From contig CAVOUE010000003.1 of NCBI GenBank assembly GCA_963699545.1, positions 768,001 through 832,000 of the forward strand: DNA of 64,000 nucleotides, in the 5' to 3' direction. Within the stretch, counting starts at the first letter, position 1. Every line of letters begins with the position of its first letter. Under the pieces are notes generated by a model that was not told where the DNA came from, made no database searches, and saw nothing but the letters and a program-made list of their open reading frames with translations. Positions 1 through 64,000 of this stretch are shown in pieces. Both the position numbers and the translations under genes were made by a program. Source of the DNA: Nitrospirota bacterium. Lineage in GTDB: Bacteria; Nitrospirota; Thermodesulfovibrionia; Thermodesulfovibrionales; UBA9159.

Positions 1-2
1 CC

Positions 3-572
3 GAAAGGTGTATACGGTTCGCCTTCGATCTTACCAGGAAGAGAAACAAGACAAACAAACTCACCCTCTGCGGAAAGACCAACGTCCTCACCTTTGCCTT
101 TGATCTGTGGGAAAGGACCTTCTATGAGGTAGGGAAGGAATATCCCGGGATAAAGACCGATTATGCCCACGTGGACGCCATCACCATGTGGTTTGTGAAG
201 AATCCCGAGTGGTTCGATGTGATCGTCACGGACAATCTCTTCGGCGATATCATTACTGACCTGGGCGCCATGATCCAGGGAGGGCTCGGTATCGCAGCGG
301 GAGGGAACATCAACCCTCAAGGTGTCTCGATGTTTGAGCCCATGGGCGGGTCAGCGCCAAAATACAAGGGACAGAACGTCATTAATCCCCTTGCAGCCAT
401 TCTCGCTGCCGGGATGATGCTCGATCATCTTGGAGAAAGCAGGGCGGCCGGTGCGGTAGAGAAAGCGGTGATGGAGCTTACGGCGACAAAGATCAAAGGT
501 CTCGCTGCCGGCAAAATGGGCTATTCGACGACCGAGATCGGAGATATGATCGCCGATATGGTCGGGAGATAG
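3..572 (+). CDS. leuB: 3-isopropylmalate dehydrogenase (isocitrate/isopropylmalate DH family), 5'-truncated by window edge
   Basis: Frame open from base 3; motifs [40 protein letters not shown]. Confidence 0.8.
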
Positions 573-631
573 AAGACGCGAGAAAGAGAGCACCTTGACG
601 GAAAGTCCTTAATTTTTTTATCAGGAGGTTT

Positions 632-3274
632 TTGATGGCGAGGAAGGCAAGTAAGTTCGTTTATTTCTTTGGGGGAGGGAAAGCTGACGGGAACGGTAAG
701 ATGAAGGACCTGCTTGGGGGCAAGGGGGCAGGACTTGCGGAGATGACGAACCTGAAGATCCCGGTTCCTGCCGGTTTCACCATTACCACGGCGGCGTGCA
801 ACGAATTCTTTACGAATAAGAAGAAATATCCCGCCGGCATGTGGGACCAGGTCTTGGTGAACCTCAAGAAGATCGAGAAGGCCATGGGAATGAAACTGGG
901 GGACAAGGAGAATCCTTTGCTCGTTTCCGTGCGGTCGGGCGCAAAATTTTCGATGCCCGGGATGATGGACACAGTGCTGAATCTCGGACTGAACGAGACC
1001 ACGCTGCGGGCGCTCGTCAGAAAGACCGGCAATGAACGGTTTGCATACGATGCGTACAGACGGTTTATCACCATGTTCGGAAGCATCGTTATGGGGATGG
1101 ACAGACAGGTGTTCGAAAAGGCTCTGGAGAAGATGAAGGAGATAAAAGGCGTTCACCTTGATACCGAGCTGGCAGCTGAAGACCTTAAGGAGCTCGCGGA
1201 GAAATTCAAAGCGATCTATCGGGCCGAGACCGGGACCGGGTTCCCTGATGATCCTCTTGAGCAGCTTAAGCTCGCGATCAACGCGGTCTTCGGATCATGG
1301 TTCGGTGACAGGGCGGTCAAGTACCGGAAGCTGAACGGAATACCGGAAAATCTCGGGACCGCATGTAGTGTCCAGGCCATGGTCTTTGGAAATATGGGGG
1401 ACAATTCAGGGACAGGCGTCGGCTTTACAAGGGATCCCTCCACCGGGGAGAAGAAGTTCTTTGCAGAATGTCTGATCAATGCCCAGGGTGAAGATGTGGT
1501 GGCGGGCATACGGACGCCGCTCCACATCGATGAACTGAAGAAGAGGTTGCCCGGCGCATATAAGGAGCTTGACGGCATTTACAAGAAGCTTGAGAAGCAT
1601 TACACGGATATGCTTGATATCGAGTTCACCGTTCAGGAAGGCAAGCTCTATATGCTCCAGACAAGGGTCGGGAAGAGGACTGCTGCGGCAGCGCTCAGGA
1701 TCGCCATCGATATGGTCAAGGAGAAACTTATCGACAAAAAGACAGCGGTCATGAGGATAGACCCGGATCAGCTCGACCAGCTCCTCCATCCCACCATAGA
1801 CCCCAAGGCGCTGTCAAAGTCGTTGCCAAAGGACTTCCCGCCTCGCCCGGAGGGCCGCGGTGGGCAAGGTTGTATTCTCCGGCGGACGATGCCGAGCAGT
1901 GGGCGGCGAGAGGCGAGAAGGTCATCCTGGTCAGATCCGAGACATCTCCTGAGGATATAGGGGGTATGCATGCGGCGCAGGGGATACTCACCGCCAGGGG
2001 CGGGATGACCTCTCATGCAGCGGTTGTGGCAAGGGGAATGGGGAAATGCTGCGTGGCCGGCTGCGGGACGATAAATATCGGCGAAGATCTGAAACATTTC
2101 GTTGTGGATAGCCATATCGTTAGGGAAGGTGAGTTCATATCACGCTCAACGGGTCCACCGGTGAGGTGATCCTTGGTCAGGTTTCGCTCACACAGCCCGA
2201 GCTTACCAGGGACTTCGGCACGATAATGAAGTGGAGCGATGAATTCAGGAGGATAGGGGTGAGGGCGAATGCCGATACACCGGCTGACGCCCGTCTGGCA
2301 AGACAGTTCGGTGCAGAAGGCATAGGACTGGTGAGGACAGAGCATATGTTCTTTGAGGGCGATAGGATAAAGGCGGTCCGTGAGATGATCCTTGCCGACG
2401 ACACTGCCGGGCGGAAAAAGGCGCTCGCAAAGATACTGCCGATGCAGAAGGGGGACTTTGTCGGGATATTTACCGAGATGAAGGGATTGCCGGTGACCAT
2501 ACGGCTCCTTGACCCGCCGTTGCACGAGTTTCTCCCCAAGACAGACGAGGAACTCGAACTGCTCTCAGAGGGATATGGGTGTTACCATTCGAACGGCTCA
2601 AGGCGAGGAACAAGTCGCTCCATGAGTTTAACCCCATGCTTGGCCACAGGGGGTGCAGGCTTGGCATCACCTATCCTGAGATCTATGAAATGCAGGTTCA
2701 GGCGATCATCGAGGCGGCCTGTGAGGTTGCGAAGAAGAAGATAAAGGTCATTCCCGAGATCATGATCCCGCTGGTTTCTGACGTGAGGGAACAGGAGGTT
2801 ATGCGGGAGATGACGGTGCGTATTGCCGAAGAGATCATAAAGAAACATAAGATAAAGATTCCTTACACCGTGGGAGCGATGATCGAGATCGCCCGCGCTG
2901 CCCTGACCGCGGATGAGATCGCAACCCAGGCAGAGTTCTTCTCGATGGGCACGAACGACCTTACCCAGACCACCTTCGGCCTTTCCCGCGATGACGCGGG
3001 CAGGTTCCTCCCCTACTATATCGAGAAAGGGATACTCCCGGATGATCCCTTTATCACCATTGACCGCAAAGGCGTGGGCGCCATGATGAGGATGGCGGTG
3101 GAAAAGGGAAGAAGGGTCAGGAAGAACCTGAAGATAGGGATCTGCGGGGAGCAGGTGGATACAAGGTCAGTGGAGTTTTGCGACGAGATCGGACTCACCT
3201 ATGTGAGCGCTTCACCGTACCGGTTGCCGATTGCCCGCCTTGCGGCGGCACAGTCGGCCTCAAGAAGAAGATGA
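632..3274 (+). CDS. ppdK: Pyruvate, phosphate dikinase, split by several frameshifts (ORFs 632-1960, 1870-2169, 2166-2744, 2579-3274)
   Basis: [45 protein letters not shown] (phospho-His), [26 protein letters not shown]. Confidence 0.95.
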
Positions 3275-3327
3275 AGAAGGACCTGAGCAAGGCGTCGGTC
3301 TAACGAGCCGAGAGCTGTCAATACACT

Positions 3328-3364
3328 GAGCGGGCGCGGGGGGTGATAACCCTGGCGCCCGCTC
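3328..3364. terminator. GC-rich hairpin between convergent ppdK and ggt, probable terminator
   Basis: GAGCGGGCGC...GCGCCCGCTC inverted repeat. Confidence 0.55.
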
Positions 3365-3379
3365 TTCATTTAACATCCT

Positions 3380-5171
3380 TCACCATCCCATGGCGTAGCC
3401 GGTTTCCATTCGCGGTGATGCAACCCCTGACAATACGCCGCTCTGCATGTCGAACCTGATCCCGACCACGCGGCCATTGCTCCAGTCGCCGGCAGTCTGG
3501 ACCTGATGTCCTTTCTCCCGAAGGGCAGAGAGCACAGACTCCTCAACGCGGCCTTCGATCACAAGGCCGCCAGGCTGAGCGCCGTGAGGATAGAACGAAC
3601 TGGGGAAATGGGTGGAATGAAAATTTGGCGCATCCACTGCAGCCTGCATATTCATATTGAAATCGATGCAATTTAAGAAGAACTGAAGCGTCCACTGGTC
3701 CTGCTGATCCCCTCCGGGCGTACCGAAGACCATGAACGGCCTGCCGTCCTTAAGCACGAGGGAGGGAGTAAGCGTTGTGCGCGGGCGCTTCCCCGGCTGG
3801 AGGGCATTGGCATGTGCGGGATCAAGATGGAAGACCTGCAAACGCGTTCCTAACGGGAAGCCCAGACCTTTCACGGCAGGAGAGCTTGCGAACCAGCCTC
3901 CGCTGGGTGTGGCGGCCACCATGTTTCCCCACCGGTCAACTACATCCAGATGCGTCGTATCTCCGGTATATACTTTTGGATCACCCTTCCTGCTCTCCGG
4001 CTCATGGGAGGGCGCGTTGCCGGGGCGGAGCTCCATTGAGGCGCGGTCGCGGTCGATCAGTTCCCGGCGCTTCGCTGCATAGTCTTTCGAAAGCAGTATA
4101 TTCAGAGGCACGTGGATAAAGTCCGGATCGCCATAATACTTCTCTCTGTCCGCAAAAGCCAGCTTTGAGGCCTCGACAAGAAGATGGATATACTCGGGAG
4201 AATTGTGGCCTAAAGAGGCAAGGTCATACCCTTCCAGCAGGTTCAGCTGCTGCAGAAAAACCGGGCCCTGGGTCCATGGACCGCACTTATACACATCATG
4301 GCCCCGATACGTCGCGGATACCGGCTCTTCAACGCGGGCGGAGTAACGGGACAGATCCTCCAGTGACAACAAGCCGCAATAGCTCTTGCCCGAGGCGTCG
4401 GGGAACCTGTTGTCCTGAGAGAACTTCACCATCTGCTCGGCCACCTCCCCCTTATAGAAAAGGTCGTGAGCTGCCTGGAGCCCCTCCCTGCGGCCCTGTC
4501 GCGACGCGCCGTGTTCCGCTACCGCAAGCTTCCTGAAGACATGAGCCAGGTCGGTCTGGACAAAGGGTTCTCCATAATCCGGAACGCGTCCGTTGGGCAA
4601 ATATATCTCGGCGGAGGTGGGCCATTCTTCCTGGAACCGCCGGCCATTCCGCTGGATAGCGAAATGGAGACCCCCATACATCGGGAATCCCCGCTCTGCG
4701 AGTTCAATGGCAGGTTCGAGAACATCCGACAACCGCATCGTCCCAAAAAGTGTCAACGCGGTGATCCATGTCGACATCGCATCCGGGACTGTGGCGGCGA
4801 GCAGCCCGTTCTCCGGGGATAACGTCGAACCCGCTTCCCTTGAACCACTCTATCGTCGCCCTCTTAGGAGCCGGCCCCTGACCGCTCAGGCTGACCACCC
4901 GACGCCCCCCTGCAAGGTAGATGAGGAGCGGGCCTTCTCCTCCGATACCATAAAGGTGGGGTTCAAGCACAGAGAGGGCAAAGCCCATCGCTGCCGCCGC
5001 GTCCACTGCATTGCCTCCGCTTTCGAGGATATGAAGGCCGATGCGGCTAGCGAGGTAATGCCCGCTGGTGACCATGCCGTTCATACCCATGACCACAGGG
5101 CGGGTGGTGAAATCATGGGGGCGGGGAGCGACCAAGGTGCTGAGAATGTCGCCCGGACGGTCAGCGGCCAT
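3380..5171 (-). CDS. ggt: Gamma-glutamyltransferase family protein (frameshift near 4780)
   Basis: GGNAVDAAAA N-terminus, GDTTHLDVVD (catalytic Thr), PGKRPRTTLTP, GTPGGDQQDQ. Confidence 0.9.
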
Positions 5172-5210
5172 CGCTTCTTTTCATCTCAACGGCAGAAGAG
5201 AAATATCCCG

Positions 5211-5927
5211 TCATTTCTCGCTCTCCCTCCGTCTTCTCTGCTTTTTCCGGAACAATATTCCTTCCACACTTTCCAGGTGACGGCGCATGGCCTGTTTCGC
5301 GGCATTCCCGTCGCCGCGTTTGATGGCGGAAAGAACTTCCTCATGTCCGCGAAGGGAGCCGTGAGCGCGCTCGTCATTCTGGAGGTAGCCTTCACGGGTC
5401 TTGGCAAGAAGGTCGACAATGGCGAGAAGTAAACGTTCCATGACCCGGTTCTTTGCCATCCCGGCAAGGCTGTTATGAAATGCCGAATCGGTCTCGACGA
5501 TATTAACGCCGCCGGCAAGGTCTTTTTCCTGTTTCTGCAGGATATCTTCGAGCTCTTTGATCTCTTCGCGCGTGGCATGTTCCGCGGCAAGCTGCGCTAT
5601 GACGGGTTCGATGATCTTGCGGATGAAGAAGATATCGGCGAGATCGTCCTTCTCGTGAAGGAGGGTTGCGGCCAGCGGCTGCACGAGGGCTTCTTCACTT
5701 GAGGCAAGAACGTACGTGCCGTCCCCCTGTCTGCTCTCCACGAGCCTCATGGATTCCAGGGTGCGGATCGCCTCCCGCACGGTGGCGCGGGAGACCTTGA
5801 AGGTATCCGTCAGTTCTCTTTCGGTCGGAAGCTGGTCGCCTTTCTTCAGCCTTCCCTTCTCGATGAGGTCGAAGATCTGCTTGACAATGTCCTCATATGC
5901 CCGTCTTTTTTCGACTGCCTTCAGCAT
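5211..5927 (-). CDS. FadR/GntR family transcriptional regulator
   Basis: GDQLPTERELTDTFKVSRATVREAI winged HTH; FCD domain DSAFH..A.N. Confidence 0.92.
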   Translation of the reverse strand: MLKAVEKRRAYEDIVKQIFDLIEKGRLKKGDQLPTERELTDTFKVSRATVREAIRTLESMRLVESRQGDGTYVLASSEEALVQPLAATLLHEKDDLADIFFIRKIIEPVIAQLAAEHATREEIKELEDILQKQEKDLAGGVNIVETDSAFHNSLAGMAKNRVMERLLLAIVDLLAKTREGYLQNDERAHGSLRGHEEVLSAIKRGDGNAAKQAMRRHLESVEGILFRKKQRRRRESEK

Positions 5928-6088
5928 GCTCGATCCTTTACTCGCCCCGGGTCATGGTGTCAGGAGGAGCGCACCATCCGCGAGTTCATCAGTTATTTTC
6001 TCCAACGCGAAATTTCCTCTTGTTACTTTAGCAGATTTGAGGAGCAATGTGTACGTGGCCTTCAAAAGGAGGATGAGGGTAAAAGGAA

Positions 6089-6171
6089 TGGTGCGAGAGA
6101 GGGGAGTCGAACCCCTATGGTTGCCCACTGGATCCTAAGTCCAGCGCGTCTGCCAGTTCCGCCACTCTCGC
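6089..6171 (-). tRNA. tRNA-Leu(TAG)
   Basis: Reverse complement GCGAGAGTGGCGGAACTGGCAGACGCGCTGGACTTAGGATCCAGTGGGCAACCATAGGGGTTCGACTCCCCTCTCTCGCACCA: cloverleaf, variable arm, TTCGA, encoded CCA. Confidence 0.95.
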
Positions 6172-6177
6172 TGATTG

Positions 6178-6206
6178 ATTGTAAAGGATTTTTGCTGCTT
6201 GGTCAA
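6178..6206 (-). promoter_or_regulatory. sigma70-like promoter of tRNA-Leu
   Basis: TTGACC-N17-TACAAT on minus strand just upstream of the tRNA. Confidence 0.6.
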
Positions 6207-6310
6207 ATACTCTCAGGGAATGATGTTGTCGAAGGCAGGATCAATCTCTTGTTTCAAAAGATATGACCCTCGCTTCAATAGGTTTCATGATCAAGGTTTG
6301 CACCTTTTTC

Positions 6311-6339
6311 TTGACCCCCCCCTCATTTGTCTTTATAAT
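6311..6339 (+). promoter_or_regulatory. sigma70-like promoter
   Basis: TTGACC-N17-TATAAT upstream of ORF at 6406. Confidence 0.55.
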
Positions 6340-6405
6340 TCATCAAAAGACCGCGTGCGGCATAAGAATGGCAGATCAGAACATATTGATTGTAAGCGTA
6401 TTGGG

Positions 6406-6795
6406 ATGAGACTCGTTTTTCGCCTTCTGGCCATGTTGGTAGTGGTTCCCGCCACATACTACTTCGTCTACTGGGTCCCGTTTTCGTTTGCCCCATTCCT
6501 TGAACAACGTTGGATACCCAGCATCATCTCTCTGCTCTGTGCGATTGGCGTTGGCTGGTACGTCTGGAAAAGGCTCGGCTCTACTTCAGGGGAGTGGATT
6601 TCGAGCACGTTATCTGGAGCCATCGTGCTTGGCGCTATCGGCTTTTGCGCTGGATTCTTCGGCCCTATTATTTTCACCCCGGGGGCGAATCAAGGCCCAT
6701 TGCTTGGCATTTTCATAACTGGCCCTCTGGGTTTTATCCTCGGAGGGGTTGGTGGCTTTATCTATTGGCTTGCTAAGAGACGGAGAGAATGCTAG
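6406..6795 (+). CDS. Small multi-pass membrane protein, unknown function
   Basis: About 4 hydrophobic segments, GFFGPIIFTPGANQGPLLGIFITGPLG. Confidence 0.7.
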   Translation: MRLVFRLLAMLVVVPATYYFVYWVPFSFAPFLEQRWIPSIISLLCAIGVGWYVWKRLGSTSGEWISSTLSGAIVLGAIGFCAGFFGPIIFTPGANQGPLLGIFITGPLGFILGGVGGFIYWLAKRRREC

Positions 6796-6862
6796 GGACA
6801 CATCCCCATTTTCTCGATAGCCTTTCCCGCGATCGAGACTGTAAAGCGCAAAAAAGTTAAGC
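6795..6862 (+). repeat. Left copy of ~69-bp imperfect inverted repeat (partner 27944-28012)
   Basis: gggacacatccccattttctcgatagcctttcccgcgatcgagactgtaaagcgcaaaaaagttaagc; by-hand alignment to the reverse complement of partner gives 7 substitutions + 2 indels. Confidence 0.85.
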
Positions 6863-6941
6863 TGCCGCGATTTGGATTGAATGCCGGGGAATGCTTCAAT
6901 GAAACCCGGGCATGCGGTATCCGCTCCGTGATAATGCCATC

Positions 6942-8033
6942 TCATTTCCCCGGGATCAGGAAGAAGAGAATCGAAAAGATAAGATAGACCGTCAGGAGTT
7001 GGACGCCCTTATACCAGTGGGTCTTTCCGCCGCTTGCCACAAAGGTGGCGATCAGAACACTCATGAAGACAAGGGTGATCTCTCCACGGGTAAAGGCAAG
7101 GATGAAGGGCTGCGGCGCGGCAAAGAGGCTCAGCAATACAAGCAGCGGCGCCACAAAAAGGGCGATCTGGACGCTGCTCCCGAGGGCTATCCCAATGGCC
7201 AGGTCCATCCGGTTCTTGCGGCCCATCATGACGGCAGAGCCCAGTTCCGCCGCCCCGCCCACCACCGCCAGTACGACGAGGCCGATGAATGTCTTCGATA
7301 TGCCGAGGTCCTTCGATGCTCCCTCTACGGCGCCTACCAGAATTTCACTCATCCACGCAGCCAAAAGTGATGCGGCAACGAGGAGGCCGACTGCCTTTCC
7401 TATGCTCCATTTGTGCTCCTCTTCTTCTGTATGGCTCTGATCTCCGCGGAAAAAGTCCGGATGGGTTTTGATCATGAACAGGAGGCTCAGGGCGTAGCTC
7501 ACCAGGAGGACGATGGCGATGCCAATGTTCAGGTAGCGCTCGTGATGGAGGGTCTCTTCTGTCACAAGGGTATGATACCCGCCCGGCACCATCAAGCTGA
7601 TCACTGCGAGCACCATCATGCTTGCCTGCATCCCCGCTGCACCGCGATTGAACTCCTGAATGTGATAGCGAAACCCTCCAAGCAGGAAGGCCAGTCCAAG
7701 ACCGAGGAGGAGATTGGCCAGAATGGCACCGACAAGCGAGGCACGAACCATGTCGGTCAAACCCGCTCTTAGGGCGACGAAGCAGATGATCAGCTCAGGG
7801 GCGTTACCGAAGGTCGCGTTGAGCAATCCGCCGATCGCGTCTCCGGTGCGGAGAGCGATCTGTTCGGTGGCCTGAACGATGAGGCTTGCAATGGGAATAA
7901 TCGAGAAAGCTGCACAGAGAAAAATGAGGACCGATTTGTCCGGCAGAGCATGTTCCATAAACAGGGTAACAGGAATAAAGACCAGAAGCCAGTTCAGTGA
8001 GGGTTTGAGAAAGCTATTTGCGCTCTTTGCCAT
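6942..8033 (-). CDS. Calcium/proton exchanger (CAX/ChaA, CaCA family)
   Basis: GGLLNATFGNAPELI and GIALGSSVQIALFVAP alpha repeats, multi-TM. Confidence 0.9.
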   Translation of the reverse strand: MAKSANSFLKPSLNWLLVFIPVTLFMEHALPDKSVLIFLCAAFSIIPIASLIVQATEQIALRTGDAIGGLLNATFGNAPELIICFVALRAGLTDMVRASLVGAILANLLLGLGLAFLLGGFRYHIQEFNRGAAGMQASMMVLAVISLMVPGGYHTLVTEETLHHERYLNIGIAIVLLVSYALSLLFMIKTHPDFFRGDQSHTEEEEHKWSIGKAVGLLVAASLLAAWMSEILVGAVEGASKDLGISKTFIGLVVLAVVGGAAELGSAVMMGRKNRMDLAIGIALGSSVQIALFVAPLLVLLSLFAAPQPFILAFTRGEITLVFMSVLIATFVASGGKTHWYKGVQLLTVYLIFSILFFLIPGK

Positions 8034-8039
8034 TCGTAT

Positions 8040-8153
8040 TCAATTCTCTTTATCGCCGTCAGCTGTCCCGATGAGCCCCACGTTGAAAAGGAAGACGACC
8101 GCCCCTACAAGGGAGATCGGGTTATAGAATGTCTGAGGGAACAATCTCTTCAC
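8040..8153 (-). pseudogene. 37-codon ORF resembling the membrane-anchor N-terminus of NapC/NirT-type cytochromes c (possible remnant)
   Basis: GTG start after GGAG; VKRLFPQTFYNPISLVGAVVFLFNVGLIGTADGDKEN*; resemblance is from recall only. Confidence 0.3.
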
Positions 8154-8238
8154 GATCTCTCCGCTCCTTCATGCGAGAGTAACGTCAAGAAGCCAGCCTG
8201 GAGCAGTCAGACCAGACCCTTGAAAAAAGGTACGCATC

Positions 8239-9739
8239 TCACTTCTGCTCCCGTGATGCCGGCAGATTTACCGGTGCAGAGGAGCCTTGGGCTACCGGTA
8301 CACCACCCGCAGGTTCCGTTGCCAGCCCCTCTGCCTTGACTACCCAACCCCCGCCCATAGCCTTGTATACATTCACGAGGGCCTGGAAGAGAACCCCTTG
8401 CGCTTGCGCATGTGTCAGTTCCGCACTGTAAAGTCTGCTCTCCGCATCGAGCACCTCGAGATAGCTGGTGTAACCGTTGTCATAACGCAACCACGCAAGG
8501 TGCGCATATTGACGAAGGGAGCCCACCTGTTGAACAAGGGTATCCAACTGCTCCCTCGTCCGCTTCTGGTCAACCAGGGCTATCATCCACCTCGCGGAAG
8601 GCCGTCTGGATGGACTGCTGATACGTGAGCAGCGCCTGTTGCTGCACTGCCTCGGCTGACTGCACCTGCCCTGCAATGGCGCCAGCCGTGAAGATCGGCG
8701 CTGTAACCGGGACCGCCCAGCTCCAGGTCTTTGCCGGTCCCTTGAAGAGATCTGAAAGATCATTGCTCGCCCATCCGAACAGCCCGGTGAGAGAGATGCT
8801 CGGGAAATACAGAGCCTTGGCAACACCGATGTTTGCATTGGCAGCGATAAGGTTCTGTTCAGCCTGACGGATATCAGGACGGTTCGCAAGGATGTCCGAA
8901 GGCAGGCCTGGCAGGGACTGCAGGAAGCATAAGTTCATCAATCGTCTTGCCGCGCGCAATGGGGCCGGGGTTGCGTCCCAGAAGCACGCTCAGGGCATTC
9001 TCCTGCTGGGCTGATGAGCTTCTCGAAGAAGGGGATGTTCGACAGGGCCTGTTCGTATTGGGACTTCGCCTGACTGACCTCGACTTCTGAGACAATCCCA
9101 TACTCGAAACGGAGTTTGAAGATGATCGTACGATTCCTTGTAACTCTTTGCGGTCTGCTCTCGTAAGTTCAAGCTGCTTGTCGAGGTCACGGAGGTTGAT
9201 ATAGGAGTTCGCCACTGAGCTGACAAGGGTAAGTATGACTGTTCTGCGTGCCTCCTCGGTGCTCAGGATGTTCGCACGTGCCGCCTCTGTTGCACGCCGC
9301 AGTTTCCCCCAAAGATCGATCTCCCAGCTGCGGCATTGAGGAAAAGCTCGGAACTATTGAACGTCGGGTTCGCCCCGGTGTCTGTCAAGGGGGCTCGGCC
9401 CTGTCAGTTCGCTTACCCGCTGTCTGTCCATAACCCGCACCGGCGCCTATCTGAGGAAAAAGCGCTGCGCGGGTGGTGCCATACTGACCGACGAACTCGC
9501 TCAACCCGTGCGGCAGCTATCTTCACGTCCTTGTTTTCTCTTAATGCCGTCTGGATGAGGTCATTGAGAACAGGATCATTGAACTGTTCCCACCAGGCGG
9601 TATTGGCAACGTCCTTTGCCTCTTTGTCTTCAAAGCGCCATGACTGTGGAGTATCAACTTGAGGGCGCTGGTAGTTCGGTCCCATCATGCAGCCGAAAAC
9701 AAGAAGGGCAAAAAACAAAGAAGCAATAATCTTACGCAT
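8239..9739 (-). CDS. RND efflux outer-membrane lipoprotein (NodT/OprM family), multiple frameshifts
   Basis: Lipobox VFGC, GPNYQRP, WWEQFNDPVLNDLI, LPSDILANRPDIRQAEQNL, YKAMGGGW. Confidence 0.9.
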
Positions 9740-9754
9740 GACTTTCTCCCTCCT

Positions 9755-12700
9755 TTATCCCGGCATGTCCGGTCGGTGGTGCTCCATGGCCTTCAGCCGC
9801 CCCGCCAGAGGCGGATGGACGCCGGTGTCACCCTTGTGTCCCAGCTTCTCCACCACATAGAAGGTGACCGGGATGAGGAAGATGGCGATGAAGGAGGCCG
9901 CCAGCATCCCGAAGATGACCGTGTATCCCCATGACCTGCCGGGAGATGGCGCCGGCCCCGCTGGCGATGGCCAGCGGCACGCAGCCGAGGATGAAGGCAA
10001 AGGAGGTCATGAGGATCGGCCTGAGGCGCAGTTTGGCCCCTTCCAGGGTCGCTTCCACCAGCGGTTTGCCCTTCTCATACTCCATCTTGGCGAATTCGAC
10101 GATGAGGATGGCGTTCTTGGCCGCCAGACCGATGAGCATGACCAGACCGATCTGGGCGTAGATGTTGTTCTCGAAAGACTCCGAACAGCAGGCCGGCAAA
10201 GGCCCCGGCCACGGCGACAGGCGTTCCGAGGAGGACCGAGAACGGCAGCGACCAGCTCTCGTACTGGGCCGCCAGGATCAGGAAGACGCAGAGGAACGAG
10301 AAGGCGAAGATCGCCATCGGCGACACTCCCTTCTGGGCCTTCTTCTCCTGGAACGACATGCCGCTGTAGTCGTACCCCATCTCCCGCGGCATGGTCTGGC
10401 TGAAGACCTCTTCCAGGGCCTTCATGGCCTGGGCCGAACTGAAGCCCGGGGCGGCCGTGGCGTTGATCTGGGCCGAGCGGTAGAGGTTGAAGCGCATGGT
10501 GAACTCCGGGCCGGTGATGTTGCGGACCGAGGTGAGCGCCGAGAGCGGCACCGTCTTCCCCTCGCTGTTGCGCACGTAGAACTGGCCGATGTTCTCGATG
10601 TTGGTCCGGTAGTCACCCTCGGCCTGGATGTAGACCTGCCACTGGCGGCCGAACTGGTTGAAGTAGTTGATGAAACCGCTCCCCATGAAGCTCTGCAGGA
10701 CCTTATAGACGTCGGCGATGTCGACCCCCTGCTTCAGCACCTTGTCCCGGTCCACATCCACGAACAGCTGCGGCACGGTGGGGAGGAAGGTGGTGGTGAC
10801 CCGGGCCAGCTCGGGCCGCTTTCTGGCCGCTTCGATGAATTTCTGCGTGTTCTCGGCCAGGAAGGCGACGTCCTTGCCGGCCCGGTCCTGCAGCATGAAG
10901 GTGACCCCGCCTGAGGTGCCGACCCCCATGATGGCCGGCGGCGGGAAGGCGAAGCCGATGGCGCCGGGAATGCCGGCCATCTTTTTCGAGATCGAGGCCT
11001 TGATCGCCTCGTACTGCTCTTCCGGCTTCTTCCGCTTGGCCCATTCCTCCAGGGAGATGAAGAAGAAGGCGCTGTAGGTGTTCTGCACCTGGCTCAGCAT
11101 GCTGTAGCCGACGATCGACGAGCAGTACTTGACCCCCGGGGTCTTGGTGATGATCTCTTCGGCCTGGCGGGCCACCTCGCCGGTCCGCTGCAGCGAGGCG
11201 GCGTCGGGCAGCTGGATGCCGGCAAAGATGAAGCCCTGGTCCTCGTCAGGGAGGAAGCCGGTGGGAATGCTCTTGCCCGCAACCCCGGCAAGGACCGTCA
11301 CGCCCAAGCAGCAGGAGCAGACTGGTCTTGCTCTTCCTGATGGCAGCGCCGCAGATGCCGACGTAGCCGTCAGTGGCCCGGCCGAAGACCCGGTTGAACC
11401 AGTCATAGAATTTCTGCAGCGGGCCGGTCCCCTTCTTCTTCGGCTTGAGCAGCAGTGCGCAGAGGGCCGGGGAGAGGGAGAGGGCGTTGAAGGCCGAGAT
11501 GATGACCGAGACGGCGATGGTCACGGCGAACTGCTGGTAGAGCTGTCCGGTGATGCCGGGGATGAAGGCCGTCGGGACAAAGACCGCCGCCAGGATGATG
11601 GCGATGGCGATGACCGGGCCGGAGACCTCCTCCATGGCCTTGAGGGCCGCATCCTTGGGTGACATTCCATGCTCGATATGGTGCTCCACCGCCTCGACCA
11701 CGACGATGGCGTCGTCCACGACCAGGCCGATGGCAAGGACCAGGCCGAAGAGGGAGAGGGTGTTGATGGAGAAGCCGAGCAGCGGGAAGAGGCGAAGGTT
11801 CCCACCAGCGACACCGGCACCGCCAGGAGCGGGATGAGGGTGGCCCGCCACCCCTGGAGGAAGATGAAGACCACGAGGATGACGAGGAGCAGGGCCTCGA
11901 AGAAGGTGTGCTTGATCTCCTTGATCCCCTCGGTGACCGCCAGGGTGGTGTCCAGCGCCACCGTGTAGTCCAGGTCAGGCGGGAAGCTCTTCTTCAGCTC
12001 CTCCATCAGCTTCTTGGTGCCGTTGGCGGCGTCCAGGGCGTTGGTCCCCGGCATCTGGTAGAGGGCGATCAGGGCACACGGCTTGCCGTTCAGGCGTCCT
12101 TCCATGTTGTAGGTCTGGGCTCCCAGTTCGATGCGGGCCACGTCCTTGACCCGGACGATGGAGCCGTCCGGATTGGCCCGCAGCACGATATTGCCGAACT
12201 GCTCCTCGCTCTGGAGCCGCCCCTGGGCCCGGACCGAGTAGGTGAACTCCTGCCCCTTCGGCACCGGCTGGGCCCCGACCTGTCCGGCCGGGTTCACGGT
12301 GTTCTGGGCCTTGACCGCGTTCATGATCTCCGGGATGGTGATGTTGAGCTTGGCCAGCTGGTCCGGCTTGACCCAGATCCGCATGGCGTACTGGCCGGCG
12401 CCGAAGACCGTGACGCTGGCGATCCCCTTGATGCGGGTCATCTGGTCGTTGATGTTGATGTAGGAGTAGTTGGCCAGGAAGATGTTGTCGTAGGTCCCGT
12501 TGGGGGAATAGAGGGCGAACATGATGAGCGGCGACGAGGTGGATTTCTGCCACCGTCACCCCGTAATTGATGACATCCTGCGGCAGCTGCGACTCCGCCT
12601 GGTTCTGCGCGCATCTGGGCGAGGATCTGGTCGGTGTTGGCGTCGGTCTTCAGGTCGAAGTAGTTGTAGAGGGTCATCATGCCCGTTGTTGGCGTTGATG

Positions 12701-12939
12701 GAGTACATGTAGTCCAGGTTGTCGACGCCGGACATCTGCTGTTCGATCGGGGTGGCCACCGACTGCTCCACGGTAACGGCGTCGGCGCCGGTGTAGGTGG
12801 CGTTCACCTGGATCGCCGGCGGGACGATGTTGGGGAACTGGGCGATGGGGAGTCCCGACATGGCCACCAGGCCGAGGATGACCATGAGGATGGAGATGAC
12901 CATGGCCACTATGGGGCGATTGATGAAGAATTTGGACAT
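9755..12939 (-). CDS. RND efflux permease (HAE1/AcrB-like), multiple frameshifts
   Basis: [64 protein letters not shown]. Confidence 0.93.
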
Positions 12940-12945
12940 GGTTGG

Positions 12946-14154
12946 CTACCTCTTTTCAGCCGGCGCCGGAGTGGCCGGTTTCGTCTCGGGCTTGGCCGCA
13001 GTCCCTGGGCCGCCGGCGCTCCGGGCGTCGAACGGCTTCGGGCTGACCGTCATCCCCGGTTTGACCTTCTGGATCCCCTCGACCACAACCTTTTCACCCG
13101 GCTTCAGCCCCTCGCTGATGATCCAGTCAGAGCCGACCTGCTCCGCCACCTTGACCGGACGCGATATCTACCTTGTTGTCAGCTCCGACCACGGCCACCA
13201 GGTATTTCCCCTGCATTTCGGCCACCGCCCGCTGGGGAATCAGGAAGGCCCCCTTTTTTACTGTCATTATGCGCCCGGACCAGGCCATACCCGCCGGGGC
13301 GCAGCATGTTGTTCGGGATTCGGAAAGAGGGTGCCTACCTTGAGGGTACCGGTGGTGGGGTCGACCTGCCGGTCGGCCAGGGCGAACTTCCCCTTGTGGG
13401 GATAGACGCTGCCGTCAGCCAGGATCAGTTGGAGGGGGATCTCTTCGATGTTCCTGTTCCCCTCACGGGCCTTCAGGTACTCCTGCTCGCTGACGTTGAT
13501 ATAGACCTTGATCGGGTTCACCGTGGAGACAGCAGTCAATTCGGTCTGCATGTTCGGACCGACCAGGTTGCCGAGCTGGGCCTTGGCGATCCCGGCGATG
13601 CCGTCAACGGGTGAGGTGATCTTCGTGAAGCCCAGGTTCAACTGGGCATTTTCGACCGCAGCCTGGGCTGCCTGGACTGAGGACCTGGTGGAAAGTTCTG
13701 CGCCGACGGCATCATCCAGGTCCTTCTGGCTCACCGCGTTCTTCTCCGCCAGAGGTCTGATGCGGGCCAGATTGGCCTTTGCGGTGTCATGGCGCGCCTT
13801 CTGCTGGGATAGTTGGCCCTTGGCCTGGTCAAGGGCTGCCTGGAAGGTCCGGGGATCGATCTCGAAGAGTACCTGTCCTTTCTTGACCAGATCACCCTCC
13901 CGGTAGTTCTGCTTGATGAGGTAACCGGTCACCTGGGGGCGGATGACGGCATTGACGTAGCCGTCAAGCGCTCCAACCCACTCCTTGTAGATCGGCACAT
14001 CCTTCTGAACAACAGTCACTACCTCAACATCAGGGGGCGGCGGCGCCGCCTTCTGTTCCTTCTTGCAGCCAGTGAGGAAGAGGGTTGCGCAGATAACGGT
14101 CACTACGGAAAACGGTGTGAGCAACAATACCTTTACATTGTGTTTCAGTTTCAT
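12946..14154 (-). CDS. RND efflux periplasmic adaptor (MFP), frameshifted near C-terminus
   Basis: Lipobox LTGC, IRPQVTGYL, GQVLFEIDPRTFQA, ITSPVDGIAG, GLKPGEKVVVEGIQKV. Confidence 0.9.
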
Positions 14155-14364
14155 AGAGAGCTCCTCCGTATGAGGTTCAACAGATGTTTCTTAAAAGGAA
14201 AAGTTGATAAACTATACCATGTATTAATCCTGACCACAACAAGAGAGTCTTTTTTCCAGAGACGTTGGCCAAGGATTTAGTCTGCTCTTTCCTTCCCTTG
14301 AGGATGTCTCACATATCCCTGCCCTTCAAGAGGTTGTGTACCTCCCATTTCACTTGCAGGCACT

Positions 14365-14616
14365 TCATACTCTAAATATCCTTTCATGATTATTAGGGAT
14401 GAGGCCCTCCTGCATGAGACCTTCTTCAATTATGGCCAGGAGGGCTTTCCTCTTGTCCACTGTTGCGGGAAATTCTGAGAGGCGCAGCCGGATCTTGTCA
14501 GCATACAGTTCGGCAGTCCCTAAGGCATCATCCAGCAGGACACCTTCTGGTAACAAGCCATGGGCTTCAAGCACTGTCTTTATGTCATTGTCATCAAGTT
14601 TCCACTCATTGTCCAT
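14365..14616 (-). CDS. Hypothetical protein (83 aa)
   Basis: ATG preceded by AGGAGGAG RBS; no recognised family. Confidence 0.55.
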   Translation of the reverse strand: MDNEWKLDDNDIKTVLEAHGLLPEGVLLDDALGTAELYADKIRLRLSEFPATVDKRKALLAIIEEGLMQEGLIPNNHERIFRV

Positions 14617-14678
14617 TATTGCTCCTCCTAAATAATTAAAATTATGTGGGCAAACGTTACCCGAATAATTCTACCACC

Positions 14679-16289
14679 TTAACCTCCGACCAATGCAGCG
14701 GCGATCTGAACGAACAGAATCTTCAGAATGGTCATGGATGGAAAGATCATCGCGTAGCCGACATCGGGCCGGTCGGTCGGCGCAGTGCGGCTGGCAAAGG
14801 CAAGGATGGCCGGGTTGCCGGTGGCGCCGCAGATCACCCCCAGCGCAGTATCGAACGGGAGGCGGAACACCCAGAGACAGATGAACGCGGTGATCAGGAC
14901 CAACGCCAGCGCGATGCTGGCACCGTAAAGCAGAAAGGTGACGCCCGTTGTACCGACGGTGGCAAAGAACTTGGGTCCGGAGGCAATGCCGACTTGGGCC
15001 AGGAAAATGGTCAGCCCGAAATTTCTCAGCACGAGGTTGGCTGATAGGGGCATGGTCCAGACGAAGGGGCCTGTGCGCCTGACCTTTCCGAGGAACAGCG
15101 CGAGAAGAAGCAGGCCTGCCAGGCCGAGCGTAAGCTTGCCCAGGCCGGGAACAGGGAGAGGGATCATCCCGACAAGCAGCCCGAGCGCGGCGCCGATGCC
15201 GATCGAGATGTAGCTGAAATCGGCGGTCCCCTTGATCGAGTCGCCGAAGAAGGCGCGAACCTGCTTGATCTTGGAGCGGTGAACCAGCACTCCGACCCGG
15301 TCGCCGATCTCCAGGATCAGGTCCGGGCTGGGCATCAGATCGCTGTCGCCGCGCCGGACCTGGACGATGGAGCACGCTACGTCTGCCGGGAATTCGAGAT
15401 CGCCGATGGTGCGCCCGACGACGCTGCGTTTTGAAGCGAAAACCCGGATGTAGTCCAGATCCTGGCGGTCGCTGGCGATGGTCCCGGGCCGGAGTTCGCC
15501 AAGCAGGGCGATGGCCTGTTGAAGCGCCGTCTGGTCAGTGGCCGTTGCGAGCAACGCATCCTCCTGGGTCAGTACAAGGCTGTCTGAGGGCAGACGATTC
15601 TGCCCCTTCCTGCGCACCGCAGCGATGGTGACACCGGCCGGCAGTTTAGCGACGAGTTCCGGAAAGCGCACGCCAAAGAAGGCCGGATTGTGCAGCGCGA
15701 TTTCCGCAGTCTCGATCTGCTGCACCGCCGGCTGTTCGATCTTTGGCATGAGCCATGCGTTGAGCGCGTAAATGCACAGGATGGGTCCGGCGACACCGAA
15801 GGGATAGGCGACGCTGTAGCCGACCGCGGCGCCGTCGTTCTTAAGCGCGGCAATGATAGCCTGCAGCGTGGCGGTGCTGGTTCCAGACCCGGCAAAGAGG
15901 CCGAGCGTTTCGTCGATCTGAACGCCGGCCAGGGGCATAAGTGCCAGGGACACGCAACCGGCGATAATGACTCCGAGGGCAGCTGCAGCGTTGGCCTTGA
16001 GGCCCTCGGTGCTGGTCAGGCCCCGGAAGAACTGGGCGCCGTACTGGATGCCGACGCCATACAGGAAAAGGAGCAGGCCGAGAGTACCAAGAAGTGCCGG
16101 TGGCGCGGCCTTTGGCGCGAACCCGCCAATTGCAAGACCGACGAAGAGCACGGCTCCCGAACCGAGGGAAAAACCCTTGATGTTGATCTCACCGACCAGA
16201 TACCCCAGGGCAACCGTCAGAAACAGAGTAAAGAGTGGTTGAGTCTCGAGCAACATCTTTATTCCGTCCATGAAACCTTCCTCCGACAT
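14679..16289 (-). CDS. AspT/YidE/YbjL-family antiporter with TrkA-C domains
   Basis: LGSGAVLFVGL, FAGSGTSTATL, GYSVAYPFG, central RCK_C repeats, CGATGNPAIL. Confidence 0.88.
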   Translation of the reverse strand: MSEEGFMDGIKMLLETQPLFTLFLTVALGYLVGEINIKGFSLGSGAVLFVGLAIGGFAPKAAPPALLGTLGLLLFLYGVGIQYGAQFFRGLTSTEGLKANAAAALGVIIAGCVSLALMPLAGVQIDETLGLFAGSGTSTATLQAIIAALKNDGAAVGYSVAYPFGVAGPILCIYALNAWLMPKIEQPAVQQIETAEIALHNPAFFGVRFPELVAKLPAGVTIAAVRRKGQNRLPSDSLVLTQEDALLATATDQTALQQAIALLGELRPGTIASDRQDLDYIRVFASKRSVVGRTIGDLEFPADVACSIVQVRRGDSDLMPSPDLILEIGDRVGVLVHRSKIKQVRAFFGDSIKGTADFSYISIGIGAALGLLVGMIPLPVPGLGKLTLGLAGLLLLALFLGKVRRTGPFVWTMPLSANLVLRNFGLTIFLAQVGIASGPKFFATVGTTGVTFLLYGASIALALVLITAFICLWVFRLPFDTALGVICGATGNPAILAFASRTAPTDRPDVGYAMIFPSMTILKILFVQIAAALVGG

Positions 16290-16338
16290 ATGACAGCTAA
16301 CGACAAACTTCCAGAAACGTGCCCCTCAGCATAAAATC

Positions 16339-16423
16339 AGTATACAAGGGGGAAAAAACTTGTCAAGACAAGAGCCTGTATTTGTCTGTGCGTGTTGACA
16401 ATGGGCAGGACTTAAACTATAAG
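16339..16423. promoter_or_regulatory. Divergent sigma70-like promoters
   Basis: Minus: TTGACA-N16-TATACT (16366-16339); plus: TTGACA-N17-TATAAG (16395-16423). Confidence 0.55.
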
Positions 16424-16528
16424 TATTGTGAATGGACCTATAAGCATATTTTGATATTGAACAGTCTGTAAATTCATTCGATACTGTAAGAAAGAAGACC
16501 CATAATAGGTCTTGGAAAGGAGTAAACC

Positions 16529-18862
16529 ATGAAGGATACCTCAAAGGAGATAGCAGAGAGTCAGAGGCTTTCAGCTAAGGTGAGCCAGCTCTTCCAGAAG
16601 CGGATGCAGCTGGCCCAGAAGCGATTCAACGAGAGAGTCCAGGAAGCATACAAAGAACAGATTGCCGACCTTATCGGCAAGCCGGCATCGCCCTGGGAGG
16701 TCTGGACAAACTGGCTGCAGTATTCAACAGACTTTGTGCAGCGCTCGGTCCTGTTCTGGGACACGATGCGTCAGCGGGGCAGTAACTTTGTCCAGCACGA
16801 ACGGGCCGGCAAGCCACCGGTGCTGCATTTTGACTACGAAATCGTGGTTGATGCCCGCACGTTCGAGCGGTCGGTCAATTATGCCCTTGTGCGGATCATC
16901 CCGCCCGCAGGAGTGACCGTTGATCCGAAGCGGCGGCCATACGTCATCATTGACCCGCGTGCCGGCCATGGTCCAGGCATCGGGGGATTCAAGGACGATT
17001 CGCAGGTCGGTGTTGCGCTGAGGGAAGGGCATCCTGTTTACTTTGTCATCTTCTTCCCTGACCCTGAGCCTGGCCAGACGTTGCCTGATGTGTGTGATGC
17101 CGAGAGGCGCTTTGTACGCAAGGTGAGGGAGCTGCATCCGGAGAGCCCCAAACCGGCAATACTCGGCAACTGCCAGGGCGGCTGGGCCGCCATGATGCTC
17201 GCTGCCTCAGACCCTGATGATACCGGCCCGATCGTGATCAACGGGGCGCCCATGTCCTATTGGGGTGGCGCCTGGAAAGAGGGAGAGGGAGACAACCCGA
17301 TGCGCTACGCAGGCGGGATGCTCGGCGGAACCTGGATGGCCTCTCTTGCCGCTGACCTCGGCAATGGCATATTCGACGGCGCGTATCTGGTCGAGAACAT
17401 GGAGAACCTGAACCCGGCGAATACCTTCTGGGACAAATACTATCACGTGTTTGCCAATGTTGACACCGAGCCCCCGCGTTTTCTGGAGTTCGAGCGGTGG
17501 TGGGGAGGCTTCTATCTCCTCAACCGGGAGGAGATAGAGTGGATCGTCCAGGACCTCTTTGTGGGAAACAAGCTATGGACTGGTGAAGTACGAGCAAAGG
17601 GCGGCAAACCCTTTGATCTGCGCGAGATCAAGTCTCCGATCATCCTCTTCGCCTCCATGGGAGATAACATCACGCCGCCCCAACAGGCCTTTAACTGGGT
17701 GGCAGACGTGTACGGCTCCACCGACGAGATAAAGTCCCGTGGCCAGACGATCGTTGGCCTGCTTCACCAGGATATCGGCCATCTCGGCATCTTCGTTTCC
17801 GGGAAGGTGGCGAAAAAAGAGCATGCACAGATCGTGTCGGTGATGAAGTCGGTCGAGGCCCTGCCTCCCGGGCTCTACGGTATGAAAATAATCGAGTCGA
17901 AGGGTGATGACGGCAAGGTCCATTATGAGGTTGAATTCATCGAGTACCGTCTTGAGGATATAGTGGGCCGCCTGAACCGCCTGAAACGTGTCGACGAGAA
18001 GCCTTTTGAGGCGGTGGCGGCGCTTTCTGACTTCAACCAGCGTGCGTATGAACTGTTTGCGCAGCCCCTGGTACAGGCTTTGTCTACCAAGGTGAACGCC
18101 GAGCTGGCCCGTGACTTTCACCCCATGCGCTTCCAGCGTTGGATACTCTCAGACCAGAACCCATGGCTTTGGTGGCTCAAGCCTACCGCAGAACTCGTGA
18201 AGCAACAACGCAAACCGGCAGGTCCTGACCAGCCCCTTCGAAAGGCAGAGCAGATGGTTTCGGCGTTCGTGAGCGCGTCCTTTGATCTCTACCGGGATGT
18301 CCGTGATGCCATAAGCGAGGCACTCTTCTTTGAGGTCTACGGCAACATGTTCTTGTTGTATATTGCAGACAAGGACGAGGCAAAAGCACAAGAACACCTG
18401 CATGTGCAGGACCCGCGGGAACTGCCGTTTGTCCAGGAGGCGCTCGCGTCTATGGCTGAGGGCGGCTATCCCGAGGCTTTGGCCCGCGTGGGCGCACTCC
18501 TTGCGCGTCATGGGCAGCCGATACCGCTGTCTCTCATGGACCTGAAGGAAGAATTCATCGCAGAGTACCGGGACATCCTCCCTGACATTCCGCGCGATCA
18601 GATGCGCCGCATAAGGGGGGAACAAGACATTATCATCCGCTATGAGCCGGGGAAGGCCCTTGAGACCCTTCCTCAGCTTTTGCGCGACCCGGCAGACAGG
18701 GGCAGGCTGCTGACGCTGTTCGACCGTGTGCTCTCCGACGACCGTATCCATCTGGATGGTGTGACGCCGGAACAGCGCACTATGCTCAAGCGGATCCGGG
18801 AGGTCCTTTCTGTCAAGGCTGAGGAGATGCCGCGCCTATTGAATAAGGGGGTGATTTCATGA
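16529..18862 (+). CDS. DUF3141-type alpha/beta-hydrolase-fold protein (PHA-synthase-like)
   Basis: IDPRAGHGPGIGGFK, GNCQGGW lipase-box-like Cys, MGDNITP, GHLGIFVS. Confidence 0.85.
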   Translation: MKDTSKEIAESQRLSAKVSQLFQKRMQLAQKRFNERVQEAYKEQIADLIGKPASPWEVWTNWLQYSTDFVQRSVLFWDTMRQRGSNFVQHERAGKPPVLHFDYEIVVDARTFERSVNYALVRIIPPAGVTVDPKRRPYVIIDPRAGHGPGIGGFKDDSQVGVALREGHPVYFVIFFPDPEPGQTLPDVCDAERRFVRKVRELHPESPKPAILGNCQGGWAAMMLAASDPDDTGPIVINGAPMSYWGGAWKEGEGDNPMRYAGGMLGGTWMASLAADLGNGIFDGAYLVENMENLNPANTFWDKYYHVFANVDTEPPRFLEFERWWGGFYLLNREEIEWIVQDLFVGNKLWTGEVRAKGGKPFDLREIKSPIILFASMGDNITPPQQAFNWVADVYGSTDEIKSRGQTIVGLLHQDIGHLGIFVSGKVAKKEHAQIVSVMKSVEALPPGLYGMKIIESKGDDGKVHYEVEFIEYRLEDIVGRLNRLKRVDEKPFEAVAALSDFNQRAYELFAQPLVQALSTKVNAELARDFHPMRFQRWILSDQNPWLWWLKPTAELVKQQRKPAGPDQPLRKAEQMVSAFVSASFDLYRDVRDAISEALFFEVYGNMFLLYIADKDEAKAQEHLHVQDPRELPFVQEALASMAEGGYPEALARVGALLARHGQPIPLSLMDLKEEFIAEYRDILPDIPRDQMRRIRGEQDIIIRYEPGKALETLPQLLRDPADRGRLLTLFDRVLSDDRIHLDGVTPEQRTMLKRIREVLSVKAEEMPRLLNKGVIS

Positions 18863-20253
18863 GCTCCTTCACGAATGTAATATTTGACGAGATAAAGGTT
18901 GGTCAGTCGCTCACCGTTTCGCGTACCATCTCCCGGACCGATGTCGAGGCCCTGACCCTCGTATCCGGCGATATCGATGAAGCCCATATCGAACAGGAAT
19001 CGGGCCCGGACCATATCCCCTCCGCCGAACCGGTGGCAGCGGAAGCGTTGTTCTCGTACATGCTCAACCGGCGGCTGCCCGGACCGGGAACCATCATACT
19101 CTCTCACAACCTCATCTTCCGCGGACGCGTCGCGATGGGCGATACGCTCGCGGTTACCGTTACCGCGAAGGAGAAGAGACCTGAGGGCAATGAGATCGTG
19201 TTCGACTGTAAATGCACGAGCCAAACAGGAGAAGTGATTGCATCCGGTACAGCTACCGTTGCTGCCCCAGTGAAGCGAATCAGTTACACCGACCTCGCCA
19301 CACCTGAGGTCATCTTCCGCCGGACTGACGTCTTCGCCCGCCTCATAAAAACCTGTGAGGGGATGCCCCCGGTGGTCTGTGCCGTCGTGTACCCCTGCGA
19401 TCACGATTCCCTTCTTGGCCCCCTTGAGGCCGCAAAGCGCAAGTTAATTGACCCGGTGCTGGTCGGGCCTGAGGCGAAGATCCGTGAGGCAGCGAAGGCC
19501 GCGGGTGCGGATATTTCCCGCTGTCGTATCGTGGACACCGAACACAGCCGTGCCGCTGCCGAGAAAGCGGTGGCCATGGTGCGTGCCGGTGAGCTGGAAG
19601 CCCTTATGAAAGGGAGCCTCCATACCGACGAACTGATGGGTGCTGTGGTGCCCTCTGCAACCGGGATTCGCACAGCCCGCCGTATCAGCCACATCTTTGT
19701 CATGGACGTTCCGACCTATCCGCGCGTTCTGCTGGTGACGGATGCCGCCATCAACATCGCACCCGGACTCAAGGAGAAGGTGGACATCGTCCAGAACGCC
19801 ATTGACCTGGCAAAGATCCTGGGGATCGATGAGCCAAAGGTCGCCATACTCTCTGCGGTTGAGACGGTGAACCCTGACATCCCTTCCACCCTCGAAGCCG
19901 CTTCCCTGTGCAAGATGGCCGACCGTAAGCAGATCACCGGCGGCATCCTTGACGGGCCGCTTGCCTTCGACAATGCCGTGAGCGAGCAGGCAGCCAAGAC
20001 AAAGAAGATCGATTCCCCTGTGGCAGGGAGGGCCGACATCCTGCTGGTGCCGGACCTGGAAGCGGGCAACATGCTGGCGAAACAGCTCCAGTATCTCGCG
20101 GGGGCAGACGCGGCAGGTATTGTCCTCGGCACCCGTGTTCCTATTGTGCTCACGAGCCGGGCCGACAGCGTGCGCACCCGACTCGCATCCATTGCGGTAA
20201 TGGCCCTGGTAGCCCATGCGAAGCGTCGTGCGGTGCCAGGCCAGACCATATAA
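18859..20253 (+). CDS. Bifunctional MaoC-type enoyl-CoA hydratase / phosphate acetyl(butyryl)transferase
   Basis: N-terminal hotdog domain (SGD..., LPGPGTI); C-terminal LMKGSLHTD, DGPLAFDNA, PDLEAGNML, LTSRAD. Confidence 0.9.
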   Translation: MSSFTNVIFDEIKVGQSLTVSRTISRTDVEALTLVSGDIDEAHIEQESGPDHIPSAEPVAAEALFSYMLNRRLPGPGTIILSHNLIFRGRVAMGDTLAVTVTAKEKRPEGNEIVFDCKCTSQTGEVIASGTATVAAPVKRISYTDLATPEVIFRRTDVFARLIKTCEGMPPVVCAVVYPCDHDSLLGPLEAAKRKLIDPVLVGPEAKIREAAKAAGADISRCRIVDTEHSRAAAEKAVAMVRAGELEALMKGSLHTDELMGAVVPSATGIRTARRISHIFVMDVPTYPRVLLVTDAAINIAPGLKEKVDIVQNAIDLAKILGIDEPKVAILSAVETVNPDIPSTLEAASLCKMADRKQITGGILDGPLAFDNAVSEQAAKTKKIDSPVAGRADILLVPDLEAGNMLAKQLQYLAGADAAGIVLGTRVPIVLTSRADSVRTRLASIAVMALVAHAKRRAVPGQTI

Positions 20254-20262
20254 GGAGGTCAT

Positions 20263-21441
20263 ATGACAGATGCGATTGCGGTACTTAACGCAGGCTCTTC
20301 AAGCATAAAGTTCTCGCTTTTTGTCCTTCGCGACAATCAGGCGGAGCTCCTTGCCCGCGGCCAGACCGAAGGCATTTACGCGGCTCCGCGTTTTGTGGCA
20401 AAGGACAAAGACGGCAAGGTCATGGATGAAAAGTCATGGCCGGAGGGAACAAAGCTTGGCCATCATGGGGCAATCGACCATCTGTTCTCGCATGTGCGTG
20501 AGAAATTCGCCGACTACTATCTGCTGGGCGTTGGTCATCGTGTGGTGTGCGGAGGTCTTGATTACACCCAGCCGGTACGCGTGAATCCGGAGGTGATGGC
20601 AAAGCTTGAGAAGCTTGTCCCATTGTTCCCGTTGCACCAGCCGCACAACCTGGCACCTATCAAACTTCTTCTGGAGCGTCGGCCGGAGCTGCCCCAGATC
20701 GCCTGTTTCGACACCTCATTCCACCGCACGAATCCTCATATTGCGCAGCTCTATGCGCTCCCCATGGAATACGCAGAGGAAGGGGTGGTGCGCTATGGTT
20801 TTCACGGTCTGTCCTATGAATACATCGCATCGGTGCTGCCGAAGTTCGATCCCGAGGCAGCTTCGGGCAAGACTGTTGTACTACATCTTGGCAATGGTGC
20901 AAGCATGTGCGCATTGGAGAGCTGCAAGAGTGTCACGAGCACCATGGGGTTCAGCGGTGTGGAGGGCTTGCCCATGGGGACGCGAAGCGGCGCTCTTGAC
21001 CCGGGAATCCTCCTGTACCTTATGGATGGACGTGGCATGGACGCACGGGCCATTGAGAAGCTGATCTACACCCAGTCCGGCCTTTTGGGCATCTCGGGCA
21101 TATCGAGCGACATGCGTACGCTCCTTGAAAGCAAGGAGCCAAGGGCCCGGCTGGCCGTTGATCTTTTCCTGTATCGCATCAAGCGGGAGATGGGCTCGCT
21201 CGTCGCGGCCCTTGGCGGAGTCGATGCGATTGTGTTCACAGGCGGGATCGGCGAAAACGCTGCGCCAATCCGCGAGCGCGTCTGCCGCGATGCATCATGG
21301 CTTGGCGTAGAACTTGATGCCGATGCGAATGCACGGGGAGGGCCGGGCATCAACACAGCCAAATCGCGGGTTGCGGCATGGGTAATCCCGACCAACGAAG
21401 AATTGATGATCGCACGCCACACCAGGCGTGCGCTCGGATGA
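20263..21441 (+). CDS. ackA: Acetate/propionate kinase
   Basis: LNAGSSSIKF, GHRVV, FDTSFH, RYGFHGLSY, HLGNGAS, FTGGIGEN, PTNEE. Confidence 0.93.
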   Translation: MTDAIAVLNAGSSSIKFSLFVLRDNQAELLARGQTEGIYAAPRFVAKDKDGKVMDEKSWPEGTKLGHHGAIDHLFSHVREKFADYYLLGVGHRVVCGGLDYTQPVRVNPEVMAKLEKLVPLFPLHQPHNLAPIKLLLERRPELPQIACFDTSFHRTNPHIAQLYALPMEYAEEGVVRYGFHGLSYEYIASVLPKFDPEAASGKTVVLHLGNGASMCALESCKSVTSTMGFSGVEGLPMGTRSGALDPGILLYLMDGRGMDARAIEKLIYTQSGLLGISGISSDMRTLLESKEPRARLAVDLFLYRIKREMGSLVAALGGVDAIVFTGGIGENAAPIRERVCRDASWLGVELDADANARGGPGINTAKSRVAAWVIPTNEELMIARHTRRALG

Positions 21442-21454
21442 AGGAGAATATGCT

Positions 21455-22238
21455 ATGACATCGGAAGTCCCATGCTCTGTTCTCAAGGGTAAGAAAGCTT
21501 TGGTGGCCGGCATCGCGAATGAGCACTCGATCGCGTATGGGTGTGCGAAGGCCTTCAGGCAGTGGGGCGCTGACCTTGCGATAACCTACCTCAACGAAAA
21601 GGCCAAGTCATTTGTCGGGCCGCTGGCAGAGGAGCTTGGGGCGAAGATATTCATGCCCCTCGACGTATCAAAGCCCGGAGAGCTGGAAACCCTGTTCGAA
21701 CGAATCGAAAAGGATTGGGGTCATCTCGACATGCTCGTCCACTCCATGGCGTTTGCCCCAAAGGATGATCTCCAGGGAGGGCTGCTCAACTGCTCTGCCG
21801 AGGGTTTTTCCAAGGCGATGGACATATCCTGCCACTCGTTCATCCGCATGGCACGGCTTGCAAGTCCGCTGATGAAGGACGGCGGAACACTCTTTACCAT
21901 GACCTTTCATGGGGCCCAGAAGATCGTCCCCAACTATAATGTAATGGGGCCGGTAAAGGCGGCCCTCGAGTCGGTCTGCCGCTATCTCGCATATGAACTC
22001 GGGCCGCGGAAGATACGCGTGCATGCGATCTCGCCGGGTCCCCTCAAGACAAGGGCTTCTTCAGGCCTTAAGGACTTCGACCGTTTGGTGGATGAGGCGG
22101 CAGCGCGTGCCCCTCTTGGCGAGCTCGTCGACATCATGGATGTTGGCTATGCCTGCGCCTACCTCGCATCCCCATTTGCTCGCCACCTTACAGGACGAGA
22201 TACTGTACATTGATGGTGGTCTGAGTAGTATGGCCTGA
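21455..22238 (+). CDS. fabI: Enoyl-ACP reductase FabI-like (frameshift in last codons)
   Basis: GIANEHSIAYG, YNVMGPVKAALE, ISPGPLKTRA, YIDGG in shifted frame. Confidence 0.88.
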
Positions 22239-22344
22239 TGGGAAGGTGGTCATTCCGGGACACAGAGGAGCAACGGATGGCTGGACGGCGAATGACCTGG
22301 TGTGTTCACAAAGAGGCAGGGATTCTCATAGGATGAAATTATAG

Positions 22345-22887
22345 ATGATGACGAAAGATGACATCATTAACTACCGGGTGACTGAACAGCTCCGTGACCA
22401 GCGGTCGATCACGGTCCGGGCAATACGGCCTGATGACAAGGGATTGCTCCGCGAGGCCTTCAAAGATTTGGATGAAGAGAGCATCTACACGCGTTTTTTT
22501 GCGTCCAAGAAGGAGTTGACCGAGAAGGAATTGGCATGGGCAACGGAAGTCGATTTTATCCTGAACATTGCTCTTGTCGTCTGCATTGAGGAAGGTGATA
22601 GGGAACGGATCATCGGGGGCGGGCGCTACCTCGGCGCTCCAGGATCGGACCCCCCGACCACCGCAGAGATTGCCTTTTTGGTGGAAGAGGACTATCATGG
22701 TCTTGGAATAGCGTCGATCCTGTTGAAGCACCTGGTGCTGATCGGTCGGGCACAAGGCATTCTCCGTTTTGAGGCGGAGGTGCTTCCCCAGAACAAGGCA
22801 ATGCTCAGAGTATTTCAGCGGAGCGGCCTTTCTGTCACTACGGTGCCGACTGGCGATTTAATGCATGTAACTATTCTTTTGCAGTAA
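22345..22887 (+). CDS. GNAT acetyltransferase (like the GNAT domain of Pat/acetate-CoA ligases)
   Basis: VRAIRPDD, AEIAFLVEEDYHGLGIAS, VLPQNKAML. Confidence 0.85.
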   Translation: MMTKDDIINYRVTEQLRDQRSITVRAIRPDDKGLLREAFKDLDEESIYTRFFASKKELTEKELAWATEVDFILNIALVVCIEEGDRERIIGGGRYLGAPGSDPPTTAEIAFLVEEDYHGLGIASILLKHLVLIGRAQGILRFEAEVLPQNKAMLRVFQRSGLSVTTVPTGDLMHVTILLQ

Positions 22888-22931
22888 AGCGGAATAATAG
22901 AGAGGGAACGTAAGATTTCCGGAGGGACACG

Positions 22932-24024
22932 ATGATGAGCACACAGAACCGGATCAACCAGGATGTTACGCGCACGACGCTTGCAGTAGTATTCATCGGC
23001 ATCCTTATGACCGCAAGCATCTGGATACTGCGGCCCTTCATCACCTCGATCGTCTGGGCCACGATAATCGTTGTGGCAACATGGCCGATCCTGCTCAGGC
23101 TTGAGGCGCGGTTCTCGGGCCGAAGGGGTTTGGCCGTGGCGGTGATGACCGCCGCGATTCTGCTCATTGTCTTCATACCGATGGCGCTTGCCATTCTCAC
23201 CATCCTCGGGAATGCTGAGGACATCGCTGGCCGGATAAAGTCACTTGCCGGGTTGGCCCTGTTACCGCCGCCGGAATGGCTCGAACGCATTCCTCTGGTC
23301 GGTGGAAAACTCTCTGACCGGTTACGCGAATTTGCCGCCCTCAACCCTGAAGAACGTTCGGCCATGGCTGCTCCCTATGCCCGGAAGGCCCTCCAGTGGT
23401 TCCTGGCACAGGCCGGGAGCGTCGCTGCCATGATGCTCCAGTTCCTGTTGACCGTGATCATCTCGGCGGTCATGTATGCCGGAGGCGAGAAGGCTGCTGC
23501 CGGGGTCCTCGCCTTCGCGAGACGCCTCGCGGGAAAGCGGGGAGAAGAGGTAACCGTCCTCGCTGAAAAGGCGGTCAGAAGTGTTGCGCTCGGCATTGTT
23601 CTTACTGCTCTCATACAGACCGCTCTCGGTGGCGCCGGGCTGGTTCATCTCGGGCGTGCCGGCTGCGCTGTTACTGACCGCAGTGGTCTTTATGCTCTGT
23701 CTGGCACAGATTGGCCCGGTACTGGTACTGGTCCCTTCGGTGATATGGCTTTACTGGAAGGGAGACCCTCTCTGGGGTACCGTTCTCCTGATCTTTTCGA
23801 TCGTCGCTGTCACCATCGACAATGTCATCCGTCCCATTCTTATTAAGAGGGGGGCTGACCTGCCGCTGATCATGGTCTTTGCCGGGGTCATTGGTGGCTT
23901 GATCGCCTTTGGGGTCATCGGTCTCTTTATCGGGCCGGTGGTGCTTGCAGTCACCTATACCCTTCTGAAGGCCTGGGTCTCCGGAAGTGATCAGGAGGAT
24001 AGGGCAATCGCTTATGATGAATGA
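22932..24024 (+). CDS. AI-2E family transporter (YdiK-like), frameshift near 23640
   Basis: WATIIVVATWP, IDNVIRPILIKRGADLP, GVIGLFIGPVVLAV. Confidence 0.88.
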
Positions 24025-24165
24025 GTCTCGATGTGGCAAGCAGTGGAAGGTCTTACTTCCCCGGACTCATTGTCCTACGACATGAAGAAGGGCTGGGAAC
24101 TGCTATCCCCGTCCGAGAATAAATGATACCGCGTATAAGAACGGGCGGTCAGAGGAGGTTTACAA

Positions 24166-24525
24166 ATGGCCTGTGAGATCATCAAAATTACAGACTCGGT
24201 TGTCCATGCCCGCATTCGGGACGTCATGCAGATAGCGGACCAGAAGATGCTGGAGTCCGCTGCCATGGAATTGATCAGGAAGGGCAGGAAGGTGAGACTC
24301 ATTGCGATTCTGGAAGACTTCAAGGGGTGGGAGAAGACGGAAGCCTGGGGCGACGTCGGCTTCATGACGAAGCATGGTGATGATATCGTCAAGATGGCGA
24401 TCGTGGGCGATGAGCGCTGGAAGGACGATGCGTTCCTTTTCGTAGGAAAGGGGTTAAGGAGCACAAAGATAGAGTTCTTCCCCTCATCTGCGTTGAAGAA
24501 AGCCGAGGAGTGGGTGAGCGCGTAA
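24166..24525 (+). CDS. STAS/SEC14 (SpoIIAA-like) domain protein
   Basis: FKGWE...W.D, KMAIVGD..W, A..W C-terminus. Confidence 0.75.
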   Translation: MACEIIKITDSVVHARIRDVMQIADQKMLESAAMELIRKGRKVRLIAILEDFKGWEKTEAWGDVGFMTKHGDDIVKMAIVGDERWKDDAFLFVGKGLRSTKIEFFPSSALKKAEEWVSA

Positions 24526-24575
24526 GCGATGTGGCATGGCCTGCCCATTATAACGGGAGTAATAAAGGAGGTTTC

Positions 24576-25800
24576 ATGAAGCGAGGAAGAGTCTTTACCC
24601 ATGCAGTGCGTTGGTTGCTCGTGGTTGTTATGGTCTTGCCGCCATGGGCTTTTGCGCAGGATACCGGGGGCGCGCCTTCTGCGGCGTTTTCCAGGGAACA
24701 GCTTGAACAGATACTGGCGCCCATAGCGCTCTATCCCGATGATTTGATCGTACAGATCCTGATGGCATCGACCTATCCCATTGAGGTTGTGCAGGCCGAC
24801 CGCTGGGTCAAGAAGAATAAAGACCTCAAGGGCGATGCGTTGACCGAGGCCCTTGAGAAAGAGGATTGGGACCCCAGCGTTAAGTCCCTGGTGAACTTTC
24901 CCCAGGTGCTTTCAATGATGAGCGAGAAACTTGACTGGACCCAGAAGCTAGGAGATGCGTTCCTTGGACAGGAGAAGGACGTTATGGACACGGTCCAGGT
25001 CCTCCGTAAGAGGGCGAAGGACGCGGGCAATCTGAATACGACACAGGAGCAAAAGGTGGTCGTTGAGAAAGAGACCATCATCATCCAGCCGGCCAATCCC
25101 GAGGTCGTCTATGTGCCCACCTATAACCCGACAGTGGTGTACGGTGCATGGCCGTACCCTTCGTATCCACCGTATTACTACTATCCGCCGGGATATGTGC
25201 CGGGAGCAGCGCTGTTTTCCTTTGGTGTGGGACTTGCCGTCGGTGCTGCCTGGGGTTATGCCTGGGGCGGGGCAAACTGGCACGGAGGTGATGTGAACAT
25301 AGACTCAACAGGAACAGAAACGTCAACCGCAATATCAATCGTGGAAAATCGATGCGCAGCAGCGAGGCCAGGGCGGCCAGGGGAAGTGGCAGCATGACGC
25401 GAGCCACAGGAAAGGTGCTGCCTACCGTGACTCCGGAACGGCAAGGCAGTTCGGACAGTCATCCTCGACGGCCCGCTTGAGGCGCGAAGCGCACGCGGGT
25501 ATGGTGAGAGTCGCGCACATGCGCAGACAAGGGACTTCAGAGGCGCCAGAGGCCGGGGCGGGGGCGGCGGGCGAGAGAGCGCCTTCGGCGGTGCCGGCAA
25601 CGGCGGCGCTGAACGCTCGGCAAGTCAACGTGGCCAGGCCAGCCGAGGTGAGAGCTTTGGCGGAGGCGGCGGAGTCTCGCAGCAGCGGTAGTTTTGGGGT
25701 GGAGGCTCCCGGGCGGGGTGGTGGCGGAGGCTCCCGGGCGGTGGCGGGGTTGGCGGAGGTTCCCGCGCGGGAGGTGCGTGGCGGAGGAGGACGCAGGTAG
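24576..25800 (+). CDS. DUF3300-type secreted protein with Gly/Arg-rich tail, frameshifted
   Basis: LEQILAPIALYPDDL..QILMASTYP, WDPSVKSL, PANPEVVYVPTYNP. Confidence 0.85.
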
Positions 25801-25858
25801 GATGCCAGCTACAGAAATTTGCAGAACTTACCGCAAGACTATAGGGAGGAGAAAGAGC

Positions 25859-26833
25859 ATGAGATTGATGAGATCACATAAAAATAGATTTTTGTTTTTC
25901 GGAATGGCTGGTTCATATTATCGTGCATGGCGGTGGTGGCTTTCTCGGCCCCGGTTTCGGCTGCTGCCAAAGGAAAGCAAAGGACCTTTGCTTACTCCGG
26001 AAGATGCAGTGAAGGCCCTTGTGGATGCGGTAAAGACCAATAACACCAAGGAGCTTCTCGCCCTTTTCGGTCCCGGATCAGAATCGATAGTCTCTTCCGG
26101 TGATGAAGTGAGAGACAGGGCAGGAAGGGATCGCTTTGTCAAGCGCTTTGAGGAAAAGAACAGCCTTGAAAAACAGGGTGATAAAAAAATGGTACTTCAG
26201 GTGGGAAGCGATGATTTTCCCTTCCCCATTCCCATCGTGAAAAAAGGGACGACATGGTATTTCGACACGAAGGAAGGGAAAGAAGAGTTGCTCAACCGGA
26301 GGATAGGCAGGAACGAGCTTAATGTGATTAATTCGCTCGGTGCATTTGTTGATGCACAGCGTGAATATGCTTCTAAGGACCGCGATGGTGACGGGACAAT
26401 GGCCTTCGCCCAGAAATTTTGGAGCAGCAAGGGCAAGCATGACGGTCTCTACTGGGAGGCAAAAGAGGGTGAAGGGGACAGTCCTCTCGGTCCCACTGTT
26501 GCTAAGGCATCGGCCATGGGCTACACGACAAAGGGGACGAGCGAAAAGCCCGCACCTTACCAGGGGTACTATTTCAGAATCCTCAAGGCACAAGGTCCTC
26601 ATGCAACCGGCGGGGCATATGACTATGTGGCGAAGGGGAAGATGATACTGGGTTTCGCCTTCCTTGCGTACCCTGCGAAATATGGTTCTTCAGGAATCAT
26701 GACCTTTGTCGTGAACCAGGAAGGGGTAGTCTATCAAAAAGACCTGGGGAAGAATACCGGGAAATTGGCAAAAGCTGTAAAGAGATATGATCCTGACAAG
26801 ACCTGGAAAAAGGCGGAGGAAGAAAAAAAGTGA
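25859..26833 (+). CDS. DUF2950-type protein
   Basis: FPFPIPIVK, RRIGRNEL, HDGLYW, SPLGP, GYYFRIL..QG, YGSSGIMTFVVN; follows DUF3300 gene. Confidence 0.85.
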   Translation: MRLMRSHKNRFLFFGMAGSYYRAWRWWLSRPRFRLLPKESKGPLLTPEDAVKALVDAVKTNNTKELLALFGPGSESIVSSGDEVRDRAGRDRFVKRFEEKNSLEKQGDKKMVLQVGSDDFPFPIPIVKKGTTWYFDTKEGKEELLNRRIGRNELNVINSLGAFVDAQREYASKDRDGDGTMAFAQKFWSSKGKHDGLYWEAKEGEGDSPLGPTVAKASAMGYTTKGTSEKPAPYQGYYFRILKAQGPHATGGAYDYVAKGKMILGFAFLAYPAKYGSSGIMTFVVNQEGVVYQKDLGKNTGKLAKAVKRYDPDKTWKKAEEEKK

Positions 26834-27178
26834 GTTCTCACGTGTCAGTTCTATCAGGCAGGAGGACAAAGACCTGAACGAGTAGAAGAATCGAACCATT
26901 CGTGGAAGTATGAGCGGTATTGCGCAGTCGATGAAAGAAGAGTGCGCGAGGGCGATACAACCATAGGGCGTTTAGAATATACGGCTGTTCGTAGTCGATC
27001 CGTCTTTTGGTAGTTGCTACCACTTGGCCAGTCGGAGAAGAGTCAGGAAGGGTCTTGTCTGCAATGTACACCCGATATAAAACACCATGGATGTCATTCA
27101 GAGGATGTTGCTGATCATACGTATCATAGTCCTGCCGTAAGCGCAACGGATCTGCCATTGTCTTCTCAGTGGAGAGCT

Positions 27179-27514
27179 TCAGAACAGAAGCGGTTTGAAC
27201 TTGGCGAGAATTGTTGCAACAGATGTCGGTGAAATGCGGTCGACGATCTTCATTTTTCGAGCCTGCCAGTCGATAGAGCGGATCTGGTCGGCGATGGCGA
27301 CCCCAGAGGTCTTCTTGGCACCCTCAAGGCTGACTTCAAAAGGATATCCTTTGACACTCGTCGTGATGGGACATACGAGGCAGAGACCGGATGCCTTATT
27401 GTAGAGTTCGGGCGACAGAACTACAGCCGGTCTATATCCTGCTTGCTCGTGTCCTAATGTGGGATCAAAACTCAAAAGGATGATATCTCCGCGGTTGGGA
27501 ACTGCCCTCATCAA
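27179..27514 (-). CDS. mazF: MazF/PemK endoribonuclease toxin
   Basis: RGDII..SFDPTLGHEQAGYRPAVVLS, CPITT, DQIRSIDWQAR. Confidence 0.92.
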   Translation of the reverse strand: MMRAVPNRGDIILLSFDPTLGHEQAGYRPAVVLSPELYNKASGLCLVCPITTSVKGYPFEVSLEGAKKTSGVAIADQIRSIDWQARKMKIVDRISPTSVATILAKFKPLLF

Positions 27515-27759
27515 ATAAGCTCCTTCCCAACAGGACGTCCGAAGTCAATCTCATGATGTCGGTTCTGAGGGGTAATCTTTTTCACAAGCTCCTTTAAGGA
27601 ATACTCCTTTTTCCCCACCGGCTTGATCATTATCCCCTCATCGGCTTCATCAATCTCAATGACAGAGTCAACGCAGATCCCAGCCCTCTTAGCCAGGGCT
27701 CGTGGTATCCTCACGCCGATACTATTGCCCCATTGAGCGGCCTTCGTAATCATAGACAC
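27511..27759 (-). CDS. mazE: MazE/AbrB-fold antitoxin
   Basis: QWGNSIGVRIP, YSLKELV..IT..N.H.EID.G.PVGKE; overlaps toxin start. Confidence 0.9.
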   Translation of the reverse strand: MSMITKAAQWGNSIGVRIPRALAKRAGICVDSVIEIDEADEGIMIKPVGKKEYSLKELVKKITPQNRHHEIDFGRPVGKELI

Positions 27760-27789
27760 ACCTCCTGTGTACGGTTACTCTGAAAAGTA

Positions 27790-27808
27790 GTATATCCCAT
27801 GGATATAC
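27790..27808. promoter_or_regulatory. Perfect palindrome upstream of mazE, likely TA auto-repression operator
   Basis: GTATATCC-cat-GGATATAC. Confidence 0.6.
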
Positions 27809-27943
27809 AAAATAACAAGATCCTTGGCGAGGCATACACCTGAGAACCAACACAAAAAATATATTGAAATTATTGAGGAATACTGGTACAAATATGCATG
27901 GTTGAGTGTTATATGGATGAGACCACCCGTTGTTATTTTTCAC

Positions 27944-28012
27944 GCTTAACTTTTCTTACGCTTTATGGTCTTGATCGTGGGAAAGGCTATCGAAATAATG
28001 GGATGTGTCCCC
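27944..28012 (-). repeat. Right copy of ~69-bp imperfect inverted repeat (partner 6795-6862)
   Basis: Reverse complement ggggacacatcccattatttcgatagcctttcccacgatcaagaccataaagcgtaagaaaagttaagc. Confidence 0.85.
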
Positions 28013-28053
28013 AGTATCTTTACTAACCAAATCCCTTTCCAGAGCGAATAGTA

Positions 28054-28710
28054 ATGGTTTCGCGGCGATTAGCGTCCGGTGATGGAGAGAAGGTCAACTG
28101 GAGCGGCAGGATAATGTCGGTCCAGCCACGGATTGGCCTAATGCGTTCATTTGACCAAAGGAGTCATAGCTATCTTGGGTTCATTATCGGGATTCAAGGG
28201 GTTGTTGAGCCGACAGAAAGGGCTTTCGAGGTCGCCATCGGCAAGGGAGCACATGAAAAACACCAGTTTCGGATCGATGACCATGTGAGCGGAAAATCGC
28301 GACTCGTGAGAGACCCTCGGACCGAGGTTGCACAATTCTATAAGACCAGTGAGTTGAGAGTATTGGAGCGTGGATCCCGCTCGGACGACCAGCCGCCTCC
28401 TTGGCATGATATTCCTCCGGCGTTGGAAGTATATCGTCAGAGGGGACACCGAAGACTGGATTTCAGAACCTACGAGGCTAAATGCAGGAGCTGTATGTGG
28501 GGATGTCGCATGGCTGTGGAGATCATCATCGATCAATGGAACCCGGGAAAGAAGAAATATCGGCTTGAGACATTCTGCTATGGTCCTAAGTTATGTCTAT
28601 TCTACAAGGCTGGGCCGACTCGAAAGGTTCCGGGCCGACGTGGAATGACTTGGGAGGAAGAAGACTGGGTGGACGAAGATGCTGTTTCTCACAGAGGAAT
28701 GGATGAATGA
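28054..28710 (+). CDS. Hypothetical protein with Cys cluster (C..C.WGC...CYGP..C)
   Basis: Intact 218-aa ORF; function not recognised. Confidence 0.7.
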   Translation: MVSRRLASGDGEKVNWSGRIMSVQPRIGLMRSFDQRSHSYLGFIIGIQGVVEPTERAFEVAIGKGAHEKHQFRIDDHVSGKSRLVRDPRTEVAQFYKTSELRVLERGSRSDDQPPPWHDIPPALEVYRQRGHRRLDFRTYEAKCRSCMWGCRMAVEIIIDQWNPGKKKYRLETFCYGPKLCLFYKAGPTRKVPGRRGMTWEEEDWVDEDAVSHRGMDE

Positions 28711-29164
28711 AGGGATGCACTCATAACACCTGAAAGTCCTCACGTCAGCTATCTCTTCAAGTGTTTCTATTTCCGATAGTAATGTTGAGAGTCAGCAGGA
28801 AAAAGAAAACCGGGATGTGTCCCCAATATTTTCCAAAGACCTGACCGCAATATTCTAATACAGGTCTACTTGTGGAAGGGGACAACTTTCTTCTCCTTAA
28901 AGCCCCCTCTTTTGTCCACCTGAGTATTTGCCAAAAAAATGACTTGAGCAATGGAAAAGGGGACAGGCTGCATTTCTGGCAATTACCTAGTTGTTTCCGC
29001 TCGTACACTTCAGCCAGGTCAAAATACTTATAGGCGTTTGTTACTGTGAGCAGTCATTCTGCGCGACCCACTAATAAACAGATATTTAAAAAAGAAGCTT
29101 TGCCATGCGTGTTGATGGGGTAGCCAATTCAACCGCAATTCCAGGTGGACGGGGCACTATCCGC

Positions 29165-29792
29165 CTACCAGAGGCCTGGGAGGAGGCGGTGGCGCACTAT
29201 GGCGGCGTAGGCAGACCATCCGGCATCTTGAGAGAGTATCCGCTCCTCGGCATGGATGCGGTAGAGCAGCGACGCCCACCCCGCCATCACCAGCAGCGCA
29301 GTGCCGAAATTCCATTCCTGAAGGTTGTACCCGATGTCCGCAAGCACGTAGGCCAGATACATCGGATGACGCACGAGCCGGTAGGGGCCTCTCGTCACCA
29401 GACCCCGCAAGGCCGGGAAGACCCCGAACCGTCTGCCCAGGCTGAGGAGGCTGGCAAGGCTCAGACACGCCGCGAGCGTCACGAGGACAAGCCCGCCCGC
29501 TGGCCACGCAGGGTCGCCGGGCACCCACCGAAGATACACCACCTGGGCGTACGGGTAGGCATACGCTACGACGACAGCTGCGCTGGACGGCAGCGAGTGA
29601 TCCTGTCACCTCAGGCGGACGCCGCGTGAGGGCGATCCCGAGAACCAGGAGGTGCTGTAAGACGTAGATCCAATCTACGATCGTGAAGGTGGGCGTCAGG
29701 AGAAAGAGGAGGGCAAACTCCACCGATGTGACACCGAACAGGAGGAAATCGCCGAGCCTTCGCCCGGATATTCCGGAGACATGCGGCCTCAC
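29165..29792 (-). CDS. Isoprenylcysteine carboxyl methyltransferase-like membrane protein, frameshifted
   Basis: LVTRGPYRLVRHPMY, RIHAEERIL, Y...VR.RLLPG. Confidence 0.8.
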
Positions 29793-29947
29793 TTCAATAG
29801 TAGGACAGCATGATTCTTTTCATAAGTATCGTATGCAATCTCAGTCTGAAGAGTATCGGCGTTCCCTTGGCGATCTGAGGTGACCGGCAGCTCTTTTTGT
29901 CTCGCTGCTCACGCTTCTTTGCAGCGCAGATCGTGTACTGCCACAGG

Positions 29948-30514
29948 CTAGTTAAGTTTAGAATCCTTGTAGTATTTTGTGCCTTTTGCCGTGACCTCGG
30001 CAGCCAGTCCGGTATCGGTGAGCTGATACATCCACACACCAGGAGACACAGAGGTCGCTCCAGTCAGGGCGCCTCCCTTCTCTCCGGCCTTTGCTGACGC
30101 GGTCGCCTGGCCGCCAAACTCCCACCCCTGGTTAATGAAATTACTCAATGCCTGCTCTGTCTCAAAGACGAATACGACGCTGAACTTCTTGACCCCTATG
30201 CCAAGGCCTGCCTGGATTTCCGCCATCTTCATGAAGGTCTCCTTTTTGCTGGCCCTGTTTACCGCTAAACCGCTGCCTGAACCGCTGCCCGCGAGAAATA
30301 TCTTCATGCCAAAGTTACTGAAGACGGCATAGCCTTTTGCGTTCTCGACAGCAGCCTTTGCGCCCGGCTGGATGCCATAAAGCTTGTTCAGCGTCTGTTG
30401 CGCCATTGTGCGAATCTCCCGGCGTCTTTCCTCATTCTTGTCTGCTGCCAACGCGAATGAATTGAGCCCGACTACTATCAGGGTAACAGCGATACACCAT
30501 CCTGCGATTCTCAT
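29948..30514 (-). CDS. YSC84/SYLF-related secreted protein
   Basis: Signal peptide; AKGYAVF, GSGSG.G, AGLGIG, GWEFGGQA, GTKYYKD. Confidence 0.75.
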   Translation of the reverse strand: MRIAGWCIAVTLIVVGLNSFALAADKNEERRREIRTMAQQTLNKLYGIQPGAKAAVENAKGYAVFSNFGMKIFLAGSGSGSGLAVNRASKKETFMKMAEIQAGLGIGVKKFSVVFVFETEQALSNFINQGWEFGGQATASAKAGEKGGALTGATSVSPGVWMYQLTDTGLAAEVTAKGTKYYKDSKLN

Positions 30515-30688
30515 CTGATTTCGTCCCATGATTCTATCTCCTTGAGCAATTGTCTTTTGATTTCCTTATAGCACTTCGCTTGTTCGTTGTCAATTCCATG
30601 GGTTTTGATACAATGACAAATAGGGAACAGACAGCATGAATTTTTGTGGCCTTGATGTCGAAGGGCGGAGTCTCAGAAGGAGAAGAAC

Positions 30689-33480
30689 ATGAATAGTGGC
30701 GCAGAAAAAAAGAGACTTGATGAGGCACGGGAGCAGGGGGTTTTGTGGAAGCAAGTGGGGGCCATACCTCAGTGAACGGCAGTGGGGTACGGTGCGCGAG
30801 GACTATAGCGAGGGGGGTGACGCATGGAATTTCTTCACCCACGATCATGCCCGCTCGCGCGCCTACCGCTGGGGCGAGGACGGCATCGCCGGCATTTCCG
30901 ATGACAAAGCAGCACCTCTGCTTTGCGCTGGCCCTCTGGAACGGGAAGGACCCGATCCTCAAGGAGCGGCTCTTCGGCCTCACCAACAGCGAGGGCAATC
31001 ACGGCGAGGACGTCAAGGAATATTATTTCTATCTCGACAGCACGCCGACCCACTCCTACATGAAGTATCTCTACAAGTACCCCCAGTCGGCCTTTCCTTA
31101 CGCCGACCTGGTTGAGACGAACCGCCGGCGCAATCGCGGAACGACATGGAGTATGAGCTCCTCGACACCGGCGTCTTCAATGACGACCGCTACTTCGACG
31201 TCTTTGTTGAGTATGCCAAGGCAGGTCCGGAAGACATCCTGATAAAGATCACGGCAGCCAACCGGGGACCGGAGGCGGCAGAACTGCACCTCCTGCCGAC
31301 GCTCTGGTTCCGGAACGACTGGGCGACGTGGATCGCCGAATCCAACAGGGCTGCCGAGAAACCAGACCTCAGGCAGATCACCCCCTCTCAATCCCCCCCT
31401 TACCAAGGGGGGGCAAAGGGGGGTATGAGCGCGGTCGCGGCAACGCATTCACTGCTGGGTGAATTCATTTTTTCCTGCGAAGGCGAGGTGCCGCTGCTCT
31501 TCACCGATAACACAACGAACAACGAGCGGCTCTTTCCCGGCCTGCCCAATGACAGCCCGTACGTAAAGGACGGGATCAACAACTGCGTGGTGCAGGGCAA
31601 TAAGGCTGCAGTGAATCCCGAAAAGCAGGGCACCAAGGTCGCGGCACACTACCAGGTCAAGGTCGGCGCCGGTCAGACCACGGTGGTCCGCCTGCGGCTG
31701 TCCAAACAGTTCTCCGAACCAAGAAGGGGCGGTAAGCCCTTTGGAAAGGATTTTGATGCAGTCTTTGCTGACAGGCTTCGCGAAGCCGATGAGTTTTACA
31801 AGTCTGTGACGCCGCCATCAGTGAGTGAAGACGCTGCAAACGTCATGCGCCAGGCCATCGCCGGCATGCTCTGGTCCAAGCAGTTCTTCTTCTTCGACGG
31901 TGACAACTGGCTGGACGAGCACCACTCCAACCCTCTCCATACCGGATATCGAAACGCCCGGAACTCGGAGTGGTTCCACATGCTGAACGAGGACGTCGTC
32001 TCGATGCCCGACAAGTGGGAGTACCCCTGGTACGCGGCCTGGGACCTGGCCTTCCACACGCTCCCGCTTTCGATCGTGGACCCCGACTTCGCCAAGGAGC
32101 AGATGAAACTGATGCTCAAAGGCGTCTACCTGCACCCCAGCGGCCAGATGCCGGCCTATGAGTGGAACTTCAGTGACGTGAACCCCCCGGTCCACGCCTG
32201 GGCGACCTTGTTCCTGCACCTGACCGAGCAGGCCCTGCGCGGCGAGACCGATCTCGATTTCCTCAGGGCGACGTTCAACAAGCTGCTGCTGAACTTCACC
32301 TGGTGGGTGAACCGCAAGGACCGGTTCGGCAAGAACGTCTTCGAAGGGGGCTTCCTCGGCCTGGACAACATCGGCATTTTCGACCGCAGCGCCCCTCTGC
32401 CCACCGGCGGCCACCTCGAACAGGCGGACGGCACGGCCTGGATGGCCTTCTTCAGCCAGAACATGCTGGAACTGGCGTTTCAGCTCTCCCTTCACGATCC
32501 CATTTACGAAGACATGATCGTGAAGTTCGCCGAGCACTTTTACTACATCGCCGCGGCAATGAACAAGCCCGGTCAGGAAGGCATGTGGGACGACGAGGAC
32601 GGCTTCTACTACGACATCCTGCGGCTCCCCGACGGCAGCGCCACGCGGCTCAAGGTGCGCTCGATGGTTGGGCTCCTGCCCCTGTGCGCCACGACCGTAA
32701 TCGAGGCTGCGTGGCGGGAGCGCATGCCGCGGGCGATGGCTCAGGTCACGAAGCGCCTGTACCGGATGCCCGAGCTTTTGGAGACTATGCACCCCACCGG
32801 TCCGGGACACTTTGGCGTGGCGGACCGGGGGATCCTGGCCCTGGTCAACCCGGAGCGGCTCCGCCGGATCCTTACGAAGATGCTCGACGAGAACGAGTTC
32901 CTGAGCCCCTACGGCATCCGCTCGATCTCCAAGTTCCACGAGCAGCACCCGTATGTCTTCCACGTGAATGGCCAGGAGTACCGGGTGGACTATTTGCCGG
33001 CCGAGTCGAACACCGGCATGTTCGGCGGCAATTCCAACTGGCGGGGACCTATCTGGATGCCGGTGAACGCCGTCATCATCCGGGCCCTCCTGCAGTACTA
33101 TCTTTACTATGGCGACAACTTCAAGATCGAATGCCCCACGGGTTCAGGGAAGATGATGAACCTCTTTGAGGTGTCCAAGGAGATCGCGGACCGGCTGAGC
33201 CGGATCTTTCTGCGGAATGAACAGGGCAAGCGTCCGGTGTATGGAGGCTCGGAGAAGTTCCAGAGCGATCCCCACTGGCGCGACCACATCCTATTCTACG
33301 AATACTTCCACGGCGACAACGGCGCAGGGCTTGGTGCAAGCCACCAGACAGGCTGGACCGGACTTGTGGCCAAGATGATCCAGCTTTACGGCCTCCTGGA
33401 TCCCAAGCAGTGCCCTGGAGGTGGGCAAAGAAGCTGCGTTCGTGAAGGGCGCCCCGGAAGCCGGGGCGGCAAAGAGATGA
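30689..33480 (+). CDS. MGH1-like / GH63 glycoside hydrolase, several frameshifts
   Basis: [70 protein letters not shown]. Confidence 0.9.
31378..31425. repeat. Short GC palindromic REP-like element inside the GH63 reading frame
   Basis: CCCCCTCTCAATCCCCCCCTTACCAAGGGGGGGCAAAGGGGGG, nested inverted repeats, encodes [16 protein letters not shown]. Confidence 0.6.
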
Positions 33481-34962
33481 GGACATGGCCTAAGCATCCG
33501 GTCATTTATGAGATCAACACATGGGTGTGGCTGGGTGAGCTGAGCCGGAAATACCGGAAGTCCGTGAACCTCGCCACGGTCCCGGAGCAGGAGTGGGATG
33601 CCATCGCTGCTCATGGATTTGATGCGGTCTGGTTCATGGGCGTCTGGGAGCGGAGCCCTGCTGGCATCGCCATTGCGAATCCAGAACAAAGGTCTTCTTG
33701 AAGACTTCCGACGGGCCCTTCCTGACTTTCGCCCGGAAGACAATGTTGGATCTCCCTATTGCGTGCGGCGCTACGTTGTCGATGAACACCTCGGCGGTCC
33801 GAAGGGGCTTGAAGCAGCGCGTAAAGCTCTCGCAAAGCGCGGCATTCTTCTCATCCTGGATTTTGTGCCGAACCATGTCGCTCCTGACCACCCGTGGGTC
33901 CTGAAGCATCCCGAATACTTCGTTCAGGGGAACGCCGACGATGCCAGGAGACGATCCGGCGTCCTTCGTTGAGGCGGGAGGGAAGGTGTTTGCCTGCGGC
34001 AGGGACCCTTACTTCCCGGCATGGCCAGATGTGCTCCAACTGAACGCCTTTGATGCGCGGTTTGCGTCAGGCGGTCATCGAGACAGCTCGGAAAGCATCG
34101 CCGATCAGTGCGACGGCATCCGCTGCGACATGGCCATGCTCATGCTGAACAGCATCTTCGAGCGTACCTGGGGAGCTCGGGCAGGCCAAAAGCCCGACAA
34201 CGACTACTGGACTACGGTCATTGCGGCCATCAAAGCGAAGTATCCCGAGTTCAGGTTCATCGCCGAGGCATACTGGGACCTCGAGTGGGAACTGCAACGG
34301 CAGGGTTTTGATCACTGCTACGACAAGAAACTCTATGACCGGATGGAACATAAGAATGCCGAGAGCGTGCGGATGCACCTCCTTGCAGATCTCTCTTACC
34401 AGCAAGGGATGGTCCGGTTCATTGAGAACCATGACGAGCCGAGGGCTGCAGCCACGTTTCCGGACGGTAAAGGGCGCGCTGCAGCCGTGGCGATCCTCAC
34501 TCTCCCTGGGGCCAGGCTGCTGCACGAGGGGCAGTTCGAGGGACTGAAGGTGAGGTTGCCAGTTTTTCTCGCGCCGTCGCCCCGCAGAGCCGGTCGATCA
34601 TGACCTCGTGGCCTTCTGCCACAATCTCCTGAAAGCGATTAATCATGATGTTTTCAGGAATGGCCAGTGGCTCCTCTGTGAGCGGAGCGGCTGGCCCGAC
34701 AACCAGGGCTATTTGAACATTCTCAGCTGGTGCTGGGTCCAAGGACGGGGAGCGTTACCTTATCATTATAAATTTCTCAGAGGCACCCTCACAGGCCCGC
34801 ATTCAGGTGCCGTGGGATGAACTGAGGGGAAAGACATGGCACCTCGTTGACGCCCTGTCGGGTGAAACCTATAAAAGGGACGGTAATGACCTGAGGGATC
34901 CAGGCCTGCACATTGATCTCGGAGCGTGGGATTGGCATTTCTTCTGCATACAACCTTCGTAA
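33477..34962 (+). CDS. Alpha-amylase family (GH13) glycoside hydrolase, several frameshifts
   Basis: YEINTWVW, LDFVPNH, DGIRCDMAM, FIAEAYW, RFIENHDE; ATGA overlap with GH63 stop. Confidence 0.88.
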
Positions 34963-35077
34963 TATCCCGAAGGACGGGCATCGACTAAGACTGCTTAACA
35001 GAACAAAGGGAGAAATATCTTGACTCTGTTCCTTAGAGGAGGAAGGACAAAACACCTTTTTCAGAAAACATCTGACC

Positions 35078-35211
35078 GCACGGAAATTTAAATAAGTAAC
35101 ATAAGCAATATAATTGTTACTCAAAGCTTTAAATCAAATACTTATGTTCAACTCCAGATCAGAAACTCTGTGCAAAAATGGATTTGGGCAGTCCTACGCC
35201 CAGGCCCCCTG
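35078..35211 (+). repeat. Copy 1 of ~134-bp diverged direct repeat (copy 2 at 46873-47006) containing AGTAACA-N13-TGTTACT palindrome (35095-35121)
   Basis: Ungapped hand alignment at offset 11795: 67/97 identical over 35115-35211. Confidence 0.75.
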
Positions 35212-35235
35212 TATTGAGGAAGAAAAAGGGGTATT

Positions 35236-35427
35236 TCATGCATATTCGCCCACAGGGTTTCGACCATTAACCTCTTTTATCTTGCTGGAATCCTTAACGA
35301 AGAAAGGACATTTCTTGTATCCCCTGGTCCTGCAGTATTCGTGGAGTTGAAACACGCTGGGCACATAGATCCTGCCATCGATTTTACAGGTCGCCACTAT
35401 CCAATGATTTAAGTGGGGGCATTTCAT
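35236..35427 (-). CDS. Small Cys4 protein (C-x10-C-x17-C-x7-C), paralog 1
   Basis: MKCPHL...C...EYC.......CPFF; GGAGGAG RBS. Confidence 0.65.
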   Translation of the reverse strand: MKCPHLNHWIVATCKIDGRIYVPSVFQLHEYCRTRGYKKCPFFVKDSSKIKEVNGRNPVGEYA

Positions 35428-35600
35428 GATCTCCTCCAAGTGGGGATGGCTGGCAGCCGTCCGAGCTCCTGCAACGGAAGTCCCTTTATCGAGGGAACCT
35501 CGATCCTGATGCGGCCTGGAACATGGTGTACTATCCTGTACTGAATCACCTCTCATTCTCCTCCTTCTTTTTCTCATTACGGACATTAAACCACCCTTGT

Positions 35601-35638
35601 GTTACAGGGTTATGAATACAAAGTTAAATTCTGGTGAA
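35601..35638 (-). promoter_or_regulatory. Four 11-bp-periodic direct repeats (PhoB/OmpR-type box)
   Basis: Plus-strand pentamers GTTAC 35601, ATGAA 35612, GTTAA 35623, GTGAA 35634. Confidence 0.55.
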
Positions 35639-35786
35639 AACTCCTTCTGCTCGTAGGCAAGTAATGAAAAAATACATGGCGCCGTGTAGAGAAGCATGAT
35701 ACGCTTAAAGAGAGAAAAGGGTGTGTCTATTTTTCCTGGAGAGTATCTTTCCTTGAATTGCGCCTATTAGAGAAAGGAGGAACAGA

Positions 35787-36077
35787 GTGGGGCTTATTGA
35801 TGATGTGTTCAAAGGAAATGTGGTAACGGGCCTTGCGATCGGCATAGGTGCTGCTGTCCTTGGTCCTGCGGTGCTTCCCGTTATTGCAAGTGTGGCCAAA
35901 CCGGTGGCAAAGGCTGCAATAAAAGGGGGGATCATCCTTTACGAAAAGGGCAAAGAGGCCTTCGCAGAAATGGGTGAAGTGGTTGAGGATCTTGTAGCAG
36001 AAGCAAAATCAGAGGTGTCTGAGGCACAAAAAACTGCAGCTGCGGCATCTGCGGCCCAGGGTGAACCGGGTGCATGA
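35787..36077 (+). CDS. DUF5132-type small membrane protein with GxxxG motif (FezA-like architecture)
   Basis: GLAIGIGAAVL.P...VAKPVAKAAIKGG..LYEKGKE..AE.GE..EDLVAEAKSE; AGGAGG RBS, GTG start. Confidence 0.8.
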   Translation: MGLIDDVFKGNVVTGLAIGIGAAVLGPAVLPVIASVAKPVAKAAIKGGIILYEKGKEAFAEMGEVVEDLVAEAKSEVSEAQKTAAAASAAQGEPGA

Positions 36078-36556
36078 TCCAGCCCGAGGCTCATATAAGT
36101 CATCATACCACTGGAAGAATGCGGATCAAGATACCCTCAAAAAAGGGGGACATCGCATATCTGGAGGCTTTGAAGGAACATTTTTCAGGGCTGGAAGGCA
36201 TCAGAGCCCTGGAGGTAAATCCGACGACGGGAAGTGTGCTCATTGTGCACAACCTCGACAGGCAGACCATTGAGCAGTATGCCACGGCAAAGAATCTCTT
36301 CAGCTTGACAGCAGCGAATCCCTCTCCTGCCGGCTTGCACCCGAAGGTGTCCGAGACTTTTCAGGATCTGAACGATCAAATGAAGGCATTCACGTCCGGG
36401 GAGATCAATGTTGGAGGAGCGGCATTCCTTGCCCTTCTTGGTGCGGGGATATACCAGATAGGCAGGGGGAATCTCACTGCCATTCCTTGGTATACCGCAT
36501 TCTGGTATGCTCTCAATATCTTTCTGAAATCCAAGAACGATTCAAAAATGGAATAA
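36074..36556 (+). CDS. HMA2-domain protein with C-terminal membrane segment (FezC-like architecture)
   Basis: HHTTGRMRIK, VNPTTGSVLI, no CxxC; C-terminal LALLGAGIYQ...IPWYTAFWYA; overlaps upstream stop. Confidence 0.78.
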   Translation: MIQPEAHISHHTTGRMRIKIPSKKGDIAYLEALKEHFSGLEGIRALEVNPTTGSVLIVHNLDRQTIEQYATAKNLFSLTAANPSPAGLHPKVSETFQDLNDQMKAFTSGEINVGGAAFLALLGAGIYQIGRGNLTAIPWYTAFWYALNIFLKSKNDSKME

Positions 36557-36570
36557 GCCAGTTGATATAT

Positions 36571-36608
36571 TTAACATAATTGTCAACCTAACTTCACTAA
36601 TCTGTAAC
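36571..36608 (+). promoter_or_regulatory. Four 11-bp-periodic direct repeats upstream of repeat protein-ATPase-metK operon
   Basis: TTAAC 36571, GTCAA 36582, TTCAC 36593, GTAAC 36604. Confidence 0.55.
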
Positions 36609-36746
36609 AGAGAGGCTGTAACATTATGATTGGTTTCAGGAGCATACCTCAGCATCTCTTATCACTATTCTTACGTGAAACAGGTATTGGTAAGGCATGT
36701 GAGAATTTTACAAACAAAATGCATTTAACCGGAAAGGAGGCATACT

Positions 36747-37418
36747 ATGCCAAGGGAAAATGTTGTAAAAAGTGCACCAGCAGGTAAAGAGGAAGTAACC
36801 AGCATGGGCAAAGCGGGTACATCAGTAAAAGAGGGTGTAGTGAGCAGTCTGAAGGGTATCAATGAGATCGAGGCTGAGATCGTCAGTCTGGTGAGGAACA
36901 CCGTTTCCAATACCCTGAGGGCCACCGGTAGCGTGGCCCATGAGGCGGTCACCATCACAAAGGATGTGGTAAAAGGGACGATCCAGGCTACAGAAGAAGT
37001 CGGCACAGGCCTTATCCTCAGCACAAAGAGTGTCGCCAAGGGAATCGTCATGGGTGTGAGTGATGTAGGCGGAGACGTCGTCACTGTTGCCAGCCAGACA
37101 GTAAAGGGTGCGGTGAAGGGCGCGGCAGAAGTGGGCGCGGATGTTGCCATGGTGGCAAGAAGGACGGTTGACGGAGTTATCGAGGCCACAAAAGAAATTG
37201 GCGGAAATGTGGAAGAAGTGGCAAAAGTGGCTGTGGGAGGAGCGATCGAAGCTGCAGGCACTATCGGAAATACTGCCGTGAAGGCCGTAAAAGATATGCT
37301 CGTCGGTGTTGTAGAGGGCGTAAAGGAAGTGGCAGGCTCAGCGCTGCCAAAGCCGCACCAGGTGCCTCCGCCCGCTCATAAGGAGACCGAGAGCCATGCA
37401 AAGGGAAGAAAGAGGTAG
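36747..37418 (+). CDS. Val/Gly/Ala-rich protein built of 22-residue amphipathic repeats
   Basis: VKGTIQATEEVG/AKGIVMGVSDVG/VKGAVKGAAEVG/VDGVIEATKEIG/VGGAIEAAGTIG at 22-aa spacing; AGGAGG RBS. Confidence 0.8.
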   Translation: MPRENVVKSAPAGKEEVTSMGKAGTSVKEGVVSSLKGINEIEAEIVSLVRNTVSNTLRATGSVAHEAVTITKDVVKGTIQATEEVGTGLILSTKSVAKGIVMGVSDVGGDVVTVASQTVKGAVKGAAEVGADVAMVARRTVDGVIEATKEIGGNVEEVAKVAVGGAIEAAGTIGNTAVKAVKDMLVGVVEGVKEVAGSALPKPHQVPPPAHKETESHAKGRKR

Positions 37419-37427
37419 TAAAGGGGC

Positions 37428-40400
37428 GTGGTCCAGCCGGTACATACGGCGGTAAAAGGGAGAACAAGATTTAGAGTAGATGGGCTTTATCGCTCTGAAG
37501 AACTCAAAAGAGAGATCGAATCAAGACTCTCTTCCTATAGGGAGATTCAGGGGTTCTCGGTAAATATCCTTACCGGTAAAGTCCTTGTATTTTATAACTC
37601 AGGTAACTCTCCCGAGTCGATTGCATCGCTCATTGCAGGCGTTGTAGGCGAGGCAGCGAAGGCGGGGAAACCGTCCCCACCGGTCCAGCGGACTGCAGTC
37701 CATGATCAGGGCGAGTGGCTTCCCGCAAGCACTATGCGGGCAGAATACCCTTACCCTGAAGCGGAGAGAAGCCAGCGTATACAGAGCAGAAGGACATTAA
37801 GAAGAAGCGTTGTCCTTTCCGAAGTGCAGACCGAGGAAGCCTGGCACCTCATGGACGCAACGGACGTGCTCGGAACTTTCGGCACGTCAAGAAATTCCGG
37901 ACTGTCCACCGATCTCGTCAGTGTAAATCTCAGGAAATTCGGACCCAATGTTCTTCCTGAAGCGGTCCCCCGTTCCGGGCTGAGTATGTTCTTCAATCAG
38001 TTCAAGTCCGTCCCTGTGGCACTTCTCGGTGTCGCAGCGGGTATTTCTGTTCTTACCGGCGGCCTTGCAGATGCCGTGGTGATCATGGGCGTGGTCTTCA
38101 TAAACGCAGCCATAGGGTACACAACCGAGAGCCAGACCGAAAAAACTATCCACGCCCTGAAGAACCTCGTCAGGCCCTCTGCCGTTGCGGTGCGTGACGG
38201 CAGTGTGAAAGAGATTGGGGCGGGAGAGATAGTGCCGGGAGACCTCCTGCTGCTTAGACCCGGCAGCTATGTTGCGGCGGATGCAAGACTCATCGAAACG
38301 AATCACCTGAGCATTGATGAGTCTGCCCTTACCGGTGAGAGCATGCCGGTGAACAAAGCTGTATCTCCTATCACGCAAAAGGATATCCCCCTCGCTGACA
38401 GGACAAACATGGTCTATATGGGCACCCTCGTTACCGGCGGACAGGGGCTTGCAGTCGTTGTGGCAACGGGGAGGTTCACCGAGATGGGCAAGATCCAGAC
38501 CCTTGTGGGTGAGGCAAGGCCTCCTGAAACACCCATGGAGCGCCAGTTGGACAGAATGGGCAGCCAGCTGGTATTTATCTGCGGAATAGTCTGCGGCATG
38601 GTCTTTGTCACCGGAATGCTCCGGGGATACGGTCTTTTGCAGATGCTTAAGGTTTCCATATCCCTTGCGGTGGCTGCGGTCCCGGAAGGTCTTCCCACGG
38701 TGGCAACCACTACCCTCGCCCTCGGCATCAGAAATATGCGGAAGCATAATGTCCTCATACGACATCTTAACGCGGTCGAGACCCTCGGCTCGGTCCAGAC
38801 CATATGCCTCGACAAGACAGGGACGATCACCTTTAACAGGATGTCCGTGGTCGCAGCATATGCCGGCATGAGAGGCTTCACCGTGTCTCATGGACAGTTT
38901 TTCCAATCCGGTGAACCTCTGAGCGTATATTTCCATGATGAACTCTTAAGACTCATTCACCTATCGGTCCTCTGTAATGAAAGTGAAGTGATCATGAGAG
39001 GACGGCAAATATGTCGTCAACGGCTCTCCGACCGAGAATGCCCTGATACACGTTGCATTAAGTTCAGGGGTTGACGTTCAGATGCTCAGGGAGAAGTTTC
39101 CTGTCCTGAAGATCTATCACCGTTCAGAGAAGCGAAATTACATGTATACGCTCCATGAAACCCGGAATAGTTCTGCACTCATTGCAGTAAAGGGAAGCCC
39201 CAATGAGGTGTTGTCGCTATGCATCTGGCAAATGAAGGATGGTCAGAAGATTCCCCTCACCGATGAAGACCGCCTCGCCCTGGAGACCGAAAATGAGCGC
39301 ATGGCGGGCGAGGCCCTCCGTGTTCTTGGGGTAGCGTATTCGTTTGCCGATGAGCCAGTCACTTCCGATCAAAGAGGACATAGATTCTGCGGACAATCTC
39401 ATTTGGGTCGGGTTTGTGGGCATGGCAGATCCGGTCAGGGATGGAGTGAGGGGATTAATAGGCGAATTTCACAAGGCCGGGATAGATACGGTCATGATTA
39501 CCGGTGACCAAAGCCCGACCGCTTATGCCATAGGAAAAGAATTGAACCTCAGTAATGGCGAACAGCTTGAGATCCTTGATTCCAGCCACCTGATCGATAT
39601 CGACCCTGAGGTGATGAAGGCGCTCTGCAAAAGGGTGCATGTCTTTGCCCGTGTCAGCCCTGCCCACAAACTCCGGATAGTCCAGGTGCTCCAGAGCGCG
39701 GGGAAGGTCGTTGCCATGACGGGCGACGGCATCAACGACGGGCCGGCCCTTAAAGCTGCGGACATCGGTATCGCCATGGGACATACAGGCACCGATGTCG
39801 CCCGTGAGGTGGCAGACGTCGTCATCGAGGACGATAACCTCGATACAATGGTCATTGCCATAAGTCAGGGAAGGACTATCTATAACAACATAAGGAAGTC
39901 CGTCCATTTTCTCTTGTCCACAAATCTCAGCGAGATCATGGTCATGTTCACTGCCATTGCAGGAGGTCTCGGCCAGCCTCTGAGTGCGATACAGTTGCTC
40001 TGGATCAACCTCATGTCCGATATAGCGCCGGGTCTGGCGCTTGCCCTCGAACCGCCGGAGCCTGATGTTCTGAGCCAGCCGCCGCGCGACCCTGACGAGC
40101 CCATTGTGAGGAAATCAGATTTCAAGAGAATCACCTTTGAATCAGCAATGATATCTGCCGGGACCTTAGGGGCTTACGGGTATGGCATTGCGAGATACGG
40201 CATGGGCCAAAAGGCAGGTAGTCTTGCGTTCCTGAGCCTTACCACAGGACAGCTCCTCCATGCGATCAGCTGCCGTTCAGAGAGGCACAGCATATTCGGC
40301 AGGGAGAAGTTGCCGCCGAACAAATATCTCAATATGGCCCTGGGGGGTTCCTTTGCCATCCAGCTCTTGGCTATGGTGATACCGGGGTTGAGAAATCTCC

Positions 40401-40513
40401 TGGGCATCGCTCCAATCAGTGTCCTTGATGGTGTTGTAATCGGAGGCAGCGCCGTTCTCCCCTTATTGGTGAATGAAGGAACGAAGAAACTCCCGAAAGA
40501 GGTAACCGCATGA
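37428..40513 (+). CDS. P2 (Ca2+/Mn2+-type) P-type ATPase with N-terminal HMA2 domain; two frameshifts (~39000, ~39360)
   Basis: HTAVKGRTRFR...NILTGKVLV; DESALTGES, AVPEGLP, DKTGT, MITGD, TGDGINDGPAL, STNLSE, QLLWINLMSD. Confidence 0.9.
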
Positions 40514-41709
40514 AAAAAGACTTCATCTTTACATCAGAATCCGTAACAGAAGGCCATCCTGACAAGCTCTGCGACCAGATAAGCGACGCCATAGTTGACC
40601 ATTTCCTTCAGCAGGACCCCTATTCAAGGGTCATTGCCGAGTGCGCAGTATCGACTGCGATCATGTTCATCGCCGCGAGGTTCGAATCTAATGCGAGCGT
40701 GGATTTCCCGAATATAGCGAGGCAGGTCGTAAACCAGATCGGTTATGACCAGGATGCCTTTAATGCAAAGACGTGCAGCATCGTGACAAGTCTCAAGGAA
40801 TTGCCCCATGATGAGCATTGCTGCTTTGATGAAAGAAAACTGTCAGATGCGGAGATCGATGCAATTCCCGCGCGCAACCAGGTTACCGTCTTCGGTTTTG
40901 CCTGCAACCAGACATCTGCCCTTATCCCCCTTCCCATCTGGCTGGCCCACAGACTGGCAAGGAAACTCACCTCCGTCAGACTCCAGAAGATACTCTCCTA
41001 TCTTGCGCCTGATGGGAAAACGCAGGTGGGGATCGAGTACAGGAACGGAAAGCCTCACAGGATCCACAGCATCACGGTTATCGCCAGTCAGGACAGGCCT
41101 TCAGCGGCAGGAGGCCCTGATATGAAGAGGCTCGAAGACGATATCAGGCAGGTTGTTATAGATTCTGTATTCCCTGATGAGGATATAAAACCTGACAGAA
41201 ACACAAAGATATTTATCAATCCTGATGGCCCGTTTATCATCGGAGGTCCCTCAGTCCATTCCGGGCTGACGGGAAGGAAAAATGCAATTGATACGTACGG
41301 AGAATACTCCCGACAGAGCGGAGCTGCCCTCAGCGGTAAAGACCCTATGCGTATAGACAGGATAGGCGCCTATGCGGCCCGTTACGCAGCAAAGAATGTC
41401 GTTGCTGCAGGACTCGCGGATGAGTGCGAAATACAGCTCAGCTACTCCATCGGTCTTGCGAGGCCTGTGAGCATTCAGGTAGAGACCTTCGGCACGGGAA
41501 AGATCCCTGATGAGAAAATCTCAGCGCTCGTTGAGAGACATTTTGATTTCCGTCTGGCAGGGATCATACGACAGTTTAATCTGAGATACCTCCCATCGAT
41601 TTTGAAGGGTGGCTTTTACAGAAAACTTGCGGCTTACGGACATGTGGGGAGAATGGATATAGGACTTCCCTGGGAGCTGATAGACAAAATGAGCGAGATG
41701 AGAGGGTAA
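40510..41709 (+). CDS. metK: S-adenosylmethionine synthetase homolog with divergent methionine site
   Basis: FTSESVTEGHPDKLCDQISD, DGKTQV, GLTGRK, SGKDP, AAYGH; ATGA overlap with ATPase stop. Confidence 0.88.
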   Translation: MKKDFIFTSESVTEGHPDKLCDQISDAIVDHFLQQDPYSRVIAECAVSTAIMFIAARFESNASVDFPNIARQVVNQIGYDQDAFNAKTCSIVTSLKELPHDEHCCFDERKLSDAEIDAIPARNQVTVFGFACNQTSALIPLPIWLAHRLARKLTSVRLQKILSYLAPDGKTQVGIEYRNGKPHRIHSITVIASQDRPSAAGGPDMKRLEDDIRQVVIDSVFPDEDIKPDRNTKIFINPDGPFIIGGPSVHSGLTGRKNAIDTYGEYSRQSGAALSGKDPMRIDRIGAYAARYAAKNVVAAGLADECEIQLSYSIGLARPVSIQVETFGTGKIPDEKISALVERHFDFRLAGIIRQFNLRYLPSILKGGFYRKLAAYGHVGRMDIGLPWELIDKMSEMRG

Positions 41710-41789
41710 GGGGAGCATGGAACGTACGCGGTGTGATAGCAACATCGAGGCATTAAAGGCGGACTTCAGGAAATGAGAGGAGGATCAGT

Positions 41790-41987
41790 ATGATATCAAC
41801 GCAAGATCTGCTCGTCGTCCTGGTAATCGTCCTTGTTTTGTTCGGTAAGACGAGGCTGCGCGAACTCGCTAAAGGGTTGAAAGAAGGGGTCAAGAATTAC
41901 AAGAAGAGCCTGTCCGAGCCGGACGAAATAGACGTTACGCCCAAAAAAAATAAGAATAACAAAGAAGGCCGGAGTTGTAGAAAATGA
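41790..41987 (+). CDS. tatA: Twin-arginine translocase TatA/E subunit
   Basis: TM helix + LFG hinge + amphipathic RLRELAKGLKEGVKNYKK. Confidence 0.8.
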   Translation: MISTQDLLVVLVIVLVLFGKTRLRELAKGLKEGVKNYKKSLSEPDEIDVTPKKNKNNKEGRSCRK

Positions 41988-42126
41988 TAGGCAACCAACA
42001 CATAGAACAGCAGCCGTAAGACACAAAAAGCAAGCCGCGGCCTTGAGCCAGTGTAGCCTATAAGTTGTCTCTCACGCTTTATTCTTCCCTCTGACGTTAC
42101 CGATCCGCTCCTTTCTTTCTTCATTA

Positions 42127-42175
42127 CTCACCTCTGATTCATCAACATGTAACACGCCTTTCATCATCGCTTAAC
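42127..42175 (+). promoter_or_regulatory. Five 11-bp-periodic direct repeats (Pho-box-like) upstream of the phosphoesterase
   Basis: CTCAC 42127, TTCAT 42138, GTAAC 42149, TTCAT 42160, TTAAC 42171. Confidence 0.65.
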
Positions 42176-42449
42176 CATGCTCAGGTATTCTCAAACAGAA
42201 CACAATGACGCATTCTCCACGCAACGGAACTAAAAGCTAGTTTTCCTGAAGGAGAGAGGCAGTCAAATGAGAACGATTCTGCAGGGTCGATTGTCTGAAC
42301 CGTGGGAAACAAAAGGAGGTGAAGAGGAAGAATTGTAAGGAAAGCAGCGTAACACGCTGACAAGAAGATAATGCATCACGCAGGACAAAACACTTCGTAA
42401 TGGAAAGCCGCATTAAGCGGCCGCACTAAATCTCTCAGGAGGATAAAGT

Positions 42450-44257
42450 ATGTCAACGAAAAGGTATACCCAGAGGTTTCTCTCTCTCCTCGTGATCCTG
42501 TCACTGGCGATGTTTATCGCAGTCACATCGGCATTCGCGGAACCCTGGAAGTTCGGCGTAATGTCCGACACTCAGTGGAAGACCTCCCCAGATGCGAAGA
42601 ATCCAAACACTGTGGCGGTCGGACCGATCATTCACCTCAACCAGGAATTCAAGAACCACGGTGTCAAGTTCGTTATCCAGACCGGGGACTTGACGGAAAA
42701 CGGCAACAACCTTGAGATGGATACAACTGCAACCTTCAGGCAGGCCCTTTATAACGCCGGTATCGGCTTCTACCCGCTCCGTGGCAACCACGATACATTT
42801 GCTGCGGTCGCCACGAGTTCCAGGCGTCTTCCCGCAGACCCAGACCGGGTAAACAACCAGACTCCTACCGACGCGCTGGTCACCACCCCCTATTACGGCA
42901 ACCCCATCGACCCGGCGAACCCATATAACCTGTTCAACACGAACACCACCTTCACTGTCGGGTCCAATTTCAGCAGCCCGACGGACATTGACCCTAACTA
43001 TGCCGGGTCTGACTTACTCGTTCGATTACGACAATGCCCGTTTCGTGATGCTGGACGGTTTTACGATACCGAACATTGCCTGTAATCTGATTGAGAACCA
43101 GCAGCCCTGGATATCGAGCACGCTTTCGACCAGGCCGGCAGAGACTCCCATGCCTTTGTATTTTCCCACAAAGGCCTGATCACTGAAAACCATACGGATA
43201 TCCTCTTTACGCTCCGGGCAAGTGCAACGGCAGCAGCACCAGCAGCAATCCTTCCGTCAAACCTGCTGAGCAGAATGCGTTTATGAGCAGCCTGTTCAAC
43301 AACGGCGTCCGGTATCTCATGAACGGCCACGACCACATGCACAACCGGGCTATTGTCGACGAGCCCGGACGCCCTCTCGACAGGTACAGAACATCACCAC
43401 CTCCTCCAACAGCTACAAGTTCTATATTCCGCTTGATCCCGTCGAACGACGAAACGTTCAAAGCTGACCTACGGCATCACGCAACGCTTTCCCCGGGAGA
43501 CCGGAGATCGCTCAGGAGCTCTTCACCGTCGGCTACTACATCGTCACGGTGGACGGACCGCGGGTGACCGTGGACCACTACTCTTCGCCGAACGGTTGCA
43601 ATGGCGACTGCGACCAGACCAACGATCGTAATTCCTACACCTTCACCAAGCGCGAGACCTTCGGCTACAGCCTCAACGGCCAGGAATTCCTTGGTTGGCA
43701 GGGCGAGTCCTACACGGCTGTTCAGGACAGCTTCGAGGGCACGACTGCGAAGATCCTTGGCTGGCGTCAACGGCAGCACGGCAACGGTCTATGACGGCCG
43801 CGCAATGACCAAGGCCGTCAATACCGGGTGGACCTCGGGTCAGAAGCTGATGACATGGACTACAGTGCCAGCCACAGGTGGCCGTGGTTCTCTAAGAAGC
43901 GCTACCAGAGGAAGGATGACGAAATGCCTGCCAGCGATATCCTCACCCTCTGGGGCATGGCCGACCTCGGGAGCGACCAGACCGACGTGTACACGCTCTC
44001 GATGAGCTATGACCACCACAAATTGCTCCCCATTCAACTCGGGAAAGGGCCTGTTGGGCCTTGCAACGAGGGATGAGAACGGCGACTGGGTCAACGCCGT
44101 GGATATGAACTTCGGCGGCACCAAGAAATTCGTCCTCGGCCCCTGGAAGCCCGGCTACGAGCTCGGCACATACGGTATCGACCTGAAAACACACACCGCC
44201 TGGGCGGTCATTAACTACAATGGCGATTTCGCCGTCGCCGGGTTCAGACATTTTTGA
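42450..44257 (+). CDS. Secreted calcineurin-like metallophosphoesterase, many frameshifts
   Basis: Signal peptide; SDTQ, TGDL, RGNHD, FSHK, NGHDH motifs across shifted frames. Confidence 0.82.
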
Positions 44258-44327
44258 TGAAGATAGGTGACAGGAAGAAGTAGGAAGCTGACCCTGAAAG
44301 ATAAGGGTGCGATTCATCCGCAGGAAG

Positions 44328-44361
44328 GGAGCCCGTGAAAGTTCTCACGGGCTCCGTTTTT
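44328..44361 (+). terminator. Rho-independent terminator
   Basis: GGAGCCCGTGA-aagttc-TCACGGGCTCC followed by T-tract. Confidence 0.8.
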
Positions 44362-44391
44362 ATGGCCTGTTCAGGTGGATTTCACCATCCC

Positions 44392-44782
44392 TCATTCATT
44401 CTTTGCAGCTGATGTGGTTCTCCCTGCAGGCTTCCTCGCAGGCTTCTTCCTGAGAGGTGCCTTTCTTTGTCTCTTTTTCGGCTTTCCCTCAAGTTTCATA
44501 ATTTCATCCTGCAGTTTTCCGATTCTGGCTTTAATGGCTTTGACCTTGCTGTCGGACATCGGATTCTTCACCTTTGAACTCAAATCATACACTCTTCCAC
44601 CAAGCTCCGCTATCTCCTTCTGCACTTTTGTCTGCAAGTCAAAAAGCTTATAACGTCTTTTCCCTTCCTCAGTGAGTTCTTCTGCTTTTTTCTGCACAAC
44701 CGCGGCACCTTCTTTGACAAAGAGTGATGCTTTCCTCGACACCTGTTTGCAAATCCTTCTTGATCTTTTCCCAGAAGTTCAT
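44392..44782 (-). CDS. Coiled-coil protein with Lys/Arg/Pro/Ala-rich tail (frameshift near 44720)
   Basis: GGAGG RBS, MNFWEKIKKDLQTG...KKAEELTEEGKRRY...ELGGRVY...KPKKRQRKAPLRKKPARKP. Confidence 0.65.
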
Positions 44783-44805
44783 AGTCCTTCCTCCTCTCAT
44801 TGACT

Positions 44806-45144
44806 CTATTCTTCTAACCCTCCCCCTCCCAATGCCGTTACAACCTTTTCAGCCACTTCAAGGGCCTTTTCAGTGGCTTTCTCTATATACTGATCGCACG
44901 TTTCTGCCTTTGCAAGACAAAAATAACCATACTTCTCCAGAATACCGATGACCTGTTCACAGTTGATCTTCTTTTCATCAAAGTGTAGTACTGCACTTCC
45001 GGTGACCGTATGGGTCTCCACAGCGGTTATTCCCTCAATTCCTTTTATAAACGTTTGAAACTGCTCAGCCTTTTCCGGGTTTTCCCGAATCACCGGGGTT
45101 TCGATCCTTATCCTGCCGGGCACATAATGAATATAATATTCCAT
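44806..45144 (-). CDS. HMA2-domain protein
   Basis: MEYYIHYVPGRIRI, HTVTGSAVL.FD, GYF. Confidence 0.8.
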   Translation of the reverse strand: MEYYIHYVPGRIRIETPVIRENPEKAEQFQTFIKGIEGITAVETHTVTGSAVLHFDEKKINCEQVIGILEKYGYFCLAKAETCDQYIEKATEKALEVAEKVVTALGGGGLEE

Positions 45145-45491
45145 TTCCCGTCCTCCCGTCTCGGACAGCATAGAACAGCTGTCAACTTCTTCTATTTTAG
45201 CAGCCACACCCTTTATTCTCAATATACTTTATGTCCTAAGGCATTATGAGAATCCATTTTCAACCCGCAGTCTGCAACGTTATGGCTTTGGATAGTATAG
45301 CAACAAGACATATCTTGTCGTCCTTTATGGAGGAGTATTCAGCTAGGGCTTGTTTGATTTGCGTTTGGAAATCAGACCACCAGAGACTTTAGTGATGTGA
45401 ATTATGTTTTATTGTCATTCAGGAAATAAATAAGGAAGGAATATGAGCAGGCAGTCTGGGCGAGCCCTTGCAGGGAACGGGATGAAAAAAT

Positions 45492-45864
45492 CTATATCAG
45501 GAGAGTGATAAGAGACAATGCAGATCCTTCCAGTGCCGTTTCTAGAAAGGTACCGAAGATGGCTCTCCCCACCACATCTCCTGCTTTGGAAGCGGCTCTG
45601 TGGATGTACTGGTCGTTTGTCAAGGCCTTTGATGTGTCAAAATAGCCTTTTCTCTGAAGGAGACTCACGATGTCATCGTGATGTATGGTCTTGGGGTTAT
45701 AATTCACAAGAATGCTTCCGGTAGTCAGGTTAATATCTACCGTTGCTATCCCCTGCATGGTGCTCAAGCTCTTCCTGATATCATCAGCGATATCCTGATT
45801 CCTCTCTGACCAAAGGGCTTTTCACCCTCAGCCTTCCGGGAACGTTATGGATGTAATAGCTCAT
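45492..45864 (-). CDS. HMA2-domain protein (frameshift near 45805)
   Basis: MSYYIHNVPGRLRVKSPL then INLTTGSILVNY...KGYFD...TNDQYI; paralog of 44806-45144. Confidence 0.78.
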
Positions 45865-46159
45865 CTTTTTCCTCCTTTATCCTGAATTTCCTGTACTCTC
45901 TGCATTCCGGATATCCTGAGCATCTGAACCGTATAACCTCTCCCTCAATCTTGTAGACATTCATGCTCTTTCCGCAGGCGGGACAGACCGGTTTGCCCTT
46001 TACCGATAACTTCTTGGCATTCTTGGTAAACTGCATGCCGCACATCATGCAAAGGAATCTCTCTTTTCCGGTCCAGGCCTTTCCGTATTTATATACTGCA
46101 TCCGAAGCGCAATCCGGGCATTTGGCATTGAGTTTCTCGATTACGGCTTGTGCTTCCAT
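45845..46159 (-). CDS. Double zinc-ribbon protein (InsA-like ribbon + topoisomerase-type C4 ribbon)
   Basis: CPDC..YKYGK...RFLCMMC and CPACGKSM...CSGYPEC. Confidence 0.75.
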   Translation of the reverse strand: MEAQAVIEKLNAKCPDCASDAVYKYGKAWTGKERFLCMMCGMQFTKNAKKLSVKGKPVCPACGKSMNVYKIEGEVIRFRCSGYPECREYRKFRIKEEKDELLHP

Positions 46160-46181
46160 ATTTATATTTAATCAAATGATT

Positions 46182-46219
46182 TTTACAGCATTATTAAGGG
46201 ATTGTTACATTTTCGTTAC
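46182..46219 (-). promoter_or_regulatory. Four 11-bp-periodic direct repeats upstream of zinc-ribbon/HMA2 genes
   Basis: Plus-strand TTTAC 46182, ATTAA 46193, GTTAC 46204, GTTAC 46215. Confidence 0.5.
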
Positions 46220-46409
46220 ATTTCAGTGTTTCAGCAGCGGTCTCCCGCAATAGGGAGATATAGATTGCGCATACTTCATAGTGTCTCCCCATGCAGAGCC
46301 GAATGTCAGCCCCTTGTATAGACCTGACCAACTTGTTCAGCACGTTGCATTTTGCCCCATTCGAGCTTCCCTCAAGGTACTGACAAAGCATTCCTCTTGA
46401 CTGGTACAT
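46194..46409 (-). CDS. Small Cys4 protein (C-x11-C-x17-C-x7-C), paralog 2
   Basis: LCQYL...C...LC....YEVCAIY; AGGAGG RBS. Confidence 0.65.
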   Translation of the reverse strand: MYQSRGMLCQYLEGSSNGAKCNVLNKLVRSIQGADIRLCMGRHYEVCAIYISLLRETAAETLKCNENVTIP

Positions 46410-46453
46410 TACTTCCTCCTTTTCTTTCTCTTTACAACTATACAATCTTATCT

Positions 46454-46491
46454 GTTACAGCATTGTTACAAGAATATTAAATTTCTGAGAA
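46454..46491 (-). promoter_or_regulatory. 11-bp-periodic direct repeats upstream of Cys4 paralog 2
   Basis: Plus-strand GTTAC 46454, GTTAC 46465, ATTAA 46476, GAGAA 46487. Confidence 0.5.
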
Positions 46492-46569
46492 AAGACATAA
46501 AAGGGGAAATCAGTAATCATGCTGACTGCCTGAGAAAGTCTTTTGATCCATCTTAAACCCTCTGTTACG

Positions 46570-46737
46570 CTACGCAACTCTTCTGCATGCCATACCCGTT
46601 GAGATGAAATAGAGAGAAATGAAAACCTTGCATTTCTCCCACTCTCCCATCAAACAGCATTTTTTGTCAGCACACGGTATCCTTTCCGGCTCGATACCTG
46701 CCACTTCACAAATCCCCTTCTTGAAACTTGGACACAT
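46570..46737 (-). CDS. Small Cys4 protein (C-x7-C-x17-C-x7-C), paralog 3
   Basis: MCPSF....C...CC....WEKCKVF; GGGGGGTG RBS. Confidence 0.6.
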   Translation of the reverse strand: MCPSFKKGICEVAGIEPERIPCADKKCCLMGEWEKCKVFISLYFISTGMACRRVA

Positions 46738-46821
46738 TTCGATCACCCCCCCTATGTCATTACCCCAACCCGCTTCACAGGATAAATCTTGGCTGTCTGC
46801 AGTCAAGGTTATCATCGAGAT

Positions 46822-46848
46822 GTTACAGCATGATGAAGCAGAGGTTAA
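46822..46848 (-). promoter_or_regulatory. Three 11-bp-periodic direct repeats upstream of Cys4 paralog 3
   Basis: Plus-strand GTTAC 46822, ATGAA 46833, GTTAA 46844 (same series as 35601). Confidence 0.55.
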
Positions 46849-46872
46849 TTTTCTTAGGCAAGGAATTTTAAG

Positions 46873-47006
46873 GCACGTAAATAAATTGAAGTTACATGCT
46901 GTTGAGGAATGTTACTTAAGACTATAATTCAATATGTTAAGCATAAATCCAAAATAGAAACCCTTTGCAAGAATGGCTCTGAGCGGTCCTGGATCCAGCC
47001 CTCCTG
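46873..47006 (+). repeat. Copy 2 of ~134-bp diverged direct repeat with AGTTACA-N13-TGTTACT (46890-46916)
   Basis: Ungapped match to 35078-35211. Confidence 0.75.
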
Positions 47007-47028
47007 CCAATCCCGCCACTCTCTCAGG

Positions 47029-47222
47029 CTATCTCTCTTCGTCCGAATTGCTGCTCTTCTTGAACACCTCAGGATCTATGTTCCCCGACCCGGGCCCTCC
47101 GCACTCCGGAATATAACAGGTAACGTCAACGTACTCACACTTTTCTTTGCATGAAGGACAAAGGTCCGGCGGAACATCCGCTTTCATCGTGTAGCCGCAT
47201 TTATTACATTTCCAGAAGTCAT
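47029..47222 (-). CDS. Small rubredoxin-like protein (1-bp frameshift right after ATG; absent from ORF track)
   Basis: GGAGG RBS; FWKCNKCGYTMKADVPPDLCPSCKEKCEYVDVTCYIPECGGPG. Confidence 0.75.
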
Positions 47223-47369
47223 ACCTGCCTCCTTCTTTACCGCTGCGTTAACACTAGTATATCAGGTCCAGGTCGAGCGTACATGAAGCTGCTTTTTGTT
47301 GACTTAAACGCGCGAATTCTAATATCATGTCCGGAGAGGACCAAGATCGAATTTATGAGGAGGATACGT

Positions 47370-48383
47370 ATGAAAAGGCTCGGCAGCTTGCTCATCATGG
47401 GAGTAACGGCGCTCTCTCTTTTGTGTTTCCAGACGGGATGTGGAGGAGGCGGTGGCGCAAGTACTTCAAGAGAAGGCGGGCCGGACGCATCGCTTACGGC
47501 ATCCAATGCCGGACAGGTCGGCGACACGGTCACTCAGGCAGTGAAACTGGTGGCCCCGGCTGCTGCTCTGGGAGACCTGAAGACCTCGAGTGTTTCCCCG
47601 GAGAAAAGACCGCCGCTGCTGAGCATCCTTGAAAAAATTCTGCCGGTCTCCGCAAAGAGCATACAAGCGAAGCATATGAGCGGCGTTTCTGTATTCAACG
47701 AAACGTGCGCCAACGGAGGGAGCATTACGGTAACTATAACCGGTGTGGATCTGTTGAAAGAACTGATCATTGGCGACGTCAACGTCAGCTCATGCACGAT
47801 CGGGGCACAGACGTTGAACGGCACAATGCACGTGGAGTATATTGTCGGTTCAACTGATGCCCTTACGAATCCCACGCTCGATAACCTCAAGAACTTCAAG
47901 AAGGTCACTGTCACCACCTCTGCTTTCACCTATGTGAACACTACGAATACCGATAACGTGACCCTGAACGATCTTGTCCTGGTATTGCAGGATTTCACCT
48001 ATGACGGAAATGTCCTTACCGGTGGTTCGATCACATTGGGAGGCGTTGCAACCGGGACCATTGATGGCGAAGTGGTGGATATCGAGTGTGACAGCTTCGG
48101 GCTTGTGTTCAGTGCGGACCCCTCGGGTACAGCTGTGTCAGTATCGGGGAGAATAAAGGCCGCATGCCTTGGCGGCTGGGTGACCATGGTCACGAACCAG
48201 TCAGTGTTCCTCCCTGCGAATGCCCATTGTCCTACAGCAGGGGACATCGCTGTCTCTGCCGGTGCAGATACGGTAACAGTGCATGTTGCCGCAGATGCCA
48301 GGATAACCATTTCCTTTAACGGCAATGCAGTGAAGACGTATAACACTTGCAGCGAAGTGAAAGGCCTCTGTGTAAAACCGTGA
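47370..48383 (+). CDS. Beta-rich lipoprotein of unknown function
   Basis: GAGGAGG RBS; lipobox QTGC followed by GGGGG; Thr/Gly/Val-rich with Cys pairs. Confidence 0.75.
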   Translation: MKRLGSLLIMGVTALSLLCFQTGCGGGGGASTSREGGPDASLTASNAGQVGDTVTQAVKLVAPAAALGDLKTSSVSPEKRPPLLSILEKILPVSAKSIQAKHMSGVSVFNETCANGGSITVTITGVDLLKELIIGDVNVSSCTIGAQTLNGTMHVEYIVGSTDALTNPTLDNLKNFKKVTVTTSAFTYVNTTNTDNVTLNDLVLVLQDFTYDGNVLTGGSITLGGVATGTIDGEVVDIECDSFGLVFSADPSGTAVSVSGRIKAACLGGWVTMVTNQSVFLPANAHCPTAGDIAVSAGADTVTVHVAADARITISFNGNAVKTYNTCSEVKGLCVKP

Positions 48384-48438
48384 AGGAGGCGAGCCTCCTC
48401 TCTTTCACTGAATACGGTAAGGCAAGGAAGCACCGTTG

Positions 48439-49287
48439 ATGTTTGACGATGAAAATATCACGCTGAAGAACAAGATCGCCGAGCTCAAGGAGCGCCTGAA
48501 TCAGATATATTCCCAGTCCGCTGTCGAGGCCGGCAAGAGCAAGGCATTTGAGAGCGAGTTCTCCCTGTATGTGAAGGCTTGTGAGCATGCCCGGTCCGAG
48601 CAGAGGGAAGGTGTCAGGCTTCAGCACGATGCTACAAAATTCGGGCTGGCGGTCCTGACCCTTTTTTTTGTGATCACCGTTTACGGCTTTACCAGACACG
48701 TTCTTCTCGGCATGCTTATGCTTTTGGGATACGGGATGGTTTCGTGCGGGTTCATGTACGTGCTTCTGGCGGGAGAAATACGGATAACGAGGGCGAGAGA
48801 GTATTGTCTTGCGCTGGAAACCTACTTTAAGCGCTACCGTTGGGCCGGTGAACAAAAGGAAGCCCTTACGTTGCCGGGGATCCCATTGTGGGAAGGATAC
48901 AGGAGCGCATGGGGGAAAGATCTTTTTGCTGAAGGTCCCTACGGAAGAACAGCCCTCTATGCTCCCTTTCGGATCGCGCTGACATTGGCAGATCTGCTGG
49001 CCTTTGCGTATCTGGGTTACTCGTTCATTGCTCACCGGTCCGAGCTCTCATGGATCACGATGACGATCGGCTGTATCGCATGGGTCATGGCGGTTGCCGT
49101 GCAGATGCTTCTCGTGCATGCGATAATCAACAAAGGTGGCGGAAGACTGGCAATAGAGAAAGAAAGGCCGGAGGAATATCAAGAGGAAAGGACCGGCCGG
49201 CAAGCCGTCACGTGGGGCACAATGCTCAGGCTTTTTCTTGGCCTGGATATAATCTTCCCTGAAGAAATCGAGAAGGAGCCTCATTGA
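48439..49287 (+). CDS. Membrane protein with N-terminal coiled coil, unknown function
   Basis: Intact ORF, 4 hydrophobic segments. Confidence 0.65.
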   Translation: MFDDENITLKNKIAELKERLNQIYSQSAVEAGKSKAFESEFSLYVKACEHARSEQREGVRLQHDATKFGLAVLTLFFVITVYGFTRHVLLGMLMLLGYGMVSCGFMYVLLAGEIRITRAREYCLALETYFKRYRWAGEQKEALTLPGIPLWEGYRSAWGKDLFAEGPYGRTALYAPFRIALTLADLLAFAYLGYSFIAHRSELSWITMTIGCIAWVMAVAVQMLLVHAIINKGGGRLAIEKERPEEYQEERTGRQAVTWGTMLRLFLGLDIIFPEEIEKEPH

Positions 49288-49356
49288 ACGGAAAAGCGGG
49301 TCGCTGTCGACAGAACCATTCAGGACATGTACAGTGTGAACGGTGATCTGTTCGAT

Positions 49357-49719
49357 ATGAAGAGAATAGGTATGCTACTTCTGCTTTGTCTGGCGTCCCC
49401 GGCCTATGCCGATCCTTCCATCGAATTTGTGAACGAGACGCATGATTTCGGTCATGTGACGCAAGGGGAACTGCAGGAGCATTTCTTTGAGTTTACCAAT
49501 ACGGGAACTGACGAACTGGTCATAGAAAGAGTTGAGTCCTCATGAGAATGCACTGCTGCGATGGCTGGTTCCAGCCATCTTAAGCCTGGCGAAAGAGGAA
49601 CTATAAGGGCACAACTTGACACCAGAAGCAGAATAGGCACAATCGTCAGGACAGTTCAGGTGTTTACCAATGATCCTAAGAGACCGCGAGTGATCCTGAC
49701 CTTAAAGGCCGACATTTAG
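49357..49719 (+). CDS. DUF1573-type secreted protein with in-frame TGA (49543-49545), candidate selenoprotein
   Basis: HDFG.V..G...EH.FEFTNTG...LVIERVESS*ECTA...LKPGERG.I...DT...V.TNDP; hairpin downstream of the TGA. Confidence 0.75.
49560..49579 (+). promoter_or_regulatory. Candidate bacterial SECIS hairpin
   Basis: GATGGCTG-GTTC-CAGCCATC, 8-bp stem, G-led loop 22 nt after TGA. Confidence 0.6.
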
Positions 49720-49777
49720 AAAATCCAAATAAAGTAACACCAACCTTCTTATGTTACGATAATAGTCCAAGTCCCTG

Positions 49778-50464
49778 TCAGATAATAGTTTCGAGCTCGG
49801 TCAGGAGGTAATATGCTTCCCTTCGCTCATGGTCTGTGATCCCAGGGCTCAGGACGATCTCCTTCGCTCTCTCTATGACGCCAAGCTTTAATCCCCTTGC
49901 CAAAATGGCGAGGTCGATCCCTGCATTCCTGCCCATCTCCTTCAGGACCGTCTCTCCGATGGCCGGTGCTACGAGCGTCAGGAAGGAGGACAGCAGGGTG
50001 AATGCAACGGGAAAGGCATCCTCTTTTTCAGCTCTCTCGGCGAAATCCACGACCGACTTCAATATCTCTGTCAGCAGTTCCGGACTGTAGTCGCGGCTGT
50101 CCCTGAACGGATTGCTGCCCCGGGCGGCTGCCTGGCCTCTGTTCAAATATTCATTGCGTTCATTTTTGTGCTGTTCATAGCTCTGTAATATGCATTTGAC
50201 AAAGGCATCGGCAAACTCCCTGCAGTGTTTCCTGATCATACCCCTGAAGGGCCCCTCCGTATTCCATTTCCTGAGAAGCCCGTAGGAGATCCCCAGCTCC
50301 GTCGCCACGGTGATCTGCTTGTCAGCAGTGAGCATATAAAGGGTGGCTAGATACTTTTTCCTGGAGAATCCGATGCGCCGCCCCCTGGACGTCCCCCTCC
50401 GCCCGGGCTCAACGTATGCCCTGGTCTGTTCCTCAATGAAGCTCTCCAGTAGAGTATTTTCCAT
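49778..50464 (-). CDS. Putative HTH DNA-binding protein
   Basis: KQITVATELGISYGLLRKW helix-turn-helix-like segment; basic N-terminal arm. Confidence 0.65.
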   Translation of the reverse strand: MENTLLESFIEEQTRAYVEPGRRGTSRGRRIGFSRKKYLATLYMLTADKQITVATELGISYGLLRKWNTEGPFRGMIRKHCREFADAFVKCILQSYEQHKNERNEYLNRGQAAARGSNPFRDSRDYSPELLTEILKSVVDFAERAEKEDAFPVAFTLLSSFLTLVAPAIGETVLKEMGRNAGIDLAILARGLKLGVIERAKEIVLSPGITDHERREAYYLLTELETII

Positions 50465-50488
50465 GAAAGACCATGTAAATAAATAACT

Positions 50489-50523
50489 AATAACATAGTA
50501 TATGATAGTGTTACTTATGTCAA
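50489..50523 (-). promoter_or_regulatory. sigma70-like promoter overlapped by AATAACA-N13-TGTTACT palindrome
   Basis: Minus TTGACA-N17-TACTAT (50523-50495); palindrome 50489-50515. Confidence 0.6.
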
Positions 50524-50660
50524 GTTGGGCGGTCGTCAGGCGGGGCTTAAAGCATCCGCCAAAGGGGAAGAATCACCCCGCAACTTCCTGAGACGGAAAG
50601 GGCGCGCCCACTGATTTTCCGCCTTTTGCAGGAGCACACGATTTATGCTATGCTTTTTCC

Positions 50661-51329
50661 ATGGACGAACGGAGGAACTACCAGAGGTTTGTGGTGGAGG
50701 GAGTGGAAGGCACCCTCATGTTCGCCACTGACGTTGATATCATCAACGTCAGCATAAACGGCATCGCGCTGAAGGCCAACAGAAGGCTCGAGATCGGCAG
50801 GGAATACACCCTCAAGCTTGAATTTCAGGATAAGGTCATAGCTCTGAACGGTATCGTTGTCTGGTCGGTGCTGAGCGAACTTGGAAGAGGACAGCATGAG
50901 GAAAAGGTTCCGATCTACAAGGCAGGGATGCGCTTCACCAACGTTATATCGGAAAAGATGGAGAGCCTCCTCGATTTTATTGATGAGCACAAGGTTGCGC
51001 CGGAACACAGAGTGACCGTCAGGTTCGATGTCAGGTCGCCCGACCGGGCCAGTCTGAACGGCCCCCACACCTATAAGGTCAAGAAAGTGAGCGATGGAGG
51101 CATGCTTATAGAGACAGACCAGCCGTTCAATGTTGAGGAATCATTGCCCATGGAAATATCCCTTCAGGACGATACGACGATCCGTTTTGTGGGGCGCGTC
51201 GCCTCCTGCCATGAGATCACCAAGGAACCCCCGAAACGCTATGCCATCGGGATAGAGTTCAAGGAAATATCAGCAGCCGATAAGGCCAGAGTCACGGAGT
51301 TCATCAAGTCCCTGCGTCCCGCTCAGTAA
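50661..51329 (+). CDS. Tandem PilZ-domain protein
   Basis: ERRNYQRF + NVSINGI...AGMRF; second domain KVSDGGML...GIEF. Confidence 0.85.
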   Translation: MDERRNYQRFVVEGVEGTLMFATDVDIINVSINGIALKANRRLEIGREYTLKLEFQDKVIALNGIVVWSVLSELGRGQHEEKVPIYKAGMRFTNVISEKMESLLDFIDEHKVAPEHRVTVRFDVRSPDRASLNGPHTYKVKKVSDGGMLIETDQPFNVEESLPMEISLQDDTTIRFVGRVASCHEITKEPPKRYAIGIEFKEISAADKARVTEFIKSLRPAQ

Positions 51330-51954
51330 TCACGTCATCGGGGAGTTCGTCTCTATCGTCTTTTGTCTTGGGAAAGTGTTTTGCCAGCAGTTCCCCTGAC
51401 TCTTTGATCGCTTTGCAGAGGGCGTCGCAGGCCCGGCCCTTGGCGATGCCTTTCGATACCTCCGCCGCAAATTTGTTCAGGGTCTCTTGCCCGATCTTTC
51501 TGTGGATCCCCTTGTCCGCGAGTACCCAGACCTTCCGCTCCAGCAGAGAGATGAAGAAGAGCACGCCGGTATGTTCCTTCGTCCTGCTCAGCCCCTTCTC
51601 ATGGAAGGCGCTGATAGCACGGTGGCGCACTGCGTGTTCCTTCCTTCCCGCGCCGAGAAAGGCGGTCCTGAGGGGATGAAATTTTCTGAAGACGATCCTG
51701 AAGGGAAAGAAGAAGCTAAATGCCAGGGGGATGAAGAACCACATCGAGGCATTGAAGAAGAAACCGGTTATCGCCAATGAAAGGAGGCTTGCCACCGCGA
51801 CGCCTCCCATGACCTCCCCGTCCCGGTACTCGTCACTTCTGTCCACAACCATCACCACCACTTCTCCGATGGTGCAGCATTCCACCTCGCGGGTCGTCTC
51901 TTTTATCCGCTTTCTTTCCTCTTCGCTGAAAAAATGTTCAACGCTGTGTTTCAT
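51304..51954 (-). CDS. TPM-domain membrane protein
   Basis: E..T.GEVV, TKEHTGVLFFIS..ER.V.VLADKGI, HFP....DELPD. Confidence 0.85.
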   Translation of the reverse strand: MKHSVEHFFSEEERKRIKETTREVECCTIGEVVVMVVDRSDEYRDGEVMGGVAVASLLSLAITGFFFNASMWFFIPLAFSFFFPFRIVFRKFHPLRTAFLGAGRKEHAVRHRAISAFHEKGLSRTKEHTGVLFFISLLERKVWVLADKGIHRKIGQETLNKFAAEVSKGIAKGRACDALCKAIKESGELLAKHFPKTKDDRDELPDDVITERDAGT

Positions 51955-52823
51955 TACCAGTCTCCTGATGCCCCGCCGCCGCCGAAGTCGCCTCCTCCGC
52001 CACCGCCGAAGTCAATGCCTCCTCCTCCGCCGCTGCTGCCGAACCCGCCGCCGGTAAACCCTCCGGGCCAGAATCCTCCTGCTCCGCCGCCTCTGCCACC
52101 GGCGGAGAAGAGCGCGGGAAGAAAGAGTCCGAGGATGAAACCCACGACCGCAAGAATAAGCAGACCCAATACGCCGATGGATATGGACGCCAGAAGTATG
52201 CTCAGGGGAAGTCCCACCGCACCGCCGACCGCCCCGAGGGGCCGGGACATGCTCCCGAGAACAAGGATGGCGATACCGCCGAAGATCAGGAACGTGAGGA
52301 GGCGTGACGGGGCGTCGCGCCTCCTTGCCGTGTGGTTTCCGTCAGCCTTGAACTCGCCGCGCGTGGCGTCGATGATGGCAGAGACACCTGCGGTGAAGCC
52401 CCCGTCATAATCGGCACGCTTGAACCTCGGTTTCACCACAAGGTCAATGATCCTCCCGGCCATCAGGTCGGTCAGCTTCCCCTCAAGTCCCCTTCCCACC
52501 TCTATCCGTATCTTTCTCTCCTGTTTTGCCACGATCAGGATAATGCCGTTGTCCTTACCCTTCTGCCCGATCTTCCACGACTCGGCGACCTTGATGCCAA
52601 AATCCTCGATCACTTCTCCCTCCAGTGATGGCGTGGTCAGGATGACCACCTGTGTCGAGTCGGACCGTTCGAATGCCTGCAGCTCGCTTTCGAGCCGGGC
52701 CCTGGTCTCCGGAGAGATCATCCCCGCGTAATCGTTCACGTAGCCCTGAAGTTTGGGAACGTCGAGCGCGTGGGCGGCCCATACGGACAGGAGAAAAAAT
52801 CCCGCTAAGAAAGCTCTCTTCAC
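51954..52823 (-). CDS. TPM-domain protein (YgcG-like) with Gly-rich tail
   Basis: VNDYAGMIS, WKIGQKGKDNG, RIEVGRGLEG, GGGDFGGGGASGDW. Confidence 0.9.
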   Translation of the reverse strand: MKRAFLAGFFLLSVWAAHALDVPKLQGYVNDYAGMISPETRARLESELQAFERSDSTQVVILTTPSLEGEVIEDFGIKVAESWKIGQKGKDNGIILIVAKQERKIRIEVGRGLEGKLTDLMAGRIIDLVVKPRFKRADYDGGFTAGVSAIIDATRGEFKADGNHTARRRDAPSRLLTFLIFGGIAILVLGSMSRPLGAVGGAVGLPLSILLASISIGVLGLLILAVVGFILGLFLPALFSAGGRGGGAGGFWPGGFTGGGFGSSGGGGGIDFGGGGGGDFGGGGASGDW

Positions 52824-53411
52824 TTATGGGAACTGGACCTTGGGCGCCTTCTCGGCCCCGGCCTCAGCCTTGAACGGCTCCTTCAGTTTGAGATGGAGCA
52901 GGAGGCTGTTGGTAAGGCTGTTGGGGAATACCCGGATGGAGGTATTGAACGTCTCCACCGCCTTGTTAAACCGTACCCGCGCAACATTGATCCTGTTTTC
53001 GGTCCCCTCCAGCTGGTGCTGAAGGTCCTGGAAATTCTGGTTTGCCTTGAGGTCCGGATACTTCTCCACCACCACCATGAGCCGCGACAGTGCGCTGCTC
53101 AAAGCGCCCTGGGCCTCCTGAAACTGGCCGAATGCCTTTGGGTCCTCCAGGATGTTCTTTGATACCTGCATCGTGCCGACCTTTGCCCTTGCCTCTGTGA
53201 CCGCTACGAGGGTTTCCCTCTCGTGTTTTGCATACGCCTTCACCACTTCCACAAGGTTCGGTATAAGATCATTCCTCCTCTGGTAAGCTGCCTCAACGTC
53301 TCCCCAGGCCGCCTTCACCGTCTCTTCATTCGCCTGCATGATATTATATCCGCAGCCGGAGAGGCCAAACAGGATACCGACCAGCATGAAGTACACAAGA
53401 TATCTCTTCAC
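52824..53411 (-). CDS. lemA: LemA family lipoprotein
   Basis: [42 protein letters not shown] start after GAGGAGG. Confidence 0.92.
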
Positions 53412-53521
53412 TCTTTCCTCCTCGTCTTTTTTTGTTAGAGTTGTTACCGAAAATATTGTAAACAAAAAAAAGCATAAAAGCCATAGATGGCGCATCATTT
53501 TTTGTGGTATCATTAATTTTC

Positions 53522-54430
53522 ATGAAGACGATTGTGATCATCGTGGCGGCATTTTGCATCATGGTTCCTGCCTCATCCCTCCTGGGCGCCGAGTCCTATC
53601 CCTACGGAAAGGACCAGACGGTCATTGGGTATCTGCAGGAACATACGGTAGAAGAGGGTGAATCCCTGATCGAGATCGCGCGGTATTTTGACCTCGGATT
53701 CAATGAGATAGATGATGCAAATCCTACCCTGAACGCCTTTGTCCCGGGGACGGGAGCTTCAGTTACAATACCTGCGTTATGGGTGCTGCCCGACGTGGAT
53801 CACCCAAGCGGAATTGTGATCAACCTTTCAGAAATGAGGCTTTACTATTTTTTTATACAGGGCAAATCAAAGGTGGTGAGAACGTACCCGATAGGAATAG
53901 GCGACGAGGGCACTGATACGCCCGTGGGGACCTTTACCGTGATCCAGAAGGCCGTAAATCCCGTGTGGTACGTTCCTGCATCCATAAGGAAAGAGAAGCC
54001 TGAGCTGCCCAGGGCGGTTCCTCCCGGACCGGAGAATCCCCTCGGTTCCCATGCGTTGCGGCTTTCCATCGGCCCTGTTCTCATCCACGGCACGAACAAG
54101 CCCTTCGGCGTGGGACGAAGAGTGAGCCATGGCTGCATACGGCTGTATCCTGAAGACATCCCGGAGCTTTACGGTATCGTCCCGAATGGAGCGAAGGTGA
54201 CCATTGTGAGGCAGCCTGTTAAAATAGGCGTCAGGGACAACCGGATATATATCGAGGTGCAAAGGGACGAACACCTGAAGGAATTTAACTACTTTAACGA
54301 GGCGGTGCGGATATTGACAAAGAAAGGGTTCCTTAAGGACGTGGATATGGAGAAGGTCTACCCGGTGATCGGAGAGAAGAACGGCATCCCGACGGTCATT
54401 TCGCTGCAAAAAGAAGGGTCTGAGAATTAG
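53522..54430 (+). CDS. L,D-transpeptidase (ErfK/YbiS/YcfS/YnhG) with LysM-like domain
   Basis: INLSEMRLYYF, PPGPENPLG, IHGTN...VSHGCIRLYPEDI. Confidence 0.92.
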   Translation: MKTIVIIVAAFCIMVPASSLLGAESYPYGKDQTVIGYLQEHTVEEGESLIEIARYFDLGFNEIDDANPTLNAFVPGTGASVTIPALWVLPDVDHPSGIVINLSEMRLYYFFIQGKSKVVRTYPIGIGDEGTDTPVGTFTVIQKAVNPVWYVPASIRKEKPELPRAVPPGPENPLGSHALRLSIGPVLIHGTNKPFGVGRRVSHGCIRLYPEDIPELYGIVPNGAKVTIVRQPVKIGVRDNRIYIEVQRDEHLKEFNYFNEAVRILTKKGFLKDVDMEKVYPVIGEKNGIPTVISLQKEGSEN

Positions 54431-54458
54431 AAAACCCTCAGACCCCCCTGCTCATGCC

Positions 54459-54836
54459 TTATTTCTTCTGCTTCAGTTCAAATGCCTTTGCCGCCTTTTC
54501 AGCCGCAGCCTCTGCTCTGGCAGCCGCAGCTTCCGCTCTTCTTGCCGCAGCCTCAGCTTTGTCGCAACATTCTTTTGCCAGTTTCATTGCGTCCTGAGCC
54601 ATTCCCTTGGCATCTGCCGCGTCTTTCTTTGCCTGGGCAATATCGGATGACATTGCGCCAACCTTTCTCTCCAGATCGCTCATCCTGCTTTCGACCGCCG
54701 AAACCCTTGCTTCAAGCTTGCTGATCCTGTCGACAAGGGGATCGATCTGCTGCTTCACATATTCCTTTGTCGCACAGCCTGTGGTGAAGACAAATAAAAG
54801 ACTGAACGCTAACAATAATAATACCGCCTTCTTCAT
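54459..54836 (-). CDS. Lpp/OprI-like alanine-zipper lipoprotein ending in Lys
   Basis: Lipobox TTGC, heptad coiled coil, AEAAARRAEAAA, C-terminal ...FELKQKK. Confidence 0.8.
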   Translation of the reverse strand: MKKAVLLLLAFSLLFVFTTGCATKEYVKQQIDPLVDRISKLEARVSAVESRMSDLERKVGAMSSDIAQAKKDAADAKGMAQDAMKLAKECCDKAEAAARRAEAAAARAEAAAEKAAKAFELKQKK

Positions 54837-54933
54837 TCCTCTCACCTCCTTTCCTCAGGAATTCCGTATACCCGTTAAAAGCATACACTGAAATTCAACA
54901 GAATTCAACCTCCCTGTGCAATTTTTTGTTTTA

Positions 54934-54961
54934 TTGACACATCGTTAAAAAGTAATATACT
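54934..54961 (+). promoter_or_regulatory. sigma70-like promoter for methyltransferase gene
   Basis: TTGACA-N16-TATACT. Confidence 0.55.
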
Positions 54962-55105
54962 TCTTCTTATGAGTATCTCTTAAGGTCTTTGGATCAGAAG
55001 GCGTTGGGTCAGGGCGGATAGTGAACTCGTATGCTCTGACCGGTGGGCATTTCCCCCGGCCATAATTAAAAGCATAGATACTTTTGAGAAAGAGGGAATA
55101 GTTAC

Positions 55106-56109
55106 ATGGGCATGAATTTGAAAGAGAGGTTGCTCAGGGCACTTGAGACGGGAGGCGGTGGACAGGCCGCCTGCTGCGGTTCCCACACAGAACGCCATTG
55201 TGGAGATAATGGAAAAGAGCGGGTATACGTGGCCCGCTGCACAGAAGAGAGCGAGGGAAATGGCCGGGTTGGCATGGGCTTGCCATGAGATCGGGGGGAT
55301 TGAAAGCGTGCGCGTCCCCTTCGATATCAATGTGGAAGCGGAGGCCATGGGCTGTGAAACCAGGTTCGGCGATGACAACTCGACGCCTCCCCTGTCGGCA
55401 CCGAAAACAAAAGCAGAATATGAGACAATCAGGATACCGAACCCGCGCAAGGATGGCAGGATGCCGGAAGTCCTTGAGGCGATAACCCTTCTGAAGGAGA
55501 AAACCGGCGATGAGGTCCCGTCTGATCGTTGCATTGGGGACGCCCTTTGAGCTTCTCTCGACCACCCTGAGTTTCGAGGATATCACGATGTCCATTCATG
55601 AGGATCCCGATTTTCTTGTGGAGCAACTGGAGAAGATGACCGGAATAGCAGAAACGTATGCAGCTGAGATCGAAAAGAGAGGGCCCGACGTGCTTATGCT
55701 GGTGGACGGAACCTCACAGTCCCTGGGTCCCGCATATTATGCACAGTTTTCCTTTCCCTACACCCGAGCCCTCGTGGATTCTCTGAACAAGCCGACAATC
55801 CTTCATATCTGCGGCAACGCCACGCCTCTGTTGGCCCAGATGGTCGGGACCGGCGTGGATGCCTTCAGCATTGACAAGCCCGTGGATATTCGGAAGGCGC
55901 GTGAGGCCACGGAGGGCAGAGTTGCCCTGTCGGTAATATTTCGCCGCATACCCTCTGCGCCGGAAGCAGGGAGGAGATCAGTGCAGAGACGGAGGAGTCA
56001 TTGAGAGAGGGAATGCGATGTTATTTCCCCTGGCTGCGGCATTTTGCCTCTAACACCCCTGGAGAAGCTGAGGGTGTACGTCGATCGTGTAGTCAAGTGG
56101 AAGGGATGA
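55106..56109 (+). CDS. MtaA/CmuA (UroD-superfamily) corrinoid methyltransferase, frameshifted
   Basis: VDRPP, PFDINVEAEAMGC, LHICG and SPGCG Zn ligands. Confidence 0.85.
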
Positions 56110-56149
56110 AGAGGGGATAACTCCGCATGCGTTCCGGGACAAGTCCCTG

Positions 56150-56723
56150 TCATCCGGCGATCTCCCTGACGAGGTTCAGGAGGCGATCCAGGGTGATCGT
56201 CCTCCTTTCGACCGGAAGACCGGTGAATTCGCTGAATTTCCGCACCTTCTCCCCGTCGATGGGAATGACCCCCGTATCGAAGACGATGATCCTCTTGTAA
56301 TTCGCGAACATCGATTTGAAGTCGAAATCGAAATCCTCTTTTCCGAGGGTGAACATGTCTTCCCAGGCATTGACCCAGCCCGCTGAAAGAAAAAAGCTCG
56401 TCGCCTCGGAGTTCAGGCGCATCACCTCTTCCGCTCCCACCATCGCCTCAAGACAGTTGCCGGCTGCGATCCTTTTAGCGCCGTAGCGCTCAAGGATGTC
56501 CTGGATATCGGGATGACAATGACCATAAATAACCCTGATCTCGGTTCCCGCCTTGGGTTCTCCTCCAGGGCTTCGTGAGCTTTGCTTTCAGCTTGTCAAA
56601 GTTCACGTGCAGGGCAGCATCAAGGAAAACGATCTTCCAGTCGAGACCTTTTTCCCTGATGAGGTATTCCAGTTCTTCTCTGAAGATCCCGCAGCTTATG
56701 AATATGACGGATTTTTCAGTCAC
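56150..56723 (-). CDS. DUF1638-type protein, frameshifted
   Basis: ISCGIF..EL, LDAALH, IYGHCHP, NCLEAMVG, FFLSAGW, FDTG. Confidence 0.75.
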
Positions 56724-56762
56724 GCAGACTCCTCGCCGCCGGGGCACGGCCACCTTGAGCTG

Positions 56763-57266
56763 CTAAAGTTCAAGAACAATGTCGCCGTCCTCTCTCAGCC
56801 TCGATTCGATCATCGCCCTGAGGTCAGAGAGCGAGACGTTGCAGCCCAGGTCCTTTGCGATGCCCTCCTGTACCGACACGAGGCAGTCGTGCTCTATGTC
56901 CGTCGCGACCGGCGCCGGGGGTTTGCCGATTATCTTGATGTTGCAGTGAAAGGTTGCGCGCTCCCCGTTTTTGCTGATCCGGAGGTTCCTTGGTTCGAAG
57001 GACACCGGCTGGAATACGTGGCTCGCATCGATGCGGTGGTAGCCGGTTATCTTCAACTCGTTCACGAGAAACCGCGAGACCGCATCTTCTCCCGCTGCGT
57101 CAGTGTCTATGAGCATGATGCTGCCGGGCCGGTTCTTCTTCGTGATCGTGGGTATGAGCTGGACGTTGTGGGCCCCGCAGGCCATGATCTTTTCCACGGC
57201 GAATCCGAGCACCTCCCCCGAGAGGTGGTCGACCTGAGCAAGAATGATGCGCGACTTCTTCTCCAT
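56763..57266 (-). CDS. Stand-alone LarC C-terminal-like (nickel insertion) domain protein
   Basis: AQVDHLSGEVLG, GA.NV...P.ITKKNRPG, IEHD. Confidence 0.7.
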   Translation of the reverse strand: MEKKSRIILAQVDHLSGEVLGFAVEKIMACGAHNVQLIPTITKKNRPGSIMLIDTDAAGEDAVSRFLVNELKITGYHRIDASHVFQPVSFEPRNLRISKNGERATFHCNIKIIGKPPAPVATDIEHDCLVSVQEGIAKDLGCNVSLSDLRAMIESRLREDGDIVLEL

Positions 57267-57280
57267 TGCGTCCGTTCCTT

Positions 57281-59070
57281 TCAAAAGTCGAGCCCCTTCA
57301 TAATATCTGCCGCCATTTGCGCAGCCTTCCTCAGACTTGGAGCCGGCAGTGCCATAATCACGTTGGCCGCCTCTGCCGACCGTTCCGCAGCCTCCTTGGG
57401 GTCCATTCCCAGAGCGGCTGCCATGCATGCACAAACGACCACATCCAGGGAAGAAGCGCCGCTGCAAAGCAGATCAATGATTGCCGGCGCCACCGCGGAG
57501 ATGGCATCGATTGTCTCCTGGTCGCCCTTCATGAGGGCCTCGGGAGCTGCAGTGGCGAGCACGTTCTTGAGCTCATATACCTTCCCGTCTATTTTGATCT
57601 CCACGTCGATGTAAGCGTCGAAGGCGAAATGTCTCTGGGCGAATGTATGGGTGCGCCTTCCCGATCCCGGCCGCACTTCGGTGAACTTTATATATTCAAT
57701 ATTTCTGTTCAACCGCGTGGACATGCTCTTGGCGACTGCATCAGCGATGGATTCGATATGCCGCTTCTGTACCTCGCGGAGGAGTTCCTCGAGGGACGTA
57801 CCCGTCTTCATCCTGCTGTAGGCGTAGATCGTCCTCTTTGCAACGGCGTTCGTAAGTCCCGGCTCAGTGGCGCGCAGGATAATGTCGGTGAGAGGTCCCC
57901 GCACAATGGCTTCAGCCTTCCGGGCAAGGAGATTGGTGACGGCAACAGCGTCTTCCTTCTGGAAATACTGATTCAGCGTACCCTGAATTACTGAAGATGA
58001 TCTCCTCCTGGGGGACGCCCTTCCCAAAAAGATGAAGCGCGAGGGTCGGCGAGGTGACCCAGTGGTGGATGCGGAGGGACGAACGGGGCCCCCTGCCCTG
58101 CCTGCCCCGATGCATTCCGCTCTCGCGAATTACGGAACAGAGTTCGCAGAACATGATCATCCCAACGACCGTCGGAGTGCCCGAGTCCTTCAAAATGATG
58201 GCAAGGTCACCCACTACCTGTGCGGTCCGTAATTCCTCGTTCGTTCCCCTGATGTGGATGATCTTCGGGCATGCCGGTTTCCTCCACCGCAGCCTTCGCC
58301 ACTGTCTCAGGGGTCCGCGTCACCATGAACTGCCCAAACTCTTCACCTACATAAGCGTCCGGGTGGATGATCTCGAGGGCGGCCGCTGAACCGAAGAGGG
58401 CAGAGAACCACTTGTTCGGCCTCATTCCTGCGGAATGATACGTCTTGATCATTGCCTGTGTCCCGATGCTCGCGAGTTTCTGACCGAGTTTCGGGAAAAG
58501 GTGGTCCTCGCCGATAGCCGAGTGGCCGACCACCGGACCTCCGGCACCGAGGGGAAGAAACCGTGAGGATCGTAAGGAGCGAGGTGTTCCCGGGCAGAGG
58601 GCCTGATAGATCGCAAGGGTCGCTGCAAATCCAGATATCTTGTTGTTCTGTTTCTCCGTCGGGACTGAAGCGAGATCCTGCCCGACGGGATCCCTGCGGC
58701 CATCCTCGCGACCGCGCCGAGTTTACGGTTGGGACAGGGCATTCCGCACTGCACGTTCACGCCCGCCCAGTAGAGCAGCATTGCTGCGCAGGCGCTGCAT
58801 TGGCAGGGTCGGCTCCGCACTCCATGAGCTTCTTCTGACCGCCTTTTCGCGAGTTCATCGACGTCGGTATGGGCCTCGTCGGTAGGCTCGAGTTCGAGCT
58901 TCCTTCCCGTTCAGTATCTCCTTCGGCGATGACGTTCGATGCCGCCCAAATTCCGAGATTGAAAGGCGCCCCAGCCGCCGAGACCTGCATCGAGCTTGTC
59001 AACGGTGAGGAACTCCGGTCGCGCGGTTACCGCCCTGAAGGTGGCGAAGTTCCTCTTTCTTCAGATCTAT
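57281..59070 (-). CDS. Uncharacterised ~590-aa protein, heavily frameshifted (start approximate)
   Basis: Fragments join into one coherent protein: GADPANAA, NRKLGAVARMAAG, NNKISGFAA, GHSAIGED, AAALEIIHPD, LKDSGTPTVVGM, FDAYIDVE. Confidence 0.65.
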
Positions 59071-59096
59071 GCTCCTTTCCAGCGGTCCGGATAGCT

Positions 59097-60128
59097 TCAT
59101 AGATCGCCACTCCGTGGCCACACTCGTAAACGCTCATATATTTTCGTAGGGGCACGGTCGGCGGTATGTCGCAGCCGGGCATGAGGATAAAGTCGCCGTC
59201 GGTTCCTGCAGCCGCAATTATCTTCGTGCAGGTCTCTTCCACGTTGCTCGGACGTCCTCTGAAGCAGTACTTTCACGGGATCTACGTTGCCGGCAAAACA
59301 CATTGTACCAAAAGCGTCTTCTTCGCCTTTGGCGATGTCCGTTTTGTGGTCGAGACTTATGCAGCTACGCACTGTGCGCGGGAAAGAGGTCGAGCCTGTC
59401 CGTCGTGTTCCCGCAGACATGGAGAATAGTCTGAGCACCCATTGATCCGGCCCAGTCGGTGAAGGTCTTGAGGTGGGGAACGACAAAGGTCGCAAACTGC
59501 TTCCGCGATATGAGGTCGCCCGAGGCGGTTGGCTCTCCGATCAGAAGGACTTCGAGGTTCCCTTTTCTGAGCGGCGCTTCGTAGAACTGCATGAGAAGCG
59601 GACGGCGAAGGCCAGCACCTTTTCTACGAAGAGAGGTCTCCTGAAGAGAGCCTTCATCATCGCCTCCTCACCGATAAGTCGCGCCCCAAGCGTAAAGGGA
59701 CCCCAGGAGGTAAGGGTGACGACATACTCGTCGCCAATCAGCGTCTGAGTCGCCGTCAGCGCCTCGCGGAGAGCGGCAATAACGGGGTCCCGCTCGACAG
59801 CCTTCACATCGAGCCTGTCGAGGTCTTCCTCGGAGGCGACGATGACAGACTCCAGGTCCGGCGCCCCGATTTCCCTGAAAACGATCCGGCCTCCGAGGGC
59901 CGCCACGGGGAAATTGGGAAAACCCGAGCCGACATAGACGATGTCGCTGCGGAGTCTTCCCGCCATATCGACGAGCATGGATGTCATAGCCCGGGAGTCC
60001 AGGGAAAGGTCCCTGAAGGTGGTGCCGTAATGATGGACGCTCCACATGCCGCCGCCGATGAGGGCCACCGGCACCCTGTCAGGCCGTCCGCCCCTGAGGG
60101 CGGTGTGGATGATCTCTTTCGGGGTCAT
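59097..60128 (-). CDS. MtaA/UroD-family methyltransferase, frameshifted (3' end approximate)
   Basis: PDRVPV, WGPFTLG, EPTASGDLIS, LHVCG, GNVDP, LMPGCD. Confidence 0.85.
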
Positions 60129-60236
60129 GCGGTTCGGCGGGACCTCCTGTCACGTTTGTGCCGTCTGTGTGTCATTCTCCTCCATTGTATCGTACAGACG
60201 GATAAAAAGTAAGATACTCTCTTTTGGACGGAAGCG

Positions 60237-60269
60237 GAAAAAAAGGGGCGGCCTCTGCAGACCGCCTCC
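60237..60269 (-). terminator. Rho-independent terminator after cooS
   Basis: GGAGGCGGTCTGCAGAGGCCGCCCC followed by T8 on minus strand. Confidence 0.7.
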
Positions 60270-60288
60270 GGCGATTGCATGAAAGGCA

Positions 60289-62208
60289 TTAATCGAACTT
60301 GATGATCTTTCTGTTTTTCATGATATGGGCCTCTATGACATCGGCTGCCTTTACCGGGTCTTCTTCGAAGAACAATCTGCCGCCGGTCACGTTGACAAGG
60401 TCTTCGGTCAGATATTTTACCACCGCGGACTGCCGCTGATCATCGGTTCAGGCGAGACATAGGTGAGCAGACCGTAGGAAAGGGCGGTAGAAGATGTCGG
60501 CGATTGCCTTCTGCTCCATGTATTCAGGTACGGCTGCGGCAACGGGCAGCTCGCTCGAATCGCAGCCTATTGTCCAGCACAGGGCCGCCACGGTATCGAG
60601 GATCTTCCCCACGTCGGTGCATGAACCGTAGGAAACGATGGGAGGGACATCGTATTTTTCACAGATCGACCTCAGTTCGGGTCCGGCGTGTTTCGCCATC
60701 TCCCTTGTCGAAAGGCCGAGGTTCTGGTGGGTCGAGGAGCAGCAGCCGGCCCCGATGACCATGATATTGCGTTTGATCAGCTCCATGGTCAGTTTGTGGA
60801 TCGCGTTTCCACCCTGTCCATGGCGGACAGTGGTGCAACCCGCAACCGCAACCGCGCCCTTTATGTTTCCCTTTTTCATCTCCTCAATATAGCTGTAAAT
60901 ACTGTTGCCGAACATCTTGAGAACGGTTTCGGTGGTGTACCCCGCGATGCACGTAGTCTTTGTCCTGTCGGAAGGCAGATTGATGATCTTCTTATGGCCG
61001 TTTCCGGACCTCCCCTTGAACTGTTTGATGGCGGTCTCGACTACCTGCTCCGCCTGCCTGTCGGCAACCTCGGGGTCGAAATCGAGAGCATCGACATCGG
61101 GGAAACGCACGACAGGGTCTGTGCTGATCAGTTTCGTGCCGTATTTGTCGGCGAAGGTCTTCAGGGTAGGCACCGAACAGTTCATATCCATGAGGAAGAG
61201 ATCGACCACGCCGGTGGCGACAAAAAGCTCTTCCTGTATCCAGTTGCCCAGCTGCCCGCCGAAGACGCTCTTATATTCTTCGCGGCTTGACACGTTCATG
61301 AGCTGCTGTCCCTCGCAGAGGGAGCCGTACAGCTTTATCCCCTTTGCGCCCGCCTGTTTTGCCGCTGCCTGGAAGCGTTCGCTGCCGGCCTTCTCCATGA
61401 TAAGGCTCGCAAACACCGGCTGGTGGCCATTGGCGATGATATTCACCGTTTCCGGATCGAGACAGGCAATGTTGTTCTCTCCGGGGACGAGATCGGCAGT
61501 GCCCATAACGATGTCCTGTATGACCGTGATACCCCAGAGCGCCACGTACTCGTTTGCGTTTCCGAGACGGAGCGCAGTTTTAAGCAGGTCGACGGGATCG
61601 TTGCTCACATTCGTCATGCACTTCGTCAGTGCGGTGAGTATCTCCGAACTCGTCCCTCCCGAGTAAAGACCCTCTCTTTTCCAGACCTCCTTTCTGCTGT
61701 CGAGTGCAAAGAGGTCCATGAGTTTGAGGGGTTCATGGACGGGCTTGCCGATCTCGTTGAGGATGAAATCCGCAAAGATGACTGCCAGTTCATTCACCGG
61801 TTTCGTATGGTCGATCCCGAGCCCCTGGCACATGCGCTGGAGTTTGACCTCGTCTTTCACCTTCAGGGAAGACCTCCCTTCCCCAATCGCCTTCAGGGTA
61901 TTGGCGAGGTTCCGGCACTGATAGGTATTGGCAGCGGTACCGATGATCGCGAGCTGGAGCAGGTTGCGAGCCACGATGAGATCGCCGTTTGCGCCGCAGA
62001 CACCCAACGGGGCCTTTGCGCTTATGCGGCAGGGGCCGTCGGAGCATAATTGACAACTCAATCCCTTCTTACAATAACTACATTGCGGCTGCTGGGCTTC
62101 GAACCTCTCGAATACCGTGCTCATGCCCTGAGATAATGCGGCCATGTGAATTTCATGGCTCTGCAAATCCTGATGTTTCCCTTCAACGGATGTCGGTCTT
62201 CGTTTCAT
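60289..62208 (-). CDS. cooS: Anaerobic Ni-CO dehydrogenase (CooS) family protein, divergent; frameshifts in last ~60 codons
   Basis: QQPQC..C...SCQLCSDGPCRI, GVCGA, NGHQP, SLCEGQ, DMNC, AGC, AGCC, GSCTD, EQKA, EEDPVKAAD. Confidence 0.88.
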
Positions 62209-62692
62209 ACAGTTCCTCCCCTTATTTTATGACAGGCGCCTGAATGCCTCGTCTCGTTGCGGCGTATTCTCTTCCGCATCTGATCCATGAATGCCGCACA
62301 CGGACAACCTGCATCAATGCCACAGAGTTCATTTTCTGCCCAAATGCAATCGCCATATCTCAGTCTAACAGCGGGACGTTCAGGACTGTATGATATGAAT
62401 CATAGGGAAAGAGGTGCCGACAACCGCATAATATATCTGTGGTCTTCCGGAGATGTACCGGAGACGCCTTCGGTATGAAAAAGGTCTTTTATGCGCTATA
62501 CTAGAAAGCAGGTAACGAGGCGGAGGCAGAAGATACAAAAAGAGGTGCCGCAAGCGAGGTGAACATGCCCTTCGACAGGAAAACGAATCTTTGTGCCCGG
62601 CCCGCGTGCGAGGAAAGCGCACTCCGCCTCATTTCAGTTCTGCATGAACCCGCTCTGGAGAAATTCATCAATCTGGCCGTTGGGGGTGCCGC

Positions 62693-64000
62693 ATGAAAGA
62701 GAAGATACCGGTGAGGGGAAAGAAGAAACTTCAATCCCCACATGAGCAACAGGGGCCCCTCAAGAAGTCAATCGAGCGGGAAGCTCTGGTGAAAGAATGC
62801 GATGTGGCAAGGAAAAAGTGCCGTGACGGCAGGAAGTTATATGAGAACATTCTTGACGGACTCACCTGCGGTGTCTGGGTGGCAGATGAAAATGACGTCA
62901 TCTATTATGCCAACAAGGGAATGGAGATGATCGCAGGGGTGACCAAACAGAAGCTCCGGGGGTACCGTGTTCTGGAGGATTCCTCTGAAAGCACCATAGA
63001 TTATTTCAGGCAGCATTACCGGGAAGCAAAAGAGACGCTCCGGCCGGTCTATTATTCGGAGGTTCCCGTTCTCACCCCTGCGGGAAGACAGACGTACCAG
63101 TCAGGGTGGCTGGTCCCGAGGACCTGCAACGAGCAATACTGCGGGATGATCTGTATCCTTGAAGACATCACCAATGAGAAGGAGATCAGGAAAGCCCTTC
63201 GGGAAAGCGAAGCAAAGTACGGGCAGCTTGTGGAGAACGTCAACAGCATCATCATGAGGCTGGACCTGGACGGCAACATAACGTTTATCAATGAGTTCGG
63301 GCAGCGGTTCTTCGGGTTCAGGCAAGATGAGATCATATGCAGGAATGTGGTGGGGACCATCGTTCCTGAAACGGACACGTCCCGGCGAAGCGTTCAGACC
63401 ATGCTGAGGAATATCGGAAAGTTCCCGAGCCGTTATGCCAACAAGGAACATGAAAATGTCCTCAAGAACGGGGAACGCGTCTGGATCGCCTGGACGAACA
63501 AGGCGATATATGATGAGAGCGGAAACGTCACCGAGATCCTCTGTGTCGGGAACGACATCAGCCAGCGCAAACACGGCGAGGCTTTGTTGAAGAAATGCCG
63601 CACCAATCTTGAAAAGGTGGTGAAGAAGCGGACCGTTGAATTAAAAAAGGCCAATGAAGCACTGAGGCAGGAGATCAGCGAACGGCAGTGGGCTGAAGAG
63701 ATCCTGCAGAGTTCTGAAAAGAAATACCGCCTTGTGGCCGAGAATGCCAACGAGGGGATCGTGATCAGCCAGGACGGATTCCTCAGGTATGTGAATCCCA
63801 AGGCAGTAAAGATCATCGGGTATTCCGAAGAGGAACTCACCTCGAGGCATTTCATCGAGTTCGTTCATCCCGATGACAGGGATTTCATGACGGAGCGGTA
63901 TCTGAGAAGGTTGAGGGGCGACAACCTGCCCAATGTCTATTCCTGCAGGATTATCGACAGGGAAGGCACGATAAAATGGGTGGAGATCAATGCGGTACTG
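62693..64000 (+). CDS. Multi-PAS sensor protein (probable histidine kinase/regulator), truncated by window end
   Basis: Open frame from ATG 62693; repeated PAS/PAC units (YANKG, EDIT, LRESEAKY, FINEFG, GNDISQRK, FVHPDDR). Confidence 0.85.
   Translation, partial: MKEKIPVRGKKKLQSPHEQQGPLKKSIEREALVKECDVARKKCRDGRKLYENILDGLTCGVWVADENDVIYYANKGMEMIAGVTKQKLRGYRVLEDSSESTIDYFRQHYREAKETLRPVYYSEVPVLTPAGRQTYQSGWLVPRTCNEQYCGMICILEDITNEKEIRKALRESEAKYGQLVENVNSIIMRLDLDGNITFINEFGQRFFGFRQDEIICRNVVGTIVPETDTSRRSVQTMLRNIGKFPSRYANKEHENVLKNGERVWIAWTNKAIYDESGNVTEILCVGNDISQRKHGEALLKKCRTNLEKVVKKRTVELKKANEALRQEISERQWAEEILQSSEKKYRLVAENANEGIVISQDGFLRYVNPKAVKIIGYSEEELTSRHFIEFVHPDDRDFMTERYLRRLRGDNLPNVYSCRIIDREGTIKWVEINAVL

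Follow-up and report, generated by a model that had tools for sequence, protein, structure and literature searches.

An operon of DUF5132, CoBaHMA and repeat proteins with a Ca-type P2A ATPase in Nitrospirota, a candidate kit for loading an intracellular storage body

What does a bacterium do with an operon that places a Ca-type pump among small membrane proteins, HMA-type domains and a MetK-like enzyme? The question was raised by a 64,000-nt stretch of Nitrospirota DNA (the window), in which the initial annotation had described a ferrosome-like cluster. We analyzed the genes of the cluster, their conservation and neighbours, and the known systems that they resemble.

The core operon and its companions

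The operon core consists of five genes, encoding a DUF5132 protein, a CoBaHMA-hairpin protein, a protein of 22-residue repeats (amph), a P2A ATPase fused to a CoBaHMA domain, and a MetK-family enzyme (MetK2). Its travelling companions are genes for soluble CoBaHMA proteins, for a zinc-ribbon protein and for small proteins rich in Cys. The DUF5132 stop and the CoBaHMA-hairpin start overlap by 4 nt (36074–36077), as do the ATPase stop and the MetK2 start (40510–40513), and the gap between the repeat-protein and ATPase genes is 9 nt. This tight packing supports the operon reading. The genes listed initially are all present: DUF5132, four CxxC-less HMA_2 domains, a gene like metK, an ATPase of the P2A type and the repeat protein. 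The repeat protein was encoded in 175 loci of a collection of species-representative genomes. The best 80 of these 175 loci were used to count neighbour families, and counts out of 80 below refer to them.

The DUF5132 protein (35787–36077, + strand) has an N-terminal hydrophobic segment followed by a long acidic helix, with a pI of 4.68. It matched PF17195 with 55.2 bits (E = 7.1e-15), above the gathering score of 25. It is the sole DUF5132 protein of the genome, and its family was found in 67/80 loci. A GxxxG membrane protein had been proposed here, and the motif in the hydrophobic segment, G15xxxG19, was conserved. In the alignment columns, G15 was at least 90% conserved, and G19 and G21 were invariant.

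The second gene (36074–36556, + strand) encodes a CoBaHMA (HMA_2) domain with a C-terminal helical hairpin. It covered positions 9–153 of the 154 in PF19991 (57.8 bits, E = 1.6e-15) and was present in 68/80 loci. Two other domains also exceeded the cut-off of 30 bits, one at the N-terminus of the ATPase (32.2 bits) and one in the soluble protein HMA2_b (44806–45222, − strand; 59.2 bits, E = 5.8e-16). A fourth domain, of a conserved 123-aa type, is encoded at 45492–45864 (− strand) by a gene that starts at 45864 (MSYYIHNVPGRLRVK) and is frameshifted near 45805. Its 91-aa ORF scored 21.7 bits, and 28.6 bits were obtained when the domain was read from DNA. Identity was 63–92% for its intact orthologs in five of the relatives' loci and 39% for the one in locus L023, and the family was found in 51/80 loci. 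Four CxxC-less HMA_2 domains with an H..PG/GR.R motif, as called initially, were therefore present, three above the cut-off and the fourth starting where it had been placed.

CoBaHMA domains are defined by a conserved His in an extra N-terminal strand (β0), conserved basic residues in β1/β2, and no CxxC (PMC8890360). The domains of the cluster had the His, the basic residues, the extra strand in the model and the HMA fold. The H...GR.R signature was conserved in 24 sequences, with H10 at least 90% conserved and R15 and R17 invariant. Sequence inspection found no metal-loop CxxC. The AlphaFold 2 model of the CoBaHMA-hairpin protein (pLDDT 82.9) contained two strands (5–12 and 15–19) before the first helix (27–38), and its β-α-β-β-α core was followed by three helices. 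HMA domains were its best matches among known folds, with weak scores (E = 9e-3, TMt up to 0.67). HMA_2 is the CoBaHMA domain of calcyanin (bioRxiv 10.1101/2024.07.07.602159). Binding of CoBaHMA to anionic lipids has been proposed (Gaschignard 2024, as quoted in a citing paper).

The repeat protein (36747–37418, + strand) is rich in Val, Gly, Ala and Thr and contains six tandem 22-residue repeats. The amphipathic-repeat protein noticed initially is real and periodic, with a lag-22 autocorrelation z of 11.2. It matched no family in Pfam, glycine-zipper families included, or in NCBIfam. Its AlphaFold 2 model (pLDDT 83.7) contained seven helices. No natural structure matched the model, and the best PDB folds were de novo designed helical repeats only. 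The protein was 71–88% identical across the best 80 of the 175 loci, differently labelled phyla included. We consider it a candidate scaffold or coat; this protein of 22-residue repeats is a new point of our analysis.

The companions are less constant. The small Cys-rich basic protein o116 (35236–35586, − strand) is divergent from the operon and matched no Pfam or NCBIfam family in the profile search. Its orthologs lay upstream of DUF5132 in 6/11 relatives' loci and occurred in many of the 80 surveyed loci (ORF family in 23/80); a second copy is on contig C11. The double zinc-ribbon protein (45845–46159, − strand; NF050000; Zn_ribbon_InsA, E = 5.3e-9; Zn_ribbon_IS1595, E = 1.8e-8) belongs to a family found in 38/80 loci, and the 123-aa CoBaHMA gene begins within the end of its gene. 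Downstream, the small Cys-rich proteins o83 (46194–46445, − strand) and o81 (46570–46815, − strand), which had no Pfam family, recurred in four relatives' loci (L017, L018, L020 and L021) and on contig C11. The Lys-rich, probably coiled-coil protein cc116 (44392–44742, − strand; pI 10.4) is an occasional accessory. It had no family above threshold, its orthologs were found in the relatives' loci L020 and L025, and its ORF family was found in 11/80 loci.

A TatA-like gene (41790–41987, + strand; PF02416, E = 4.7e-10) and a calcineurin-like phosphoesterase gene with a signal-peptide-like N-terminus (42450–44257, + strand, in several frames) had also been counted in the cluster. Both are present in the window. 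For the phosphoesterase, PF00149 matched the first piece only (42450–43085, E = 3.7e-6), and the last piece matched the edge of a contig of the comparison genome G009 (L056). With TatA and this first piece as queries, none of the 11 relatives' loci gave a match, so the two genes are local neighbours and not conserved members of the kit.

The P2A-type pump and MetK2

The ATPase gene (37428–40513, + strand) encodes a P-type ATPase of the P2A type (Ca2+/Mn2+ class) that carries a CoBaHMA domain at its N-terminus. Its Pfam domains were HMA_2, Cation_ATPase_N, E1-E2_ATPase, Cation_ATPase, Hydrolase and Cation_ATPase_C, its phosphorylation motif is ICLDKTGT, and its architecture is that of P2 ATPases. 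An intact 1027-aa ortholog (L025:380–3463) scored 635 bits with the PMR1-type model (TIGR01522) and 562.1 bits with the SERCA-type model (TIGR01116), the best NCBIfam models, versus 249 bits with the IB heavy-metal model (cut-off 346). The best solved structures were SPCA1 (8iww), LMCA1 (6zhf) and SERCA (1iwo), with E values from 2.3e-153 to 3.5e-127; all top ones were P2, and the nearest bacterial one was the Listeria exporter LMCA1 (E = 1.3e-147). Grouping with P1B pumps, a test set beforehand, was ruled out by these scores and structures, and the initial assignment to the P2 type was borne out, named motifs and M8 Gln included. Both Ca-ATPase scores were below the equivalog cut-offs (798.3 for TIGR01522 and 703.4 for TIGR01116), so the transported ion is left at the predicted level. 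By sequence, the pump is placed in a separate P2A-like subgroup.

Alignment to SPCA1 located PEGLP in M4, STNLSE in M5, WINLMSD in M6 and a Gln in M8. At the same positions, SPCA1 has stSiaA in M5 (stNlsE here) and Asp in M8. We take these positions to be E309, N768/E771, N796/T799/D800 and E908 of SERCA, whose M8 residue is presumably Glu908. The pump is thus predicted to have SERCA-type ligands for both Ca sites, the M8 ligand being Gln. The N..E in M5, which SPCA1 lacks there, makes it look as if site I has been retained in the SERCA form. The pump shares full-length similarity, DKTGT, PEGLP in M4 and N..SD in M6 with the P2A Ca2+-ATPases SPCA1/PMR1, LMCA1 and SERCA, and differs from them in the extra CoBaHMA domain of about 70 residues plus linker.

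The P-type ATPase noticed initially is not in one frame but in three pieces (37428–39074, 39082–39507 and 39344–40513). Compared with the intact ortholog, the frames were broken by two 1-base insertions near 38994 and 39354. The 123-aa CoBaHMA gene is frameshifted as well, and the phosphoesterase gene several times over. Taken with the two insertions, which lie outside long homopolymers, this could mean that the cluster in this genome is a decaying remnant with real pseudogenes. We consider such decay quite unlikely. With the two extra bases set aside, the ATPase gene and the intact ortholog shared 91.6% DNA identity, and amino-acid identity was 90–95% per frame piece. Of 17 genes in the window's assembly that were clear orthologs of G009 ORFs, 7 were split over frames, including housekeeping-size genes on other contigs. 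Every public contig that covered both insertion sites had one base fewer there; these frame-restoring contigs were 90–97% alike and hence came from relatives, not from this strain. The frameshifts in the ATPase and one HMA_2 gene are therefore probably assembly errors.

MetK2 (40510–41709, + strand) matched TIGR01034 with 381.2 bits (cut-off 309.4) and contained all three MetK Pfam domains; its gene was found in 57/80 loci. Like MetK/MAT enzymes (TIGR01034; E. coli 1fug, human MAT2A), it has three domains and kept the triphosphate-site and catalytic motifs GHPDK, PDGKTQV, GLTGRK and SGKD. A difference is the methionine pocket. The methionine ligands of human MAT2A are Glu70, Gln113 and Asp258 (PMC6850014), and their numbering was placed on GE, EQS and GD.GLTGRK by motif identity. 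Among 65 homologs from the fetched loci and the window's copy, GD.GLTGRK became.H(S/A)GLTGRK, the housekeeping GE was AR in at least 90% of MetK2 sequences, GAGDQG became.(R/K)NQV in most members, and there was a 7-residue insertion. In the window's copy, the Ser beside the methionine ligands is Pro. The equivalents of the three ligands are Arg, Leu and His, indicating that all three were lost. Among relatives, MetK2 was restricted to cluster-carrying genomes, always alongside a housekeeping MetK. The gene had been called a metK paralog; it is MetK-like, and the paralogy was seen in relatives, whereas this MAG, 87% complete, yielded no other MetK.

These features may point to a phosphate-limitation metabolic or lipid-remodelling system around MetK2, in which the enzyme would make a novel adenosylated metabolite or simply cleave triphosphate, and the pump and membrane proteins would serve this pathway instead of mineral storage. 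The lost ligands, the kept triphosphate motifs and the restriction to cluster genomes are consistent with it, as is the phosphatase activity retained by MAT mutants at Asp258 (PMC6850014). However, the constant partners of MetK2 are membrane proteins, structural proteins and an ion pump, and no methyltransferase, radical-SAM or lipid-headgroup enzyme was constant in the cluster. We regard this pathway as improbable.

Conservation, transfer and neighbouring genes

The five-gene order was kept in 7/11 relatives' loci, one of them cut at DUF5132, and L023 lacked the repeat protein only. Among the loci with room on both sides of the repeat-protein gene, 52 of 63 had all four partners in order around it. 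Conservation of the gene combination, also a test set beforehand, was thus found. Hosts of conserved loci were mostly Nitrospirota, and some were labelled as other phyla. The distribution was patchy: 51 of 401 sampled Nitrospirota genomes encoded the repeat protein (17/35 in f6, 18/64 in f25 and 0/75 in f29). Between the window's assembly and G009, silent-site identity was 0.78–0.84 for cluster genes versus 0.42–0.56 for six other orthologs, which points to a horizontally mobile operon and a recent transfer.

PstS-like genes were found in 19/80 loci and PhoU-like genes in 17/80, in at least three arrangements; these counts are inflated by kinship, as the linked loci cluster among Nitrospirota that are related to one another. 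The pst/phoU link extended to copies of low identity in MAGs under different labels (L051, L076 and L114), and the second accessory locus of the window's genome adjoins phoU-pstBACS. An OlsB-like GNAT, a PlsC-like acyltransferase and a low-molecular-weight phosphatase (LMWPc) were found in 9/80 loci each. Besides these, the Pfam-annotated recurrent neighbours were an alpha/beta hydrolase and a ParA-like protein; for several of the small ORF families that recurred, Pfam gave no match. Polyphosphate kinase, carbonic anhydrase and bicarbonate transporters were not among the annotated recurrent families. The pstSCAB-phoU linkage suggests that phosphate is the counter-ion handled or stored, or that phosphate status controls the system. 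It gives indirect support to a Ca/phosphate body. Carbonate, by analogy with cyanobacterial iACC, is an alternative counter-ion.

The same neighbours also fit a cell-envelope module for cation homeostasis, with no compartment. Bacterial P2A pumps are usually exporters in the plasma membrane, and this pump would export Ca2+ (or Mn2+) over the cytoplasmic membrane, regulated by the CoBaHMA domains and small membrane proteins according to anionic-lipid or phosphate status, for example when phospholipids are replaced under phosphate limitation. The likeness to LMCA1, the pstSCAB-phoU (17–19/80), acyltransferase and LMWPc neighbours, and the proposed lipid binding of CoBaHMA all agree with such a module. 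It leaves unexplained the high identity of the repeat protein across differently labelled phyla, the three to four CoBaHMA proteins per cluster, and the dedicated MetK-derived enzyme. In addition, the Microcystis preprint ties the DUF5132 and CoBaHMA-hairpin pair to an inclusion-forming system. The envelope module is a serious contender that we nevertheless judge somewhat unlikely.

Relatives of the operon and its proposed function

Among known systems, the nearest relative is the region around ccyA in carbonate-forming Microcystis, with its DUF5132, CoBaHMA and Ca/H exchanger genes. In iACC-forming Microcystis aeruginosa PCC 7806, ccyA is flanked by two DUF5132 genes, a CoBaHMA-hairpin gene and a Ca2+/H+ exchanger (CAX) gene, and three of these flanking genes are co-expressed with it: CAX, one of the DUF5132 genes and the CoBaHMA-hairpin gene (bioRxiv 10.1101/2024.07.07.602159). 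The two systems share a homologous DUF5132 protein (TM segment and long helix), a CoBaHMA-hairpin protein, further CoBaHMA proteins and a Ca2+ transporter, which is CAX in Microcystis and a P2A ATPase here. Calcyanin with (GlyZip)3, the Microcystis marker, was not evident here, as judged from Pfam and repeat length: the GlyZip repeat is about 50 residues (PMC8890360), versus 22 in our repeat protein. The 22-mer repeat protein and MetK2 are additional parts here. In place of cyanobacteria, the hosts here are MAGs of anaerobic Nitrospirota and similar ones. Unlike in cyanobacterial iACC, no carbonate-related genes recurred among the annotated neighbours. The Microcystis system is linked with a Ca mineral inclusion inside the cell.

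Ferrosome clusters follow the same logic. The clusters of Desulfovibrio magneticus, Shewanella putrefaciens and Rhodopseudomonas palustris bring together a protein with GxxxG, one of the HMA/R-rich kind and a P-type pump, and are sufficient for organelle formation (bioRxiv 10.1101/2020.01.10.902569). The cluster here might then be a true ferrosome cluster, for an iron-phosphate organelle, with FezB exchanged for a different pump. The parts lists are analogous: a hydrophobic GxxxG protein, soluble and membrane HMA-type proteins with an Arg-rich N-terminal motif, and a P-type ATPase, with a broad, patchy spread. The small proteins resemble FezA and FezC by motif description. The pump, whose Ca-type sites have oxygen ligands, is P2A, whereas FezB is P1B-6. 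Ferrosome function was shown by genetics. Feo, Fur/DtxR, DUF2202 and DUF4405 were absent from the Pfam-annotated recurrent neighbour families that we examined. With no P1B-6 pump and no iron-homeostasis genes among the annotated recurrent families, we rejected membership of the ferrosome (fez) group, and an iron-phosphate organelle is very improbable. The initial label of a ferrosome-like cluster survives as an analogy only.

The best explanation, which we hold tentatively at a little short of an even chance, is a conserved mobile operon whose Ca-type pump would load an intracellular storage body. A Ca-loaded compartment is plausible by analogy with the Microcystis neighbourhood and the ferrosome clusters. 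The pump would clear the cytoplasm of Ca2+ (or a similar divalent cation), loading it into a body with a membrane or a coat around it. The membrane of the body would be marked or shaped by the DUF5132 and CoBaHMA-hairpin proteins, and the repeat protein would scaffold or coat the body. Basic CoBaHMA domains may couple the pump to an anionic ligand (lipid, phosphate or polyphosphate), and MetK2 may keep its ATP/triphosphate chemistry and act on a substrate other than methionine. The usual export role of bacterial P2A pumps and the lack of polyphosphate and carbonate genes among the annotated recurrent neighbours argue against a storage body.

A wider reading, which is possible if doubtful, is that the operon is a kit for an undescribed Ca-loaded (phosphate or carbonate) organelle in anaerobic Nitrospirota, in Desulfobacterota-type bacteria and in others from soil, peat and groundwater. 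Such an organelle would have DUF5132/CoBaHMA membrane proteins, a coat of 22-mer repeats, a P2A pump regulated by CoBaHMA and an enzyme that derives from MetK and acts on a new substrate. The new points are the 22-residue repeat protein, a MetK2 without methionine ligands, and the frequent adjacency of pst/phoU. If the organelle reading is true, the kit would share part of its ancestry with the cyanobacterial iACC machinery, and perhaps with ferrosomes, indicating a common CoBaHMA/DUF5132 toolkit for mineral compartments.

The cluster and its pump

The core of the cluster comprised five tightly packed genes on the forward strand. They encode a DUF5132 protein (35787-36077; PF17195, 55.2 bits), a CoBaHMA (Pfam HMA_2) protein with a C-terminal helical hairpin (36074-36556; PF19991, 57.8 bits), a 223-aa repeat protein without a family (36747-37418), a P-type ATPase (37428-40513) and a MetK-like protein, here called MetK2 (40510-41709). 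Genes overlapped by 4 nt at two junctions, and the ATPase gene started 9 nt past the repeat-protein gene. A Cys-rich protein was encoded divergently upstream of the core operon, and a downstream group on the reverse strand encoded a Lys-rich protein, two HMA_2 proteins, a double zinc-ribbon protein and two small Cys-rich proteins. ORF, Pfam and NCBIfam evidence showed the gene inventory of the initial annotation to be correct. That annotation had also counted as parts of the kit a tatA-like gene and a calcineurin-like phosphoesterase gene, located between the core and the downstream group. Neither had a match in the loci of 11 relatives (0/11), and both were rejected as cluster members.

Promoter and terminator scanning of 35200-42500 gave counts at chance (6 vs 6.4; 8 vs 7.0). 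Across the whole window, Rfam and tRNA scanning found only a tRNA-Leu distant from the cluster. Upstream of the cluster, 31146-33701 encodes a glycoside hydrolase of 851 aa with GH63/MGH1-like domains that appears unrelated. A PilZ-domain protein (50661-51329) adjoins two TPM-domain (phosphatase-like) proteins encoded on the reverse strand (51304-51954 and 51954-52823). The lowest GC in the window was at 44-48 kb (0.467-0.469).

The ATPase contained the Pfam domains Cation_ATPase_N and Cation_ATPase_C. Its intact ortholog scored 635 bits with the PMR1-type model, 562 with the SERCA-type model and 249 with the IB heavy-metal model, all three under cut-off. The best solved structures were human SPCA1 (E 2.3e-153), Listeria LMCA1 and SERCA. 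The earlier assignment to the P2 type was thus upheld. In the alignment with SPCA1, the pump had PEGLP in M4, stNlsE in M5 (stSiaA in SPCA1), wiNlmSD in M6 and Gln in M8 (Asp in SPCA1). We take these residues to be E309, N768/E771, N796/T799 (Ser)/D800 and E908 (Gln) of SERCA. From the sequence, both Ca sites appear to be kept, and Ca or a similar divalent cation is the putative transported ion. The pump is a distinct P2A-like subgroup with an N-terminal CoBaHMA domain. In its abstract, the 2024 CoBaHMA survey by Gaschignard reportedly places the domain in membrane proteins of transport and lipid metabolism; the CoBaHMA-ATPase fusion may already be on record there.

Relative to the intact 1027-aa ortholog of G009, a relative from another genus (91.6% DNA identity over the ATPase region), the ATPase ORF was broken into three frames by one extra base near 38994 and another near 39354. 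The 123-aa CoBaHMA gene (start 45864) had a frame shift near 45805, and the phosphoesterase gene was fragmented. For comparison, 27 G009 ORFs of at least 250 aa were searched in the source genome, and the 17 with at least 60% identity were kept as clear counterparts (the other 10 were below 60% or absent). Seven of the 17 were split over two to four frames, on several contigs. Every public contig covering the ATPase sites had one base fewer (X1 and X3 at 38994/38996; X2 at 39354); these contigs were 90-97% alike to the window and therefore come from relatives. Because the source genome is a MAG of 13 contigs, its orthologs are split genome-wide and the public contigs are one base shorter, we read the broken frames as probable assembly errors. 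Local decay, in which the broken genes would be true pseudogenes in this strain only, would also account for the frames; given the split orthologs elsewhere and the public contigs without the extra bases, it is quite improbable. Since single-base frameshifts abound across this assembly, 'pseudogene' calls in the window need caution. Examples were C4:111508-114784, C4:119578-121931 and C3:465078-466357. Separately, contig depth rose 10- to 50-fold at 39626-39837 in all four sequencing runs examined. This jump is due to a universally conserved P-type ATPase motif region that recruits contigs of many organisms, and is not a feature of the gene.

Conservation, transfer and neighbours

An ATPase ortholog was present in 11 of 40 relatives' genomes, with 64-96% identity over the C-terminal 389 aa and open frames mostly of 1014-1074 aa. 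The MetK2-type gene occurred in the same 11 genomes. The full five-gene order was found in 6 of the 11 fetched loci; L019 was truncated by a contig edge, L023 lacked the repeat protein only, and the remainder were on short contigs.

Scanning species-representative genomes with the repeat-protein alignment gave 175 loci, and identity was 71-88% across the best 80 of them. By MAG labels as recorded, the majority belonged to Nitrospirota (Thermodesulfovibrionales, Dissulfurispiraceae, Ca. Sulfobium and Ca. Manganitrophus); others were labelled Thermodesulfobacteriota, 'delta proteobacterium', Desulfobulbaceae, Ca. Deferrimicrobium, Binatia and Pseudomonadota. The distribution within the phylum was patchy (51/401 sampled genomes). 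Sixty-three loci extended far enough to either side of the repeat-protein gene to be assessed; of these, 52 had all four partners in order, 5 had some and 6 had none. The six were solo copies, often the second copy within one genome. Some genomes carried two to five copies, some solo and some as inverted pairs beside the operon, as in L056 of G009 (7218-7769 and 14855-15221), L062 and L114.

ORF clustering over 80 loci recovered the repeat protein in 80, the CoBaHMA-hairpin protein and the ATPase in 68 each, DUF5132 in 67, MetK2 in 57, the 123-aa CoBaHMA protein in 51, the zinc-ribbon protein in 38, and a small protein after MetK2 with a weak DUF3562 match in 28; many contigs are cut, and these counts are lower bounds.

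Within codons identical between the source genome and G009, third-position identity was 0.78-0.84 for MetK2 and the ATPase, whereas it was 0.42-0.56 for six other orthologs. Likewise, the cluster DNA (36700-41709 against the G009 locus L025) was 91% identical, compared with 66-76% for other genes shared by both genera. This high silent-site and DNA identity relative to the rest indicates that the cluster recently moved, by horizontal transfer, between the two lineages. In a plasmid collection, the CoBaHMA-hairpin query gave a single weak match, from Microvirga. A search of sequencing runs listed no RNA holder, with all shares at or below 0.17, and has no bearing on expression or habitat. We regard the descriptive picture as firm: the operon is conserved and mobile, its pump is of the P2A type and has CoBaHMA and DUF5132 proteins as partners, its repeat protein is new and its MetK is remodelled.

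Phosphate genes recurred in the flanks: PstS, PstC/A, PstB and PhoU were found in 17-19 of the 80 loci. The linkage took at least three arrangements and was also seen with copies of low identity at L051, L076 and L114, in MAGs with different labels. OlsB-like GNAT and PlsC-like acyltransferases occurred in 9/80 loci each, as did a low-molecular-weight phosphatase. Outside the window, the source genome had a second accessory locus (C11:62255-73269). There, phoU-pstBACS was followed by a homolog of the small Cys-rich upstream protein, a small CoBaHMA protein, a Lys-rich 180-aa protein and a ParA/MinD-like ATPase; the locus also held a 123-aa CoBaHMA protein, a zinc-ribbon protein, the two small Cys-rich downstream proteins and a response regulator. 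The ParA-like ATPase, considered as a core positioning factor, was rejected (3/80 loci, plus L025 and C11). With such neighbours, the main rival to a Ca-loading body is a membrane module that would export Ca or Mn under phosphate or lipid status, without a compartment. We rate this export module somewhat below the Ca-loading body.

MetK2 and the repeat protein

MetK2 scored above the MetK family cut-off (NCBIfam). Relatives with the cluster had both MetK2 (65-93% identity) and a housekeeping MetK (46-49%), and relatives without it had the housekeeping MetK alone. In the source MAG, which is 87% complete, the search found MetK2 and no second MetK. In human MAT2A, the methionine backbone is bound by Glu70, Gln113 and Asp258, and Asp258 mutants are described as losing SAM synthesis while retaining phosphatase activity (PMC6850014). 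In MetK2, the first ligand motif GE was replaced by AR (Arg) in at least 90% of sequences, Gln-Ser was replaced by Leu-Pro in a loop variable within the family, and GD.GLTGRK became.H(S/A)GLTGRK, with the His present in 65/65 homologs and in the window copy. The motifs GHPDK, PDGKTQV, GLTGRK and SGKD were retained. By these substitutions, the predicted pocket for the positively charged amino group is now basic. MetK2 probably retains the ATP/triphosphate chemistry and takes a different substrate, perhaps an anionic one. We judge a metabolic role of the cluster centred on MetK2 to be improbable and, like a true ferrosome or local decay, less likely than a Ca body or an export module.

Neither Pfam nor NCBIfam had a family for the repeat protein, and the Atlas clusters nearest to it were unnamed. 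Its core consisted of 20% Val, 14% Gly, 13% Ala and 9% Thr, arranged in six tandem 22-residue units (autocorrelation z of 11.2, 9.0, 6.9 and 4.5 at lags 22, 44, 66 and 11). Amphipathic helices at lipid surfaces, such as those of apolipoproteins and perilipins, typically show periods of 11 and 22 residues. The AlphaFold2 model, built from 30 sequences, had seven helices (pLDDT 83.7, pTM 0.71). The Foldseek matches were all de novo designed helical-repeat proteins, and none reached E <= 0.001. The protein may be a solenoid scaffold or a helix that coats a surface. A profile search of 1.84 billion representatives gave 372 cluster representatives at E <= 1e-10. In other organisms, some homologs combined the 22-residue repeat domain with the MucR/Ros zinc-finger regulator domain PF05443, and others with CsbD-like (PF05532) or DUF2934 (PF11154) domains (fusion proteins P0001, P0003, P0005-P0007 and P0012).

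Relation to known mineral systems

CoBaHMA, first recognised in calcyanin, the marker of cyanobacterial intracellular amorphous Ca-carbonate (iACC), belongs to the HMA superfamily; it is described as lacking CxxC, as having an extra strand, beta0, with a conserved His, and as carrying basic residues that are conserved (PMC8890360). The window domains fit this description. H10 was at least 90% conserved and R15 and R17 were invariant; the model placed two strands ahead of the first helix (domain pLDDT 90-97), and its top fold matches were HMA domains, though weak. The predicted complex of the CoBaHMA-hairpin protein with DUF5132 (score 0.08, mark 0.32) speaks neither for nor against binding.

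In Microcystis PCC 7806, the genes reported to flank the calcyanin gene ccyA encode a Ca2+/H+ exchanger, two DUF5132 proteins and two CoBaHMA proteins, one of which ends in a DUF454-like helical hairpin; co-expression with ccyA is reported for the exchanger gene, for the hairpin-bearing CoBaHMA gene and for one of the DUF5132 genes (bioRxiv 10.1101/2024.07.07.602159). This neighbourhood is the closest published relative of the cluster. Both place DUF5132 and a CoBaHMA-hairpin protein beside a Ca-type transporter, which is an exchanger in Microcystis and a P2A-like ATPase here. In the full-text literature searched, only that preprint mentioned DUF5132 or PF19991, and this operon was described nowhere.

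The initial annotation had called the cluster ferrosome-like. Ferrosome clusters, whose context is iron, are described as encoding FezA, a GxxxG protein, and FezC, which has two TM segments besides an HMA domain; they also feature Arg-rich motifs and a P-type pump of the P1B-6 class (bioRxiv 10.1101/2020.01.10.902569). The label held for the analogous parts list and failed for the pump, which is P2A-like and not P1B-6; iron genes, like carbonate and polyphosphate-kinase genes, were absent from the annotated neighbour families. A true ferrosome is highly improbable.

For the function of the cluster, we infer that it possibly builds an intracellular body into which the Ca-type pump would load Ca. 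This reading, held tentatively, is favoured because both small membrane families have links to a cyanobacterial inclusion system, the set of parts parallels that of ferrosomes, a near-invariant structural repeat protein accompanies the operon and phosphate genes are linked.

Genes for intracellular Ca-mineral bodies are known only in part. Cyanobacteria have ccyA; for Achromatium and for magnetotactic calcifiers there are no convincing candidates, and papers on the latter report no such genes. Here, two iACC-linked families, DUF5132 and CoBaHMA-hairpin, are firmly coupled to a Ca-type pump within one operon that is conserved and transferable, and its carriers have never been examined for Ca-mineral bodies. 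Whatever the function of the cluster, MetK2 clearly exemplifies a core enzyme altered in its substrate pocket, and the 22-residue repeat protein represents a new family with unusually high conservation. If the compartment is real, the operon would provide a gene set for Ca/P storage in bacteria that is portable and can be tested, and would extend the known range of such storage to anoxic soils, peat and groundwater. It would also suggest that CoBaHMA and DUF5132 form a general mineral-organelle toolkit.

What the first reader, a model, noticed from the sequence alone, without database searches (positions are those of the whole stretch)
40510..41709. MetK paralog that has lost every methionine-binding residue but kept most ATP/metal ligands
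Hand alignment to E. coli MetK. Retained: H15, D17 (GHPD), E43, DxK164-166, RK245-246, K266. Changed Met ligands: E56->R (IAARF), Q99->L (KELPHD), D239->H (GGPSVHSG), K270->R (KDPMRID). GAGDQG has become PARNQV and R230->P. The ORF is intact and coupled to the ATPase by an ATGA overlap. Inference: probably not a SAM synthetase. It may adenosylate another nucleophile or retain only the (tri)polyphosphatase half-reaction, which would fit a cation-phosphate compartment.
Basis: partly seen in the sequence, partly recalled or inferred. Interest (0 to 1): 0.85.

Follow-up and report, generated by a model that had tools for sequence, protein, structure and literature searches.

The report
Pump-linked MetK look-alike, not SAM synthetase
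This gene looks like the enzyme that makes the methyl donor SAM, but it belongs to a widespread, undescribed sister family that has lost the methionine pocket, keeps the triphosphate-metal site and sits directly behind one kind of calcium-type ion pump.

Summary
ORF 40510-41709 is an intact three-domain MetK fold. Against E. coli MetK it keeps H15, D17, E43, D164, K166, F231, R245, K246, K266 and D272. It changes all four methionine ligands (E56R, Q99L, D239H, K270R), and GAGDQG becomes PARNQV.

The changes are fixed. Proteins with this signature form one well-supported branch apart from canonical MetK. In 94 of 94 loci with enough flank, from at least nine phyla, the gene lies directly downstream of a P-type ATPase. 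Where that ATPase is full length it nearly always carries an N-terminal CoBaHMA (HMA_2) domain. DUF5132 and CoBaHMA genes lie beside it.

All 16 other variant-bearing genomes tested also hold a canonical metK. This 87%-complete MAG shows only the variant. dN/dS is 0.04-0.09.

In this genome the locus carries 11-bp-phased repeat arrays like those at the pstS promoter, which suggests phosphate-starvation control.

Most likely it is an active enzyme that does not make SAM and works with the pump. The chemistry is inferred only; I favour tri- or short polyphosphate handling.

I found no description in the papers I could search. Earlier agents of this scan reached the same reading on other genomes.

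The parts
40510..41709 (+). MetK-like paralog (399 aa). The triphosphate and metal ligands are kept, the methionine ligands are replaced.
37428..40513 (+). P2-type (SPCA/LMCA1/SERCA-like) P-type ATPase with an N-terminal CoBaHMA (HMA_2) domain. In this assembly it is split into 37428-39074, 39082-39507 and 39344-40513 by two 1-base insertions, near 38994-38996 and 39354. It is a single 1026-aa ORF in relative L015.
36747..37418 (+). 223-aa protein of repeated amphipathic segments with no Pfam match. It is conserved in 9 of 10 relatives' loci (no match in L021; L023 holds no sequence upstream of the ATPase) and in 27 of 120 wider loci.
36074..36556 (+). CoBaHMA (HMA_2) protein with a hydrophobic C-terminal stretch.
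35787..36077 (+). DUF5132 protein: an N-terminal TM segment followed by an acidic helix.
35601..35638 (.). Array of four half-sites at 11-bp phase (GTTAC/ATGAA type on +, TGTAAC type on -), between the divergent Cys-rich ORF and the DUF5132 gene. The block is conserved in relatives.
35236..35586 (-). Divergent small Cys-rich ORF. The conserved part starts near residue 42-55, so the real start is probably internal.
41790..41987 (+). TatA/B/E-family small membrane protein, directly downstream of the MetK-like gene.
42138..42175 (.). Second perfect copy of the half-site array. Read on the + strand it is of the TGTAAC type, followed by a 10-bp gap and TATTCT, upstream of the phosphoesterase gene.
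42450..43085 (+). Calcineurin-like metallophosphoesterase with a hydrophobic N-terminal signal-like segment. Not conserved in the relatives' loci.
44806..45222 (-). Convergent CoBaHMA (HMA_2) protein, conserved downstream of the MetK-like gene in relatives.
46182..46492 (-). Two arrays of 4x TGTAAC-type units at 11-bp phase (46182-46220 and 46454-46492), upstream of minus-strand small genes. These genes include a zinc-ribbon protein (45845-46159) and a weak HMA_2 match (45492-45767).

Best explanation
The gene encodes a neofunctionalised paralog of methionine adenosyltransferase and is not the cell's SAM synthetase. It keeps the MetK fold and the Mg2+/K+-triphosphate half of the active site. 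The pocket that holds methionine's amino and carboxylate groups has been rebuilt with basic and hydrophobic residues (R56, L99, R118, H239, R270).

It is the obligate, co-translated cytoplasmic partner of a Ca-type (P2) P-type ATPase that carries an N-terminal CoBaHMA domain. Both belong to a conserved module that also holds DUF5132 and free-standing CoBaHMA proteins. In this genome the module appears to share a regulon with pstS, which points to phosphate starvation.

Most likely mechanism (inferred, not shown): it still binds a triphosphate with Mg2+/K+ and performs only phosphate chemistry. That would be hydrolysis of inorganic tri- or short-chain polyphosphate, or of the triphosphate of an NTP. 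The new Arg and His side chains would take the place that methionine and the SAM cation occupy in MetK. In this way Pi release from Ca/Mg-polyphosphate or nucleotides would be coupled to export of the freed cation by the pump.

My odds:
- about 0.9 that it does not make SAM as its main role;
- about 0.85 that it works functionally with the pump;
- about 0.35 for the tri/polyphosphatase chemistry specifically.
For: Shown:
1. All four methionine backbone ligands are replaced, while H15, D17, E43, D164, K166, R245, K246, K266 and D272 are kept. Residue roles come from a passage of PMC3853416 and a passage of PMC1282579.
2. Across 96 pump-linked sequences: D17 96, E43 96, R245 96, K246 96, K266 96, D272 93 (+3 E), H15 92, D164 91 (+5 E), K166 72. 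E56 is R82/H9/K3 and K270 is R95. In 61 canonical MetKs these positions read E/Q/D/K almost without exception.
3. In an IQ-TREE of 55 rows, the 21 rows with the H239/R270 signature are one side of a branch (SH-aLRT 99, length 0.35) against canonical MetK.
4. A DNA pattern for GP..H.G.TGRK...D.YG found at least 120 stretches in species-representative genomes. All 120 hold a MetK-like ORF. All 94 with at least 700 nt of upstream flank have a P-type ATPase directly upstream on the same strand. Of 67 full-length ATPase ORFs, 60 show the CoBaHMA H...GRxR signature in the N-terminal extension. Four of the 7 misses are cut or partial, one has a variant motif and two are second ATPases in the locus.
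5. The same gene order holds in all 10 loci from 9 related genomes.
6. All 11 related genomes with the variant, and all 5 isolate genomes tested, also have a canonical metK.
7. dN/dS is 0.04-0.09. dN is of the same order as that of canonical metK in the same genome pairs, from about half to about 2.6 times.
8. The orthologous pump has intact TGES, PEGL, DKTGT, TGD and GDGxND motifs. Its closest solved relatives are SPCA1, LMCA1 and SERCA.
9. Four TGTAAC units at 11-bp phase, with at least 19 of 24 matches, occur at 8 positions in the 3.04-Mb genome and at 0 in a Markov-1 control. The positions are the pstS promoter (2), a site 0.6 kb from another CoBaHMA gene near pstS (4 overlapping positions on both strands) and two places in this locus. 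A looser half-site pattern has perfect matches only at 35601 and 42138 in this locus.

Inferred: the phosphate chemistry, the coupling to cation export, and the role of R56 and H239.
Against: - No assay exists. The sequence does not show what is bound.
- D164, a ribose-hydroxyl ligand, is kept in 91 of 96, and H15, the proposed catalytic acid for C5'-O5' cleavage, in 92 of 96. Position 231, the adenine stack, is aromatic in 50 and aliphatic in 32 of 96. These fit retained nucleoside binding at least as well as a pure polyphosphatase.
- This genome shows no canonical metK and no archaeal MAT. Here the variant is the only MetK homologue seen, in an 87%-complete assembly.
- The pump is frameshifted twice in this assembly.
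- The H239 count is circular, because the 120 loci were selected by H at that position.
- The repeat arrays are assigned to a Pho-type regulator only by their likeness to the pstS promoter of the same genome. No regulator was identified. The array at 35601 reads in the orientation of the divergent gene, not of the cassette.
- In Chlorogloeopsis fritschii PCC 6912 neither of its two copies sits beside recognisable calcium-carbonate or phosphate genes within about 10 kb.
Confidence: 0.5

Rival explanations
1. It is still a nucleosyl (adenosyl) transferase that uses ATP but attacks C5' with a different nucleophile. That nucleophile would lack a free alpha-ammonium group and is probably anionic: a small oxyanion, a thio- or carboxy-acid, or a protein- or peptide-bound side chain. 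The product would be a new adenosylated compound plus PPPi.
For: - H15, the catalytic acid for C5'-O5' cleavage (PMC3853416 passage), is kept in 92 of 96. D164, a ribose ligand, is kept in 91 of 96. F231 is kept in the window's clade.
- The two acidic residues that hold methionine's ammonium become basic (E56R, D239H), and K270 stays cationic as R. This looks like a redesigned substrate pocket, not a decayed one.
- Loss of exactly the alpha-amino and alpha-carboxylate ligands is what a non-amino-acid or peptide-bound nucleophile would need.
Against: - D239 is also a ribose-hydroxyl ligand and S100 an adenosine ligand. Both are lost.
- Position 231 is not aromatic in 46 of 96.
- No candidate substrate-making or product-using enzyme is conserved in the module. 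Beyond the pump, CoBaHMA, DUF5132 and the repeat protein, no neighbour family recurs.
Confidence: 0.25
2. It is a non-catalytic, ligand-sensing subunit. It binds ATP, PPPi or polyphosphate at the retained site and regulates or scaffolds the pump.
For: The 94 of 94 adjacency and the overlapping or closely spaced stop and start codons suggest stoichiometric co-production with the pump. There are precedents of enzyme folds reused as sensors (general knowledge, no call).
Against: - Both Mg2+ ligands, the K+ ligand and all four basic triphosphate ligands stay essentially invariant across at least nine phyla.
- dN/dS is as low as for a housekeeping enzyme. Pseudoenzymes usually lose metal ligands.
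- No fused forms with the pump were seen among 20 long homologues.
Confidence: 0.15
3. It is a genuine SAM synthetase isozyme with an unusual methionine pocket, dedicated to supplying SAM locally. In this genome it is the only one.
For: - It scores above the TIGR01034 cut-off, 381 against 309 bits.
- It is the only MetK homologue found in this assembly.
- Sources name the family methionine adenosyltransferase.
Against: - All four methionine backbone ligands are changed, and D119 as well, with charge reversal at E56.
- Every other variant-bearing genome tested keeps a canonical copy, 16 of 16.
- The assembly is 87% complete and holds many split genes, so a missing canonical metK is unsurprising.
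Confidence: 0.04
4. The locus is decaying in this organism. The pump is a pseudogene and the MetK-like gene is a remnant.
For: Two +1 insertions split the pump. They are absent from close relatives and from related-strain contigs in public runs.
Against: - The MetK-like ORF and all the small partner genes are intact.
- dN/dS against the nearest relative is 0.09.
- The same assembly shows at least 7 ABC-ATPase genes split between frames and 3 with in-frame stops. This points to assembly indel errors.
Confidence: 0.03

Closest known systems
Canonical bacterial methionine adenosyltransferase MetK (EC 2.5.1.6; E. coli MetK, PDB 1FUG/1RG9/7LOO; TIGR01034)
   Same: - Three-domain fold (TM 0.86-0.96), 42-49% identity.
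- H15, D17, E43, D164, K166, R245, K246, K266 and D272 are conserved.
   Different: - Methionine ligands E56, Q99, D239 and K270 are replaced by R, L, H and R. GAGDQG becomes PARNQV. S100 becomes P.
- It forms a separate clade.
- It is always a second copy beside a canonical metK in the other genomes tested.
- It always lies downstream of a P-type ATPase.
The tripolyphosphatase half-reaction of MetK (PPPi to PPi + Pi)
   Same: All residues that hold PPPi and the two Mg2+ ions and K+ are retained. This half-reaction needs no methionine.
   Different: In MetK the PPPi is made in situ from ATP, and SAM stimulates its hydrolysis (recalled from the Markham laboratory's work, not seen in any call). 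Here an external PPPi or polyphosphate substrate would be needed. This is untested.
Gene neighbourhood of ccyA (calcyanin) in Microcystis aeruginosa PCC 7806, candidate genes for intracellular amorphous CaCO3 (bioRxiv 10.1101/2024.07.07.602159, passages read)
   Same: DUF5132 proteins and CoBaHMA (Pfam HMA_2) proteins lie next to Ca2+ transport genes.
   Different: - In the passages read, that locus has a Ca2+/H+ exchanger and calcyanin. No MetK-like gene is mentioned.
- The present module has a P-type ATPase and no calcyanin.
- In C. fritschii PCC 6912 the module's two copies show no recognisable calcium-carbonate genes (Ca2+/H+ exchanger, carbonic anhydrase) among the flanking genes scanned within about 10 kb; no calcyanin (ccyA) model was available to search.
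P2A/P2C Ca2+(Mn2+)-ATPases SPCA1, Listeria LMCA1 and SERCA (partner gene)
   Same: Best solved relatives of the partner pump (E 1e-146 to 1e-124). All P-type motifs, the PEGL Glu and the TM6 Asn and Asp are present.
   Different: The partner pump has an extra N-terminal CoBaHMA domain of about 135 residues and an obligate MetK-like neighbour.

Membership tests
Methionine adenosyltransferase MetK (TIGR01034 / PF00438+PF02772+PF02773) | Three-domain MetK fold and profile score above the curated cut-off | tested here: met
   All three Pfam domains match. TIGR01034 scores 381 against 309 bits. AF2 pLDDT is 91. Foldseek TM to MetK structures is 0.86-0.96.
Methionine adenosyltransferase MetK (TIGR01034 / PF00438+PF02772+PF02773) | Triphosphate, Mg2+ and K+ ligands (H15, D17, E43, K166, R245, K246, K266, D272; gene numbering) | tested here: met
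   All are present in the window protein. They are kept in 92-96 of 96 family members, except K166 at 72 of 96.
Methionine adenosyltransferase MetK (TIGR01034 / PF00438+PF02772+PF02773) | Methionine ligands E56, Q99, D239 and K270 (roles from PMC3853416 and PMC1282579 passages) | tested here: not met
   They read R, L, H and R in the window and are fixed across the family. In 61 canonical MetKs they read E55, Q57, D61 and K61.
Methionine adenosyltransferase MetK (TIGR01034 / PF00438+PF02772+PF02773) | GAGDQG loop with D119 | tested here: not met
   It reads PARNQV in the window. Position 119 is N46/D15/H15/Q9 of 96, against D in 59 of 61 canonical MetKs.
Methionine adenosyltransferase MetK (TIGR01034 / PF00438+PF02772+PF02773) | Housekeeping role: the genome's SAM source | tested here: inconclusive
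   It is the only MetK homologue in this 87%-complete assembly. In 16 of 16 other variant-bearing genomes a canonical metK is also present.
Methionine adenosyltransferase MetK (TIGR01034 / PF00438+PF02772+PF02773) | Catalysis of ATP + L-methionine to SAM | not testable with these tools
   Needs an enzyme assay or complementation.
Pump-linked MetK-like subfamily (informal; H239/R270 signature) | Signature R/H56, H239 and R270 with retained triphosphate ligands, and membership of the clade | tested here: met
   (branch support SH-aLRT 99).
Pump-linked MetK-like subfamily (informal; H239/R270 signature) | Directly downstream, on the same strand, of a CoBaHMA-tagged P2-type ATPase, with DUF5132 and CoBaHMA genes nearby | tested here: met
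   Window. Relatives. 94 of 94 loci. 60 of 67 pumps with the CoBaHMA signature.
Pho (phosphate-starvation) regulon member | Direct-repeat operator at 11-bp phase next to a -10 element, shared with the pstS promoter of the same genome | tested here: inconclusive
   Arrays were found at 35601, 42138, 46182 and 46454, and at the pstS promoter. The regulator, its binding and the expression response were not tested. The array at 35601 faces the divergent gene.

The most novel reading that the evidence does not exclude
The MetK-like protein is a new enzyme of a Ca-P homeostasis system found in many phyla. Under phosphate starvation it either makes a so far unknown 5'-adenosylated compound, or makes or cleaves inorganic triphosphate as a Ca2+-chelating metabolite. 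It would do this in step with a CoBaHMA-gated calcium pump. CoBaHMA's conserved basic patch would then be the sensor of that anionic product. That would define a new catalytic activity for the MetK fold and a function for the CoBaHMA and DUF5132 proteins now discussed only as neighbours of a bacterial calcium-carbonate gene.
Probability: 0.2. Interest if true: 0.9.

Novelty: new variant of a known kind. Interest (0 to 1): 0.74.

Why it matters
- **Annotation.** Because it passes the TIGR01034 cut-off, the family is named 'methionine adenosyltransferase' or 'S-adenosylmethionine synthetase' in the public records seen. Metabolic reconstructions therefore count it as a SAM source. For MAGs like this one that could hide a missing metK.
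- **Biology.** I know of no activity of the MetK fold other than SAM synthesis. Here a large, strongly constrained sister family has been rebuilt at exactly the methionine pocket and is tied 94 of 94 times to one kind of Ca-type pump. This makes a new enzyme activity, and the function of CoBaHMA and DUF5132 proteins, directly testable.
- **Hosts.** The module occurs in cultured organisms: Methylococcus capsulatus, Methylocystis, Nitrosospira, Chlorogloeopsis and Fischerella.
- **Prior notice.** The M. capsulatus Bath genome paper noted two divergent MetK genes as 'redundant' in 2004, with no follow-up that I could find.

Tried and rejected
- **Complex prediction.** I folded the MetK-like protein with the pump's N-terminal 190 residues (CoBaHMA plus linker). 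The result was no verdict, score 0.00 against a mark of 0.32. This is not evidence either way.
- **Fusions.** None of the 20 homologues longer than 470 aa among the 50%-cluster representatives has the H239 signature.
- **RNA evidence.** No RNA holder was listed for the stretch.
- **Laying public contigs.** Only small-share holders exist. These are relatives at 90-97% identity from soil, peat and wetland metagenomes. They lack the two extra bases in the pump but are not the same organism, so they cannot tell a true frameshift from an assembly error.
- **Link to calcyanin or carbonate genes.** The 20-kb surroundings of both copies in C. fritschii PCC 6912 showed DUF5132 genes and the pump. The other genes scanned there (a Coq4-like gene, an SBF transporter, CheR, UvdE and others) are not recognisable calcium-carbonate genes.
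- **Further conserved neighbours.** All-against-all clustering of ORFs from 120 loci gave no further recurrent family. Most extra clusters are shadow frames of the conserved genes.
- **Half-site hits outside the locus.** The strict half-site pattern also hit C11:68053 and C10:6076. The genes there (a CBM48 protein, a GH1 glycosidase) gave no clear phosphate link.
- **Does loss of the aromatic residue at 231 go with loss of D164, H15 or K166?** It does not. This test therefore does not separate the nucleoside and polyphosphate readings.
- **Literature.** These searches found no description of the pump-linked MetK-like family:
  - DUF5132;
  - SAM synthetase + P-type ATPase + Thermodesulfovibrio + paralog;
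  - CoBaHMA;
  - methionine adenosyltransferase + P-type ATPase + calcyanin;
  - MetK-like, MetK homolog and similar terms;
  - MCA0139, MCA0450 and neighbouring locus tags;
  - PF19991, PF17195 and IPR033456.
- **Paper not held.** Gaschignard et al. 2024 (Proteins 92:776), which defines CoBaHMA architectures, is not in the library and may mention the pump or its neighbours. I did not ask for supplementary files.
Full report
**1. The observation**

ORF 40510-41709 (+) is open and encodes 399 aa. It starts with an ATG that overlaps the TGA of the preceding ATPase piece. It matches the N-terminal, central and C-terminal MetK Pfam domains. It scores 381 bits on TIGR01034, whose cut-off is 309.4. 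That is above the cut-off but well below the 464-618 bits of canonical metK genes scored with the same model in other genomes.

I fetched E. coli K-12 metK and aligned it. In gene numbering:
- Kept: H15, D17, E43, D164, K166, F231, R245, K246, K266, D272.
- Changed: E56R, Q99L, S100P, G118R, D119N, G121V, R230P, D239H, G254E, H258Q, K270R.

HMMER alignments to solved MetK structures show the same changes.

For the residue roles I read passages of two papers (mature numbering, one less than gene numbering):
- PMC3853416: His14 is the proposed catalytic acid. Phe230 stacks on adenine. Asp163 and Asp238 bind the ribose hydroxyls. Asp238 and Glu55 bind the methionine amino group. Gln98 and Lys269 bind its carboxylate. 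Ile102 contacts the side chain.
- PMC1282579: the same picture, plus Ser99 for adenosine.

An AF2 model built on 44 family sequences is confident (pLDDT 91, pTM 0.91). It superposes on MetK structures with TM 0.86-0.96.

**2. The changes are fixed, and the protein belongs to a distinct family**

- The 120 nearest proteins, at least 77% identical and mostly from Thermodesulfovibrionales and other Nitrospirota MAGs, carry the same motifs. Regex counts are H239 118, R270 119 and R56 114 of 120.
- A search of 50%-identity cluster representatives found more distant proteins (39-58% identical) with H239 and R270, with R or H at 56 in most of them, and with intact H15, D17, E43, R245, K246, K266 and D272. 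Canonical MetKs are almost invariant at all these positions.
- In an IQ-TREE of 55 rows, the 21 signature-bearing rows lie on one side of a branch with SH-aLRT 99 and length 0.35. Five other odd MetKs that I had provisionally grouped with them fall among the canonical ones.
- dN/dS of the variant between related genomes is 0.04-0.09. Its dN is of the same order as that of canonical metK in the same genome pairs, from about half to about 2.6 times. It is therefore a constrained, functional protein.

**3. It is a second copy**

- Among 40 related genomes, 11 carry the variant (65-93% identity) and all 11 also carry a canonical copy at 46-49% identity.
- Five isolate genomes that carry the variant each hold a canonical metK at 464-618 bits plus one or two variants at 231-404 bits. 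They are Chlorogloeopsis fritschii PCC 6912, Methylocystis sp. L43, Nitrosospira sp. Nsp14, Sagittula salina and Actibacterium naphthalenivorans.
- The Methylococcus capsulatus Bath genome paper listed MetK (MCA0450 and MCA0139) among 'redundant genes with divergent phylogenies' (PMC517821, passage). I found no later work on these locus tags.
- The window's own genome is the exception. Only the variant is found, and no archaeal-type MAT. The assembly is 87% complete in 13 contigs and carries many broken genes. I read the missing canonical copy as probably unassembled, but this is not shown.

**4. Context**

In 10 loci from 9 related genomes the order is the same. In window coordinates:
- a divergent small Cys-rich gene (35236-35586, -);
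- DUF5132 (35787-36077);
- a CoBaHMA/HMA_2 protein (36074-36556);
- a 223-aa amphipathic-repeat protein (36747-37418);
- a P-type ATPase with an N-terminal HMA_2 domain (37428-40513);
- the MetK-like gene (40510-41709);
- a convergent HMA_2 gene downstream (44806-45222, -).

Pfam HMA_2 is the 'CoBaHMA' domain. I read that in passages of bioRxiv 10.1101/2024.07.07.602159 and of PMC8890360. In those papers CoBaHMA and DUF5132 proteins are discussed as neighbours of ccyA and a Ca2+/H+ exchanger in cyanobacteria that form intracellular amorphous CaCO3.

To sample beyond close relatives I back-translated GP..H.G.TGRK...D.YG into a DNA pattern. It hits once in the window and none of 100 shuffles. 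By the phylum and class labels they come from:
- Gamma- (18), Alpha- (16) and Betaproteobacteria (3);
- Cyanobacteriota (16);
- Thermodesulfobacteriota (29, plus 9 records labelled only Deltaproteobacteria);
- Nitrospirota (13);
- Myxococcota (7) and Binatota (2);
- one each from Acidobacteriota, Actinomycetota and Chloroflexota.

I made profiles from the relatives' cassette proteins and searched these loci with them:
- All 120 loci hold a MetK-like ORF.
- All 94 loci with at least 700 nt of upstream flank have a P-type ATPase directly upstream on the same strand.
- DUF5132, HMA_2 and the repeat protein were seen in 48, 75 and 27 of the 120 eight-kb loci. These counts are limited by flank length.
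- Of 67 full-length ATPase ORFs in these loci, 60 have the CoBaHMA H...GRxR signature in the N-terminal extension. The 7 misses are 4 ORFs cut or partial, 1 variant motif and 2 second ATPases.
- Across 96 complete pump-linked MetK-likes against 61 canonical MetKs, the ligand pattern of section 1 holds.

One caveat: this sample was chosen by H at position 239. That count is circular, and the sample cannot show whether D239 forms ever sit behind such pumps.

**5. The pump**

In relative L015 the pump is one 1026-aa ORF. Its closest solved relatives are SPCA1, Listeria LMCA1 and SERCA (E 1e-146 to 1e-124). The TGES, PEGL, DKTGT, TGD and GDGxND motifs are intact, and the TM6 Asn and Asp align. So a Ca2+ (or Mn2+) type pump is the reasonable reading.

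In the window it is split by two single-base insertions, near 38994-38996 and 39354, relative to L014 and L015. Related-strain contigs from public metagenomes also lack these bases, but they are 90-97% alike and not the same organism. The same assembly shows at least 7 ABC-ATPase genes split between frames and 3 with in-frame stops. I therefore lean to assembly error over pseudogenisation, unresolved.

**6. Regulation**

This was a lead from earlier notes of this scan, which I partly tested here.
- The region upstream of the DUF5132 gene holds a block conserved in relatives, with half-sites at 11-bp phase.
- In this genome, pstB and pstS lie on contig C11. The pstS promoter has TGTAAC units at 11-bp and 22-bp spacing, followed by a gap and TATTAT.
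- I scored four TGTAAC units at 11-bp phase over the whole genome. Eight positions have at least 19 of 24 matches, against none in a Markov-1 control. Two are at the pstS promoter. Four overlap on both strands at a site 0.6 kb from another HMA_2 gene 6 kb from pstS. Two are in the window, at 46182 and 46454.
- The looser half-site pattern has perfect matches only at 35601 and at 42138, upstream of a secreted-looking metallophosphoesterase.

This fits a Pho-type regulon. The regulator was not identified. The array at 35601 reads in the orientation of the divergent gene. No expression data were available.

**7. What it most likely does**

Shown:
- it is a constrained MetK-fold protein;
- its triphosphate and metal site is intact;
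- its methionine site is rebuilt with R, L, H and R, plus R or K at 118 in 60 of 96;
- it is obligately linked to a CoBaHMA-tagged Ca-type pump.

Inferred:
- It is catalytically active, because both Mg2+ ligands, the K+ ligand and all basic triphosphate ligands are kept over at least nine phyla.
- It does not make SAM.
- Its role is tied to the pump under phosphate limitation.

I commit to phosphate-only chemistry: hydrolysis of tri- or short polyphosphate, or of an NTP's triphosphate. This is the ancestral second half-reaction of MetK and needs no methionine. It would make sense beside a pump that removes the Ca2+ or Mg2+ released from polyphosphate. My odds for it are about 0.35.

The main rival, at about 0.25, is adenosyl transfer to a different, probably anionic or non-amino-acid nucleophile. 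Retention of H15 and D164, and of F231 in this clade, favours it. Loss of D239 and S100, and the non-aromatic residue at 231 in 46 of 96, count against it. A ligand-sensing, non-catalytic subunit gets about 0.15. A real SAM synthetase gets about 0.04.

**8. Known or new**

None of my seven literature searches found a description of this family or of its link to the pump. The paper that defines CoBaHMA architectures, Gaschignard et al. 2024, is not held, so I cannot exclude that it mentions the pump or its neighbour.

Earlier agents of this scan, working on other genomes, reached the same reading of the MetK-like gene and of the operon. Those are unreviewed notes. I repeated the key tests independently here.

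I class the finding as a new variant of a known kind: a MetK-fold subfamily with a rebuilt substrate pocket and a fixed pump partner, whose function is untested.

Noticed in passing
window 41790-41987 (+): A 65-aa TatA/B/E-family protein (PF02416, 39 bits) is encoded directly downstream of the MetK-like gene. I did not check whether it is conserved in other loci.
   Followed up: partly
window 42450-43085 (+), with repeat array at 42138-42175: A calcineurin-like metallophosphoesterase with a hydrophobic N-terminal segment is preceded by a perfect copy of the 11-bp-phased half-site array, then a 10-bp gap and TATTCT. It is not found in the relatives' loci.
   Followed up: partly
window 36747-37418 (+): A 223-aa protein made of repeated Gly/Val/Ala-rich amphipathic segments, with no Pfam match. 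It is conserved in 9 of 10 relatives' loci and 27 of 120 wider loci. It looks like a coat or phasin-like protein, but this was not tested.
   Followed up: partly
window 37428-40513; G000 generally: The pump is split by two 1-base insertions. The same assembly has at least 7 ABC-ATPase genes in pieces in different frames and 3 with in-frame stops. Indel errors therefore seem common in this MAG, and gene calls from it need care.
   Followed up: partly
G000 C11:66554-66922 and C11:72532-72582 (L158): The pstS promoter carries TGTAAC direct repeats at 11-bp phase. A second, bidirectional array 6 kb away lies 0.6 kb from another free-standing HMA_2 gene (L158:5560-5931, -). CoBaHMA genes thus also sit in the phosphate-transport island.
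   Followed up: partly
window 45845-46159 (-) and 45492-45767 (-): A multi-zinc-ribbon small protein and a weak HMA_2 match lie downstream of the two arrays at 46182 and 46454, on the strand convergent with the cassette.
   Followed up: no
L156 (Chlorogloeopsis fritschii PCC 6912 chromosome, first copy): In this complete genome the partner ATPase of one of the two module copies is also split near its C-terminus (5635-8520 and 8510-8830 in the locus). About 500 nt separate it from the MetK-like gene. The second copy (L157) is intact and has two DUF5132 genes.
   Followed up: no
window 31146-33701 (+): An 851-aa GH63 / MGH1-like glycoside hydrolase (mannosylglycerate-hydrolase-like) lies upstream of the locus. 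It has no evident link to the cassette.
   Followed up: no
proteins P0163, P0172, P0176, P0216, P0226: Other single, long-branched MetK homologues have different active-site changes, for example Q99 or D239 altered on their own. They fall among canonical MetKs in the tree and are not part of this family.
   Followed up: no
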